Origin: Cenococcum geophilum
Taxonomy: Eukaryota
DNA length: 64,000 nt
Assembly (NCBI GenBank): GCA_050273025.1
Contig: CP158635.1
Location: forward strand, 12,276,001-12,340,000
Direction of reading: 5' to 3'
Shown here: piece after piece, positions 1 to 64,000 of the stretch
Layout of the letters: each line of letters starts with the position of its first letter
Position numbering within the stretch: the first letter of the stretch is position 1
Notes under the pieces: model-generated
Database searches by the model: none
What the model was told of the DNA's origin: nothing
Seen by the model: only the letters and a program-made list of their open reading frames with translations
Program-made: the position numbers and the translations under genes

Positions 1-3000
1 GTGAGCTAGTATATGTAGTAAACGAAGCGGAGATTCTGGAAGACTGGACTACTGCCCTACCCCTAAGAATAAAAACACCGTTAGAACTATAAGTCCCCTA
101 TATACACCCGCTTAACCTAAGCCAGCTAATAAGATACCTAACTCTAAGTTATTTGCTATACGTATACGCGACCGCACGTATAATAGCTAAAGGCGTTATA
201 TCTAAGACCAAAACCAGAGCAATTAAGACCTCCCCCTTGTAACGCCTAACCTTATACCCGTCTCCCGCGCGTACTATATAGGGCCGCCGCCTTATTTCCG
301 CCTCCCTAAGCTAACTAAGCTGCGCTAGCCTAGCTATAGCATTAGAGAACTAGACACGCCCTAACCTAGATAATATTAGATGCACTTATGCCGTTAATTT
401 TACCTAGTTCTATAAATAAAAAGATATAAAGGTGATAAGGATCTATATAGCGGAGCTAGTAGAACTAGTTAAATAAGAAGAGCATTAATAGCTGCTTAAA
501 GAGCTGCCTATAGGCCTAATAGAAGTACCAAACCTGTTAAAAAGGTCTTTTTGCTGGCTAGTGGAAGGCAACTATATAATGGAGGAAGCCCGTAAAGTAC
601 TACCCCCTTATTTCTATAACTTCCTTAAGACAAACCTAAAAACTAAGTCTAAGTTTTTATGCCAAAAAATAGTTAATACTAATATTGAGAAATTCCTAAA
701 AGGTAAACTAGGATTAACCCGTAAAGATATTTTATAACGCTTACTAAAAGAGTTCCGCGAATATATTAAACACTTCTTCCCTAAGAATGTAGATAAGCTG
801 CCCCCTTACCAACTATGGGACTATAAAATTAAGATTATACCTAGAAAGTAAGCCCCGTATTATAAAAACAGACCACTTTTACCCGCTAAACTTAATTATA
901 TAAAAAAGTAGATTAATAAGATGCTAGACAAGGGTTTTATTTATAAATTAATGTTTCTAGTTGCCGTATTACTTTTCCTTACTATAAAACCTGGCGGCGG
1001 TATATAAATTTACTATAACTACTAAGGCCTAAATATAGTTACTATTAAGAATTGGTACCCATTACTATTAATCCGCGAGATACTTAACGCACTCTATGGT
1101 GCTAAGTACTTTACTAAGCTTAACGTAATTACTGCGTTTAACCGGATTTAGATTGCGGAAGGCTATAAGTAGCTTATAGTATTTATTACCCGGTTTAGGC
1201 TTTATAAAACATTAGTTATACTATTTAGTCTCTATAACGCACCCGCTATATTCTAAAACTATATTAACTATATTTTACACAACGCCCTTAACGACTACTG
1301 TACTGCGTATCTTAATAATATCCTTATCTTTTTAAAAACACGCACCGAGCATATAAAATATATAAATAAAATTATTTAGAGACTTAGTAATACTGGACTC
1401 TAGATTAACATTAATAAGTTTAAGTTTTATGCCACTAAAACAAAATACCTTAGCTTAATTATCTTAACTAATAGCATGACTATAGACCCTAAGAAGGTGT
1501 AGGCCTTATAGGAATAAAAGGACCCAATATTAGTTAAGGAATTATAGCAATTTCTTAGCTTCACGAACTTCTACTAATAATTTATCTAAGGCTTTTCTAA
1601 GGTAGTTGAGCCTATAACTAGGCTATTAAAGAAAAGCACTGGCTGGTTATAGGGCCTTAATTAAATACAGGCGTTCCAGACCCTAAAAATAGCGTTTACT
1701 ATAGCACCAGTTTTGGTATACTACGACTATATAAAGAAGACTGTAGTAGAGATAGACGCCTTAAACTAGGCTTTAGAAGGAGTGCTCTACTAAGCTAGTA
1801 AAGATAGCAAACTTAAGCTAGTTATATTCTTCTCTGCTAAATACTTCGCCCCTAAATATAACTATAAGATATATAATAAGGAACTCATAGCAATTATAAA
1901 AGTACTAGAAAAATAATGCCCTAAACTATAAGGAACTAAGTAACCGTTTAAGATTATTATAGACTATAAGAACTTCTAAACTTTTATAATAATGAAATAA
2001 CTAAACTAACGCTAAGTCCGTTGGGCTGAGTTCCTTTCTTAGTTTAACTTTGTTATTACCTATAGGCCTAGCACTAAAGCTATAATCCTAGACGCTTTTA
2101 GCCGCCTTTTAGGCGTAGTACCTGCTAATACTAGTAATAAATGTCTATGACACTAAAACCGCGTTATCCTACTACCAAAAAAAGTTAACCCCGCTATCCT
2201 AGAAGAGCTACTAAGCAAATCCTAAGACTAGAGTGTTAAAGACTTTATTGTAGTAATAGACCTAAAGCCTAAGAAAAAGCCCCTTAAGGAGCTTATTAAG
2301 AATGCCTATAAAGAGAATAAACTTGCTAGGGATATATTGGCTGCGCTACGCGAGTAGGAAGGCTATAAAGTACGCCGTTGGCCTAAGCAGATTAGGAAGT
2401 TACTCCGCTATAATAAATCCGAATATTTAATTATTGACGGCTTAATCTACTATAGGAATTAAGTATTTGTCCCTAATTTACCTAAACTCTAACTAGAAGT
2501 TATATACCGCACGTATAGTTTAGGTCCTGCGGGCTACCTAAGCCGCGTTAAAACACTAAACCTCCTTAACTAAACCTATTAGTGGCTAGGTATTTTATAG
2601 TTTACAGCTACCTTTATAAAAGACTGCGCTCTCTACTTTTATATAAAGACCCTATGCTTAGTACCGCCTAGTTTCCTAAAACTACTAGAACTACTAGTCC
2701 GCCCGTAGACTAATATCTCTATTAACTACGTCGTTAACCTGCCTAAGTGCCTTTATAATAGCAAAACATATAAATATATCTTTATTGTTGTTAACTACCT
2801 AATAAAGATAAGACACTTTATCCCTATTACCAGCCTAGACATAAAGGAGCTTGTTAAAGCATTTATTTATACTATTTATAAGTTACACAGCGCCCTAAGT
2901 ACTATTATCTCTAATAGAGGCTCTTTATTCGTTTCCGACTTCTAGCGCCGCCTAAATTAGCGCCTAAAGGTAACTCTAAGCCCTAGTTCCGTATAGCACC

Positions 3001-4342
3001 CTAAAATAGATAGCTAGACTAAGATTATTAACGTAGTAATAAATAAGTATCTACGCGCTTTTGTAAGCTTTACCTAAGATAACTAGGTAGATTGGCTCCC
3101 CCTTACTAAGTTTGCTATAAATAACTAGGTTAATAAAACTATAGAAATCTTACCGTTCTTTGCCAACTATAGCTATAACCTACGTTTAGGCATCGAACCA
3201 GTAGGCCCCTAGCTATTAGCCCTATTTATATATATAAAGAAAGAGTACCTATAAGCTAATGCTATTACTAACCGCTTTAAGTGTATTCTAACTTAGCTTA
3301 AGGCCCTAGCTTATATCTCCCAGCAATGCTATAAAGATAACGCTAATATAAAATAGGATAAAGGTATAATATTTAAAAAGGATAATATAGTTATAGTTAG
3401 CCTTAAAAATATAAAGATTAACTAGCCTAAGAGAAAATGGGATAATAACTAGGATGGACCCTAGCCCGTCTTAGCTGCCTATAGAGGGGTAGTTATAGTA
3501 GACCTCCTAGACTATATTTGTGTTAATAAGTCTTTCTATACTTTAAAAGTCCGTATCTAGTTCCCTAAAGAGATCTCTGGCTAAGTATGTATTAATAAAG
3601 AGGAACGTCGCAATATTATAGGTAGGATAGTTAAAAGAGATAACGACGGCAATATTACGGATAAGTGGGAATTTAAGAAAATCCTTAATGTATATAATAA
3701 ATAAAAAGACGAGCACGGCTTAACGTATTGTATTAAGTAGAAGTATTATAATAAGAAAACCTGGGAACCTAAGAAGTCCCTAAAAGGGTGTAAGCGTATA
3801 CTACTAAAGTTCTATAAATAATACCCTAAGAAGCCCGGACCCCTAGACTAGGTATAAAATAAGAGAGACTTACTACGCCAAGGCCGTAGACAACGACTAT
3901 AATAATTTAAAAAAGTTAAGATTTTATAGAACTTTAACCGGCGGTTGAAGTTATCTAATTAGTTAGATTCTTGCTAAGAACGCCACGCCTAATTAATTTA
4001 GGTAGCGGTGTAGAGTTCTGCCGACGCTAGTTGTTAAGCTAGCTATATAACCGCAAATTGCCATTATATAATGGCAATCTAATGGTAATCTAATAGCAGT
4101 TTGCTAGTACCGTAACATTCTATTTTTAGAGTTACTTATTTAGTTTAGGGACCAACCCTTTTAGGGGAGGGGAGTACTGTTACGGCACTAACCTATCTCA
4201 TACTATTTCCTACTATTAGCTGGCCCACCACTAGCGCCTTGGCGGCCGGCCCTACTATTTATATACAATATCCCTTTTCGCCTCTTCTCCTCTTTATACC
4301 ACAACGTAGTTATTTAGTCTACTTTATTGCAGCACTATAACA
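1..4342 (+). mobile_element. RIP-inactivated Ty3/Gypsy (chromovirus) LTR retrotransposon, 3' portion (pol + 3' LTR); 5' end is outside the window
   Basis: Manual translation, reading RIP transitions back, gives RT (YLDDILIF-like at ~1308), RNase H (ETDAS / YDKELMA-like, ~1740-1900), integrase (~2480-3200) and a chromodomain (WEFEKIL...IKWK...TWEP, ~3660-3850), in Gypsy RT-RH-IN order. A purine tract GGGGAGGGGAG precedes TGTTAC at 4178. Many in-frame TAA/TAG. Confidence 0.9.
4178..4342 (+). repeat. 3' LTR of the Gypsy element
   Basis: Starts TGTTAC just after the polypurine tract and ends ATAACA (RIP form of GTAACA); contains a TATA-like stretch. The partner LTR is not in the window. Confidence 0.65.
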
Positions 4343-5148
4343 ACTAGTTAGCTTATTTTTAAGCTAGCTTAGAAATAATTGGAGCTTTTATTATTTACTA
4401 ATAAATATTAGGGGATTTAGTAGTCGTTTAGATCGTTTTAGTATAGTAGTCGGCTTAGGGTAAGTGGCTACTATAGGTTTAGGGCTCGCGTTCCGCGTAT
4501 TTATCTCTAGAGATAGCGTTTAGTCTTAAGGTCCTAGCATAGGCATCTTAAAGGCGCGGACTTTTTCTTAGAGGTCCTTAATTAATTGCTAGTATCGTGC
4601 TTCTTATTCGGCTTATTATTAATTTAAAGTGGCTTAGTTCTATTTAAGGGCGTCTATAAAAGACTTCTATATCCCTACTAATTATTCTTAGAGTGCGGAT
4701 ATAATACCGGCGGCCGTTATAGGGGCTTTAGGTTTATTCTGCATATTAACAGTAATATAGGTAGTTAACGCAACGTAGTGTTACGGAGTAAGTATAAGCG
4801 ACAATAATATATAGCAAGGTAGATATTATTAAGCTATATATATAAACTGTATAAGGAGGTTAAGACGTTATATAAAGAAAGAAGGTAGGAAAACGGGAAG
4901 AAAGGGCATATATTGTTAACTTAGTTGCTTAGTTAATACGTGCATAGGCAGAATAGGGTTTAGGTTATAGTTCTAGTAAAACTTAGCAGAATTTGGTAGA
5001 ACTTGGCAGAATATAGCAGAATGCTATAGATTGCCGTTAGATTGCTATTAGATTGCCATTAGATTACCATTTTACGGTTAGTCTCTAATTGCTAAGTCGG
5101 TAGAAATAGGTAGACGTGTATAAGGTGTTATAGGGGTGTCCCGTAACA
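4343..5148 (-). mobile_element. LTR (4779-5148) plus adjoining internal remnant of another LTR retrotransposon
   Basis: TGTTACGG at 4779 and CCGTAACA ending at 5148 form an 8-bp terminal inverted pair. The last ~120 bp match 27942-28071. Orientation and the internal nature of 4343-4778 are inferred. Confidence 0.6.
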
Positions 5149-7623
5149 GGGAGACTATATTTTAAAGAGTTATTACTTCTAACCTAATAAAGACTTATTT
5201 AGAATGCCTTTAACTACTTTTTAATAAACTTTAGAAAATCTAATGTAGTTTTACTAAAACTTACTAAAATAAGAATAGTTTAAGGGACTAGGTTATCTTA
5301 GCCTACTATAGCGTTCCTAAGTATAATTTAGCGCTATATAAACCTATGGATATATTTAAAGGAGTATATACTAAGCTACACTCTGCTATAGGTACTATAA
5401 TACAAATATAAGAATCTTAATAGTTCTATACTAAAAACCCTACCTAACTAAGTATTCCTAACCAATATAATTATAACTAGACTAACTAAATATATAGTGG
5501 CCGTAGTAGGGAATACGGTAAAGGGTATAATTAACGCCAACTATAAGGTAACCGTAGAGGTCCTTATAGAGGTTTATTTTAAAGTAATTGCTAAAAAAAG
5601 TGCTATATTTATAAGAAGCTAAATTACTAGTTAACTATACACTCTCTTAATAAGCGAAAGGAGGTATATAATAAGTTTTATTAGAGTATAAGAAATATTA
5701 GAAATTATAAGGTTATTACGGCCTACTTTTAAAGCTTCCTAGTTTAATATAAAGGCGTAGAAGATCTTAAGGGTAAGGTTAATAAGGTTAAACAGCTCCT
5801 TATAGATATAGAAATTAAGGACTACTCTCTTAACTAATACTTTACTAAATATAGTAAGGTAAATAGTATATAAATCGTTGCTATTCTTAATAACCAATCT
5901 ACGCTTTATTCTATTACGAGATTAGATATCTTTAATAAGCTAAAAGAGAGTTCCGCGTTTTCCTTTAATAATAGATACTCGGCGAATGTCTTTTATAGTA
6001 TTATACCGGATATAGGAGCTATAGGAGTATCTATAGTAAAAAAACCTTAAGTTTAAGCTCTCTAGTAGCTTAATAGCTCTATTTAGATCGACTAATTAAC
6101 GGCAGGCTAATATATAATTTGTTTTAGCAAAGGTACTACAATCTCTCTCGGTATAATTAGGGTCTAAACCCCCTTAGAATATATTACTTTCTATATTATT
6201 TCTATAAACACTCCATTTCTATTCTGCATTAGGGATATAAATAAATTAGGCATTAAGCTTAATAACCTTAAGAATATACTTATATAGGGAGATAATTAGG
6301 TACCTGTTATACGCAAGTAGGGTTACCCTTAGTTGCTCCTTTAACAACTAAAAAAGAGTATTACTTAGAGCTATTTAACTAAGTTAGAGTTACGCTAACT
6401 ACACCGTTGTTTTAGTTACCTATTAGTTTACTAATTACTTAGGGTTCTTTAGTAAGTAAGCCATAAGGTTAAAATTAAGGCAATTAAATATCTTATAAAG
6501 TACTGCTATTACTACTAAATAAACTAGAAGTCCTCTAGCCGATTTAAGTTTACTCTTAAAGATAACTATAACTTTAACTTCTATATTATTATTAACGTTA
6601 TATATTTTAGCGGTAAGCTAGTACTTTAAGTTATTAACTTCTTAACTTCTTTCTAAGCCGCACGTTTTTTAAAGGATATATTAGCTAGGAACGTATAGGA
6701 TACACTTTAATTATACTAGATTAATATCTACCTAGGACCCCCTAATTAAATTATTTATAATATAGAAAAGAACTTCTTATTTATAGAGTTTTAATAATAA
6801 ATAAAGGTAATGGTAATTAAGGTTAAGGAAGTCCCTATTAAGGCATATAATAGTATTAAAAAAGTAAAGCGATATTACGCGCCATTACGCTATATATATA
6901 AGATTATCTCTTTAGAACTAGAGAATGCTAATAAAGAACTTACTTTATAAATAGCTATTAAAGCTATTAATAATTCTACTAGCCCGGATAGACTCGTGCC
7001 TATATTACTAGTCTTTAGCGCCTACCCTTAAATAACTAATAATTCTCTACTATCTCTCTCTATTATATAATAAGCTAAGGCTATCTATAAGGTAATAAAG
7101 GAGGTATAATGTCTCTACGCTATACGCTAGGTTAATAACGCACTAGGAATAAGAAATGGCCTAAATACCTTAACTATACTTAATCTGCCACTCTAGTCTA
7201 AGGTACGCGTATAGCGTAAAAAGGGAAGATAGTTAGGCCTATATTAACTTATTATAATTAATAGTTAAACTTATACTATTTAGATGCCTTATAGACCTAC
7301 TTAATTCTATTTAACTGTTATTAAACTCTACTATAAAGGTAATAGTTATAAGCCTTTATAGGATACCCTAGAAGATACTATAGAGGAGAACTATAATTAA
7401 CGTGCTTTAGAAGGCGACTATAATCCTAAGATAATTATAGTAGATATACCATAACTATAACGCGGTAGAGGTCGCCTAAAAGGATTATAAAATCGCTAAT
7501 ATCTTATTAACTTTAAAAAGCAATTTATTGCCGCTATTAAGAATAAAATTAAGTTATTAATAGCCTTTATAATAGCTAAGGAGAAGGCTAACTTTAAGCT
7601 CGTAAAATAGCTTTAAAAGGAAG

Positions 7624-7817
7624 TGTCGGGAATGAGGCAATTTGCCCTTACGTGCGGCAAATTGCCGTCACGTGAGGCAATTTGCCGTCACGTGCCGTCG
7701 TGGCACTAGCGCGGTGAGGAACCTTAAGTTCCTTACCCTCCCCTATCTAGAACAACAACCTTTTCCATTACTGTATCTACTTAAGTAGTATTAGTAATTT
7801 GCCCTGTATTTCTAATA
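7624..7817 (+). repeat. 5' LTR of the inner Copia
   Basis: Direct repeat of 13465-13658; the visible differences are C/T and G/A transitions. Starts TGTCGGGAA. Confidence 0.92.
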
Positions 7818-10800
7818 CTGATTAGTAGTTAAATACATAGTTAACTATAGACTAGCTAGGTTATTAATAGAAGAGATAGTCTCGTGTAGGGGTGCTATAT
7901 ACGCTTATATGGAATGGATCCCGGCGATACTGTACTACCTTAAACTTGCGGAAAACTAGTAATAGAAGTGTTACTAAGTACTAAGAGATACTAAGTTGCG
8001 TCTATTACGCAGAATAATCACGTTTATAAAGATTTGGTCGAGTACTTTAGGTTAAAAGTGTTACTAAACCTAAGGTCCTAAGTTGACGTCCGAAACGCGT
8101 TAAATAATATCTTAAATTGCCTACCTTTAGACAAGCAAACCTACGAGATCCTATAAAACCGAAAATCCTACCTACCTTTAACGTATAACACCTCGTCGAT
8201 TCTACCTACTATGGCGTTAACCTATCCGAAGAAGTATAAGAAAGATATTAACCCGGAGATATAGGACAGAGCCGTAACCAACTTTGTAACCGTTAAGCAA
8301 TAGGACCTAAATAGATTCTTAGTATACCGTATAGAACACTACAAAGATAGCAAATACGATAATACCGCGCTATGGTATTGTATGAAGGAGGACTTTATTA
8401 GATGGATAAAGGAAATATAGGTTCCTATAAATAAAGATATCGTATAGGACTTCCGTAACTTCCTTTAGGAGTATAGAGTATTTGTCCCTATAGATGGGGG
8501 TAGTATTAGGGACAATATTTAGGAATACGTTATTAATGCAAAGGAAGAGCATAAATGGACTCTATAAGAGATTAAGCACTAACTACGCACTATAAAGAAG
8601 CTTAAATTACGATAAAACCTAAGTAATATACTACTAAAGACGTATTCTAACTCTATCGCTTTAGGCACGAGTTCTAACATTCTATATCTATCGCCTCTAC
8701 CTCTGTCTTTAACTCCCCTGTATTAACTAGCTTAACCCACAGCCTTAATTAATAACCCCTAATAAGCGCAAGATCCCCTTACTTCGCGATCTAATAACCT
8801 TTAAACTCCGCCGACTAAATCTACGTTACTATTATAGCCTGTAATATAATATAGCTAAACACTAATTGGAGGTACCTTAAAAATGCTTACAGAGCTTATA
8901 AAGCTCTATTTAAAATAGGAGAAGAAGTTTAGCGGAGAACTGTATAATATCCTTAATTTAAAGTTATATATCTTCTATAACTGTTGCTAGAAGGTTAGAT
9001 TAGAACCTAATTAATACCATATTGCTTATTTAGTTATGCTTAAGGGCCGAGCTAGTACCTTCTATTATGATCGTTTGGTAGGAAAAGGATACGATTTTAA
9101 CTAAATGATATATAAAATAAGATGCCACTTTAAAATAGAGGAGAATAAGCAGCAGTATATGTTGGAGTAGAGAGAGACTACCTTCCTAAGAATTATTGCT
9201 ATAAACCTAGGTGCCTCTTAACTTGATTGTCTTTAAAAGCTCTTTAATTAACTCTAGATAATTTAGTGTAGTTTATCCAAATTATATTAAGAGGACTTTA
9301 GCCTGCGCGATTAAGTTATTAGCGTATACTAAGGTGTTAAAGAATGTAACCTTACTCTCTTTAACCCTATAAGTACTTATAAAGGAGTATATGCTTAATT
9401 AAGATCCTCTATCGGCACCGCCCTACGCTCTTAAGAAGTACAGCAATTTAACGCCTAACTTTAACCTACTTTAATCGACCCAGCTGACCAATATAATTAT
9501 AACTGGACTGATTAAACATATAGTGGTCGTGGTAGGGGATATAATAGAGGGTATAATTAACGTTAACTATAAAGCAATTGTGGAGGTCCTTGTGGAGGTT
9601 TATTTTGTAACAATTGGCAGAAGAAATGCTATATTTGTAAGAAGCCAAATTGCTAGTTAACTAGACACCCCCTTAATAGACAAAAGGAGGCATATAATAA
9701 GTTTCGCTAGAGCGCACGAAATATTAGAAACTAAGAAGTTACTATAGCCTACTTCTAAAGCTTCCTGGTTTAATATAAAGGCGAAGAAGATCTTAAGGGT
9801 GAGATTGACGAGGCTGAACAGCTCCTTATAGATATGGAAATTGAGGACTACTCTCCCGACTAATACTTTACTGAGTATAGTAAGGTAAATGGTATATAAA
9901 CCGTTGCTATCCTTAATAACCAATCTATACTCCATTCTATTATAAGGTTAGATATCTTTAATAAGCTAAAGGAAAGTTCCGCGTTCTCCTTTAACGACAA
10001 ATACTTAGCAAACGTCTTTTATAGTATTATGCTAGATACTGGAGCCGTAGGAGTATCTATAGTAGGAGAACCCCAAGTCCAAGCTCTTTAGCAGCTTAAT
10101 AGTTCTATTTAGATTGACTAATTAACGGCAGGCTAATATATAATTTGCTTTAGCAAGGGTATTATAATTTCTCTTGGCACAATTAAGGTCCAAACCCCGT
10201 TAGGATATATTACTTTCTATATTATTCCCGCGAACACCCCGTTCCTATTCTGCATCTAAGATATAAATAAATTAGGTGTTAAGCTTAATAACCTTAAGAA
10301 TATGCTTATCTAGGGAGATAATCGGGTGCCTGTTGTACGTAAGTAGGGTTACCCTTAGTTGCTCCTCTAATAGCTAGAAAGGAGTGTTGCTTAGAGCCAC
10401 TTAACTAAGTTAGAGCTACGTTAACTATACCGTCGTTTTGGCTACCTATCCGTTTATTAACTGCTTAGGGTCCTTTAGCGAGTAGGCTATAAAGTTAAGG
10501 CTAAGATAATTAAGTATCTTATAAAGTACTGCTATTAATGCTAAATAAACTAGAAGTCCCTAGGCCGATTTAAATTTACCCTTAAAGATAACTATAACTT
10601 TAACTTTTCTATTATTATTGATGTTATGTACCTTAGCGGTAAGCCAGTCCTCTAAGTTGTTAACTTCTTAACCTCCTTCTAAGCCGTACGTTTCTTAAGG
10701 GATATGTTGGCTAAGAATATATGGGATACTCTTTAATTATGCTAGATTAATGTCTACCTAGAACCCCCTAATTAAATTATTTATAATATAGGAAAGAACT

Positions 10801-13464
10801 TTTTATCTATAGAGTTTTAATAATAGGTAAAGGCAATGGCAATTAAGGTTAAGGAAGTCCCTATTAAGGCATATAATAGTGTTAAAAAAGTGGAGCGATA
10901 TTACGCGCTATTACGCCATGTATATAAGATTATTTCTTTAAAACTAGAAGGCGCTAGCGAAGAGCTTATCTTATAGATAGCTGTTAAGGCTGTTAACGAT
11001 TCCGCTAGCCTAGATGGGCTCGTACCTACGCTGCTAGTCTTTAGCGCCTACCCTTAAATAACTAACGATTCTCCACTATCTCCCTCTATTGTGTAATGAG
11101 CTAAGGCTATTCACAAGGCAATAAAGGAGGTACGACGTCTCTATGCTACACGCTAGGTCAACGACGTATTAGGAATAAGAAATGGCCCAAATACCTTAAC
11201 TACGCTCGATCTGCCACTCCAAGCTAAAGTACGCGTATGGCGTAAAAAGAAAAAATGGTTAGGCCCATATAAACTCATTACAATTAATGGTTAAACTTGT
11301 ATAATTTAGATGCCTTATAGACCCACTTAATTCCGTTTAACTGTTATTAAGCCCTACTATAAAGATAACAATTCTAAACCCCTGCAGGATGCCCCAGAAG
11401 ATGCCCTAGAGGATGCCCTAGAAGATGCCCCAGAGGATGCCCCAGAAGATGCCCCAGAGGAGAACCACGATCAACGTGCCCTAGAAGGCGACTACGATCC
11501 TAATACAATTGTAGTAGATGTGCCGCAACTACGACGCGGCAGAGGTCGCCCGAAGGGATCACGAAATCGCTAACATCTTGTCAATTTTAAAGAGCAATTT
11601 GTTGCTGCCATCGAGAGTGGTACTAAGTTGTTAATAGCCTTTATAACAGCTAAAGAGAAGGCTAACTTTAAGCTTGTAAAACAGCTCTAAAAGGAAGATC
11701 GTATTATAACTCTAGGAGCTCCTTTCTAAGCATCTAATAAGTAGGAGATTAACGGTCTTATTGCGAGAGGAGTCTTTAAATTTAAGAAGTATGAACCTAC
11801 TAAGTTTAATAGAGTTCGCATCTTTAAGTTAAGAATGGTTAACGAGATTAAGGGCAAAGCTACTAACGCCCTATTTAAGAAATTAAGACTGGTTATTTAA
11901 GGCTATAACAATAATAGTAAGGAGGTAATCCTTACGTAATCCCCCACGATTTAACGAGCTAGTTAGTAAGTTATTATTGCGCTAGCCCCCTCCTTAATAA
12001 AGAATAGAATGGCGGTTTATCTGCGAGATATTACCTAGGCCTATACCCAATTAGAGACGCACCTCTAGCGCTTAATATTGGCATATCTCCTAGAGCAAAT
12101 TTGCCATTAATATCCTAAAGATACAATTATGGTTGTTCTTAAGCTATTATACGGAATTATAAAGGCAGGAACTTATTAGTGGGCTACTTACAGTAAGCAC
12201 CATAAAGAGAAGCTTTTAATAACTACTTCTATATTTAATCCCTGCTTCCTTATTATAAATATAGGAACTCTATTCGGAATTATTAGCATGCAAACTAATA
12301 ATATAATTATCTTAGGTGACGACCAGTTCTTAGCTCTTAAAGAAGACGAGCTAGTAAAGGCAAATCTTATAGCGAAGCTAAAGGAAAGACTTAGTTTAAT
12401 AATACTATTGCTTTTTAATAGATGCATCCTCTCCCTAAACGAGGATTCTATTACTTTACGCTAGAAGGGTTAAGGCAAAAAGATTGAGGTTATTAACGTT
12501 AATTCTCCAAAGTAAGGATATGTGGAGCAACGCGCTTGCGGAGCTTATATTGCTTCTATTTGTTAACCTAAGGCTTCCTTTAATCTCTCTATTGCCACTT
12601 AACACCAGAAACTAATTAAGGATAATGTTCTTGCCCTAAATAAGCGTCTTTCCTGGTAAATGAACTATCTTAATTAAGGACTACTCTACGTACCTATTAA
12701 TCTTCCCACCACTAAGCTCTTCGTGTTTGTTAATAGGTCGTTTATAAATAATAAAGATTTTAGCTTCTAGCTAGGATATAAGATTATTATCGCGAACGAA
12801 TCTACCGGAGAGAATGACTTTATAATCTACGGTAATCTTATCTATTAGAGCTTAACTAAGAGTAAGCGCGTTACTTAAAGCGTTCTAGCGTTAGAGATAT
12901 ATAAAATAGTCGGCGGAGTTAATATAGTAATTGCAATCGAAACTACCTTAAAGATAATTATAGATCGACTTAAACTTCCCGTTATCCCTATAATTGTATA
13001 CACCGACTTATATTCCCTTTACGAGTGTTTAGTTAAGCTTAGTACCATAAAGAAGAAGCGCCTTATAATTAATATTATAGCACTATAGCAATCTTACGAG
13101 CGTTAAGAACTCTTTAAGATTTAATAGATTAATGGCTAAGATAACCCGGTAGATATAATGACGAAGGCAAACCTAAATAAGGCGCTAGAGACGTTTGTTA
13201 ATATAAATACTCTATATATACGAGTTAAAGGTTAGGTTAAGAGGGAATAGAAGATGCGGCGATGGCCGCTAAGGCGCTAGTGGTAAGCGAGCTAATAGCG
13301 ATTTTCTATACCGGGTATGGAAAATTATAATTGGCTGGTAGAAGTCCGGGTCAGCAGAATAAGGTATGTTACCTACCAAAGTCTGCTATATTCTACCTAC
13401 TGTTATATTATTATATACGGTCTGTTTACATATAGATAGTAACTATAAAAAGAAGAGTTGCCAG

Positions 13465-13658
13465 TATTGGGAATAAGGCAATTTGCCCTTATATGCGGCA
13501 AATTGCCATCACGTAAGGCAACTTGCCGTTACGTGCCGTCGTGGCACTAGCGCGGTAAGGAACCTTAAGTTCCTTACCCTCCCCTATCTAGAATAACAAC
13601 CTTTTCCATCACTGTATCTACTTAAGTAGTATTGGTGATTTGCCCTGTGTTTCCAATA
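13465..13658 (+). repeat. 3' LTR of the inner Copia
   Basis: Direct repeat of 7624-7817; follows the purine tract AAAAAGAAGAG; followed by the TSD GGAAG. Confidence 0.92.
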
Positions 13659-15340
13659 GGAAGGTTATATTATAACTCCTAGAGCTCCTTTCTAAGTATC
13701 TAATAAGTAGGAGATTAATAGTCTTATTATAAGAGGAGTCTTTAAATTTAAGAAGTATAACCCTACTAAGTTTAATAAAGTTCGTATCTTTAAGTTAAGG
13801 ATAGTTAATAAGATTAAGGGCAAGGCTACTAACGCCCTATTTAAGAAATTAAGGCTTATTATCTAAGGTTATAACAATAATAGTAAGGAGATAATTCTTA
13901 TATAATCTCCTATGATTTAACGAGCTAGTTAGCAAGTTATTATTATATTAGCTCTCTCCTTAATAAAGAATAAAATAGTGGTCTATTTATAAGATATTAC
14001 TTAGGCCTATACCTAATTAGAGACGCACCTTTAGCGCTTAATATTAGCACACCTTTTAGAGTAAATTCGCTACTAATATCCCAAAGATATAATTATAGTT
14101 ATGCTTAAGCCATTATATAAAATTGCAGAGGTAGGAACTTATTAGTGGGCTACCTATAGTAAGCACTATAAAGAGAAGCTTTTAATAACTATATCTATAT
14201 TTAATCCCTACTTCCTTATTATAACCATAGGAACTCTATTTAGAATTATTAGTATATAAACTAATAATATAATTATCTTAGGAGATAACTAATTCTTAGC
14301 TCTTAAAGAAAATAAGCTAGTAAAGGTAAATCTAATAGTAAAACTAAAGGGGAAGCTTAATTTAATAATACTATTGCTCTTTAATAGATATATCTTCTCC
14401 CTAAATAAGGACTTTATTGCTTTACGCCAGAAGGGTTAAGGTAAAAAGATTAACGTTATTAATGTTAATTCTCTAAAGTAAGGATATATAGAGTAATGCG
14501 CCTATAGAGCTTATATTGCTTTTATCTATTAACCTAAAGCTTCCTTTAATTTATCTATTGCCGCTTAATATTAGGAACTAACTAAGGATGATATTCTTAC
14601 CCTAAATAAGCGTCTTTCCTAGTAAATAAACCACCTTAATTAGAGACTACTCTATATGCCTATTAATCTTCCTACCGCTAAGCTCTTTATATTTATTAAT
14701 AGATTATTTATAAATAATAAAGATTTTAGCTCCTAGCTAGGATATAAGATTATTATTACAAATAAATCTACTAGAGAGAATAACTTTATAATCTATAGTA
14801 ATCTTATCTATTAGAGCTTAACTATAAGTAAGCGTATTACTTAAAGCGTTTTAGCATTAGAGATATATAGAATAGTTAGCGGAGTTAATATAGCAATTAT
14901 AATTAGAACTACCTTAAAGATAATTATAAATCGACTTAAACTTCCCGTTATCCCTATAATTGTGTATACTAACTTATATTCCCTTTATAAGTGTCTAGTT
15001 AAGCTTAGTACTATAAAGGAGAAGCGCTTTATAATTAATATTTTAGCACTTTAGCAATTTTATAAGTATTAAGAACTCTTTAAAATTTAATAGATTAATA
15101 GCTAAGATAACCTAGTAGATATAATAACAAAGGCAAACCTAAATAAGGTACTAAAGACGTTTATTAATATAAATACTCTATATATATAAGTTAAAGGTTA
15201 GGTTAAAAAGGAGTAGGAGTATAATATTCTGTAAACCCTAGCTTAAACTAGCTAATTAGGATTTTCTATTCCCGGGATAGAAAATCACTATTAGCTCGCT
15301 TATTACTAGCGCCTTAGCGGTCCTCCTAATAAGATATCTA

Positions 15341-18300
15341 TCACATATCTAGGGGGGTTATTTAGCACGGTTACGACCCGGGTTAATACGAGGTTAGGGC
15401 CACCCCTACTAATAACGCGCCCGAACCCCGCACTTAGTCGCGCAGCGACCGCCCCTAAGTACCCTCGCACGCGATTTTAGGCGAAAAGGTATATAATTTA
15501 AGTTTGATCGGTACTTCTAGGCGGTCGCGTAATGTTGCTTTAAATTTGAAATATTTATACTGTAGTGACCAAGACGCCTTAATATAGGACTATACTCTAG
15601 TAACCAAGACATCTTAATATAGGACTGCGCTATAGTCACTGCAGTCCTATATTAAGGCGTTTTAGTTACTATAGTCCTATATTAAGGCGTCTCGGTCACT
15701 ATAGTGCAGTTATATATTAAGGCGTCTTAGTTACTACAGTTATATATTAAGGCGTCTTGGTTACTATAGTACAGTCCTATATTAAAACGTCTCGGTCATT
15801 AATATAGTCTTATATTAAGACGTCTTATTTACCATAGTGCACTTATATATAAAGGCGTCTTGGTTAGTCACCGTAGTGCAGTTATATATTAAGGCGTCTT
15901 AGTTACTATAGTAAAATAACTATTTAAATATTCTTATAAAGCCAATTTAAAGAATGCCGACCTCATAGCTATTCTAGCTAGTTAATAGCCTATCTCTTAT
16001 CTCTCGCCGTACCGTCTTCTACGCGCCGTCTTATATCCTTAATTATCCTACGGCGACGGCTATAAAATATAGCCTCGCTATTAACCCGCCAGCGCGCCCC
16101 CTAGCAGCGATTAAGAGCTTTAATTAACGGCCCACCTACTAGTTCTAAAGTCCACTCAGCCCAGAGCTAAAACACTAAATTACCGCCCTAAAGCATCTTA
16201 TATTTCCTTAGCGGCGCCTATAGGTTAAGAATAAATAAAAGAGGTTAAGTGTTAGCTTACGGCAGCTGCGGCAAAGGTATAGTAAAAGCTTACGGTAGCT
16301 GTAGCGGGGGTATAATAAAAGCTTACGGCAGCTACTATAGGGGTATAGTAGACGTTATAGTAGACGTTATAGTAAACAGCTAAGCAGGCTCTACGGCGGT
16401 AGATAGTTAAGGACCCCTTAGTATCTCTATAGGGGTTAAATATATAGAAGAGGGTTTATCTAAAGACGGAATCTAGCTGTTAACGCGTTTAGGAATGGAC
16501 GTAGGTATAAATATAAATATAGGTGCGGGTATAGGTACGGGTATAAAGCCATCTAAAGACGGCCGTATAGACTCCGTAGGCCCTATCTAAATACCCGTCT
16601 TCCCTTACTAGATTTATATAGGTGCGAATAATACTAATAACCTTTCTATCTCGCTAAGGCGTTCTAAGATCGTTTGTATACGTAATTAAACCCCCTTTAT
16701 CTCTAAAATCGCGGCCTTATATCTTAGCTTAGCTACGGCCTTATAAGTAGGCCAGTATTTCCACATTATTATCTTATCTAGTATAACTACGCTAGCTAGC
16801 AAGCTTTCTACCCATGTAGTGAACCTCTAGTACTCCTTACAGCCAAAAAGGGGGTCCTTTTATAGAGGGTAGAGCGGGAACTGCTTATATAGAATTACTA
16901 AGTCCTATAATAGGATTACCCTAAGCGTATAGAGGAGGCGTAGAAATCCTAAGCCTATAAGGTTAAGCCGTACAACCTTATTATCTGCCCTCTTTGGGTA
17001 GTAGGTCTCTATATATTTTAGCTAGATATTAGTCTTAGGCTATATCTTTAAACAAAGTACCTCCTCTGGCACCTTTTGTGTGCGGGGAAAAAAGTAGCCC
17101 TTTTCTTTCTTTAGGAAGCTAGTAATTAACCGCATAAACGCATAGGGTAGATAGCTAAGGTAGGCTCCTATTATTACGTCCGTATTCTAGCGTCCGGCCT
17201 ATCTAATTTAGGTCTCCTTAACGCCACTAAGCTTAGTATGCTGGACGCTCTACTTATAGGCGCTATAAGTCTTCTCTTTTAAATAAATCCCTACCCCCTA
17301 GAATATCTTTTTATTCTATTTAAACTGCGTATAATAGCTTAACGGCCGTTATAGTACTTTAATACTACTAGGGAAGATATATAGGCTGTAGTAGTTCTCT
17401 AGCTGCTAAAAGGATAGGAAGCTCTTAGCGCCGTCCTTACCCTAGTAGTTAAAGAAGTAAAAGGCTATTATAAAGAGAGGGTAAAGGATAGGGTTAGTAT
17501 TGCGTATATAGCCTATATACTTAACCTTACCGTGCTGATTCTACTTCCCTTATATTATTAATATAATTATATACGGCGCTAACTTGTCTAGTTTAGGCCC
17601 TTTATTCTCTAGTTTAATAAGGACAAAGTTAGCAAGCTAAACGTCCTATCTACTTTTACCCTAGGTAACAGTAGTATAGCCTAAGGAATAGGTTAGAAAA
17701 CAGCAGCTGTATAAACTAGATAGGGTATATATAAACCTAATAAATGCTCAGCTATAGTTTAAAGGTAAGACTTAATTAAGCCTAGCTTCTTAAAGCCCGT
17801 CTCCTAGTACTAAGTAATTGCCTTTTTAAGCCCTTTAACGTCGTAGCCACTAGTAATTATAAATAGGCCTTAATTAATAAAGTTAACGCGTTAAATCCGG
17901 TCCTTATTACGGCAGACACTATCTAGTACCACTAAGAGCTTTGCCCCCTACAGTAGCTATAAGGTCTTACCTTCTAACTACTATATATAGAGCTTAGTAA
18001 TAGTGGAGACGTAGCTATTTATAACTAAGTATTAGACCATCTCATTAAATAGGGCGTTTAGGGCCTCCTTATCCCATATCTCTTCCTCCTTTATAGCTTC
18101 CTCCCCTATAGCTACGGCTGCCCCTACAGCTGCCTTTCTCCCTAGCGGCCCTCCTACGGTTATCTTCTACCTCTTCTTTACCCACTCGCCATCTTTCTAT
18201 ATCTCTTTCTATTTTAACTTTCATTTTTAATAGCTAGCAGCCCACAATTCTTAATTAATAACTTACTGCTCTAAAAATAGGTAAAGCTTATCTTCCGTTA

Positions 18301-18920
18301 CCTAGGCGCCGTCCGTATTACCTTCTAATCTTATATACTAGTCTTCTTACTCTTTCTACTTTAGCTTATACGCCCTTAAGGTATTCTTTAAGCGCTAGGC
18401 CTTATAAATATCCTATAGCTGTACTATCTAGGCCTTAAATTCGTTCTAGAGAAGGCTAGGGGGGCTTCCGTAGTAGACCGTAGGGTAAGAAGATTCTTAA
18501 GGGACTTTATATCCATAAAAGGTAAAGGGGTAGACGCGTAAGCGCGGTATAAGTAAATAAAGCTACTAAACACGTAAATATTAATGGAGAAGGAGAAGAA
18601 GAGGGCTCTATATTATAGAATTAAAATTATAATAGGCCTTTCTATATAAAATTAAAAGCCCTACGTAAGCTAAAAGCTAACGCGGGTATAAAAATAGTAG
18701 AAGGTTAAAAAATAGAATTGTTAAGGCAATAGTAAGGTTAATAGCGCGCGATAAGGACCTCTATACTAACCTAGTACTAACCTAGGCCTTAAAAACACGT
18801 CCGAAAAGTAGGGGCCACTATTAAAGGGGGGGGGTAATATTTAAACAATATATTAAAGACCTTAGGGGGTTATATGTAACCTAAGGTTATACTAAGCTTA
18901 ACCCAGACCTCTAATACCTA
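15341..18920 (-). mobile_element. Crypton (tyrosine-recombinase DNA transposon) copy 1, RIP-inactivated, 3580 bp
   Basis: Minus-strand relic ORF ~18580-15926. It contains KEKT(H)SA...(A)(E)LSGV(E)ET(Q)IR(R)AGR(W)NTD, a Crypton YR/NDC10-II-like segment at ~17170-17280. The C-terminus YKML.GGN.V..LWAEWT.....GP.I.AL....GARWR...EA.FYSRRRRII (~16030-16205) is GCR1_C-like. No TIRs or LTRs; short boundary direct repeat GATA(T/C)CTA. Confidence 0.88.
15560..15912. repeat. Crypton subterminal array: 2 inverted + 8 direct 30-35-bp units (also at ~19140-19492 and ~22754-23106)
   Basis: The unit AGTCCTATATTAAGGCGTCTTGGTCACTA (with RIP variants) is read directly from the sequence; the first two units are its reverse complement. 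Confidence 0.9.
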
Positions 18921-21900
18921 TTACATATCTAGGGGGGTTATTTGGCGCGGTTATAACCTAGGTTAATATAAGGTTAGGGCTACCCCTGCTAATAATACGC
19001 CCAAACCCCATACTTAGTCGCGCAGCAACCGCCCCTAAGTACCCTCGCACGCGATTTTAGGCGAAAAGGTATATAATTTAAGTTTAATTAGTACTTCTAG
19101 GCGGTCGCGTAATGTTACTCTAAATTTAAAATATTTGCACTATAGTAACCAAGACGCCTTAACGTAGGACTATACTCTAGTAACTGAGACGTCTTAATAT
19201 AGGACTGCGCTATAGTTACTATAGTCCTATATTAAGGCGTTTTAGTTACTATAGTCCTATATTAAGGCGTCTTAGTTGCTACAGTGCAGTCGTATATTAA
19301 GGCGTCTTAGTTACTGTAGTTATATATTAAGGCGTCTTAGTTACTACAGTACAGTCCTATATTAAGACGTCTTAATTACTAGTATAGTCTTATATTAAGA
19401 CATCTTGTTTACTATAGTACACTTATATATAAAGGCGTCTTAGTTAGTTACCGTAGTACAGTTATATATTAAGGCGTCTTAGTTACTATAGTAAAATAAC
19501 TATTTAGATATTCTTACAAAGCCAATCTAAAGAATGCTGACCTTATAGCTGTTCTAGCTAGTTAATAGCCTATCTCTTATCTCTCGCCATACCGTCTTCT
19601 ACGCGCTATCTTACATCCTTAATTATCCTACGGCGACGGCTATAGAACATAGCCTCGCCGTTAACCCGCTAGCGCGCCCCCTAGCAGCAATTAAGAGCTT
19701 TAATTAATAGCCTACCTGCTAGCCCTAAAGTCCACTTAGCCTAGAGCTAGAATACTAAATTACTGCCCTAGAGCATCTTATATTTCCTTAGCAGCGCCTA
19801 TAGGTTAAGAATAAATAGAAGAGGTTAAGCGTTAGCTTATAGTAGCTGCGGTAGGGGTATAGTAGAAGCTTGCAGTAGCTATAGCGGGGGTATAGTAAAA
19901 GCTTACAGCAGCTACTACGGGGGTACGGTAGATGTTATAGTAGACGTTATAGTAAACGGCTAAGTAGGCTCTACGGCGGTAGACAGTTAAGGACCCCTTA
20001 GTATCTCTATAGGGGTCGGATATATAGGAGAGGGTTTATTTAAAGACGGAATCTAGCCGTTAATACGTTTAGGAATGGATATAGGTATAGGCATAAGTAT
20101 AGGTATAGGTATAGGTATAAGTATAGGGCCGTCTAAAGACGGCTATATAGACTCCGTAGGCCCTATCTAGATACCTGTCTTCCCTTACTAGATCTATATA
20201 GGTGCAAATAATACTAATAACCTTTTTATCTCGCTAAGGCGTTCTAAGATTGTCTATACGCGTAATTAAACCCCCTTTATCTCTAAGATCGCGGCCTTAT
20301 ATCTTAGCTTAGCTACAGCCTTATAGGCGGGCCAGTATTTCCGCATTATTATCTCATCTAGTATAACTACGCTAGCTAACGAGCTTTCTACCTACGTGGT
20401 AAACCTCTAGTACTCCTCATAGCTAAAGAGGGGGTTCTTCTATAGAGGGTAGAGCGGGAACTGCTTACGTAAAATTACTAAGTCCTATAATAGGATTACC
20501 CTAAGCATATAAAGAAGGCGTAAAAATCCTAAGCCTATAAGGTTAAGCCGTATAACTTTATTATCTGCCCTCTCTAGGTAGTAGGTCTCCATACATTTTA
20601 GCCAGACGTTAGTCTTAGGCCATATCTTTAAATAGAGTACCTCCTCCGGCACCTCCTATACGCGGGGAAGAAAGTAGCCCTTTCCTTCCTTTAGGAAGCC
20701 GGTAATTAACTATATAAACGCACGGAGTAGATAGCTAAGGTAGGCTCCTATTATCGCGTCCGTATTTTAGCATCTGGCCCATTTAATTTAGATCTCCTTA
20801 ACGCCGCTAAGCTTAACGTACTAGACGCTCTACTTATAGGCACTATAAGTCTTCTCTTTTAAATAAATCCCTACCCCCTAAAATATCTTTTTATTCTATT
20901 TAAACTGCGTATAATAGCTTAACGGCTATTACAGTACTTTAATACTACTAGGGAAGATATATAGGCCGTAGTAGTCCTCTAACTACTAAAAGAATAGGAA
21001 GCTCTTAGCGCCATCCTTACCCCAGCGGTTAAAGAAGTAGAAGGCTATTATAAAGAGAGGGTAAAGAATAGGGTTAGTATTGCGCATATAGCCCATATAC
21101 TTAACCTTGCCGTGCTAATTTTACTTCCCTTATATTATTAATATAATTATACACGGCGCTAACTTATCTAGTTTAGGCCCTTTATTCTCTAGTTTAATAA
21201 GGATAAGGTTAGCAAGCTAAACATCCCATCTACTTTTACCTTAGGTAATAGTAGTATAGCCTAAGAAACGGGTTAAAAAACGGCAGCTATATAGACTAGA
21301 TAGGGTATATATAAACCTAATAAATACTTAGCTACAGTTTAAAGGTAAGACTTAATTAAGCCTAGCTTCTTAGAGCCTATCTCCTAGTACTAAGTAATTG
21401 CCTTTTTAAGCCCTTTAACGTTATAGCCACTAGTAATTATAAATAGGCCTCAATTAATAAAGTTAACGCGTTAAATCCGGTCCTTATTACGGCGGACGCT
21501 ATCTAGTACCGCTAAGAGCTTTGCCCCCTACAGCGGCTGCAAGGTTTTACCTTCTAACTACTATATATAGAGCTTAGTAATAGCGGAGACGTAGCTATTT
21601 ATAACTAAGTATTAGACTATCTCATTAAATAGGGCGTCTAGGGCCTCCTTATTTTATATCTCTTCCTCCTTTATAGCTTTCTCCCCTATAGCTACGGCTG
21701 CCCCTATAGCTACGGCTGCCCCTATAGCTGTCTTTCTCCCTAGCGGCCCTCCTGCGGTTATCTTCTACCTCTTCTTCGCCCGCTCGCTATCTTTCTATAT
21801 CTCTTTCCGTTTTAACTTCCGTTTTTAATAGCCAGCGGCCCGTGATTCTTAATTAATAACTTACTGCTCTAAAAATAGGTAAAGCTTATCTTTTGTTACC

Positions 21901-22534
21901 TAGGCGCCGTTTATATTACCTTTTAGTCTTATATACTAGTCTTCCCACTCTTTCTACTTTAGCTTATACGCCCTTAAGGTATTCTTTAAGCGCTAGGCCT
22001 TATAAATATCCTATAGCTATACTATTTAGGCCTTAAATTCGTTCTAGAGGAGGCTATAGGGGGAGGAGGCTAGGGGGGCTTCCGTAGTAGACTATAGGGT
22101 AAAAAGATTCTTAAGGGACTCCATATCTATAAGAGGTAAGGGGGTAGATATATAAGCGCGGTATAGGTAAATTAAGCTACCGAACGCGTAAATATTAATA
22201 GAAAAAGAGAAGAAGAGGGCTCTATATTATAGAATTAGAATTATAGTAGGCCTTTTTATATAAAATTAGAAGCCCCACGCGAGCTAAAAGCTAGCGCGGG
22301 CATAAAAATAGCAAAGGGTTAGAAAATAGGATTATTAAAGCGATAATAAGGTTGATAATACGTAATAAGGACCTTTATACTAACCTAGTACTAACCTAGG
22401 CCTTAAAAACGCGTCTAAAAAGTAGGGGCCACTACTAAAGGGGGGGGGTAATATTTAAACGATATATTAAAGACCTTAGGGGGTTATACGTAACCTAAGG
22501 TTATACTAAGCTTAACCCAGACCTCTAATACCTA
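18921..22534 (-). mobile_element. Crypton copy 2, 3614 bp
   Basis: Direct head-to-tail repeat of copy 1; has a 16-bp segment that copy 1 lacks (~22050) and an extra 18-bp unit (~21700). Confidence 0.88.
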
Positions 22535-25500
22535 TTATATATCTAGGGGGGTCATTTAACGCGGTTATAACCCGGGTTAATATAAGGTTAGGGCTACCTC
22601 TATTAATAACACGCCCAAACCCCATACTTAGTCGCGCAGTAACCGCCCCCAAGTACCCTCGCACGCGATTTTAGGCGAAAAGGTATATAATTTAAGTTTA
22701 ATTAGTACTTCTAGGCGGTCGCGTAATATTACTCTAAATTTAAAATATTTGTACTATAGTAACTAAGACACCTTAATATAGGACTATACTCTAGTAACTA
22801 AGACGTCTTAATATAGGACTGCGCTATGGTCACTACAGTCCTATATTAAGGCGTTTTGGTTACTATAGTCCTATATTAAGGCGTCTTAGTCACTGCAGTA
22901 CAGTTGTATATTAAGGCGTCTTAGTTACTATAGTCATATATTAAGGCATCTTAGTTACTACAGTGCAGTCCTATATTAAAACGTCTTGGTTATTAGTATA
23001 GTCTTACATTAAGACGTCTTATTTACTATAGTGCACTTATACATAAAGGCGTCTTAGTTAGTTACCGTAGTACAGTTATATATTAAGGCGTCTTGGTTAC
23101 TATAATAAAATAACTATTTAGATATTCTTATAAAGCTAATCTAAAGAATACCAACCTCGTAGCTATTCTAGCTAGTTAATAGCCTATCTCTTATCTCTTA
23201 CTATACCGTCTTTTACGCGCCGTCTTATATCCTTAATTATCCTACGTTAGGAAAACGGGAGGGTAGTAGGGGCTAGCCAGGGGCTAGCCCGGGGCTAGCC
23301 CGGGGTCATTTCAGCTGGATCCGCTAATCTGCTCATATACACTTATTTACGCTAGCCTAAGGCTAGCCCGGGGCCATATTAGCAACATTAGCACATTTTA
23401 TACGTTTTATACGTTTTATACATTTTATACGTTTTATATATTTTATATAATATTTCCTATAGCTGCAATATATATAATTATAATAAAATTCAAAATTCAA
23501 AATTCAAAATTCAAAATTCAAAAATTTAAAATTAATAGTAGCTATAAGGGATATCTCTCGCAGAGTTTCCAAATCATCAATTGGCGGCGTTCCCAATAAT
23601 CCGCCGGCCATGTACTGATTTCCTAACTAGGCCTAGTGCCTGTCCTGCCTGTCCTACCTATCCTACCTATCCTACCTGTCCTACCTGTCCTACCGTCTAA
23701 CCGTCCTACTTATTCATACCTACCTATCTATGCCTGCCGGTCGTGCCTACTTGTCTATGCCTACCTGTCTGTATCTATAATTTAGGGGAGAGGTCGGCCC
23801 GATCAAAGGCTCTGCTTAATTTAATTGCGATTAATTATATTAATTCGAATCGTTCTCTCTGGGCGTTCGCTGGCTGTACGTTTAAACGGTGGTCGTCTAG
23901 GGTACCTCCCTAAGAGGCCTTAATTCGATTTGATTTGGTAATGGGATAATATCAAGGCTCTAGTTCGATTCGATCGATCGATTGAATTAATCGTGGTATT
24001 TGCTGGCTGGTCGTTTAAACGATTATCGTCTGGCTCTAGCAGCGGTCGTCTGGTTCTAGCGACGGTCGTCTAGTTCTGGCGACGGTCGTCTGGTTCTGGC
24101 GACGGTCGTCTGGTTCTAGCGACGGTCGTCTAGTTCTGGTCACAGTCCTCTAGCTACCGTTCTGGTGCCTCCCTAAGTAGGGAGGATATAAGGAAGGAAG
24201 GAAGGGTAAAGGTGGCATTTAGGTGTACAAGGGGTATGCAAAGGCACATATAGAGGCTGTCGGGAATATAGCGGGGACCCGATGGTACTTCGGACGATTT
24301 AGATGATAAGGAAAATTAAAGTCCTGCTAGGAGCCTGCTAGGAAGCCTGCTAGGAGCCTGCCCGGAGGCCTTTAGGATTTTAATACCCTAATAGCAATAA
24401 ATACAATAATAGTAATAATATTTATTTTATAGCTATAAGCTAGTATAGTGCTAGCGTATAGCTCTAGGGCTTAGCTAATATGGCTAAAAGCTAGCCCTAG
24501 GCTAGGGGGGGTTAGCTAATATAGCTAAAAGCTAGCCCTAGGCTAGGGGGGGTTAGCTAATATGGCTAAAAGCTGGCCCCGGGCCAGGGGGGGTTGGCTA
24601 ATATGGCGGAAAGCTAGCCCCGGGCCCTAAAAACACTTTTAGCGAAACCAAATTTCCTGCGCCACTTCCCGTTTTCCTGACGTACGGCGACGGCTATAGA
24701 ATATAGCCTCGCCGTTAACCCGCTAATACGCCCCCTAGCAGCAATTAAGAGCTTTAATTAACAGCCTACCTACTAGCCCTAAAGTCCACTTAGCCTAGAG
24801 CTAGAACACTAAATTACCGCCCCAAAGCATCTTATATTTCCTTAGCGGCGCCTATAGGTTAAGAATAAATAGAAGAGGTTAAGCGTTAGCTTACGGCAGC
24901 TGCGGTAGGGGTATAGTAGAAGCTTACAGTAGGTACGGCGGGGGTATAGTAGAAGCTTACGGCAGCTACTATAGGGGTATAGTAGACGTTATAGTAGACG
25001 TTATAGTAGACGGCTAAGTAGGCTCTACAGCGGTAGATAGTTAAGGACCCCTTAATATCTCTATAGGGGTTAGATATATAGGAGAGGGTTTATTTAAAGA
25101 CGGAATCTAGCCGTTAATACGTTTAGGAACGGACGTGGGTATAAGTATAGGTATAGGTACGGGCATAGGTACGGGTACAGGGCCGTCTAAAGACGGCCGT
25201 ATAGACTCCGTAGGCCCTATCTAGATACCTGTCTTCCCTTACTAGATCTATATAGGTGCGAATAATGCTAATGACCTTTTTATCTTACTAAGGCGTTCTA
25301 AAATCGTCTACACGCGTAATTAAACCCCCTTTATCTCTAAGATCGCGGCCTTATATCTTAGCTTAGCTACGGCCTTATAGGCGGGCCAGTATTTCCGTAT
25401 TATTATCTTATTTAGTATAACTACGCTGGCTAGCAAGCTTTCTACCCACGTAGTAAACCTCTAGTACTCCTTACAGCTAAAGAGGGGGTCCTTCTATAGA

Positions 25501-27570
25501 GGGTAGAGCGGGAACTACTTATATAGGATTACTAAGTCCTATAATAGGATTACCCTAAGCACACGGAGGAGGCGTAGAAATCCTAAGCCTATAAAGTTAA
25601 GCCATACAACCTCATTATCTGCCCTCTCTGGGTAGTAGGTCTCTATATGTTTTAGCCAGATATTAGTCTTAGGCCATATCTTTAAATAAAGTACCTCCTT
25701 CGGTACCTCCCGTGCGCGGGAAAAAAAGTAGCCCTTTCCTTCCTTTAGGAAGCCGGTAATTAACCGTATAAATATACGGGGTAGATAGCTAAGGTAGGCT
25801 CCTATTATCGCGTCCGTATTCTAGCGTTCGGCCTATCTAATTTAGGTCTCCTTAACGCCGCTTAGCTTGGCATGCCAGACGCTCTACTTACAGGCGCTAT
25901 AGGTCTTCTCTTTTAAATAAATCCCTACCCCTTAGAATATCTTTTTATTCCATTTAAACTGCGTATAATAGCTTAACGGCTGTTACAGTACTTTAATACT
26001 GCTAGGGAAGATATATAGGCCGTAGTAGTCCTCTAGCTACCAAAAGGATAGGAAGCTCTTAGCGCTATCCTTACCCTAGTAGTTAAAGAAGTAGAAGGCT
26101 ATTATAGAGAGAGGGTAAAGGATAGGGTTAGTATTGCGCATATAGCCCATATACTCAACCTTACCGTGCTAATTCTACTTCCCTTATATTATTAATATAA
26201 TTATATACGGCGCTAACTCGTCTAGTTTAGGCCCTTTATTCTCTAGTTTAATAAAGATAAGGTTAGCAAGCTAAACATCCTATCTACTTTTACCTTAGGT
26301 AACGGTAGTATGGCCTAAGGAACGGGTTAGAAAATGGTAGCTATACGGACTAGATAGGGTATATATAAACCTAATAAATACTTAGCTACAGTTTAAAGGT
26401 AAGACTTAATTAAGCCTAGCTTCTTAGAGCCCATCTCCTAGCACTAAGTAATTACCTTTTTAAGCCCTTTAACGTTATAGCTACTAGTAATTATAAATAG
26501 GCCTTAATTAATAAAGTTAACGCGTTAAATCCGGTCCTTATTACGGCGGACGCTATCTAATACCGCTAAGAGCTTCGCCCCCCGCAGCGGCTATAAGGTT
26601 TTACCTTCCGACTACTATATATAGAGCTTAGTAATAGCGGAGACGTAGCTATTTATAACTAAGTATCGGACCGTCTCGTTAAATAGGGCGTTTAGGGCCT
26701 CCTTATCCTATATTTCTTCCTCCTTTATAGCTTCCTCCCCTATAGCTGCGGCTGCCCCTACAGCTGCCTTTCTCCCTAGCGGCCCTCCTGCGGTCGTCTT
26801 CTGCCTTTTCTTCGCCCGCTCGCCATCTTTCCATATCTCTTTCCGTTTTAACTTCCGTTTTTAATAGCCAGCGGCCCACAATTTTTAATTAATAACTTAC
26901 TGCTCTAAAAATAGGCAAAGCTTATCTTCCGTTACCCAGGCGCCGTCCGTATTACCTTCTAGTCTTACGCACTAGTCTTCCCACTCTTTCTACTTTAGCT
27001 TATACGCCCTTAAGGTATTCTTTAAGCGCTAGGCCTTATAAATATCTTATAGCCGTACTGTCTAGGCCTTAAATTTGTTCTAGAGGAGGCTATAGGGGGA
27101 GGAGGCTAGGGGGGCTTCCGTAGTGGACTGTAGGGTAAGAAGATTCTTAAGGGACTCTATATCCGTAAGAGGTAAAGGGGCAGACGCGTAAGCGTGGTAT
27201 GGGTAAATAAAGCTACTAAACGCGTAAATATTAATAGAGAAGAAAAAGAAGAGGGCTCTATATTATAGAATTAGAATTATAGCAGGCCTTTCTATATAAA
27301 ATTAGAAGCCCCGTATAAGCTAGGAGCCAGCGCAGGCACAAAAATAGTAGAGGGTTAGAAAATAGGATTATTAAGGCAACGGTAAGGTTAATAGCGCGTA
27401 ACGAGGACCTTTATACTAACCCAGTACTAACCTAGGCCTTAAAAACGCGTCCGAAAAGTAGGGGCCACCACTAAAGGGGGGGGGTGATATTTAAACGATA
27501 TGTCGAAGACCTTAGGGGGTTGTGCGTAACCTAAGGTTATGCCAAGCTTAACCCGGACCTCCGATACCTA
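22535..27570 (-). mobile_element. Crypton copy 3 (3596 bp without the insertion), interrupted by a TIR element
   Basis: Direct repeat of copies 1 and 2; the sequence resumes exactly (TA|CGGCGACGG) after 24682; ends GATACCTA at 27570. Confidence 0.88.
23245..24682. mobile_element. Non-autonomous Tc1/mariner-superfamily-like TIR element, 1438 bp
   Basis: TIR CGTTAGGAAAACGGGA ... TCCCGTTTTCCTGACG. TA is duplicated (23243-44, 24683-84) relative to the empty site ATCCTACGGCG in Crypton copies 1 and 2. No transposase ORF; the interior is built from short tandem repeats. Confidence 0.85.
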
Positions 27571-27732
27571 CCTATAACTCCTAAGTAAGAAAGCACTATA
27601 TGCTAAGAAGTAAATTTTAGGATAGCGAGACTTATATTATAATGGCAATAGTAAGTAAAGAGGATTAATATTTATTACGCTAGTCGAGCAGTATATATAT
27701 ATAGATAGCAACCACAAAAGAAGAGTTGCTAG

Positions 27733-27935
27733 TGTTAGGAATATAGGCAAGTTGCCGTTACGCGAGGCAAGTTGCCGTCACGTGAGGTAAGTTACCGTCA
27801 CGTGTTGCCGCGGCACTAGCGTGGCGAGGAGCCCTAAGCTCCTCGCCCTTCCTTAAGGAAGAAGGAAAAATAGAATAACAACCATTATACTATCTGCAAC
27901 CTGTAGATACGTGATATCACCTTATGAAACCAACA
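27733..27935 (+). repeat. Copia-type LTR (probable 3' LTR of the outer Copia)
   Basis: Follows the same purine tract as 13465, starts TGTTAGGAA, and shares the GGCAAGTTGCCGTCACG repeats and GGCACTAGCG with the inner LTRs. The right end (CCAACA) is approximate. Confidence 0.7.
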
Positions 27936-28071
27936 ATAACAGATTGCCGTAGATTATCATCAGATTGCCGTCAGATTGCCGTTAGGTTGCTATCTCGTGG
28001 TCGGTCTCTAATTGCTAAGTTGGTGGAAACAGGTGGACATGTGCAAGGTGTTACGGGGGTGTCCCGTGACA
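27936..28071 (-). repeat. LTR fragment of the 4779-5148 family
   Basis: Matches ~5030-5148, is less RIP-mutated, and ends CCCGTGACA. Confidence 0.75.
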
Positions 28072-28423
28072 ATGGGTCCCTATCGTTAAAATACCTACCA
28101 ATAGTCTTACTAAAATCCTACCTTATTAAAAGCATGAAGCATAGATAAAGTAATTAAATTTGGTGGATATTTAATATTAGATTACTACCGCTAGTAAAGA
28201 CGCTTAAATATTCTACTAACCCTAATTTAAATTAACTAATTAGGATTTTCCATGCCCGGTATGGAAAATTGCTATTAGCTTGCTTACTACTAGCGCCTTA
28301 GCGGCCCTCGCGATCTCTACCTTTGCTACTTCTAAATTATATCTAATTTCCTATTTTGGTATAGTCTCTACCTTTATTCTTATTTTCTACAGCTTTTAAC
28401 TACACCGTTAAATCTGGGGGGGG

Positions 28424-28680
28424 TGTTACCGACTACCGGTACCAAAGCTTGCGCTACCTTATGACTCACTACCCTACTTCTTGCCATCGCATGTCTCACT
28501 ACTTATTTCTATTACCTATTTCTATTACCTATCACCGACTGAGTGGCGCTGTCTACAGTGGCTATTGTGGATCATCGTCGTCATCTTCTTGCCCCATACC
28601 TCGTGTATATATAGAGACGTTAAAGCTACATTTACAATCAAGTCGCTCGTTCAATTCCCACACACTGCAAAGCTTACAAA
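28424..28680 (+). repeat. Possible LTR relic
   Basis: A G-run directly precedes TGTTACC and there is an internal TATATATA; no second copy in the window and the right end is uncertain. Confidence 0.3.
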
Positions 28681-28996
28681 ATGCCTGTTGAAAGTAATAT
28701 TTTATGCAGATAGCTAAAATCAAGGAATTCGAGTGAATGTCAGTGCGCAGCGGAAAGCTCCGTTTAGAGGCTCAGGGGATGGCTCGACTGGGTGGCTAAG
28801 ACGTTACTCCCACCTCCGAAATAATGACAACTGAGGTACAGCCAACAGTCCTGCGACATAAATATGCTTGGGGTCAGTAAGCCGGCTTGATTTTTTATAT
28901 AGAAGATGATACGGATTTCCGTTCTATTCTATAAAATAGCTGTTCCACTGAGAAGGAAGTAAGATAACCCGAGATGAATCAAAACTGCTCACTCGT

Positions 28997-30743
28997 TTAT
29001 ACCACCTCTATACCTGACGCCCTCACCCTCTCATACTGCCCGTCATCTTTATCCGTGTTATAACGACTTCTTGGCCTTGGCTTGGCATTTTTCATGCTAA
29101 CCAATGTCTTCCTCCTAAGCGCCTCTCTGATCTCCTCGAGACTCCTATCCTTCCATACCTCATAGCCGTTATGGCTAAGCGGGTACATAATCCGGTTCTG
29201 CTTACTCTTGACAAAGGTGTCGGCTTTCTGTGGTGCAGAAGACGTGATAATATCTATGTCAGCTTCGAGCTGGTTGCAAAAGTTATCGAGCGGGAGGTCA
29301 TTAACATCGTGGCCAAAGGGGTTCTCGATCTCTTGACCAATGAAAGCAAAACCAAGGATGATATATGCAGCAACTAGCATGGATGCGGTCAGCTATTTAT
29401 TTGGGGTAGCTATAAGTTTGTCGTGGAAGTAGATTGTGGGCTTACATAGAGTTCCTGGGATCGCGATGAGCCCGAGAGTGTCGTACAGTTGAAAAGGGAG
29501 TATGAGGATATACACCCAGGTTATTTGGGAGATGGCGATTGCGTAGGCGAGGGGTAGTGGAGTGTTAAGAATACGATCAGTAGTGGCGTGAACGTCGTTC
29601 ATGGTCAAGACTGCGTTTACTGAAAATACGACAAGTAAGTCTCCCAAATCGCCACCGTGCGGATGGGGCAATGGACTAACAGGCTTGCGTCTGGTAAGGA
29701 TTTGCCTTGAGGCACCCGGCGTCAATGATGCCATGAATATAGGCCGTCAAATGATTTAAGATCTCGAGAGGTAGATTACCAAGCGGGTATTTGGCGCGCT
29801 TGATAAGCTTCCTAGGATTCGAGATGGTGAAGGAAATGCCAAGGTACTCTCCCCAGGATTCCCAGAGAGATGTTGGGCCTGGATTGTCTCGTTCTGGCTC
29901 CAGCTCAGTTGCTTCTTTTGCGAAGGTGTCGAGGTGTTGCACAAGATCCCTCAGGTCACTATAATGCGTGTATGGTTCGAAACGAAGGCGATGTTTGAGC
30001 GATCGAGCAAAAGCGACAATGAGGTTCAAAGCAGTCCTATGGCCTGGGTCAGATTCCCGCTTAACGGCCAGGGAATGTCGAAGACAAACACTTTTGCTAG
30101 TAGATCATCCTTTGCATGATCCTCTCTCTCTTCAGCATTGATCCAGATAGTGCGTGCGAGATTTTGCGACGCCAACATCAGCGTCGTCCAAGATTTTCTG
30201 CCTTCCATGTATCGTTCGTATGCTGTCGAACTACGGAATGACAGAGACAGGGCAACGACAAATCCAAGAATGGTGAGTAGAGTGGCTGAGATTCCAACTG
30301 TGAAACAAACACGCGAGCGCCGGTCAGCTGAAAGAAATATCGGTATTTCGGAAATTGAACTCACGATCATGAACATGTCTTGAAAACAGACACACTGTAG
30401 TGGTCCAAAGGCCAACAAGAAGCAAAGGAAGAATCAGCCCCGGCAGAAGGCTTCCGTGGATCCGCAGAAACATCGGCCATTTGGAATGTCTGTCAAGCTC
30501 ACGAGGACCAAGCTATTAGAAAAAGTCAGTAACTGCCACAGCGACAGGAAATTTCAGTGGACCTACGAAGTACTCATCGAACGTCAAACTATCATTACTT
30601 CGGTATTTGTCCCTCGACGAAAGTATGAATGGCTCTGGTGTGAAATGTGGAATGTTTTTCGTTCGGGATATCAATGTTTCATCCGTGGTTGAGATGCTCG
30701 TCTGGTCTTCCTCCGCGTTAACCGAAGGGCGCGGAGTATCCAT
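28997..30743 (-). CDS. Bestrophin-2/UPF0187 (YneE/VCCN-like) anion channel family membrane protein, multi-exon
   Basis: ORF fragments carry family motifs LSLSFRSSTAYERYMEGRKSW, RILNTPLPLAYAI, IGQEIENPFGHDVNDLPLD; GT..AG introns lie between them. Confidence 0.88.
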
Positions 30744-31469
30744 GGCTGCTCTAGTAATAAGGTATATTTGAGCGGTGCTATCTTGTCACTGAAAAAACAG
30801 GAAGCTGGCACAATTTTAGGGAATTGATAGATAACTAGATCTCAGAATGAAGCACAGGATCTTCTATTTAAAAGAAAGAAAGACTGTGGGTGTAAAGCTT
30901 AAAAATACTGTTAGCTCCTCAGTCGCACCTCATTTCTATATTCCGCAGCTGAATACAGCGAACGACGGCCATTGCCCTTCTCAATGACGTGTCTCCCCAG
31001 AAAGCCGCAGCTGCGGGCATCCAGCCCCGGGCTGCTGTTGGGCTCTCTCTTAGCTGACAACTGAGGGCGGTTTGATAAATGCTGCACCTCGCCCCTCTAG
31101 CTTTAGCCCATTTCCAATACGCACCCCGCGATTGGTCTTGGAGGGCGCCCCAAAACGCCACAGAACTCACTGAGAGGCGATGAGGACCGGGCTGGAAGTC
31201 GGTCTTGGAGCGAGCGGGAAGGCGGGGCATCAATGTATCGGATCGGCGGCTGAATGCTAGGAAAACAGAAGCTGGGCCAGTTTCACACATTAAATCTCGC
31301 GCTCAAAGACGACTGGGACCCGGAGATAAAGTATCACGAAAAGCTGTGTAAAAACTGAATAAGGCTGGGTCTGGCCTCTATGAATTACTCCCGTTTCGAT
31401 GATGTGCTCAAGCGCCGCGAGGAAGGAAGGAGTAGAAAAGAGAAAACAACGGGTTCACATATCCGCCTA

Positions 31470-32090
31470 CCCCCCCGACCCCAACAAAAAAAAAATTTGG
31501 TGGTCGGCCCCCCCTAATTATGTTAGCAGATCCTCACGCTCTCTTTAGTCGGCCCGTGCTTATTATAACATACCATTAATACTCTAAAAATTTAATATAG
31601 TTATTATAACACGATGTCTATCTCTAAATCTTATAAAGAGACCCTATATAATACCTCTAATTTTACTAAAGAAGCCCTATAAGCTATAGCGAAAGAAAGT
31701 AGCTATATAATTAATTATAATTAACTGTATAATAAAAAGAAGGGGAAGCTTTATAGGCATATATATTTATTATATATACTAGTTAATTAAAGGCCAAAAA
31801 CCTCTCTAGTTATTATTACAAAACGCACTAAATATTACACTTATATATATAATCTCGGACCTATTAGTCGTTTATAAAATGTATTAAAATCCTTAACATG
31901 TAGATCCCCGATTTTTGCATCTAACTTTATATATAAAATCATAAGATAGCCTGTTTCTATATTAAACGCGCCTTATTATTAATATAACTCCTTACTATTA
32001 GTTAGTAAGTTGAAGCTAACATCGCCCTACTATTTGCCCTATCTTAATACGTTTCCTAGTATTATAGTACCTCCTATTAACCCTACTCGT
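31470..32090 (+). mobile_element. RIP-degraded DNA transposon relic, possibly a Mutator/FAR1-type transposase N-terminus
   Basis: Local AT/TpA-rich island; relic reading EAL(Q)AIAKESSY.I...NKKKGKLYRH.YL..., reminiscent of FAR1-like domains. Boundaries approximate. Confidence 0.4.
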
Positions 32091-32426
32091 CGGGTGTCAC
32101 GGGACTTACACGCTCTCACGTCCCTGCGCGTTTTGACGTTCTTGACCCGTGCTCACGAGACACCTAGGCCTGCAGAAAAGAAAGGAAAAGAAACCCAGGA
32201 AGTGGACTATTCCTGATTTATACTAGCTTGTGGATCCGTCCTCGTCGAAAAAGTTGCAACATCCGAAAATAATCACTGCTTACGTTGCCACTACTCAGCC
32301 TCCCTAGGCAACACAATTATACTACAAAATAAAGAGTATAGCTCCCAACTGTATATAAAGATAATTTTCTCTGGTATATTCTTTATTTACAAAAAAAATT
32401 ATTCGATATTCAAACTCCCTGTCGCG

Positions 32427-33495
32427 ATGCAATCTTTGAAAGATACAAGTATATCTCCAATTAAACCTGTCCCCGGGTTGTTCTTGTCAGAGTAAGTGTG
32501 CACCATATACTGCAATCCATCTGGTCACATAAACAATGGCGGCTTCACAGGAAACTATAATATATTCTTGAACCTAGTTAACATTTACACTCTAGTCGTT
32601 TTGCCGCACGCTCAGTTTCCCTTCTTAAATCCCACAATATTGGCTACATTCTATCCGTAGTACGCCCGGATGATCTGCCGAATTTTAACTCATCAGACCC
32701 TTCTGAAGCAGATGCCTTTGCACGCAAAGTGGTAACTAAACATATCGATATTGACGACGATCCAACAGAAGACATATTATGCCACTTGGAGGATGCTTGC
32801 GACTTCATAGATGGCGGTCTTCTCTCTCGGTCAAAAGATGGAGAGGGATCAAAGCAAGTTGGCGTAGTGGTTCACTGCACCCAAGGAATCTCTCGTTCCG
32901 CGTCGTTTGTTATAGCGTATTGTACGTATGTTCCAAAGAAACTCTGTCGAGGATTCATCCACTCGCTCCTAATAAAATTTGTCCCTGCTCTGACTGTTGC
33001 TTTCATACACTTTCCATAGTGATGCGCAATTTCTCGCTCAAATACTCTTCGGCTCTCTCTATGGCTAGGGAGTGCCGCCCTTTGGTATGCCCGAATGTAG
33101 GATTTGAGCGCCAACTTCGTTTATGGGGTTTTTGCGAATGTGATGTCTATGTGCGCGAACCTGAATCGGTGTCGGCCCCTGGATTAGTACTGAAAGAGAA
33201 GACTGCATACAAAGTCTGGAAAGCCGAGCGTGATAACCTCTTAGATCGAGGCGAAGAAGCTACTAATAAAGCCCGCTTTTCATCAATGGCTACTATGGCA
33301 GCCGAGTTCGGGAAGAGGAGGCTTAAAGTGAATAAAAATATAAACAGTAAAGGTGAGGAAGGTAGTGTGGGGAGTGAAGAAGAAGAGAGGAAACGGAAAA
33401 GCCGGGAAAGAGTCGAGAAGATGGAGAAAGACTGGAACAGGAGATTGATTGCAGGTGAAGATCCGCCAGAGACTGGGGAAAAGCAACTTGGGTGA
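32427..33495 (+). CDS. Dual-specificity protein phosphatase (3 exons: 32427-32491, 32596-32921, 33020-33495)
   Basis: Catalytic loop VHCTQGISRSASFVIAY, acid-loop IDDDP and the downstream R..VCPNVGFERQL motif. The introns (GTAAGT..TAG, GTACGT..TAG) join the exons in frame. Confidence 0.88.
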
Positions 33496-34236
33496 TACGT
33501 TAGCAAGCACGGTGTCTTGAAACCTTGATATTTGACTCGACATCCAAGCACTGACAGAATCTCGCTTTAGCAATCATTAAGAAGGATTTGATAAAAATAG
33601 TCAAAACTTTTAACTTGTATAACCAATGCAAGTAGAAGCATTAACTACTAATGGAGCAACAGCTTTTCAAGAGCAATCGCAGCAATCACATGGCTCATTA
33701 AGTAGCTTTATTCAATGCTTGACTCTAGCCTAGATGATTTGCTCTTTATTATAAATATTTTATATTATTATAGCCCGAGTGAAGCGAAAGAAAGGTATTA
33801 AGCAGGTTAGAAGAGGTGAGTTGATAAAAATTTCAGTTGATAATTGTCAGACGAACTCGTGTGTAGATCGATCTACGAAGAAAATGAGGCTATATACACA
33901 CGGTGGATGAGTCATAGGCACCCCTGATCTAACCCTAATATAGTAGTAATCGGCACCAGGTCAACAATAATGAAATGTTAGGCTTAACTTTACGGGAGGA
34001 ATTGGAATTACGGCGATTGGCCTAAGCATAAGATACACCTTTATCTGAAGGTAGCCGAGTTTCGCTGGGATGCCTCGACTGAATATGAAATCATTATACA
34101 ACGGAAATGCTTTCAAAACATCTACTCTAATGCAGACATACGTGAAAAATCGAGATTATAACGGTCCGGCCCGAGGTTTCACAGATATCCCACGAACACA
34201 TTGCTTTTGTTAACATGAAAAGAACGCAAATACTAG

Positions 34237-36287
34237 CTATGAAATACAAAGGCCTAAGACATAATCAATCCATTCAGCTTGTACCTCAAGCTCTAGTTTT
34301 CGGCAGTCTCGAAGTATACTCGCGATGTAACTGCGATGCTCCTCTAAAGCAGAATTTCCAGCAACATACCTATCCTTAGCTATCTGAAGATGTATTCCTG
34401 CAAGGACTCCAAGAGATATTATGCAGGCTTGTTTGCTAACGTCGTTAGGCAACGAACTTTGAAGATTGCACAGCCCTTCCTTTGCTGCATCCCAAGTGCC
34501 CTTAGCGCTAGCCAATTCCCATTCCTGCCACCATAGCTGATCGTCCATGGCATCACAGTTGTGGCGACTTTCGCTGTCATGGTCTCTAAGATTTATATCT
34601 GCAAGTAGCAATTCTTTCCCTATTTTTTTGGACCAATTGGGGAAGTATCGTATCGCTTCATAAATAGGAAGATTTCCTGAAAGATCACGGAGCATTGGAT
34701 GGGCTCCTTTGGCTAATAACAATTTGACAGCCTCCGTAGCGCAGCTTCCGTCATTCGACTTTGTCGTAAGCAGCGTCATTAAAGGAGATTGACCAGAAAG
34801 ATTCAGCCGATTGGGATCTGCGCCTTGGCGCAAGACAATCTTAAGTAGGGTTATGCTGCTAGTGGATTTATCCGGGAGTTTTCTATGGTTCATCAAAACT
34901 GCGTGTAGCAAATAGCTGCCATCCGCACCTACTTTGCTTGGGTCTCCAGCTTTACAGAGCCGCTTTACTAAATCGAAACTTCCAGTTCGGGAAAATAAGA
35001 GCTCGGATAAATAGTCATGAGGCAATACCTTTCCCGAGCGTAACCGAACGTCCAGACTCGCTCCTTTGCTCAAGAAACGCCGAAAGTTCAAGTTGTAAAT
35101 CAACGTATTTGTCCAAAGCGCCCCCGACTTTTCCAAGAATATCTCAAAAGGAAGTTTGTTTTCTCGAGTACGTAATGAAATGTCTGGCTCGGAATCCAAA
35201 AATACCTCCAAGTACACCCCTGTATACTTGCACTCGGTTGGTTGGTCCACGATCATGTGGAAAGGCGTAACTCCAGCTATATTGGCAATATTGACATCTG
35301 CACCCGCATCCAGCAGCAGTGGAATAACGGTAAGGGAAGGTAATCTTTCCATGTCGGCTAGAGATATTGCCAGATGAAGCGGGGTATCGCCTTTGTCATC
35401 CTGGCAGGAAACGATTACGGGTCGCTTAAGCAAAGCTTCCAGCATTGCCTTATAGTACACAGACATGTGCAAAGGCGACCTTCCATCCTGTCCCTTCGAA
35501 TCGAAATCGGCTCCGAATTCCAGCAAAAGTTCGGCAATTTCAACGAAATACCCAAGTATAGCATAGTGTAAAGGTTGATTGTTAGCATGATCTTTCAAGT
35601 TCACAGCCGCACCACTGATAAGCAATTTCTGAACCAACTCTTTCGACCCGTTAATGACCGCCCGATGAAGCCGCGTTCTGCCGTCATTGTCTTGTGTATT
35701 TGAGCTTAGGATACGACTATCCTGTTGAGGAAGACTAGCTCCGGTTATGGCTTGACTGAAATCAGAGTAGTTATTTTGTGAAGGGCCTGCGACATTTTCC
35801 GCGGGTGTGTGAAATTCCCATGGCTCTGTTTCTTGGGGGTATGTTTCTAATAGAGTCGGCATGGATGAGAGGCTGTATCCAGAGCGAGAAAGCTCATCAG
35901 TATAATATTGATGGTGAATGAAGACTGAATAGTACGTACTGGAAAGGGGCCCATTGACTTGTCACTGTGGCTGTTGAGGTAGAATGACCTGTACGAAGCC
36001 CTCTACTAGTAGGTAATCCTAGCCTAGCGCTCCTCGATTCCCTAGGACGATGCGCGTAGAAACTTTCGGTGTTGTATTTCATGTATCCCCATTTACGGAG
36101 CTGGGTCCTGTAGGAACGTACGCTGTACTCTTGTTACTATATCTTCAACGGATTGAGCATTCCGAACTTACGAGGCATGAAAACTATGTTTCCCTTTCAT
36201 GAGTCTCATCACCTCAAGTAGGGTCTTATTTTCAGTCTTGTATAATTTTCGAATCTCCTCTTTTACATCGTCCCATTCCTTTGGCAT
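34237..36287 (-). CDS. Clr5-domain + ankyrin-repeat protein (3 exons)
   Basis: Exon 1 MPKEWDDVKEEIRKLYKTENKTLLEVMRLMKGKHSFHAS is spliced (intron 36171-36123) to VRSYRTQLRKWGYMKY, matching the Clr5 N-terminal pattern. The 541-aa last exon has repeated GRTRLH/QPLH/GRSPLH/GDTPLH/GVTPFH ankyrin motifs. Confidence 0.82.
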
Positions 36288-37601
36288 TTTCACACCTTAA
36301 CAAGGCCGAAAGGTCCACGAAGTAGAATTAATATAACGAAGCTAAGGATGATATAAGTTAACTAAGCTTCAAAAAGAAGTTGTGAAAGATGAATACTTTT
36401 TTAACTTAGAGAAGGCTGAAACGCTTGCCTTTGATCTGCCGGCCATATGACCCCATCGGGCCAAGCTCGCGCAGACCGGCGGTCTCGATGAGCTCGAGCC
36501 GACAAACACCTGACATGCTCTTTTCGCAGTTGCTTAGAGCAAATAAATTTGTTGTCCGTGCTATGCAGCTGCTACAGAACCGCCGCCAATGGGCTTTCAC
36601 ATCAGCAGCGCTGGCAGCCGTGCTGAAAGTGCAGAAGTGCAACGTGCAGGACTTTCTTGCGAGTTTAGTTGGACTGGGTATGGACACGCTCTCGCGGGTC
36701 GCTCTTGCGAGTCGCTCTTGCAAATTGCACATTGCACATATAGACGGCCTTGTGCAAGTGCAAAAGTGCAAAAGTGCAATCGCTTACATTAAAAAAGAAT
36801 ATCTGAGTGGGCCTTCGTATGTCCTCTTTTCCGATAAATTTTAGTGTAAAATTCGGCACATTGCATAAACATGCTACACAATGGTACACCCGCGCCCCAT
36901 AACTCCAGGGATAGTGACACGGATGGTGATGACAAAACGGCAAAGAAAAGTCTGCCTTTTTGGATCCTGCGAATAGAAGTCCGAGGCGCAAGTTATTACC
37001 TTTGCAAATGTGCAAATAACGCATAATCTTGTATATGCCGCTACATACCCACACTAAGTAGTTATAAGTCATGCCCATGGCCCTCCGGAAGGGGAGTTTT
37101 GTCTCTACAAAAACGCAACTTTTTCACCTTCTAATTACAACGCGCTCTAACCGAGCCATCAACTATACCTCTCGCCAAAAAGCAAGGCTCTTCGGCCATA
37201 GTGAGATCTCAACAGCTAGATTCTACGAGGGGCGTCTCTACTTTGGGAGAGAGTACCAGAAATGGATGTGACTCGTATGCCACCGTCTCAAATCACTTCT
37301 ATCCTAAAGTTCGTGGTGTCCGGGTGACTGAGTTTCTTTACTTATTCGCTTACTTAGTGTAACCTGATAGCAGCTTCAGCGTCTTTTCTTTGATATCAGT
37401 CCTTTCATTGTCTTTCAGATAGTCGTACTTGTTCGATGTTGCTGATTCTTTATCAGAGCTGAAAGGATACATCCAAGCTCTTTCCAAGATAATCCTCACG
37501 CCGGCCCATTTTCTGGAATATCTCGTTCCTCATCCGCCACCACAACTATCGGCCTCAACTCCTCCCCTGAGTCCCATACACATACAGGGAACATCGTCCC
37601 A

Positions 37602-37946
37602 GTGAGGTTGACACAAAACAATCTGGCCAAGCACCACAACAACTCGGCGTATCTTTGGAATAATGCAGCCGTATCTCAACAGATACGAAAGGACCGTTCG
37701 GAGCAGCTCAGGGCAGCTATTCGAGACTTAGGTATCGAATTGCCCGAGCGAATGGTCAACGAAATGGCAACAAGCTACGACGGCATGACCACAATGGAGA
37801 GATATCTTGCAGAAACGAAGAGGTCTCTAGGAGAGCAAGAGAACACTGAGAGACATGCCTATGTTGGCAAGCAGACTGTCGCCGCTGACGCGTCATGGAA
37901 AGCAGGTGTAGCACCTTCCGGAGATACCCGACGATGTAAAGAGTAA
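37602..37946 (+). CDS. Small hypothetical protein, start uncertain
   Basis: 114-codon open frame with helical, protein-like composition; it begins at GTG and no clear upstream ATG was seen. Confidence 0.35.
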   Translation: MRLTQNNLAKHHNNSAYLWNNAAVSQQIRKDRSEQLRAAIRDLGIELPERMVNEMATSYDGMTTMERYLAETKRSLGEQENTERHAYVGKQTVAADASWKAGVAPSGDTRRCKE

Positions 37947-38683
37947 GTCGGATCATAACTAGAGGCATGATATGTATCATGGTGGCAGACTGGTAGTAGT
38001 TAGTAAGATGCTGTTATGGAGTAGCGGAACGTAATTGCTTCACGAGAATTACTTTTGTATGCAAGAGTCTTCAGCTTAGTGTTATTCTTGTTTTAAAACC
38101 GTCAAAGTGCTAAAATTCCCAGATTATCTGGGTTGTAAGCTCTTTTATGATAGTGAGTATCGATGTGGGTGGGCGTTTGCAGAACGTTGCTAAAAGTGCG
38201 TGATGGTAAAAGGTTCATGGTTACCGCTCTAGGTTTCACTCAGCCTTCTAAGATCTCCAGATTTGCTCACGTAGACTCCCTGGGTAGACATTCACTCTCA
38301 CTCCTTGCTTCTAGTTAGTCAGCATCGCCGCTTTGCTCGGGCGCTAATCGCCCTCGGCTCATCCATTGCTCAGGCTGCTCACCCGTTACTCTGTCACGCC
38401 CCCTCATGTTTTTTTCGCAGCCAATAACATATATTTTCGAGTCATACCCGCCTTTATCTTCTTCGTCAAGTCTTGTTGACCGGAATTTGAGGCTATATGT
38501 TGTCCTAATTGGCGCTGCCAAAAGGACCAATTCTTTCGGTGCCCAGTTGGGGTCGACAAAGTCTAGACGAAAAGTTGCATGTGAGCCTGTTTTTGAACCG
38601 AAGGGTCAGAAATCGCCCCGGGGTCCAAATCTGGCCCCCTTCCCCAAACTAGAACCATCGCCATGCATCTTTCACATTCCTAA

Positions 38684-39250
38684 TAGGGGGGTTTCGATAA
38701 ATTGACGAAGGCATCTGACGAAAGGTAAAGCTAATTTTTAGTGCTTACATATACATTTAGTGCGACCTTCCGTTAATTGGTCAAGTAAGCGATCATTGCC
38801 CAATATTGATATCCTAGTATGGACGAGCTTAAACGTCGTATATTTTTCGCGGCGTCTTGTAGCTACTATAAACTAATAATAGCAACACTATAGCGGCCAC
38901 GCTGGCTACCTCATTTACCGACACCGAACCTATATAGCCGCGGAAGCCTTTTAAGAGGATTAGGCCTATCTAGAAGCTTATTAACGTATGGCTGCCTGAG
39001 GAAGGAGGTTTAAATAATAATTTTAAGTTTTTTACCCGCTTTACTAAAGATAAGGTTAGAAAGTTAGCTTAAGTACCTATTAAGTTCGCAATTAATCCAC
39101 GATCCGGCTAGCTTAATTCCTCGACAGCTTTACTAGAGGAGTCACTCCTTACCTTCCTCTGGCGCTGCACTCATCCTCTATCGATTAGTTACCTAATACC
39201 TTTCTTTAAAAGAAGCTGACCTTAGCTCTCGCGAGTTTAGAATAGGTATC
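38684..39250 (+). mobile_element. Truncated RIP-mutated PIF/Harbinger-like transposon (left end + transposase N-terminus)
   Basis: Relic frame FKFFTRFTKD.VR.LA...EESLLTFLWRC.HP.....L.PFFKRS....SRV resembles the helix-turn-helix region preceding DDE_Tnp_4 nucleases. G-rich end AGGGGGGTTTCGATAAATTG; TpA-rich. Confidence 0.5.
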
Positions 39251-39377
39251 CCGAGCCCTAACATTGTTTAATATCAATTTCACTTCTACCCAATTTCATA
39301 TGAAGGAGCTAATGAAATTATTCCAACAGACCGTCTCTCCGGATTCGCTATTTAAGCATACACATTCCAAATCTTAA

Positions 39378-42300
39378 TTACATCTCAGTCTCCTGTGTAT
39401 CGCCGTGCCGCTTCAACCTTCCTGCCACCAAGGCCTGATGCTGCTTCTCCTTCCCCATTCCGCCGCATAGATCTCCCGTTCCCTCATCTTTACCAGCACA
39501 ATCACCCTTCCCTTCAGCATCCTCGTACTTACTCAACGCGTCCTCAATCTTGCCGTATGCTGTGGAGAAGATCGGATACAAGACTGTGAAATGATTCAAG
39601 TAAGTGATGGCTCAAGAGTGGCATGCAGAACGCTTACACGGGCGCAGGTCATATCTGTTGTCGTCCGGACTAATAAAGGTTGACGTCAGACTTGGACCGG
39701 TCAGATACTCACCACGGAGCAAGATAAAGCGTACCTGTATTGCTCTGCATCTATAAGAGATTATTAGACTTTTGTTCGTGCAGTAACCAAGAAGAAATAC
39801 TTACGGTAGGCCGGTGTAATCACAGTGGCCTTATGGCGATTAACTGCATAGTACCAGAAGAACCGGCGAACCTTTTCGTACACCTCCCTTGGCCCCATCT
39901 TATCCCTCCAATCGTGTATCAGACGCTCCCACATCCCCCAAGGCCCAAGCTTATAAACTTTCCGAAGGCGTCCAAAAACACTAAGTTCGTCGTACGTCAT
40001 GCCCATATCCGCTTCGTCAGATTGAACATAGTCTTTAGTAGTCGGTTCGAGCTCGGCAGTAGGCGTTGCATTAATAAAGTCGTCGAGTATTGGAAGATTG
40101 AAATTTGTGCTGGCCCACCTTATAAACTTTCTAAGGTCCGTCTTTGATATTCCGCCGATGGGATTTATGTCTGCGCTGGAACAGTCATACTTTGTCAAAT
40201 AACCTACCAGGAGTTCATCGACGTTGGCCGACCCTAGAACGAGCAACGAGCCTCCACCTAGCCGCTTCCTCACCGTCGGGAGCATTTGCGCAAATAGATA
40301 GGCGATGACCATGCGCAATCTTGCTTGTATACTGGAAGATCTGTAAGTGGGACATATTAAACAATAACTGAGAGACGAGGGCGCTGACTTCTGGAGGGCG
40401 AGGTTCGAAGCATTGCTTCCGCCACTAAGATGTTCGTAAGCCTTTCAAAGATCTCTTAAGATTTCGTAATGCGCGCACTTACTAGATCCGAAATTTAGGC
40501 ACGAAGCTATGGAAAGGACAGCTTGTTAGCATTGATGCAGACTTCGGGAAGGACCAGCTTACCTCGTCACAGAAGTGAATAGACTTATTATAGCATTTAC
40601 GACTGAGTCGATATTGAGATCGGTGTGGTAAGCTGGACTTGTCAACGCTTCCTCTCAGGTGCTTGTTTTGATCATACCTCCAATAGCTTTCGAAAGGTCA
40701 CGAGCTCTACTTCGAGTTTCCTTTGACGAGTTTGTGCTGCCCATGAAACAGGTATGGAAGATTCGATTGCTAAACTCCTGCGGACTCTCCGGGGTGTAGG
40801 TATCCTCGGCGCAGACCATCCTGACGTCCCTGAGAACCTGCTGATTACCGGCTTTGCAGGCCTCAACGACCAGCCTGCACATCGAGTACACGATGACTGA
40901 AGTGGCACAACTATCTATCCCACCCGACAGCGGCTAGACGCTTAGTACTGTATTATCTTATAAGCAATTTTCCTCATACTTACAATGAAAAACCCAGCTT
41001 GGCGACTACGTCTTATGTAGTCCCACTGCTCCACGTCAGTACGGCACATTGGTACATAGCTTGCCAATGATAGCGTGACTTACCAGCCAACATGCGGGTC
41101 CGTACGCGATCTCGGCTTCCGGCGCATGGAAGAACGGTGCTCGTGCTTTCGATGGACCAATGTTCGTATTGAGGGCGCCGCTCTCTGCCGAAAGGCTAAA
41201 GTCGACCTCGATGCGTTCGTATGTGCGTGCCTGCACCGCCTGAAGTCCTCTCGATGGTGAACAGCGGAAACTTCTGACATCCTCGAGGTCGACTGTTGCT
41301 GTAATGACTTCCACATCGTTCAAGCTGAATTGAGAACCTTGAGCGACTACGTTGCCGTTGATGACAATCATAGCAGAGCCATCATAATACAGTCGATCGC
41401 CATCACAACCCTGTTGGTTCGCATATAGGTAGATACCCCCGGCTTTACGTGTTGCCTCTAAGATCAGATCGTAGCGAGTATTGAGTTTCCTAAGTTCGTG
41501 GTGACTGCCACTGGAGTTCGTGAATATCTCGACGCCATTGAGGCTCATCGCGGAATGAGGAGCGTTGGGCGTAAAGAGCTCTTCGCAACTCTCGCATCCA
41601 AGGCATGTATCCCTCGTCGAGATAACAGCATCGCCAATGGGAACCTTGACTTTGCCTACGATGTCCTGGATAATGCGAGGGAGGTAGTATTGCTCGACGT
41701 GTCCTTCTCGGGACCATGGCGTGAAGTATCGCATCTCTCTTGACGAATATTAGCCTTGCAGCGATTTGCTGTTACATATGAGAAGGAAAACCACCTATAG
41801 TTCCCGTCATTTGCTAGCCAGAGCTTGGGTCTGATCAACAATATCTGTCCGTTGAAGCAAACGATTCTTTTGTGAATCAGTGGTTCAGCTTGTTACCGAG
41901 AAAGCCTGAAGTAGCAGGACACACCTAGCGTTATACTACATCTGATCAGCTTTATCCTTGCGATATCTGAGAGTGCGATTCTTCCACAACGTACTCTAAC
42001 ATTGCGATGCATGACCGGTGCACCTAGAACATATTTTAATGTGAGAGTTTAGTGGGGAAGTCGATGTTATGAAAGGGAAGCGGAAACGGGACTCACCTAT
42101 GTCGAGGATGATGTCTCGACATGACGGATCCTTCAGTATCCGAGCAATCATTTCCCATGAGTGCAAGAAGGTGTCTGATTCCAGAAAGTGGTCAAGGCAG
42201 CCATAGCCGGTGATTTCCAATTCTGGGCCCACACGTAGGGTAGCCTTTGCTTCTTTTGCTTTCTTGATGCTCAGGAGGATCCTTTCCAGGTTGCCCTCGA

Positions 42301-42418
42301 AGTCCAAGGCCCACTGGTTGAGCTGACATGTTGCGAGTGTGCTCACTGCGAGAATTGGTTTTAGACTCGTACGCTTGTGTAGCCATACTGCTTTAAGGAT
42401 AAGCTTACAGTGGCCCAT
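39378..42418 (-). CDS. QNS1: Glutamine-dependent NAD(+) synthetase, multi-exon
   Basis: Nitrilase-like domain ([38 protein letters not shown]) and synthetase domain ([58 protein letters not shown]). Confidence 0.96.
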
Positions 42419-44068
42419 TGTTATCAGGAGAATTCAATACGAGAAGTTTGGAGCCGTACTGGTGCTGCTTCTAAAAGACGAAGGTAAAGGGTGGGATGAG
42501 TTGGGGCAATGCGTCACCGAATGATTTCAATGGGGAATGCGGCTGGGCAACTATAGCCGATTTCGGAGGACCCACATGCTTGCTCAGGGCCTGCCCGGGC
42601 TCACCCCCTCGATCAGGCTAAAGCGATTGCGACACTGCTGCAGGTCCTTGACTGAGGCAGGAGACTTGGTTGTGCGCAAGCCAGCGGAGAAGGACCGGGA
42701 CTCCCCAAATGACTAACCAAATGGGAACTGCGTTCAGCACCAGTCCTCCCGTCATCGCTCAGTTCTGGCGCCCAAACCTGACGATGGCTCTGGAAGAGTC
42801 CTCCACATGCGTCTACACGCGTTTCCTGCTTACATAAGCAGAGTCCCTTCTCGTTCGGTCTCCGCAGCAACTACTTCGGTATCCGTAGATATAGGCCTAT
42901 ATTAGGGCCTATATTCCTCGTAGTTAGATTCGATAGATTCATTCATTCCAATATCATTCAGTTCATCAAAACCTTGGCCAAATCTTCACAAGATACACCA
43001 GAGTAAAATACGTTAATTTTACCTTCTTAAATATAATTTTGAATTTATAAAGCTATAAAAAGACACGGAATAATCCTGAGTTCTCTATTGCACTATATAA
43101 TTGTATGCAGAATCGTTCTTCAACTACCTAAGCTTCTACGGACGAATTTGAAGAGTTGAGACTTCCTGCCCGATGCTTTCATATTAGCAAATTTCCAGCC
43201 CCACTACAGTAAGGAGTTTCAACTACAGTAAAGAGTTTCAACTAATTTTTGTAGTCCGCAGATGTCGGTAAGCCTTTATTACAGCCTAGCTGCCAGCCAC
43301 ATCAATCTCAAGACCTCGCCTAGAACTTGACATCAGGATCAAAATCTCTTTATTTGTTATTTGATTTATTCCCCGTATTCAAGATCGGAAAATAATCTAT
43401 ACTACTCTGCCTCCATGAAGGTCTGTCGACAGATACACGACGAAGCTATGGGAGTCCTCTTGATGCAGCCAGGGCATTTCAGCAGCCTGCTTCGCCTAGC
43501 TGAATGGTTATCAAAGAGCTAATTCTGACCTCTTACTCAATGTAAAAGATATTTCAATGTGATGGAGGATGCTGTTTTGAAGGAGCTCTTAAACTTCATC
43601 GGTTCGTCCTGCCTTCGCGGTATATCCCTTGAGTTTATCTTACCTCGGGATTTCGCGCATTTGGATATTAGTATGTATCTCCCGGATGGTACAGGAATTG
43701 CGAAACGCGCTTGAATGCTTTAGTGCATATCTCTCGCCCAGGTACATTGCCATAGACATTATCCAAGGCAAAGAAATCAAGGCGTCTAATAAAGTGCATG
43801 GCGCAAAAATAGCCGACATGGCCTTGCGTTGTAAATGGTTCACGTCCGATTCTCCTGTTGCGTAGAAAATGGCCGGCATCTGAATCAAACCTAAGTTTCT
43901 TGAGAGTTGACCCGCGTTTGACTGCGGCTGCACCTTAGAAGCAATGGGCCACGGATTCTCAAACATTATGAGACAAAAGCAATCAATTTCAGCTCCAAAA
44001 CACTAACTATTAGGAAATGGGAGAAAACACAACCAAATAAATCAGCCTTTTTCACCCAGTTATCCATA

Positions 44069-47000
44069 TTACCGCTTATTCCTAAGCCTTCCGCCCCAAT
44101 TAGTCGCCGCAGGCCTCTTGAGAGCACTCCTTACAGCTCCCGCCTCACCATCATCAGGGTCTCTCTTCCGCCTTTTCGGCTTCGCAAGCTGATCCCCTTC
44201 AGCTTCTTCGTCTTCATCACGTACGGCTACTCTACGTGACTTCTTAGGCTTGCTTCCCCCTTTACTCCCTTTGCGCGCTGTAGCAACTTCAGCTTCTTTA
44301 TCCTCAACACCCGTGGCTGTTTCGCGTAGTCTCTTCGAGGCATTCCCTGCAGCTCTAGCTCCATCGTCACTAGAGTCCCTCCTCCGCTTCGTCGGCTTCG
44401 CGGGAGGTTCCTCCTCTTCACCACCTAGGGTTGTTTCACCTGACTTCCTGCGCTTATGGCCCTTTCTGCGTCCTCCATCCTCATCGCTTGCGGCAGCACC
44501 ATCTGGATTCTTGCGCTTCTGGCCAGCTGTGATCACTTTGCCACCTCTAGCCTTTGCTACCCCTTTACCGCCTCTACTTCCCTTACGACCCGCAACACCT
44601 CCTCGTGTGGCCCTCCCACGACCGCGTGCAGGCTTCGTCGAAGCCTCTTCCTCTTCCAATTCTTCGGCATCGCCAGGGGCATCGTCGTCAGGCCTCTGTG
44701 CCTCTCCTCCCGCTCCCCTCGCTTGCGCCTCTTGTTTGTCCTTCCTGCGCTTCTCTTCTGCCCCCTTTTCGGACCTCTCCCTCTCCGTCATTTCTTGATA
44801 CTCCCTGCCTATTCGAGCCCGCTGCTCAACAACAGCCCGAACACGCAACGCCTCCTCCGCACGCCGTTCTTCCCGCCTCTGCCTCGCCTCATCGACGCGT
44901 CGCTGCGCTTCAGATACCTCCGCCGCGTGAGCGCTCCGAGACGCCGGTGGAGGTACACGCGGCGCATCTGCCGTCGGCTGATCTCCGTCCGCAGGAGCAC
45001 GCTCAGGCTGCTCTGCATCCGGCACGTTGTTAAACAAACCATCATCACCAAAGAGCCCCTGATCGCCTCCGCCATTATAGACTGGGCCAGCAGATGCCGG
45101 CTCCGCTACGCCTTGGTTGCTTGGCCCGGCTGCTCCAGCGCCGGGCCAATTCCAGTCCCCGGGTTCGTCACCGCCCGAGGGCTGATGGCTCAGCAGGGAA
45201 TGCAGCGGGGGAAGGGGATTCGGGTGATCGCTGTGCGTATCCAGAGGTGGTGGGCGTGGCATGCCGTTCGCATGGCCATCAACGCCACCAGGGATAAGCC
45301 AGTCCCGGTCTGGCTCGTCGCTGCTAGAAGGTAGGTCGCTTAGCGGCGGAAGGAGCCCGGAGAGGCCCTGTCTGTGACTGCCTTGATAATCGTTCGGGTT
45401 TGCTTCTGGTGAGGAGTGTACTGAAGATGCATCGTCGGGTATTGAAGGCGTGGAGCTACGGTAGTAGCGGTAAGGAGGACCACCACCGCCACCGCTAGAG
45501 GGACCACCACCTCCAGAAGGACCGCCGCCATCAGAAGGACCAGCACCACCTGTAGCTGTGAGCCTAGATGAAGCTGCCCGCTCTCTCATCGTCGCTGCGT
45601 TGGCTCTTTCGATGGCCTTCTCCAACTCGCTGCCTTCTACCTCATCTGTGCTCTCCCATTCACCTAGCACAAACACCCTGTCCCCCCTTTCACTCAGCAC
45701 CCTCGCCCCAACCCGCTTATCCGCCCGCTCCCTCCACCCCCAAAACCACGTGCGCCGCACAAACATGCCTCCAGAAGGCGGCGTCGGCGACTCCACCCGC
45801 CAGCTCCGAAGGAACAAGCCATCCCTTTCTACATGCACGATGCCCACGCCGTCCGCGTGCGGGCGCCGCTCCTCGTCGAAGTAGACGACGCGCCAACCGA
45901 GCTCCTGGTCCAGCAGCCGCGCGAGCCGGTACGACCACACGCGGTCGAAGGCCTTGGGCATGCGGACGCGCAACAGGGTGAGCGCGCCGAGGCGCAGCGC
46001 GTACGTCGCCCAGAAGCGCTGCCAGCCGACGGCCTCGCGGGCGAGGGCGGCGCGGCGGGCGAGTTGCACCAGGGACGGGTTGGTTGCGGAGGGGTGTTCC
46101 AGGGCCTCCGAGTCCGAGGAGGGTAGGGTGGGTGCCGTGCCGTTGCGGCGAAGTGGCATGGCTCGGGGGTTACTCGAGGTGTTCTTATGCGGGAGCTTGT
46201 TGGCCATTTTCTGGGTGAGTGGAAATAGTCCGAGATTTCGCGGCCTGGATATCGTGTCGAGCTTCTGCATAAGAGTAACCCACTCCTCCGGGATCGGGTG
46301 CCGTAGCTCATAAGAGAGGGTTAGATGGTCGACTATCGGTGCGATGTCTTTGAGGTTCGCGTTGAATTCTGCGCTAAGCCAATCTGCCCACCATGTGGCA
46401 TCGTATGGGTATGTTCCCCAGTAGAGACTCGATGCTTGGGTCGCGCGGTTGCCGATCAAGAGGTGTAATTTAATGTGTGCAGCACGCAGCCAGTAGAAGT
46501 GCTCGAGGATTTGGGCAAGTTCGTTACCGCTTGGTGCGTTTGGAGAGTCCGGTAACATGAGCTCGTCCCAGTCGAATAGAGGACGCCATTCGAATGTGGC
46601 ATTAAGCCAGTTAAATATTTCGGGAAGATGGATGGCATGGTCGAAATCAGCGAGTACATTGGGATATGGGCCCAGTCGACGTTCGATAAGAGTGAGAGGT
46701 GAGAGGGTATCAGTGCTTGTGCGCTGAGGGATGAGCGACACAGGTCTTATCGTCCTGTCTTTACCGTTAAAGGCTAGATGAAGCCGATGCAGTGATTCAG
46801 CAAGCGTCATAGCTCTATTAGACACAATACTGTGGACAGTGTTCTGGTGTTCATATGCACGCTCACATCCAGCAGAATCATCCAATCTCACCCATGATGG
46901 GTCATCTAAGGTTCGGGATTGATCTAGACTGGCTTGCGAGTACTTCTTGAGAGGGTAGATTTGTATCCATGCTCCTAGGTCCAGTCCCAACATGCGAATT

Positions 47001-48647
47001 TGCGCCTTCTCCTCAAGCTCGTTAAGTAGAAAATTCATCCACTCAATCGATTGTCGTAGCTCCAACTTCGTTACGGTTTCAGATACATTGTTTGTAATAT
47101 CGTCGACGAGCTTGCAGATATGGTCATGAACTTGTTCCTGGGTTGAATGGCGGTAGTCTGGCTTGTAATTGCCTCGAATGCAGGGGTCCCAATGATATTT
47201 ATATCCATTGCTTCTTAACGATATATTCATTCATAAGCAGTGATAACGATTGGATATTTTGAAATCCTTATGAATGAATATCCATAAGCTTATGAATATG
47301 TATAGGAAAGTTAAAGCCTCGTCGTGGTATAGTATTGTAGCAAAATAATGCTAAAGTGTATGCGTAGTATTAATTTTGTGCGCTATATTTCGCGTTAAAG
47401 TTGTGGGTAAAAAGTAAGAGGAAACTGCTGGTGAGCAATAAAGGGGGAATGCCAAGACTGGTGATAGAGCTCAGGTAAGTACGTATATAAGCTATATCGC
47501 GAATATCCATTCATATCGCGATATTTTGGCTCCCTTAATGATAATGATAGATATTTGGTCAAAATATCAATCCATTCATTACTGGGACCGCTGCTCGAAT
47601 GGATAAGGTTTCCAATTGACTACAGGCCCTAACAAAGGTCTCTGCCACATTACCACCTCCAGGTAGTCGTCGAGAAGTGTGGGCACCCGCAGACGTGTAA
47701 TGCTCGATCAAATGATATCTTGAGTCTGTCCAATTCCTCACACCAAGCCACTTCAGTCTCTTAAGCAAATTTTGGGCCGGGCGACGATTTAACAGACTTT
47801 TCAACTTTTTCAATCTTTCTAGCTTTTTAGGATCTTGACCCCCTTCGACCTCGTCTGAAGCAGTGAGCGGCTTATTGGCTTTCCTGGCCTCTCCCATTCT
47901 CTTTGCCAGCTTGTTAATCTCCAATTCTTCTGCTTTCTTCCGCGCAACACGTTCTCTGTCTAGCAGTTGCTCACATATATTGTACAATTCGAGTTTTTCC
48001 AGATCGTTTCCAGGAGTTTGCCTCGTCCTTTGCCGTAATTCAAAAATCTTGTTCCCGTAATGAATTTTTTCGTTGCTGTCGAGACAGGTAAAGTAATCGA
48101 CGTCAATCTTCGTAAGTATTACACGAACTTCCCCGGTTTTAGCTATGTCGTTGACGACCTGTCTCCAACGAAATATCTTTGCCTTATCATCGACATTATG
48201 ATCATCCTGGGCACTATAGTTATCGCTAATGTCGCTCAAATCCAGTGCTTCTAACCTCGGCAGCTCTTTAGCAATCCAAACGAAATCCTCTATAGTCATC
48301 CAATGAGCCATGGCGATGCGTCGAACCCAGTGACCGTTATTAGGATTTATGCGACTCTTAAAGGTCTGCCACCTACGGGCACCGAGCCAGTTATATCTGT
48401 CCCCTTTACTATAGCGATAGTTCCAAGTCTTGCGGCCGTTTTCTCCATTCTGCCAATCCTTCCGCGTAAGTCCCTCCCAGTCCTCGTAAGTAAATGGTTC
48501 ATAGAGTTCAAATTCCATTAAATCAAGGTCATCGTATAACTCGTGGCAGCTTGTTCGCAGTGCACAACTGGTCTGGCGATCGCAGTGTTTAAATATCTCG
48601 CGCACGGTTTCTCGGGAAATGTCCAGGATTTTAGCGGATTGCGTCAT
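44069..48647 (-). pseudogene. Large putative F-box/LRR-like protein with a low-complexity basic C-terminus (~1385 aa reconstructed), interrupted by a MITE
   Basis: Removing 47181-47593 plus one 8-bp TSD fuses the 366-aa and 1053-aa ORFs in frame (…LETLSIR-GNYKPDY…). The N-terminus ILDISRETVREIFKHCDRQTSCALRTSCHELY is F-box-like; the C-terminus is Gly/Arg/Lys-rich with NLS-like KRRK runs. Confidence 0.75.
47181..47593. mobile_element. hAT-type MITE, 413 bp
   Basis: TIR CAGGGGTCCCA ... TGGGACCGCTG; perfect 8-bp TSD CTCGAATG at 47173-47180 and 47594-47601; AT-rich interior with no transposase. Confidence 0.9.
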
Positions 48648-49995
48648 TTTCTGAGCCACCGTCTACGAAACATCTGTCGCAGAAGGTTGTAATATATGAT
48701 TTGGATAAGAGGAATGCCGGCCGAATGAAGTTCTGCATCTGAAGCCTGACTGGGATGTTCTTTTTCAGCGCTGATGAGCTTCAGGCCTCTCGAGTTTCGG
48801 TAGACACTTAAGGTAAGACAAAACAAATCGTGGTAAGTTGTAAAGGTAAATCTGCCTCCCGCGATTAAGCTCACTGGGACTTTCTCAAGGAACTTTGAAG
48901 GCATCTTGCCCTCTTCGTTCTTACGCACTATGTTCCGTTTCGGGAATGCTGACCGTAGACAGAAAGGCAAGAACAATAAAGACTGCAGGCTCCGGATTCG
49001 GAACTTCAAAGACAGGACTTGAAAGGGCTTATGGAGGTGTAAAATGAGAAGGAGCGAGAGAAAATAGTTCAGCATCAGCTCGGATTGATTGTGATATTTG
49101 ATGAATTATGGTAGATTGCAAAGAATTTAATCTCCTTTGTTGAGTAGAGGTATTGAAAATTCGTCCTCGTGGTATCGATAAGGATTTAGCCAATAGAATC
49201 AATAGAATTTAAGGGCGTGCTCAGAAATATAAGGTTGATTTTGGCGTTCCTGCACGGACCACTTACGTTGAGGACGCCACCGTGCCAAGGGCTAACTTTC
49301 CACGAACAATGTGTTAGAAAACAATGACTCTGTAGAATAGTTAACGGCACATAATGAATTGAGTTCGTTGGTGTTTTGTATGATGGCTAAGATTAAATGC
49401 AATCGAATAAACGGTGAGGCAAGGTACATGTGGGAAACGTGGGCGGGATGGAGTGACAAACATTGCGGCTCTGCATGGTCTCGTGACTTGTCAGCACTGT
49501 TGGTGTTTCAAAGATCTAGATGCTTGGCTGAAGACGTACCGGAGGTTTTGCTGACTGGAATGCGCTAATGCCACTAACGGACTGTCGGTTGCATCCTTAT
49601 GCAATGCATGACTTCGACGCTTGCATTCCTCTGATTGCGGCCCAACACCGCGCAGGAATGAAAACATATCACTGGCATCTCGGTCATCTATCCGATCGAT
49701 AGGACCAAGGCTTATTTCTAAAGTATGCGGCCATTTTCCTGTTCAAGCATACAAGAATATTGATCACTCGCACCAATTGCCCAATCAAAAAATACACGGG
49801 ATACGTCGGATTGGAGGATATATGAAAGTCGAAACACGGCCACAGAAGACCCAAGTTGGTGGGTTAAACACAACAAGCATCGCAAGCAACCGGTGCTTCT
49901 GAATGAATAGACCATGCCTTTAGCCATTTCCGGTGTTGCACAAAAAATCACAATTGAAAGTGTAGTCGTCTCACTAAGCAATTCCCTCCACCGCT

Positions 49996-50961
49996 TTACT
50001 TCTGCATCATCAGCTGCACGAACTCGTTATCTGGGAAGATTGGGTTAGTGCTGGCATCAAAAATAAAGTCACCGGTACCATACAGTCGATCCTTCCATCG
50101 CCATCTTGATCAGCCTCACGGATCATCTCGTCAACCTCGTCATCCGTCAACTTCTCACCAATAGAAGTCATAACGTGGCGTAACTCGGCGGCCGAAATGA
50201 AGCCATTGTTGTCACGATCAAACACCTTGAATGCTTCCCGAATCTCCTCCTCAGAGTCGGTGTCCTTCATTTTTCGAGCCATCATTGTGAGGAATTCTGC
50301 GTTCCATTTTAATCAGCACGCTTCACGAGAATTCCAGGATTGAGGGATTATACCTGGGAAGTCGATGGTGCCGTTGTTATCAGCATCCACCTCGTTAATC
50401 ATATCTTGCAGCTCAGACTCGCTTGGGTTCTGGCCTAGCGACCTCATGACTGTGCCCAATTCCTTTGTTGTGATCTGACCTGCAAGAAAGATGCATGTTA
50501 GCAACATGCGATTCAGCCTTCGAGGCCACCAGTGACCCTTCCCAACAAGGCTGACGCTATTAGGGCACCCTTGTATGATCGGCGGAGAGAGAGCGGCGGT
50601 GAGGGAGGAGGTAGGTCAGAGCTGACACTGGTATTTGAGGTTGTCGATGGAGGCTTCGGGATACAGGGAGTCTACTGACCATCGCCATCTTTGTCCTGAG
50701 AGCATTCATACACGTTAGCACATGAGCCCAACCCGGCGTTTCAGCCAACAATCAGGCAGAAACGAACGTGAAATGAAAGAAGGGAAGGTAAACTCACAAA
50801 TAGAGAAAAGGCCTCCTTAAACTCAGAGACCTGTTCCTCAGTCAAGGAATCGGCCTGTCATGTCTTGTCAGCGCATCTTCAGGCCCATGCGTGAAGCGTT
50901 ATCGTGATGTTTTTTTTGCGAAGGCGGGGTATGAGAATGGCGTCAGGGAGGCACAAACCAT
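49996..50961 (-). CDS. CMD1: Calmodulin (6 exons)
   Basis: ATG-only first exon, then [19 protein letters not shown] / DKDGD / [42 protein letters not shown] / [18 protein letters not shown]...DGDGRID / [11 protein letters not shown]. Confidence 0.98.
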
Positions 50962-51369
50962 GGTTAAAGATAGTGTCCGCGGGGATAGTAGTATTATCTG
51001 TGTGTTGATGGTGAGACTAGGCGTAAATAAAAGCTGTCTTTGGAATTGCGAGTGGTGACGATAGAGAAAGATGGTAGGTGGTGTAGGCTGCGAGTTGGAA
51101 ATGAAATGAGGGCTGAAATGTCCCGCTTTCCTGACTGCGCCCACCAAGCCCCCAAATCACCTCCTTCTGGCGGGAAGTGCCGCCAATTAACCATCATTTG
51201 CCTTGTCTGCCTCGCTTGCCGCGCCCCTGCCGATGCGGCTCATGCTCCACGTGAAGCCAGCAGGCTGACATACAACACCAAGTGCTATTATTCAACTTGC
51301 ATATCCAAACTGTTTGGGCCTTTAGTTCCTACCATGTTCTAAGAGCCTAGACGCTCCCATGCCAACGCT

Positions 51370-52682
51370 ATGTGGCGGGACCGAACAAACCTGTACGCTA
51401 ATTTCACTCCCTGGGTTGCTGGAATTGGCTGACGTATCCTGAACAGCTTCATTTCCTACCGTCAGTCGTATTCGCACCATCCTGCAAAGAAACCTCGATA
51501 TGGCGGTCCTCCTTCCAGTGGCTTTGGTGATAATGCGCGGGCATCCGAGGAGCGTCGGGGACTCATGTCCGCTAGCGCATTTGAGGATGATGGTGATGCG
51601 GTGATTGAGATGGATTTACTGCCTCCCCGGTGGCTGGACATCCAGGACGAAGTCACAGAATATCTCGCAGACATTTCCAAACAGAACAGAAGGCTGGAGC
51701 AGTTGCATCAGAAACATGTTCTCCCTGGCTTCGACGATGAAGATGTCAAGAAGCGAGAAGAGCAAGAAATCGAGCAGTTGACCCAAGAAATCACTCGTGG
51801 CTTCCAAAGCTGTCAAAAGGCGATTCAGCGGATCGAGATGATGGTGCGTGAGGCAATACAGCTTGGGAATATAAGTAAAGGGGAAGAGACCATGGCCAAA
51901 AACCTTAAAATCTCCTTAGCGTCAAGAGTCGGAGAAGTGAGCGCAATGTTTAGGAAGAAGCAGTCAGCATATCTTAAGAGTATGCTCTTCTCATACCTCT
52001 GTTTGCATGTATGCTTTCCGCCAGTGGCTGATACCAATCTACAGAACTCCGCGCCCTTGGAGGTCTCACCTCGCCTTTTCGCTCTCCAACGCCTATACAG
52101 AATCCCTACAACGACGTAGCCCTCCAAGAGTCCGATGCCGACCGCTCCTTCTCGCAATCTACGCTCCAGCAAACCGCTCAAAAACGACTCACCCATGACC
52201 CAAATGCCACCCTCATTGCGCAGCGCGAACGCGAAATCGAAGACATTGCCCAAGGTATTATCGAACTCGCCAACATATTTCAAGAACTACAAACAATGGT
52301 CATCGACCAAGGCAGTATGCTTGATCGTATTGATTATAACGTTGAGCGTATGGCTGTAGATGTGAAAGCCGCAGACAAAGAACTCACCGTAGCAACGGGA
52401 TACCAACGACGAAGCATCAAGCGGAAGGTTATTCTCCTCTTATTGATCTTAGTCGCAGGCATGTTCATTCTTCTCTCCTTGAAATTAAGTAGAAAGGAAG
52501 GCAGCAGTCCGCTTCCGGCTCCTCCGGTACCCGAAACCCCGGGCTCCCCGCCTGCGCCTCCCCAGTTTGCTGATCGAGGCTCCTTGAGTGCACGAGTAGT
52601 GCCATTGCGACCAAGCAAAGACTGGCATCGACGGAAGAGGAGGTTATGGCAGGGAATGAAGGAAGATGTTATAGCATTGTAA
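51370..52682 (+). CDS. TLG2: t-SNARE syntaxin-16/Tlg2 homolog (3 exons)
   Basis: N-peptide MWRDRTNL/FISYRQS, LPPRWLD, SNARE motif REREIEDIAQGIIELANIFQELQTMVIDQGSMLDRIDYNVE and a C-terminal transmembrane segment. Confidence 0.93.
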
Positions 52683-53267
52683 TCGTGTAATATCTCTGTA
52701 CCATACCTTCCAATGAAAGAAATATTCTTTCAAATGAAAGACCTTTCCTTGCCTCGGCCAAATACAATAATTGTCAATCTGCTCATGCTTGGTAGCGAAC
52801 TTCGCTCCGCATCTGCAGGCGTAAGTTAGTAAATCATTCTCTTGGTCCCGGCATAGTCGCTTCGGAAAAAGACAACCAAATGTCAGAAACCATGATCAAA
52901 AATAGAAATTTGCCGAATCCTCACCTGTTTGAACACTTTTTCTGTACTCGCGTATGCCACCACCCATCCTCTATACTATTATATCGCCATCGCCTATTTT
53001 TTAAAGCCATTTAAAGCCTATATTTCCTATTTTAGTTAGCGCTATAGTGCATAGGAGGAGAGTTAAAGCACCTAAGAATACTGTAAAGAACACTTCTAAA
53101 GCGCCTAAAGAGGTAGACCTTACTGTTGAACCTATACCACCTATACTGACGCCTTTTACTATTATAGAACAGCCCAAAGATCTTTAAACCTTTTTTTAAT
53201 ATAATCGTATACGTCGATACTATAAAGATATTCAGTAATATTCTAGCCACCCCATTTAGAGCCTTTA

Positions 53268-53658
53268 TGTTACGGACGCTTTAAGTACGATGTTACGACT
53301 ACTTAGAGAAGAGCTGGAAGAAGCTAGTTGGTTGATTTAAGCACGGTCCAAGATAGAGCCGATAGAGCCATGTGACAAGGAATAGTAACCAAGGTCACGT
53401 GACGTGATCTATATGATCTGTAGGATCTATATAATCCGTGACAGAGTAGATAAAGTACACATACATTACGTACAAGAAGGATTTTATAGGAGTACGGTTG
53501 TGTATTTAAGGACCCTTAGTCCCTACCTAGATAGTTCCTTCCTTATAGTAATTCTTAGAATATAATTAGAGTTAATCTATTAGGCAACCACTCCACCAGT
53601 TATTATTAAATTATTAACTACTATTATTTGCATTTCCTATATACCTAGCCCAATAACA
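53268..53658 (+). repeat. Gypsy 5' LTR
   Basis: TGTTAC...ATAACA; direct repeat of 63240-63629. Confidence 0.88.
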
Positions 53659-56600
53659 AGCCTATCGTAGTTCCTACTATAAGGTTCCGTTATATAATCA
53701 CTACCTAGTTATAGTATTAAATAATAGAAAGTCAAATAATATACCACTAAAAGTAGCCACTATAACGCTATTAACGGCGGCAACTATATTAAGGTTAGGT
53801 AACGACACTAGTATAGCAGATACTAACTTATAGTAACCTATAACGGTTAGATAACTATAAAAGATAGTTAACTAGCTAATAGAAAATAATATAATGTTAG
53901 AAAATAGGCTTAATAGGATTAGAGTAGCAAAGACTAAATTACTATTAATTAAAAGGTACTTAGGCGAAAAATTTAAACTTAAGGGATTTCTTATATAAAT
54001 GCACTTTAAGGTTATATAGAAAGGGGTAAAACTACCAATACCTATAGATCAAATAGCCTATATGGGACTATTCCTATTAGGAAGAGCACTTAAGTAGTTT
54101 AAGCCTTACCTTATAGAGATATAGGCAAACGGAATAACAACTATTAATTAGGAGGTGTAATTTATATTCTTAAGCTAGGAAGGGTTTATAGAGCGACTTA
54201 TATAAGTATTTAGAGACCTAGAGGCAGTAACTATAGCGGAAAGAAAACTCTAAAATATTATATAACGAACCTTAGCAATTAAGTACATAATATAATTTTA
54301 GACGTTAGTAATATAAGTTAAGTAAAATAATAAGGCGCTTATAGCATAGTATAAATAGGGACTTAAGGCTAAAGTCTAGGACGTAATTATCCTAATAAAA
54401 GATACGGAAACCCTATAGGAGTTAATAGATTAAGCAATTAAGATTAATAATTAGATCTACTAAAGGGAACAGGCTAAGAGAGGTTAGGATAAAGTTTTAT
54501 AGTTATATAAGGTATAGAGTATATAATAACTAAAGCTAAGTTAAAAACTATAGTATAGCGTAGAGCTAATAGACCTAAGTAGTACTAGAGAATCTAGAAG
54601 ATAAAATAAAAAATTATAGAAACCTAAGGGATAAGGATTAAGTAATTAAAGGTCTAAGGAGCAAAGGCCAAATTAGGGATCTTAGCAGTAGAAGATATTT
54701 AGGCAGACTCCATAATAAGAAAAATGGTTTAAAGAGGGAGCTTATATAAATTATAGGAAATAAGGTTATTATATTAGAGACTATAAAAATAGTTAGAGTT
54801 ACTATATAGTAAAAGGGATAAGGCTAGTAGATAATATATACGTATAAAGGGATAATAATATGCTACAAGGAACAAAGGAATATTTAATTAAAAGTTTCGC
54901 GTTTTATTATAATAACATATACCAAATTTATAAGGATGCTAAGTACGGCGCAAGCTATTAGCTATAGGAGCTATACTTAGCAGAGTATAAAGGAACTAAT
55001 AAACTAGTTCACAGATCGGACATTAAGGACGATAAATTTAATAAAGGCGAAACATTTTATAATAATAAGGTAATAAAGGCGGTTTATTAGAAATATATAG
55101 CTATCAGAAATGTTATAATAAAGGTAGAGGATAATTCCACTATAGAATAGGGAATATTAGTAGGGATTAAAACCCCACTAAATACGATGTCTATTGCTTT
55201 ATAAGACGTAAGAAAAGTAGAATAGTAAACTACTTCGGCACTTAATAAAGGTAAAAGGCTACAAGCTTAAGATTTTTAAGACAAGATAAGAGATAACTAA
55301 GATTCTTAAGATAAGATAAGGTAAGCTTAAGGACCTATAATAGACAATAACCGATAGAGCAGAGCAATAGCTTAGTTTAGTAATATATAAATAAGCTTAG
55401 GACGAAGTTTCCTAAAGGTATAAGATTCTTAAGACAAGATAAGTAAGATTTAAGACTCTTAAGATAAGATAAGAACACTAAATAAGCTTAGTTAGACTAA
55501 GGCTGGAGCTAAGCTTAAGTTAGAGGTAAGCTTAGGATTAAAGAATCTAAGGGATTAGGAATTTGGGGTATAAATAAAGACATCTATATATAAAGGATAA
55601 AGGATTAGAGAATCTACGATATAAATAGTAACTAGATTAGGAGACAAATATATAGACCTAGAGGATTTACTAGGGGAATAAAGTATTTAGCCTAAAGATT
55701 GAAAAACTAATACTAAGATTAAAAAGTAAGAAGACTTTAAGGATCTATTTATAAGATATAAACTAAAGGAAACCATAGAAGAGTTTAGATAAAAAATCAT
55801 TATATAGTAAGGACAGAAACTAGATAAGAGATCTAGTATATTAGGATATATAAGGGACAGAGCACTAGTATAAAGAATTACTAATAGGCCTAGGGCAGGC
55901 ACATTAAGAGCTAAGTGGCTTACTAAACTAGAAAACGAAGAGGATTTAGGGATCCCTATTAGGTTTAAAGAACGATATATAAAGGGCTCTTATAATATAG
56001 TAATAAGAAGATACTTCCTTACGGATAAGCCGTATATACTTTAACAGCTATACTAAAAGTGGTATAGACAGCGATATAATAATAAGTAGGAAGATTTCTA
56101 TATATAGCTGGACGAAAAAGTTATCTAAGACCACTTAATTATAGAGAAGGCTATAACGTATATTAAAGAAGCCTTAATTATAATATTAAAGGATCTAAAA
56201 GAGCGTTTAGAGGACTAAAGAAGTAAAAGGCGTATCTTAGTACCTATAAATAAAGTTATAACGTTTAGATTAACATAATAGAGGTTTAAACTTAAAGATA
56301 AAGACGAATTAAGAGTTAACCCGAAGCACTTAGTACACTATATACTATTATAGATTGTATATATAGACAATATATACAAAATGCACAAGAATCTAAAGGA
56401 AAAGAATTGGAAATACCCTATAAGGATATATTAGGCACTAGAAGAGTAATAGTATAGAAATACCAAGTATATATATAGCTAGCATTTAATAGAAGTTTAG
56501 AAGTTAGGAGACTTAATACTTTAACTAGAAAGATTCCTTATAGAAGAATACTTAGATAGATAATAGTAGTGGGAATACCTAGAAAACACGTATCTATAGT

Positions 56601-57478
56601 ATATAGAAGATAAAAAGCAAACTAGGTATTAGCTAAAGAGCGAGCTAAGTATAATAGGATTAAGTAGCTAATAGTTAGAAAAATAGAGGCCTATAGGACT
56701 AAAGGGAGCCAGTAGTAAAGCCTTAGACCCTTAAAGGAATTTAAGGACAATACCTAAATTTATAAGTTAAGTAGTAAGATTAACGGTTTAAAGCACTAAT
56801 AAATAGTAGAGTAACGCGAAACTATAGCTTACTAATAGTAATTAAAAGAATGGGATTACCTTACAAATAGAAGGAGCAACCTTATCTATTAGTTATAATT
56901 TTAGGAGATCTAATAGCCTATAGAGGAGGGATTATTAATCTTAAAATAGGTCCTATTTAGATAACCATTAAAGGAAGACGAATTAAGATGTTTTTTAATA
57001 TCCTACCGTTAGGACGGGATAAGGCAGTATTAGGGATGCCTTAGTTATAGGAATATAATTTAAAGATCGACTAGATTATAGGTTAAGTTAATATTAGAGA
57101 TACTTAATACCGTAAAATATAATAGTAAACTAAGTTAGTATAGTACTAAGTTAGAGCGATATATAAAGAGACTAAGCGAGGCTTAAGTTATATACTAAAG
57201 AGATACTATAAGTATAGCAAGAAGCTATAGAGCCTAGAAAGTAAAAAGCTAGTAGATTATATAGTATGGGACTATAAAATAGAGTTAGAACTAGGAATAA
57301 GTCTAAAGTTTTTTCCAATCTATAAGCTTACTAAGGAAGAAGGTAAAGCACTTAAAGAGTTTATCTAAGAAAATCTATAAAAGGGATATATTAGACTATT
57401 ATAGTTATTAATAGGTTATCTAGTACTGTTTATACTAAAGAAGAATAGGAAACTTAGGTTATACATTAATTATAGATA

Positions 57479-59080
57479 ACGTAGTCGGTAAGCAAGTGGG
57501 CCATGTAAGCATCTGGGCCACCGCAAAACCCCACCAAAAAACCCCAAAATCGGTCTTTAATATCTTAACAACGGCTTAATAATAAATTATAAAATTTTGT
57601 AATTAGATTTTTATACTTACCTTAAGACCTATATTAAAGTTTTAAAGTAATTTAATAAGTGGTTCTTAAGATATAATAATTTGGCTTAGATTTAAGAGCT
57701 AAATCTTAATATATTAATAATAATTCATTGCTTAACGTCCGATTCGGATCCCTATTAGGCCCACGCGGACTACTCCTTATTTACATATAGGGAGAAAACT
57801 CTATTTAAGAAAAATGAGAAAACCCCGTGATCTATCTCCCCGCCTTTTAGGACTCGCCTACTTAGCGCCTATAAGTCGCCTATGGTGCTCTACTACCTTA
57901 CTATTTAACCTTCTTAGGAACTACTGCTACCGTAACAAGCCTATAGACGCGCTAGTATTACAAACTATTACTCTACTACTATAGAGTTACTAGGGGGCAC
58001 CTACTGCTTGCCCCCTTGCCTTCTATTACCATTTCCCTTATAACCCGGAACTGATTTAGCACATTTTAACTAATAAGCCACTGGGTAACCGCCTTAAGGC
58101 CTTTTTGTATTAAGAGCAGTGTATTATAGTTCTCTATGCCAGCTGCTAAGAGCATTATTTCTTAATTGGTGCGTAGGGGGTATAGTAGTATTACGTGTTT
58201 TAGTGTCTATCTTAGCTAGCCACATTCGCATCTTAGGCTACCTACTAGGATACCCACCTAGTAAAGCCAATCTTTTAGTCCTATTATTTCTGTTCTTAAG
58301 AGTGTTACTATTATATTTTCTGCCTTTATTAGGCCTTCTTAGAGCCCTTAGGTATTTACCCCCTATAGCATTAACTATACTATGGCTTAGGTTTGTCTTG
58401 CCTAAGTTAGCCTCTATACCTTTAACTCCCATTCGCCTCTCTAGCATTAGTCCAACCAGTATTATATTACGGTAGATGGTTTCCTAGCATTCTTACGTGT
58501 TCTACTTTAGCTCCTTTCTCTATCTTGCTGTTATCTTTGCTAACCTCTTACGCGTCTCCCTTCCTCCTCTATATAGGCCTGGGCCCTAAAGCGGCACTAT
58601 TCTTCTTCTACTTTCTTTACCTGTTTCTCTAATATCTCTTCCCTACTTTGGAGTTGTTGGTTTATTCTCCTACGGGGCACCCTAGGGTCCCTCCATAGTT
58701 TACTTAAGCGTGTCTTAATGTACTTTATGACATTAGAGTTGCGTTTATTTTGCGTCCTTTATATTACAGCGGCTTTAATATATAACTGTAGGGGGGGAAT
58801 ATTGGATTCCTTCTCAAGCAGTGCTGTGGCCGTTCGCTTATACCCGCCTGTAATACTCCGGAGGCAGGCAGTCTGGAAATCTTAATATATTAATAATGGC
58901 TTAAGTAATTACTCTAAAACTCTAATAGAGGTCTTAAAGTAAGTATAAGAGTCTAATTATAAAATTTTATAATTTATTATTAAGCCGTTGTTAAGATATT
59001 AAAGACCGATTTTGGGGTTTTTTGGTGGGGTTTTGCGGTGGCCCGGATGCTTGCATGGCCCACTTGCTTACCGACTACGT
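57479..59080. mobile_element. pogo/Fot1-type non-autonomous TIR element (MITE ~425 bp, enlarged by a LINE insertion)
   Basis: Long TIRs (>130 bp) starting ACGTAGTCGGTAAGCAAGTGGGCCA and ending GCTTACCGACTACGT; TA on both sides (57477-78, 59081-82); the Gypsy RT frame resumes afterwards. Confidence 0.9.
57722..58876 (-). mobile_element. 5'-truncated LINE (Tad1-like) 3' end
   Basis: Minus-strand relic TLLRTEIIGLKDWL...RCECG...T.KHVIL.(C)P...GLKAVTQWLI...VLNQF, resembling the LINE ORF2 C-terminal Cys/His knuckle. ATT-type tail; flanking direct repeat AAATCTTAATATATTAATAAT at 57701-57721 and 58877-58897. Confidence 0.78.
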
Positions 59081-62000
59081 TAGTTAAATAGCATCACTAA
59101 AAAGGATAGGTATCCTTTACCCTTAATTAGCAAAATCTAAGATAGGATAGACAACGTATAAATCTTTATAAAGATAGATCTAAGATAGGTATACTATTAG
59201 ATTAGAATTAAGGAAGGCAATAAATAGAAGGTAGCTTTTAGGTTAAAGGAAGGACTATATAAGCCATTAGTTATGCAATTCGGGCTTATAAACGCACTAG
59301 TAACGTTCTAGAAGCGTATTAATAACGTATTAGGAGAACACTTAGATAAATTTATTATGGTATACCTTAACGATATTATTATCTGCTTAATAACTAAGAA
59401 AGAACACGGGGAACACGTTAAATGGGTTTTAAAAAGACTATAGAAGAAACAGATGCTAGTAGTAATTAAAAAATGCGAGTTCTTTACTAAGAAGACTAAT
59501 TTTGTAGGATTTATTATTAAACTAGGCTAACTTAGTATAGATCTAAAGAAGATCGAGGCTATAGTAAATTAGTAAGAACTGGAGAACGTTACGCAGTTAA
59601 GATTATTCCTAGGGTTTTACAATTACTGCAGAAGGTTTATAGCGTAATAGTTAAAGAATATTAAACCATTTACGCGATTAATAAAAAAAGAAGAACTATA
59701 GGTATGGGGAAAGGAGTAATAAGAATTATTTAAAAAAGTTAAAGAGTTGTTTACCTAGGAGCCAGTTTTTAAAATCTATTAACTAGGACTAGAAACGATT
59801 ATAAAGACAAATATATTAGACTATATACTAGGGGTATACTTTATATAGAAATACGAAAATAGATAGTACCTAGTGGTATACTATAGTTGGAAGATAATAC
59901 CACTAAAGTTAAACTATAACATTTATAATAAGGAGTTATTAGGTATAGTTATAGTATTAAGAAAATAAAGAGCATTCTTATAAGGTATAGAGAAACTATT
60001 TATAGTTAAAATAGATTATAAGAACCTAATAGGATTCCTAACAATAAAGGAATTTAATTAAAGATAGGTTAGATAGGTAGAGATGCTTATAAAATACTAT
60101 TTTAAGATTTAGTATACTAAGGGTATGGATAATATACGAGCAGACGCTCTAAGTTAAAAAGCTAAACTATAAAATAACGAAAAGCCATTAGGGGCTTTAC
60201 TATAAAAAAATATAGACGGACTAATTAGGTACAATTATCCAAAAATTATAGTAAATTAAGAAGATAATAAACTAAGCAGAATTTATAAATTACTAGGGAG
60301 CTTTTAGAAGTAAAGAATTTTAAAGGTATAGCTAGAAGATCTATAGACGGATATATACAAAAATTAAGAAGTAAAGTATATCCTAAGAAGCATAGTAGAG
60401 TAATTTATAGAGGATTTCTATAAGGGAATAACTTAAGGACATAATAGGGCTATAGGCTTAATATTAAGACTCTAGAAAGAGTATATTATTAATAGAATCT
60501 AAAATATTATAAGAAAAGTTATAAAAGAGTATTTAGATTACTAAAGGAATAAACTAGCAAGGCATAAGCTATATAGAGGGCTATAACCTATTAAAATACT
60601 AGAGAGACTATAGGAGGTTATATTATAGGACTTTATTATAAAATTACTAAAGTTAAGAGACCCTATTACCGAATAAGATTATAATATAATCTTAGTAATA
60701 GTAAATAAGCTTATAAAGTAGGGATACTTTATAGCATATACAGAAGAAATATTAGCGGAAGATATTGCTAAAATTTATATTAAAGAAGTATTTGTAAGAT
60801 ATAGAGCACTAAGTAAAATTATATTAGATAGAGATTTAAGATTTATAGCAGTATTCTAGGAAGTATTCTTAGCAGAATAAGAAGTTAGAGTAGTAACTTC
60901 TACTATATATTATTTATAGATAGACGGTTAAATAGAAAGATTAAATTAGACACTAGAACAGTATCTAAGGCACTATATTAATTATATATAGAATAATTAG
61001 GTATCGCTATTACTAGTTATATAGTTTGCATATAATATAACACCTTAAGAAGGAATAGGCATATTACTATTTAAGGCAAATTATAGATATAAGCTAAAAA
61101 CATCGTTATTACCATAGTAAGTAAAGAAAATAAGTAGTATAGCTAAAGAAAGAATAAAGACATTAATAAATCTTTATATAGACCTTATAGAATTAGTAAA
61201 GAAAGTATAAAAGAGAATAAAAAAGTACTATAATACTAAGAGATCTAAGGGACTAGATTTTAAGGAGGGAGATAAAGTATAGCTATTATATAAAAATTTT
61301 AAGAGTTAACAACTAAGTAAGAAATTAGACTATGTTAGACTAGGACCTTTTAAAATTATATAGAGGATTTTACCAGTTACGTTTAAGCTAAACCTATTAG
61401 CTAGAATAAAGATCTACCCTATATAGTATATTGCAATACTAGAGCTAGTATACAGGAATATTAAGCTACCGGTTTATAAAGTAGATATATATAGAGGATA
61501 GAAAGAAGACAAATAGTAAGTTTTAAAGATTATTAGTTATAAGGACATTAACAATAAAATATAGTATAAGGTTAAGTAGATAGGCTATACTAAAACTACC
61601 TAGAAACTACTAGAAAATTTAAAAAAACGCTATAAGAAAGGTATAGGAGTATTAGAAGAAATTAGGTTAGGTAGTATTAATAAAAAAGGATTGCTAAAGA
61701 ATAAGTTACCTAAGGGGGACCTAAGAAGAGCAGTTGCTAAACTACTTAGATCTATTTCCTTCTCTATTAAAAGAGAATCCGTTTTTTTATTGCCAAGTTT
61801 CTGTAAACCTTATTCTACTAGCTTCTACTTCTTAAAACAGACCTTTTTATAGACCTTCTTAAGACGGATTAGTTAAGCGGACGCCGCAAGATAAGACTTA
61901 AGGGCCCGTTACTAAGTATTAGCAGCCTCCTATTCTACGTTATAAGAATAATATAACTCCGCTAAAGTAATAAACAGTTTATTATCTAGCCGCGTAGTAG

Positions 62001-62590
62001 TAGATTAAATATAAGACCCTAAGACAAATTAATTAGGGAATTAGATAACTATTAAAAGTAATAAGTTATTGTTCGTATTAACTTAATAGTACGAGTAAGT
62101 CGTATCCCGGGGCACGAAATACGTATAGTATCGTATGCTCTTTGGGATAGTGGTAACTATCAATTATATAAAGCAGACTACGTAGTTTATATATTGATGC
62201 GCTTCCCCCCTAATTAGTTAGTGCTTTAGAAGTGCACCAGACGTATAAGTGGGTAGTTAGTGTACTAAACGCGTAAATGCGTACTCGGCGTACTAAACGC
62301 GTAAGCACGCGGTTAGTATAACAGGTGCTATAATTATACACTAGCAGTACTTAGAAAATGAAACCACTTATATATAGCCTCTATAATTGTCTTAATAGAA
62401 CTATAAAACACATAAGAAAATATATAGGAAATCCCTCCTAAGGTGCCTTCTAGGTTGCCTTCCAAATAGTGCTTTAAGCTGGCCGTAAGTCCTGCTTACG
62501 GTCCGTAAAATAAACTATACAGCCTTTTAACGGGCCGTAAATGCACTATATAGCCTTCCGACAGGCCGTAACTAAACCATAAATGCTCCG

Positions 62591-63239
62591 TTAGTCTCGC
62601 TCTACCTATTCTATAACTTTTAGGTTAAGCTTATTCGTATTAATTAGGGTTTTAAGAGCTTAACACGGCTTTGCCTTAGTCATAACGTCTACTAGGTTAT
62701 CTCCGCTGCTGATTTATTTAACCTCCGTAATCTTACGTCGTTTATAGGCCTAACGTAAGCATATTAGGTCGACCATAAGCCTCTTCTCTTATATCGTACC
62801 TAGTTTAACTAGGCAGTTATAGAGGGACTTTAAATTAGTGTATAAAACTAGGGGTAACTACTCTAGTTATAGAATCTTCTAGACCGTTAATTTAATTGCG
62901 GCTGCTATATTAAATCTATAAGCTAGTGTATATAGTTTAGAAGCTAGTATGATACGGGTTACTTATTTACACTTAATTAAAGACTAGTGCAGTATATTTA
63001 CGTCCTAATTGCGGTCTATAAGTACAATTATAAAGCCGATTTATAATAATAGGTCTTTATTATTAGCAAAAGATGCGTCCGTAAATACTAGTAGGCTAAG
63101 GGAATTTAGGTCTAGTGGTACAAAAGTAAGTCCCCTTACTACATTGTTGATTTGCTACTAGATGCGCTTATTAAGCTACTTAATATTTTCTTCTTATAGG
63201 TCTACTGCCTGGGCTGTAAAGGATAGATTATAGGCAGAT
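62591..63239 (-). mobile_element. Copia-type RT-end/RNase H fragment, RIP-mutated
   Basis: Minus-strand relic VFTDASFANNKDL...IGFIIV, GT.(Q)EKRLMVDL.CLR, DN.VD.MTKAKP, ending ..VERD* at 62591; cut at 63239 by a Gypsy LTR. Confidence 0.8.
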
Positions 63240-64000
63240 TGTTACAAACGCTTTAAGTACGATATTACGACTACTTAGAGAAGAGACGGAAGAAGCTAGT
63301 TAATTAATTTAGGCACGGTCCAGGATGGAGCCGATAGAGCTATGTGACAAGGAATAGTAACCAAGGTCACATAACGTAATCTATATAATCTGTAGAATCT
63401 ATATAATCCATAACAGAGTAGATAGAGCACATGTATATTATATATAAGAAGGATTTTATAGGAGTACGGTTGTGTATTTAAGGACCCTTAATCCCTACCT
63501 AGATAGTTCCTTCCTTATAGTAATTTTTAGAATATAATTAAAGTTAATCTATTAGGCAACCACTCTACCAGTTATTATTACGTTGTTAACTACTATCTTT
63601 ATATTTCCTATACACCTAGCCCATTAATAAGCCTATCGTAGTTCCTACTACAAGGTTCCGTTATACAATTACTACCTAATTACGGTATTAAATATAGAAA
63701 GTTAAATAACATGCCACCAAAAGTAGCTACTATAACGCTATTAACGGCGGCAACTACATTAGGGTTAGGGGGTAATACTAGTATAGCGGACACTGACTTG
63801 CAGTAACCTATAACGGTAAGACAATTATAAGAAATAGTTAACTAGTTAATAGAGAATAATGCAGTACTTAAAAATAGGATTAACGGGATAGGCGTAGTAA
63901 AGGTTAAGTTACCATTAATTAAAAGATTCTTAGGAGAAAGATTAAAGCTTAAAGGATTCCTTATATAAATGCACTTTAAGGTTACATAAGAGGGAGTAAA
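63240..64000 (+). mobile_element. Second copy of the same Gypsy: 5' LTR (63240-63629), leader and gag start (ATG 63711); runs off the window
   Basis: Homology to 53268 continues past the LTR end into the leader and gag, so this is a 5' LTR and not the 3' LTR of the first copy. Confidence 0.88.

Follow-up and report, generated by a model that had tools for sequence, protein, structure and literature searches.

A head-to-tail trimer of RIP-inactivated CryptonF transposons with one core sequence at each junction in an ascomycete genome

Results and discussion

Array structure and boundaries

Positions 15333-27570 of the window (the whole 64,000-nucleotide stretch of DNA that was analysed) consist of three CryptonF transposon copies in exact head-to-tail order, with a unit of ~3.6 kb and no spacer between the copies. 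The boundaries of the units can be placed exactly in the sequence, with one core per junction. Taken as a whole, the reading that we consider probable is that a CryptonF integrated site-specifically in an ascomycete genome, within a repeat, that its recombinase made the array, and that RIP acted later. As an element it is unremarkable, a dead member of a known group that adds an example and no new kind. The units and an insertion within the third are as follows.

Unit 1 (U1): 15334-18913, minus strand; 3,580 bp, RIP-degraded CryptonF copy with a 16-bp deletion near the ORF start
Unit 2 (U2): 18914-22527, minus strand; 3,614 bp
Unit 3 (U3): 22528-27570, minus strand; 5,043 bp
Nested element: 23245-24682, unstranded; non-autonomous TIR element of 1,438 bp with 18-bp TIRs (CGTYAGGAAAACGGGARG)

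An earlier note on this DNA had proposed three spacerless head-to-tail units, which is what we found. Its lengths for U1 and U2 hold, but the 3,596 bp given for U3 does not, since the nested element, which accounts for the length of 5,043 bp, had been missed; without this element and one TA, U3 measures about 3,603 bp. The nested element is flanked by a TA duplication (23243-23244 and 24683-24684) and breaks the GCR1_C coding part, in U3 only. Pairwise identity among the three units is 90-91%. As the earlier note also stated, there are no terminal inverted or long direct repeats at the very ends of the units, and self-comparison of the array region revealed no LTRs.

Relic gene

Each domain was mapped on the U2 relic, and the gene could be followed in U3 on both sides of the nested element.

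U2 relic gene: 22124-21315, intron 21314-21265 (GT..CTAAC..AG), 21264-19504, minus strand
U3 relic gene: 27160-26369, intron, 26318 down to the nested element, resuming below 23244, minus strand
NDC10_II domain (tyrosine-recombinase fold) of the U2 relic: 20410-21288, minus strand; residues 414-706 in the frame that begins at 22527, E 9.3e-21
GCR1_C domain (DNA-binding) of the U2 relic: 19549-19782, minus strand; 21 bits, where the Pfam cut-off is 23, E 4.1e-4

Both Pfam domains named in the earlier note were thus recovered from the relic (E 9e-21 and 4e-4), and the intact relative P0002 matched NDC10_II with E 6e-56 and GCR1_C with E 1.8e-17 (63.9 bits). The two domains (GCR1_C being PF12550) are present in all four close relatives, which have 55-57% identity, and 79-85% of the aligned codons could derive from P0002 residues through C>T/G>A changes only, a shuffled control giving 17-22%. 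The family comprises 3,263 representatives at E <= 0.001. Domain architecture (NDC10_II and GCR1_C in a single gene with one short intron) identifies the element as a CryptonF.

Across 44 aligned relatives, the catalytic set is R265 (41), K304 (44), H398 (38), R401 (43), W424 (43) and Y433 (43), with spacings of 3 for H-R, 23 for R-W and 9 for W-Y. K and Y remain in the relics; the other four of the six catalytic codons are RIP-mutated. The predicted structure of P0002 (mean pLDDT 83.4) has a fold that matches Ndc10 (E 9e-10) and Cre (E 1.4e-4), with TM 0.63-0.68 on the target, and also Flp and XerH. The gene product is therefore modelled as a Cre-like tyrosine recombinase fused to a GCR1_C DNA-binding domain, with catalysis predicted.

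RIP inactivation

The differences among the aligned copies are those of RIP, by which all three were later inactivated. In 3,580 gap-free columns across the three units, 504 of the 507 variable columns are transitions and 3 are transversions, and the next base is A or A/G in 172 of the 240 C/T columns, a CpA preference. The RIP indices of the units, 1.85-2.03 for TpA/ApT and 0.32-0.46 for (CpA+TpG)/(ApC+GpT), lie beyond the thresholds in common use. Private changes number 112, 104 and 57 per unit. The earlier view that RIP stops had wrecked the ORF agrees with our counts of 61-72 per copy: 68 in the relic ORF segments of U1, 72 in U2 and 61 in U3, the last figure covering three segments, of which the final and shortest (5 stops) is read out of frame. 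A de-RIP call built from the three copies retains 82 stops. At sites where six comparison copies agree, the three units have 45 RIP-type changes in common versus 4 reverse transitions, an excess that would fit either RIP saturation or RIP before triplication.

Junctions, independent copies and target

The following sites were compared.

Outer core at the element 3´ end: 15333-15340, minus strand; plus strand GATATCTA, gene orientation TAGATATC, target-type at position 4
Inner junction core U1/U2: 18913-18920, minus strand; AATACCTA, the RIP form of GATACCTA
Inner junction core U2/U3: 22527-22534, minus strand; AATACCTA
Outer core at the element 5´ end: 27563-27570, minus strand; plus strand GATACCTA, gene orientation TAGGTATC, element-type
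Flank at the element 5´ end: 27571-27939, unstranded; member of a repeat family
Paralogous unoccupied site: 28312-28319, minus strand; GATCTCTA, between homologues of the left and right flanks of the array

All four octamers of the array are exactly where the earlier note had placed them. GATAYCTA as such is not rare, with 10 matches in the window versus 9.6 expected; the non-random part is its placement, at both outer edges and once per inner junction. At the U1/U2 junction a single core stands between the U1 5´ start and the U2 3´ end in gene orientation, and the one core at each internal junction corresponds in this orientation to TAGGTATC, the predicted circle junction. The two outer cores agree at 7/8 bases, and at the variable position each inner core has the base of the element type.

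Other copies of the family, independent insertions in metagenome contigs, yielded nine 5´ ends and ten 3´ ends in two subfamilies; these counts are small and drawn from RIP-affected copies. At all nine 5´ junctions the element start is preceded by (N)AGGTATC, with a deviation in L007 (AAGTATC), and at all ten 3´ junctions ..GATATGTG(A/T)TAG gives way to an NTATC-like sequence, which varies, and then to flanks that are unrelated. Core position 4 is G in 9/9 5´ junctions; at the 3´ junctions it is A in six, T in two and G in two. Both ends could be seen in five insertions, and each of the three informative ones has the element type at the 5´ end and a variant at the 3´ end. A target-site duplication would differ from copy to copy, but the short direct repeat at the two termini is similar in every copy.

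Since the ends of these independent copies fall on the very bases that bound the tandem unit, the inner junctions match the junction expected for an excised circle, which supports what the earlier note had claimed. Plain segmental duplication with arbitrary ends is excluded by the same boundaries. With an invariant 5´ core and a variable 3´ core, the obligatory exchange segment probably is only (T)AG, 2-3 bp beside a loosely conserved recombinase-side motif; the 8-bp crossover sequence proposed earlier is thus longer than the segment probably needed.

The unoccupied paralogue, aligned at 28301-28326, consists of left flank, one core-like octamer and right flank; it is a paralogue and not a true empty allele, and its position 4 has the target-type base found in the outer core at 15333-15340. 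Metagenome locus L032 has the same flank as 27571-27939, with a Crypton at the same position. A second tandem duplication, of unrelated RIP-affected repeats with a period of 1,966 bp, lies nearby, so host-made duplications do occur in the region.

Origin of the array

In the mechanism that we propose, the founder would have entered a repeat of the ascomycete host through conservative site-specific recombination. The partners would have been an excised-circle junction (...GATATGTGA-TAG-GTATC-GGAGGTC...) and a target similar to TAGNTATCT, with the exchange in or adjoining the TAG step, so that the 5´ junction keeps the GTATC of the element and the 3´ junction the NTATC of the target. The recombinase may then have acted on the element's own regenerated sites, whether a circle entered the copy already in place, sister chromatids underwent attL x attR exchange, or the circle was multimeric, and the step from dimer to trimer possibly was ordinary unequal homologous exchange. 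The founder may or may not still have been active when the array formed, given the 82 stops left by the de-RIP call and the excess of shared RIP-type changes; the three copies were essentially identical at the onset of RIP, which then killed them.

The earlier note had explained the array by repeated circle integration or by a multimeric circle, and the junctions are as this predicts. The route does not follow from them, since an identical sequence is expected, and the fit is equally good, whether recombinase- or circle-mediated events or unequal exchange by the host between the cores produced it. The strongest competitor, to which we assign clearly less weight, is that the host duplicated a single Crypton insertion and the recombinase had no part in forming the array: unequal sister-chromatid exchange or slippage between 8-bp cores would give a dimer, and unequal homologous recombination of the 3.6-kb units a trimer. 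The likeness of the outer cores provides the microhomology for such a duplication, which predicts the same junction sequence, and the adjoining tandem duplication of RIP-affected repeats speaks for it, as does the fact that none of the 40 related metagenome loci contained a further head-to-tail junction. The latter is weak evidence, also for the view that tandem copies are not the rule, because assemblers collapse identical tandems. However, exchange at 8 bp of imperfect homology would be rare compared with site-specific recombination at the enzyme's own sites, and the element-type base in both inner cores is required by the recombinase route, whereas the host route allows either base; this argument counts as at most one or two independent observations.

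The same structure would result if recombination between circles, or rolling-circle or theta replication, had produced a trimeric circle that then integrated once, which we regard as improbable. The near identity of the units before RIP (3 transversion columns in 3,580) is in line with such a concatemer, as is the 'complex mode of transposition' by which, in the available text of PMC9977147, the active Chlamydomonas CryptonF gains copies despite excision. Set against it are the lack of direct evidence for Crypton circle replication, the absence of circle-like terminal overlaps from the contigs of the 40 related loci, and the absence of a junction match in the viral contigs searched; moreover, it is not distinguishable from stepwise formation. 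The copy number is that of the assembly, and collapse or expansion there is unlikely because the copies are ~10% divergent. We give hardly any credence to an artefact with fewer real copies: artefactual copies would be identical, whereas each unit has its own RIP pattern of private changes and its own indels, and the nested element is private to U3.

Taken further than the recombinase-made array that we favour, the data raise the combined proposition that Crypton transposition regularly yields head-to-tail multimers or passes through them, that the recombinase needs just (T)AG, and that integration is strictly directional, with the element-type core 5´ and the target-type core 3´. We consider this doubtful. 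If it were true, recombinase action on replicated circles or on the sites that integration regenerates would account for the copy gain of a 'cut-and-paste' element, and exchange at (T)AG would set the enzyme apart from classical tyrosine recombinases, whose overlap of 6-8 bp depends on homology.

To our knowledge, no class of eukaryotic DNA transposons is less understood than the Cryptons, whose ends are hard to define, and we know of just one organism in which their movement has been seen. Here the array and the independent copies together offer a base-level view of one fungal family, namely its ends, its expected closed-circle junction and its target, and show which side of the core is element and which is target, the junctions pinning down the attachment site. 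The naturally intact relatives make a direct biochemical test possible. The head-to-tail junction is a simple signature to look for in fungal genomes and bears on multimer formation in the multiplication of the element.

Relation to known elements

Like the CryptonF elements of fungi and oomycetes, reportedly the subject of Goodwin et al. 2003, the array element has one gene (tyrosine recombinase with a C-terminal GCR1_C), no TIRs or LTRs, conserved short terminal direct repeats and a length of ~3.6 kb. Unlike known CryptonF elements, three copies stand head to tail and all are dead from RIP; no head-to-tail CryptonF array was found in the available text of the literature searched. CryptonF elements are described, in the accessible part of the source, as combining a YR with GCR1_C and as having terminal direct repeats of about 6 bp that serve as recombination substrates (Kojima & Jurka 2011, PMC3212892), in comparison with 7-8 bp in the array insertion and only AG/TAG strictly common across insertions.

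According to the available text on it, CryptonF-1_cRei of Chlamydomonas reinhardtii is active, with CACCG ends and CAYCG as its target; its excision is clean, yet its copies still increase (Lopez-Cortegano et al. 2023, PMC9977147); that text contains no mention of tandem insertions. In both elements the terminal motif resembles a short degenerate target (CACCG and CAYCG there, TAGGTATC and TAGNTATC here), one position inside the core is degenerate, and a model of site-specific recombination applies. CryptonF-1_cRei has been seen moving, whereas the array element is a fossil of presumed past activity.

Starship 'Captain' recombinases (DUF3435, Pezizomycotina) likewise drive fungal DNA elements by a YR and use short target motifs, but Starships are giant and cargo-carrying and their recombinases belong to another protein family; a Pfam search gave no DUF3435 match in the relic or P0002.

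Bacterial integrative elements and prophages form tandem arrays through integrase acting on attL/attR (SXT/R391 arrays, polylysogens). By analogy, integration of the Crypton would regenerate attachment sites, a second copy would enter beside the first, and the inner junction would equal attP; the bacterial systems differ in being prokaryotic and in having defined arm sites and accessory factors.

The best Pfam and structure matches of the relic and P0002 are to Ndc10/Cbf2 and Gcr1, which in budding yeast are domesticated Crypton-derived genes. The yeast proteins are without the catalytic residues, as stated in the accessible part of Kojima & Jurka (PMC3212892), whereas the intact relatives of the array element keep R-K-H-R-W-Y.

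Subterminal repeats and nested element

Each unit also contains one subterminal array downstream of the ORF.

Subterminal arrays of 30/35-bp repeats: 15556-15913, also 19139-19493 and 22752-23101, unstranded; one per unit

This repeat array is present in the relative L016 and absent from the subfamily B locus L011. In an end-to-end test, the score for subterminal inverted similarity was 20 in U2, where shuffles reached at most 13, 14 against 13 in the relative L023 and 12 against 14 in L011, and the terminal direct-repeat score of L011 was 15, above its shuffles (12). The similarity is due to short pairs located 10-50 bp inward of the ends and not at the termini (TTAACCCGG/CCGGGTTAA and CGTAACC/GGTTACG). 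Pieces related to the nested element also occur in loci L024 and L019.

Three Crypton units joined through single copies of a short core

Self-comparison resolved three consecutive unit copies, with no spacer between them and with the relic gene on the minus strand. The units and the repeats within them are listed here.

Units of the array and their internal features
15334-18913, tandem unit U1, 3,580 bp
18914-22527, tandem unit U2, 3,614 bp
22528-27570, tandem unit U3, 5,043 bp
15556-15913, 19139-19493 and 22752-23101, 30/35-bp repeat arrays in both orientations, 3´ of the recombinase gene in each unit
23245-24682, nested non-autonomous element, 1,438 bp, inside the GCR1_C coding part of U3

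The earlier note had described three units of ~3.6 kb; the number holds, but U3 is 5,043 bp long because a foreign segment interrupts it. Four octamers, the cores, were found where the note had placed them (GATATCTA at 15333-15340, AATACCTA at 18913-18920 and 22527-22534, and GATACCTA at 27563-27570), and homology between the units begins and ends at these octamers. Since such an octamer is not rare (10 matches in the window vs 9.6 expected), its placement, not its occurrence, is the only meaningful part. The inner junctions have the form ..GATATRTAA-TAGGTATT-AGAGGTC.., the expected product of joining both ends of one element via a single core, as had been proposed. The closed junction is flanked on each side, at 10-50 bp, by short inverted pairs (TTAACCCGG/CCGGGTTAA and CGTAACC/GGTTACG). 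The 30/35-bp repeat array, which sits 220-590 bp from the 3´ end of each unit, is kept in the related metagenome locus L016 (3877-4052) and absent from a second subfamily (L011); its repeats may be protein-binding sites.

The nested element has 18-bp TIRs (CGTYAGGAAAACGGGARG), a duplicated TA (23243-24684 including the TA) and internal tandem repeats of 20, 41 and 9 bp, and pieces of it were found in metagenome loci L024 and L019. It looks Tc1/mariner-like given the TA duplication. U1 and U2 lack it, which indicates that it was inserted after the array had formed.

The relic gene encodes a tyrosine recombinase

For the Pfam search, U2 was read in all six frames with X at stops. The YR/NDC10-II-like segment and GCR1_C-like C-terminus suspected earlier were both recovered, as NDC10_II on the minus strand of U2 (E 9.3e-21) and GCR1_C in the same unit (E 4.1e-4, slightly below the Pfam cut-off). 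Against a large protein collection, the U3 reading matched four proteins at 55-57% identity, and both domains are present in all four. The intact relative P0002 (778 aa) looks complete, with NDC10_II (6e-56), GCR1_C (1.8e-17) and a faint Phage_integrase match. With tblastn, P0002 gave the same two-exon model in every copy; the intron of ~50 nt, with GT, a CTAAC/CTGAC branch site and AG, is kept in less mutated relatives. Between 79 and 85% of aligned codons could be derived from the P0002 residue via C>T/G>A alone, vs 17-22% in a shuffled control.

A HMMER search of 1.84 billion representatives returned 3,263 relatives at E <= 0.001. In an alignment of 44 of them, comprising the longer matches and the four close relatives, the catalytic residues were present in nearly all (R265 in 41, K304 in 44, H398 in 38, and R401, W424 and Y433 in 43 each), with an H-R-W-Y spacing that we take to be the same as in Cre. 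Because a PDB sequence search with a four-protein profile gave a marginal Ndc10 match alone (E 0.29), a fold search was needed. The AlphaFold model (mean pLDDT 83.4) matched Ndc10 (E 9e-10), many Cre structures (E from 1.4e-4, TM 0.56-0.68 on target), Flp and XerH. Of the catalytic codons in the three relics, K and Y survive and R, H, R and W are RIP-changed; all three Crypton copies are dead.

RIP has saturated the three copies

Among 3,580 gap-free alignment columns, 507 are variable and 504 of these are transitions; 172 of 240 C/T columns precede an A or a G/A column. The TpA/ApT index is 1.85-2.03 and (CpA+TpG)/(ApC+GpT) is 0.32-0.46. The variation is thus almost all of RIP type, and the copies were therefore near-identical before RIP. 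As had been reported, RIP stops fill the relic ORF, with 72 in the ORF segments of U2, 68 in those of U1 and 61 in those of U3, where 5 of the 61 fall in a last short segment read out of frame. The de-RIP consensus suggested as a check did not work: the three-copy consensus lacks any open frame of 100 codons, and 82 stops remain in the gene frame of a call anchored on U2. Only 24 CpA/TpG sites escaped change in every copy. With RIP at saturation, the consensus route fails to restore the ORF, and each copy was instead read through with X at stops. The k-of-3 distributions of RIP-type changes are over-dispersed, which fits both saturation and RIP before triplication.

Independent copies end exactly as the tandem unit does

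One scan of metagenome contigs yielded 40 loci, ten of them with 77-85% DNA identity over all or most of the unit. The 5´ ends, counted in L005, L007, L016, L023, L024, L032 and the window for the array's subfamily and in L011 and L012 for the second, read (N)AGGTATC followed by GGAGGTC.. or GAGGGTC.., with AAGTATC in L007, and the upstream sequence is unrelated. Complete 3´ ends read ..GATATGTG(A/T)TAG followed by NTATC-like sequence, again with unrelated flanks; they were counted in L019, L021, L023, L024, L028 (twice) and the window, and in L011, L012 and L001, leaving out L005 and L016 (truncated ends) and L009 (more distant group). The other copies thus end exactly as the tandem unit does. 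The unit ends are those of the mobile element, which rules out segmental duplication at arbitrary breakpoints.

Copies of the second subfamily (97-99% identical)
L011, 202-3810
L012, 632-4195
L001, 1-3233

These copies are without sign of RIP and have the AGGTATC start and TTAG end of the array's subfamily. Given this high identity and lack of RIP, the second subfamily has probably been active recently in the sampled environment. In L032, a Crypton of the array's family is inserted into the array's flanking repeat at an identical position, the common flank (L032 2863-3258, window 27571-27939) being 369 bp. The nested insertions of the L032 copy differ (one of ~6.4 kb following element base 160, a second following base 2284), and the shared site reflects either a single inherited insertion or one target used repeatedly. 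No terminal overlaps, as in circle-like contigs, were detected in the 40 loci, and the junction pattern had no matches in viral contigs.

The strictly shared segment appears shorter than the core

Core position 4 is G in all nine 5´ junctions (eight independent ones should L032 and the window be of common descent), and A in six, T in two and G in two of the ten 3´ junctions. A T follows TATC in 8/10 cases. Within the window, the outer 3´ core is the one with A; the remaining three, two inner and one outer 5´, have G. A paralogous insertion site at 28301-28326, 640 bp to the right, aligns in order with the left flank, a single core-like octamer and the right flank, and has the target-type base at the variable core position. 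It was preferred to the paralogue at 13337-13430, where the alignment is poor beside the core. In copies of the second subfamily, homology stops directly after TTAG, and the sequence continues with GTATC, ATGTC or ATAGTC.

GTATC at the 5´ junction would thus always be element-derived, and NTATC at the 3´ junction target-derived. On the simplest reading, the strictly shared segment would be AG or TAG alone, with the rest of the core a loose target preference. Of the claim that the junctions define the att site at nucleotide level, the exact unit ends stand and the full 8-bp core probably does not. A randomly resolved heteroduplex predicts the target base in ~40% of 5´ junctions and it was seen in 0/9 (0.6^9 ~0.01), an arithmetic limited by the small junction numbers and by RIP in several copies.

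We also asked whether the left flank could be a piece of a fourth unit, as GGAGGACCGC resembles the element start GGAGGTCC. This reading was rejected because the stretch is part of a repeat that recurs at 28207-28309 and 13257-13359. The 3´ flanks of other copies contain nothing similar to the element start.

Routes to the array

We consider it rather likely that a recombinase or circle route made the array. A circle would integrate into a resident copy, through either recombinase action or homologous recombination, or the recombinase would catalyse attL x attR exchange across sister chromatids; the third unit could be added by unequal homologous recombination. The element's own enzyme is favoured because the ends coincide exactly, because both inner cores carry the element-type base, and because, according to Lopez-Cortegano et al. 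(PMC9977147), an active CryptonF causes rearrangements at its target motif and gains copies despite excision. Host exchange between two flanking cores would yield the observed structure too, and we regard it as unlikely though worth keeping in view. Against the enzyme route, or neutral to it, are the lack of a head-to-tail junction throughout the 40 related loci, a tandem duplication with a period of 1,966 bp in unrelated repeats nearby, and RIP data that are also compatible with a founder already RIP-mutated.

Integration of a multimeric circle (concatemer) in one step would be a further source of the array, and seems improbable. Each copy has private changes (112, 104 and 57), and these distinct RIP patterns count against an assembly artefact, to which we give very little credence.

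The unit resembles CryptonF in architecture and short conserved terminal repeats (Kojima & Jurka, PMC3212892; PMC8969392), and CryptonF-1_cRei in a degenerate target nearly matching the terminal motif (PMC9977147). The element is a new member of the CryptonF group in an unusual state, and a known kind of element. The literature searched contains no description of head-to-tail Crypton arrays. The array gives a useful base-level view of a Crypton attachment site.

Surroundings of the array

RIP-affected repeats flank the array at 5458-15325 and 27696-28309. Within them, 5458-7623 resembles 9484-11697, and 11686-13336 resembles 13652-15296 (tandem, period 1,966 bp). They look like Ty1/copia-type gag-pol, with a zinc knuckle and an RT-like stretch in the translation read by eye; Pfam gave no families at E <= 0.01 for 5001-15333 and a chance-level match alone for 11650-13336. 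A palindrome at 15244-15302 (GGATTTTCTATTCCCGGGATAGAAAATC and surroundings) lies in the repeat adjoining the array on its left, and the paralogues at 13266-13361 and 28207-28309 have it too.

Ordinary eukaryotic genes beside the repeat-rich part
34237-35961, minus strand, ankyrin-repeat protein gene
39764-41749, minus strand, glutamine-dependent NAD synthetase gene (CN_hydrolase and NAD_synthase exons)
52032-52682, plus strand, SNARE-domain protein gene

A 1,053-codon open frame at 44069-47230 (minus strand) lies in a stretch of unusually high GC content (58-63% vs 29-50% in the remaining window), and no Pfam family was assigned to it. Direct repeats at 53268-54030 and 63240-64000 (86% identity, ~10 kb apart) lie in AT-rich, strand-skewed sequence. 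The stretch that they enclose has matches at 75-87% in L005, L016 and L028, and the whole is probably a large LTR retrotransposon, affected by RIP and running past the window end.
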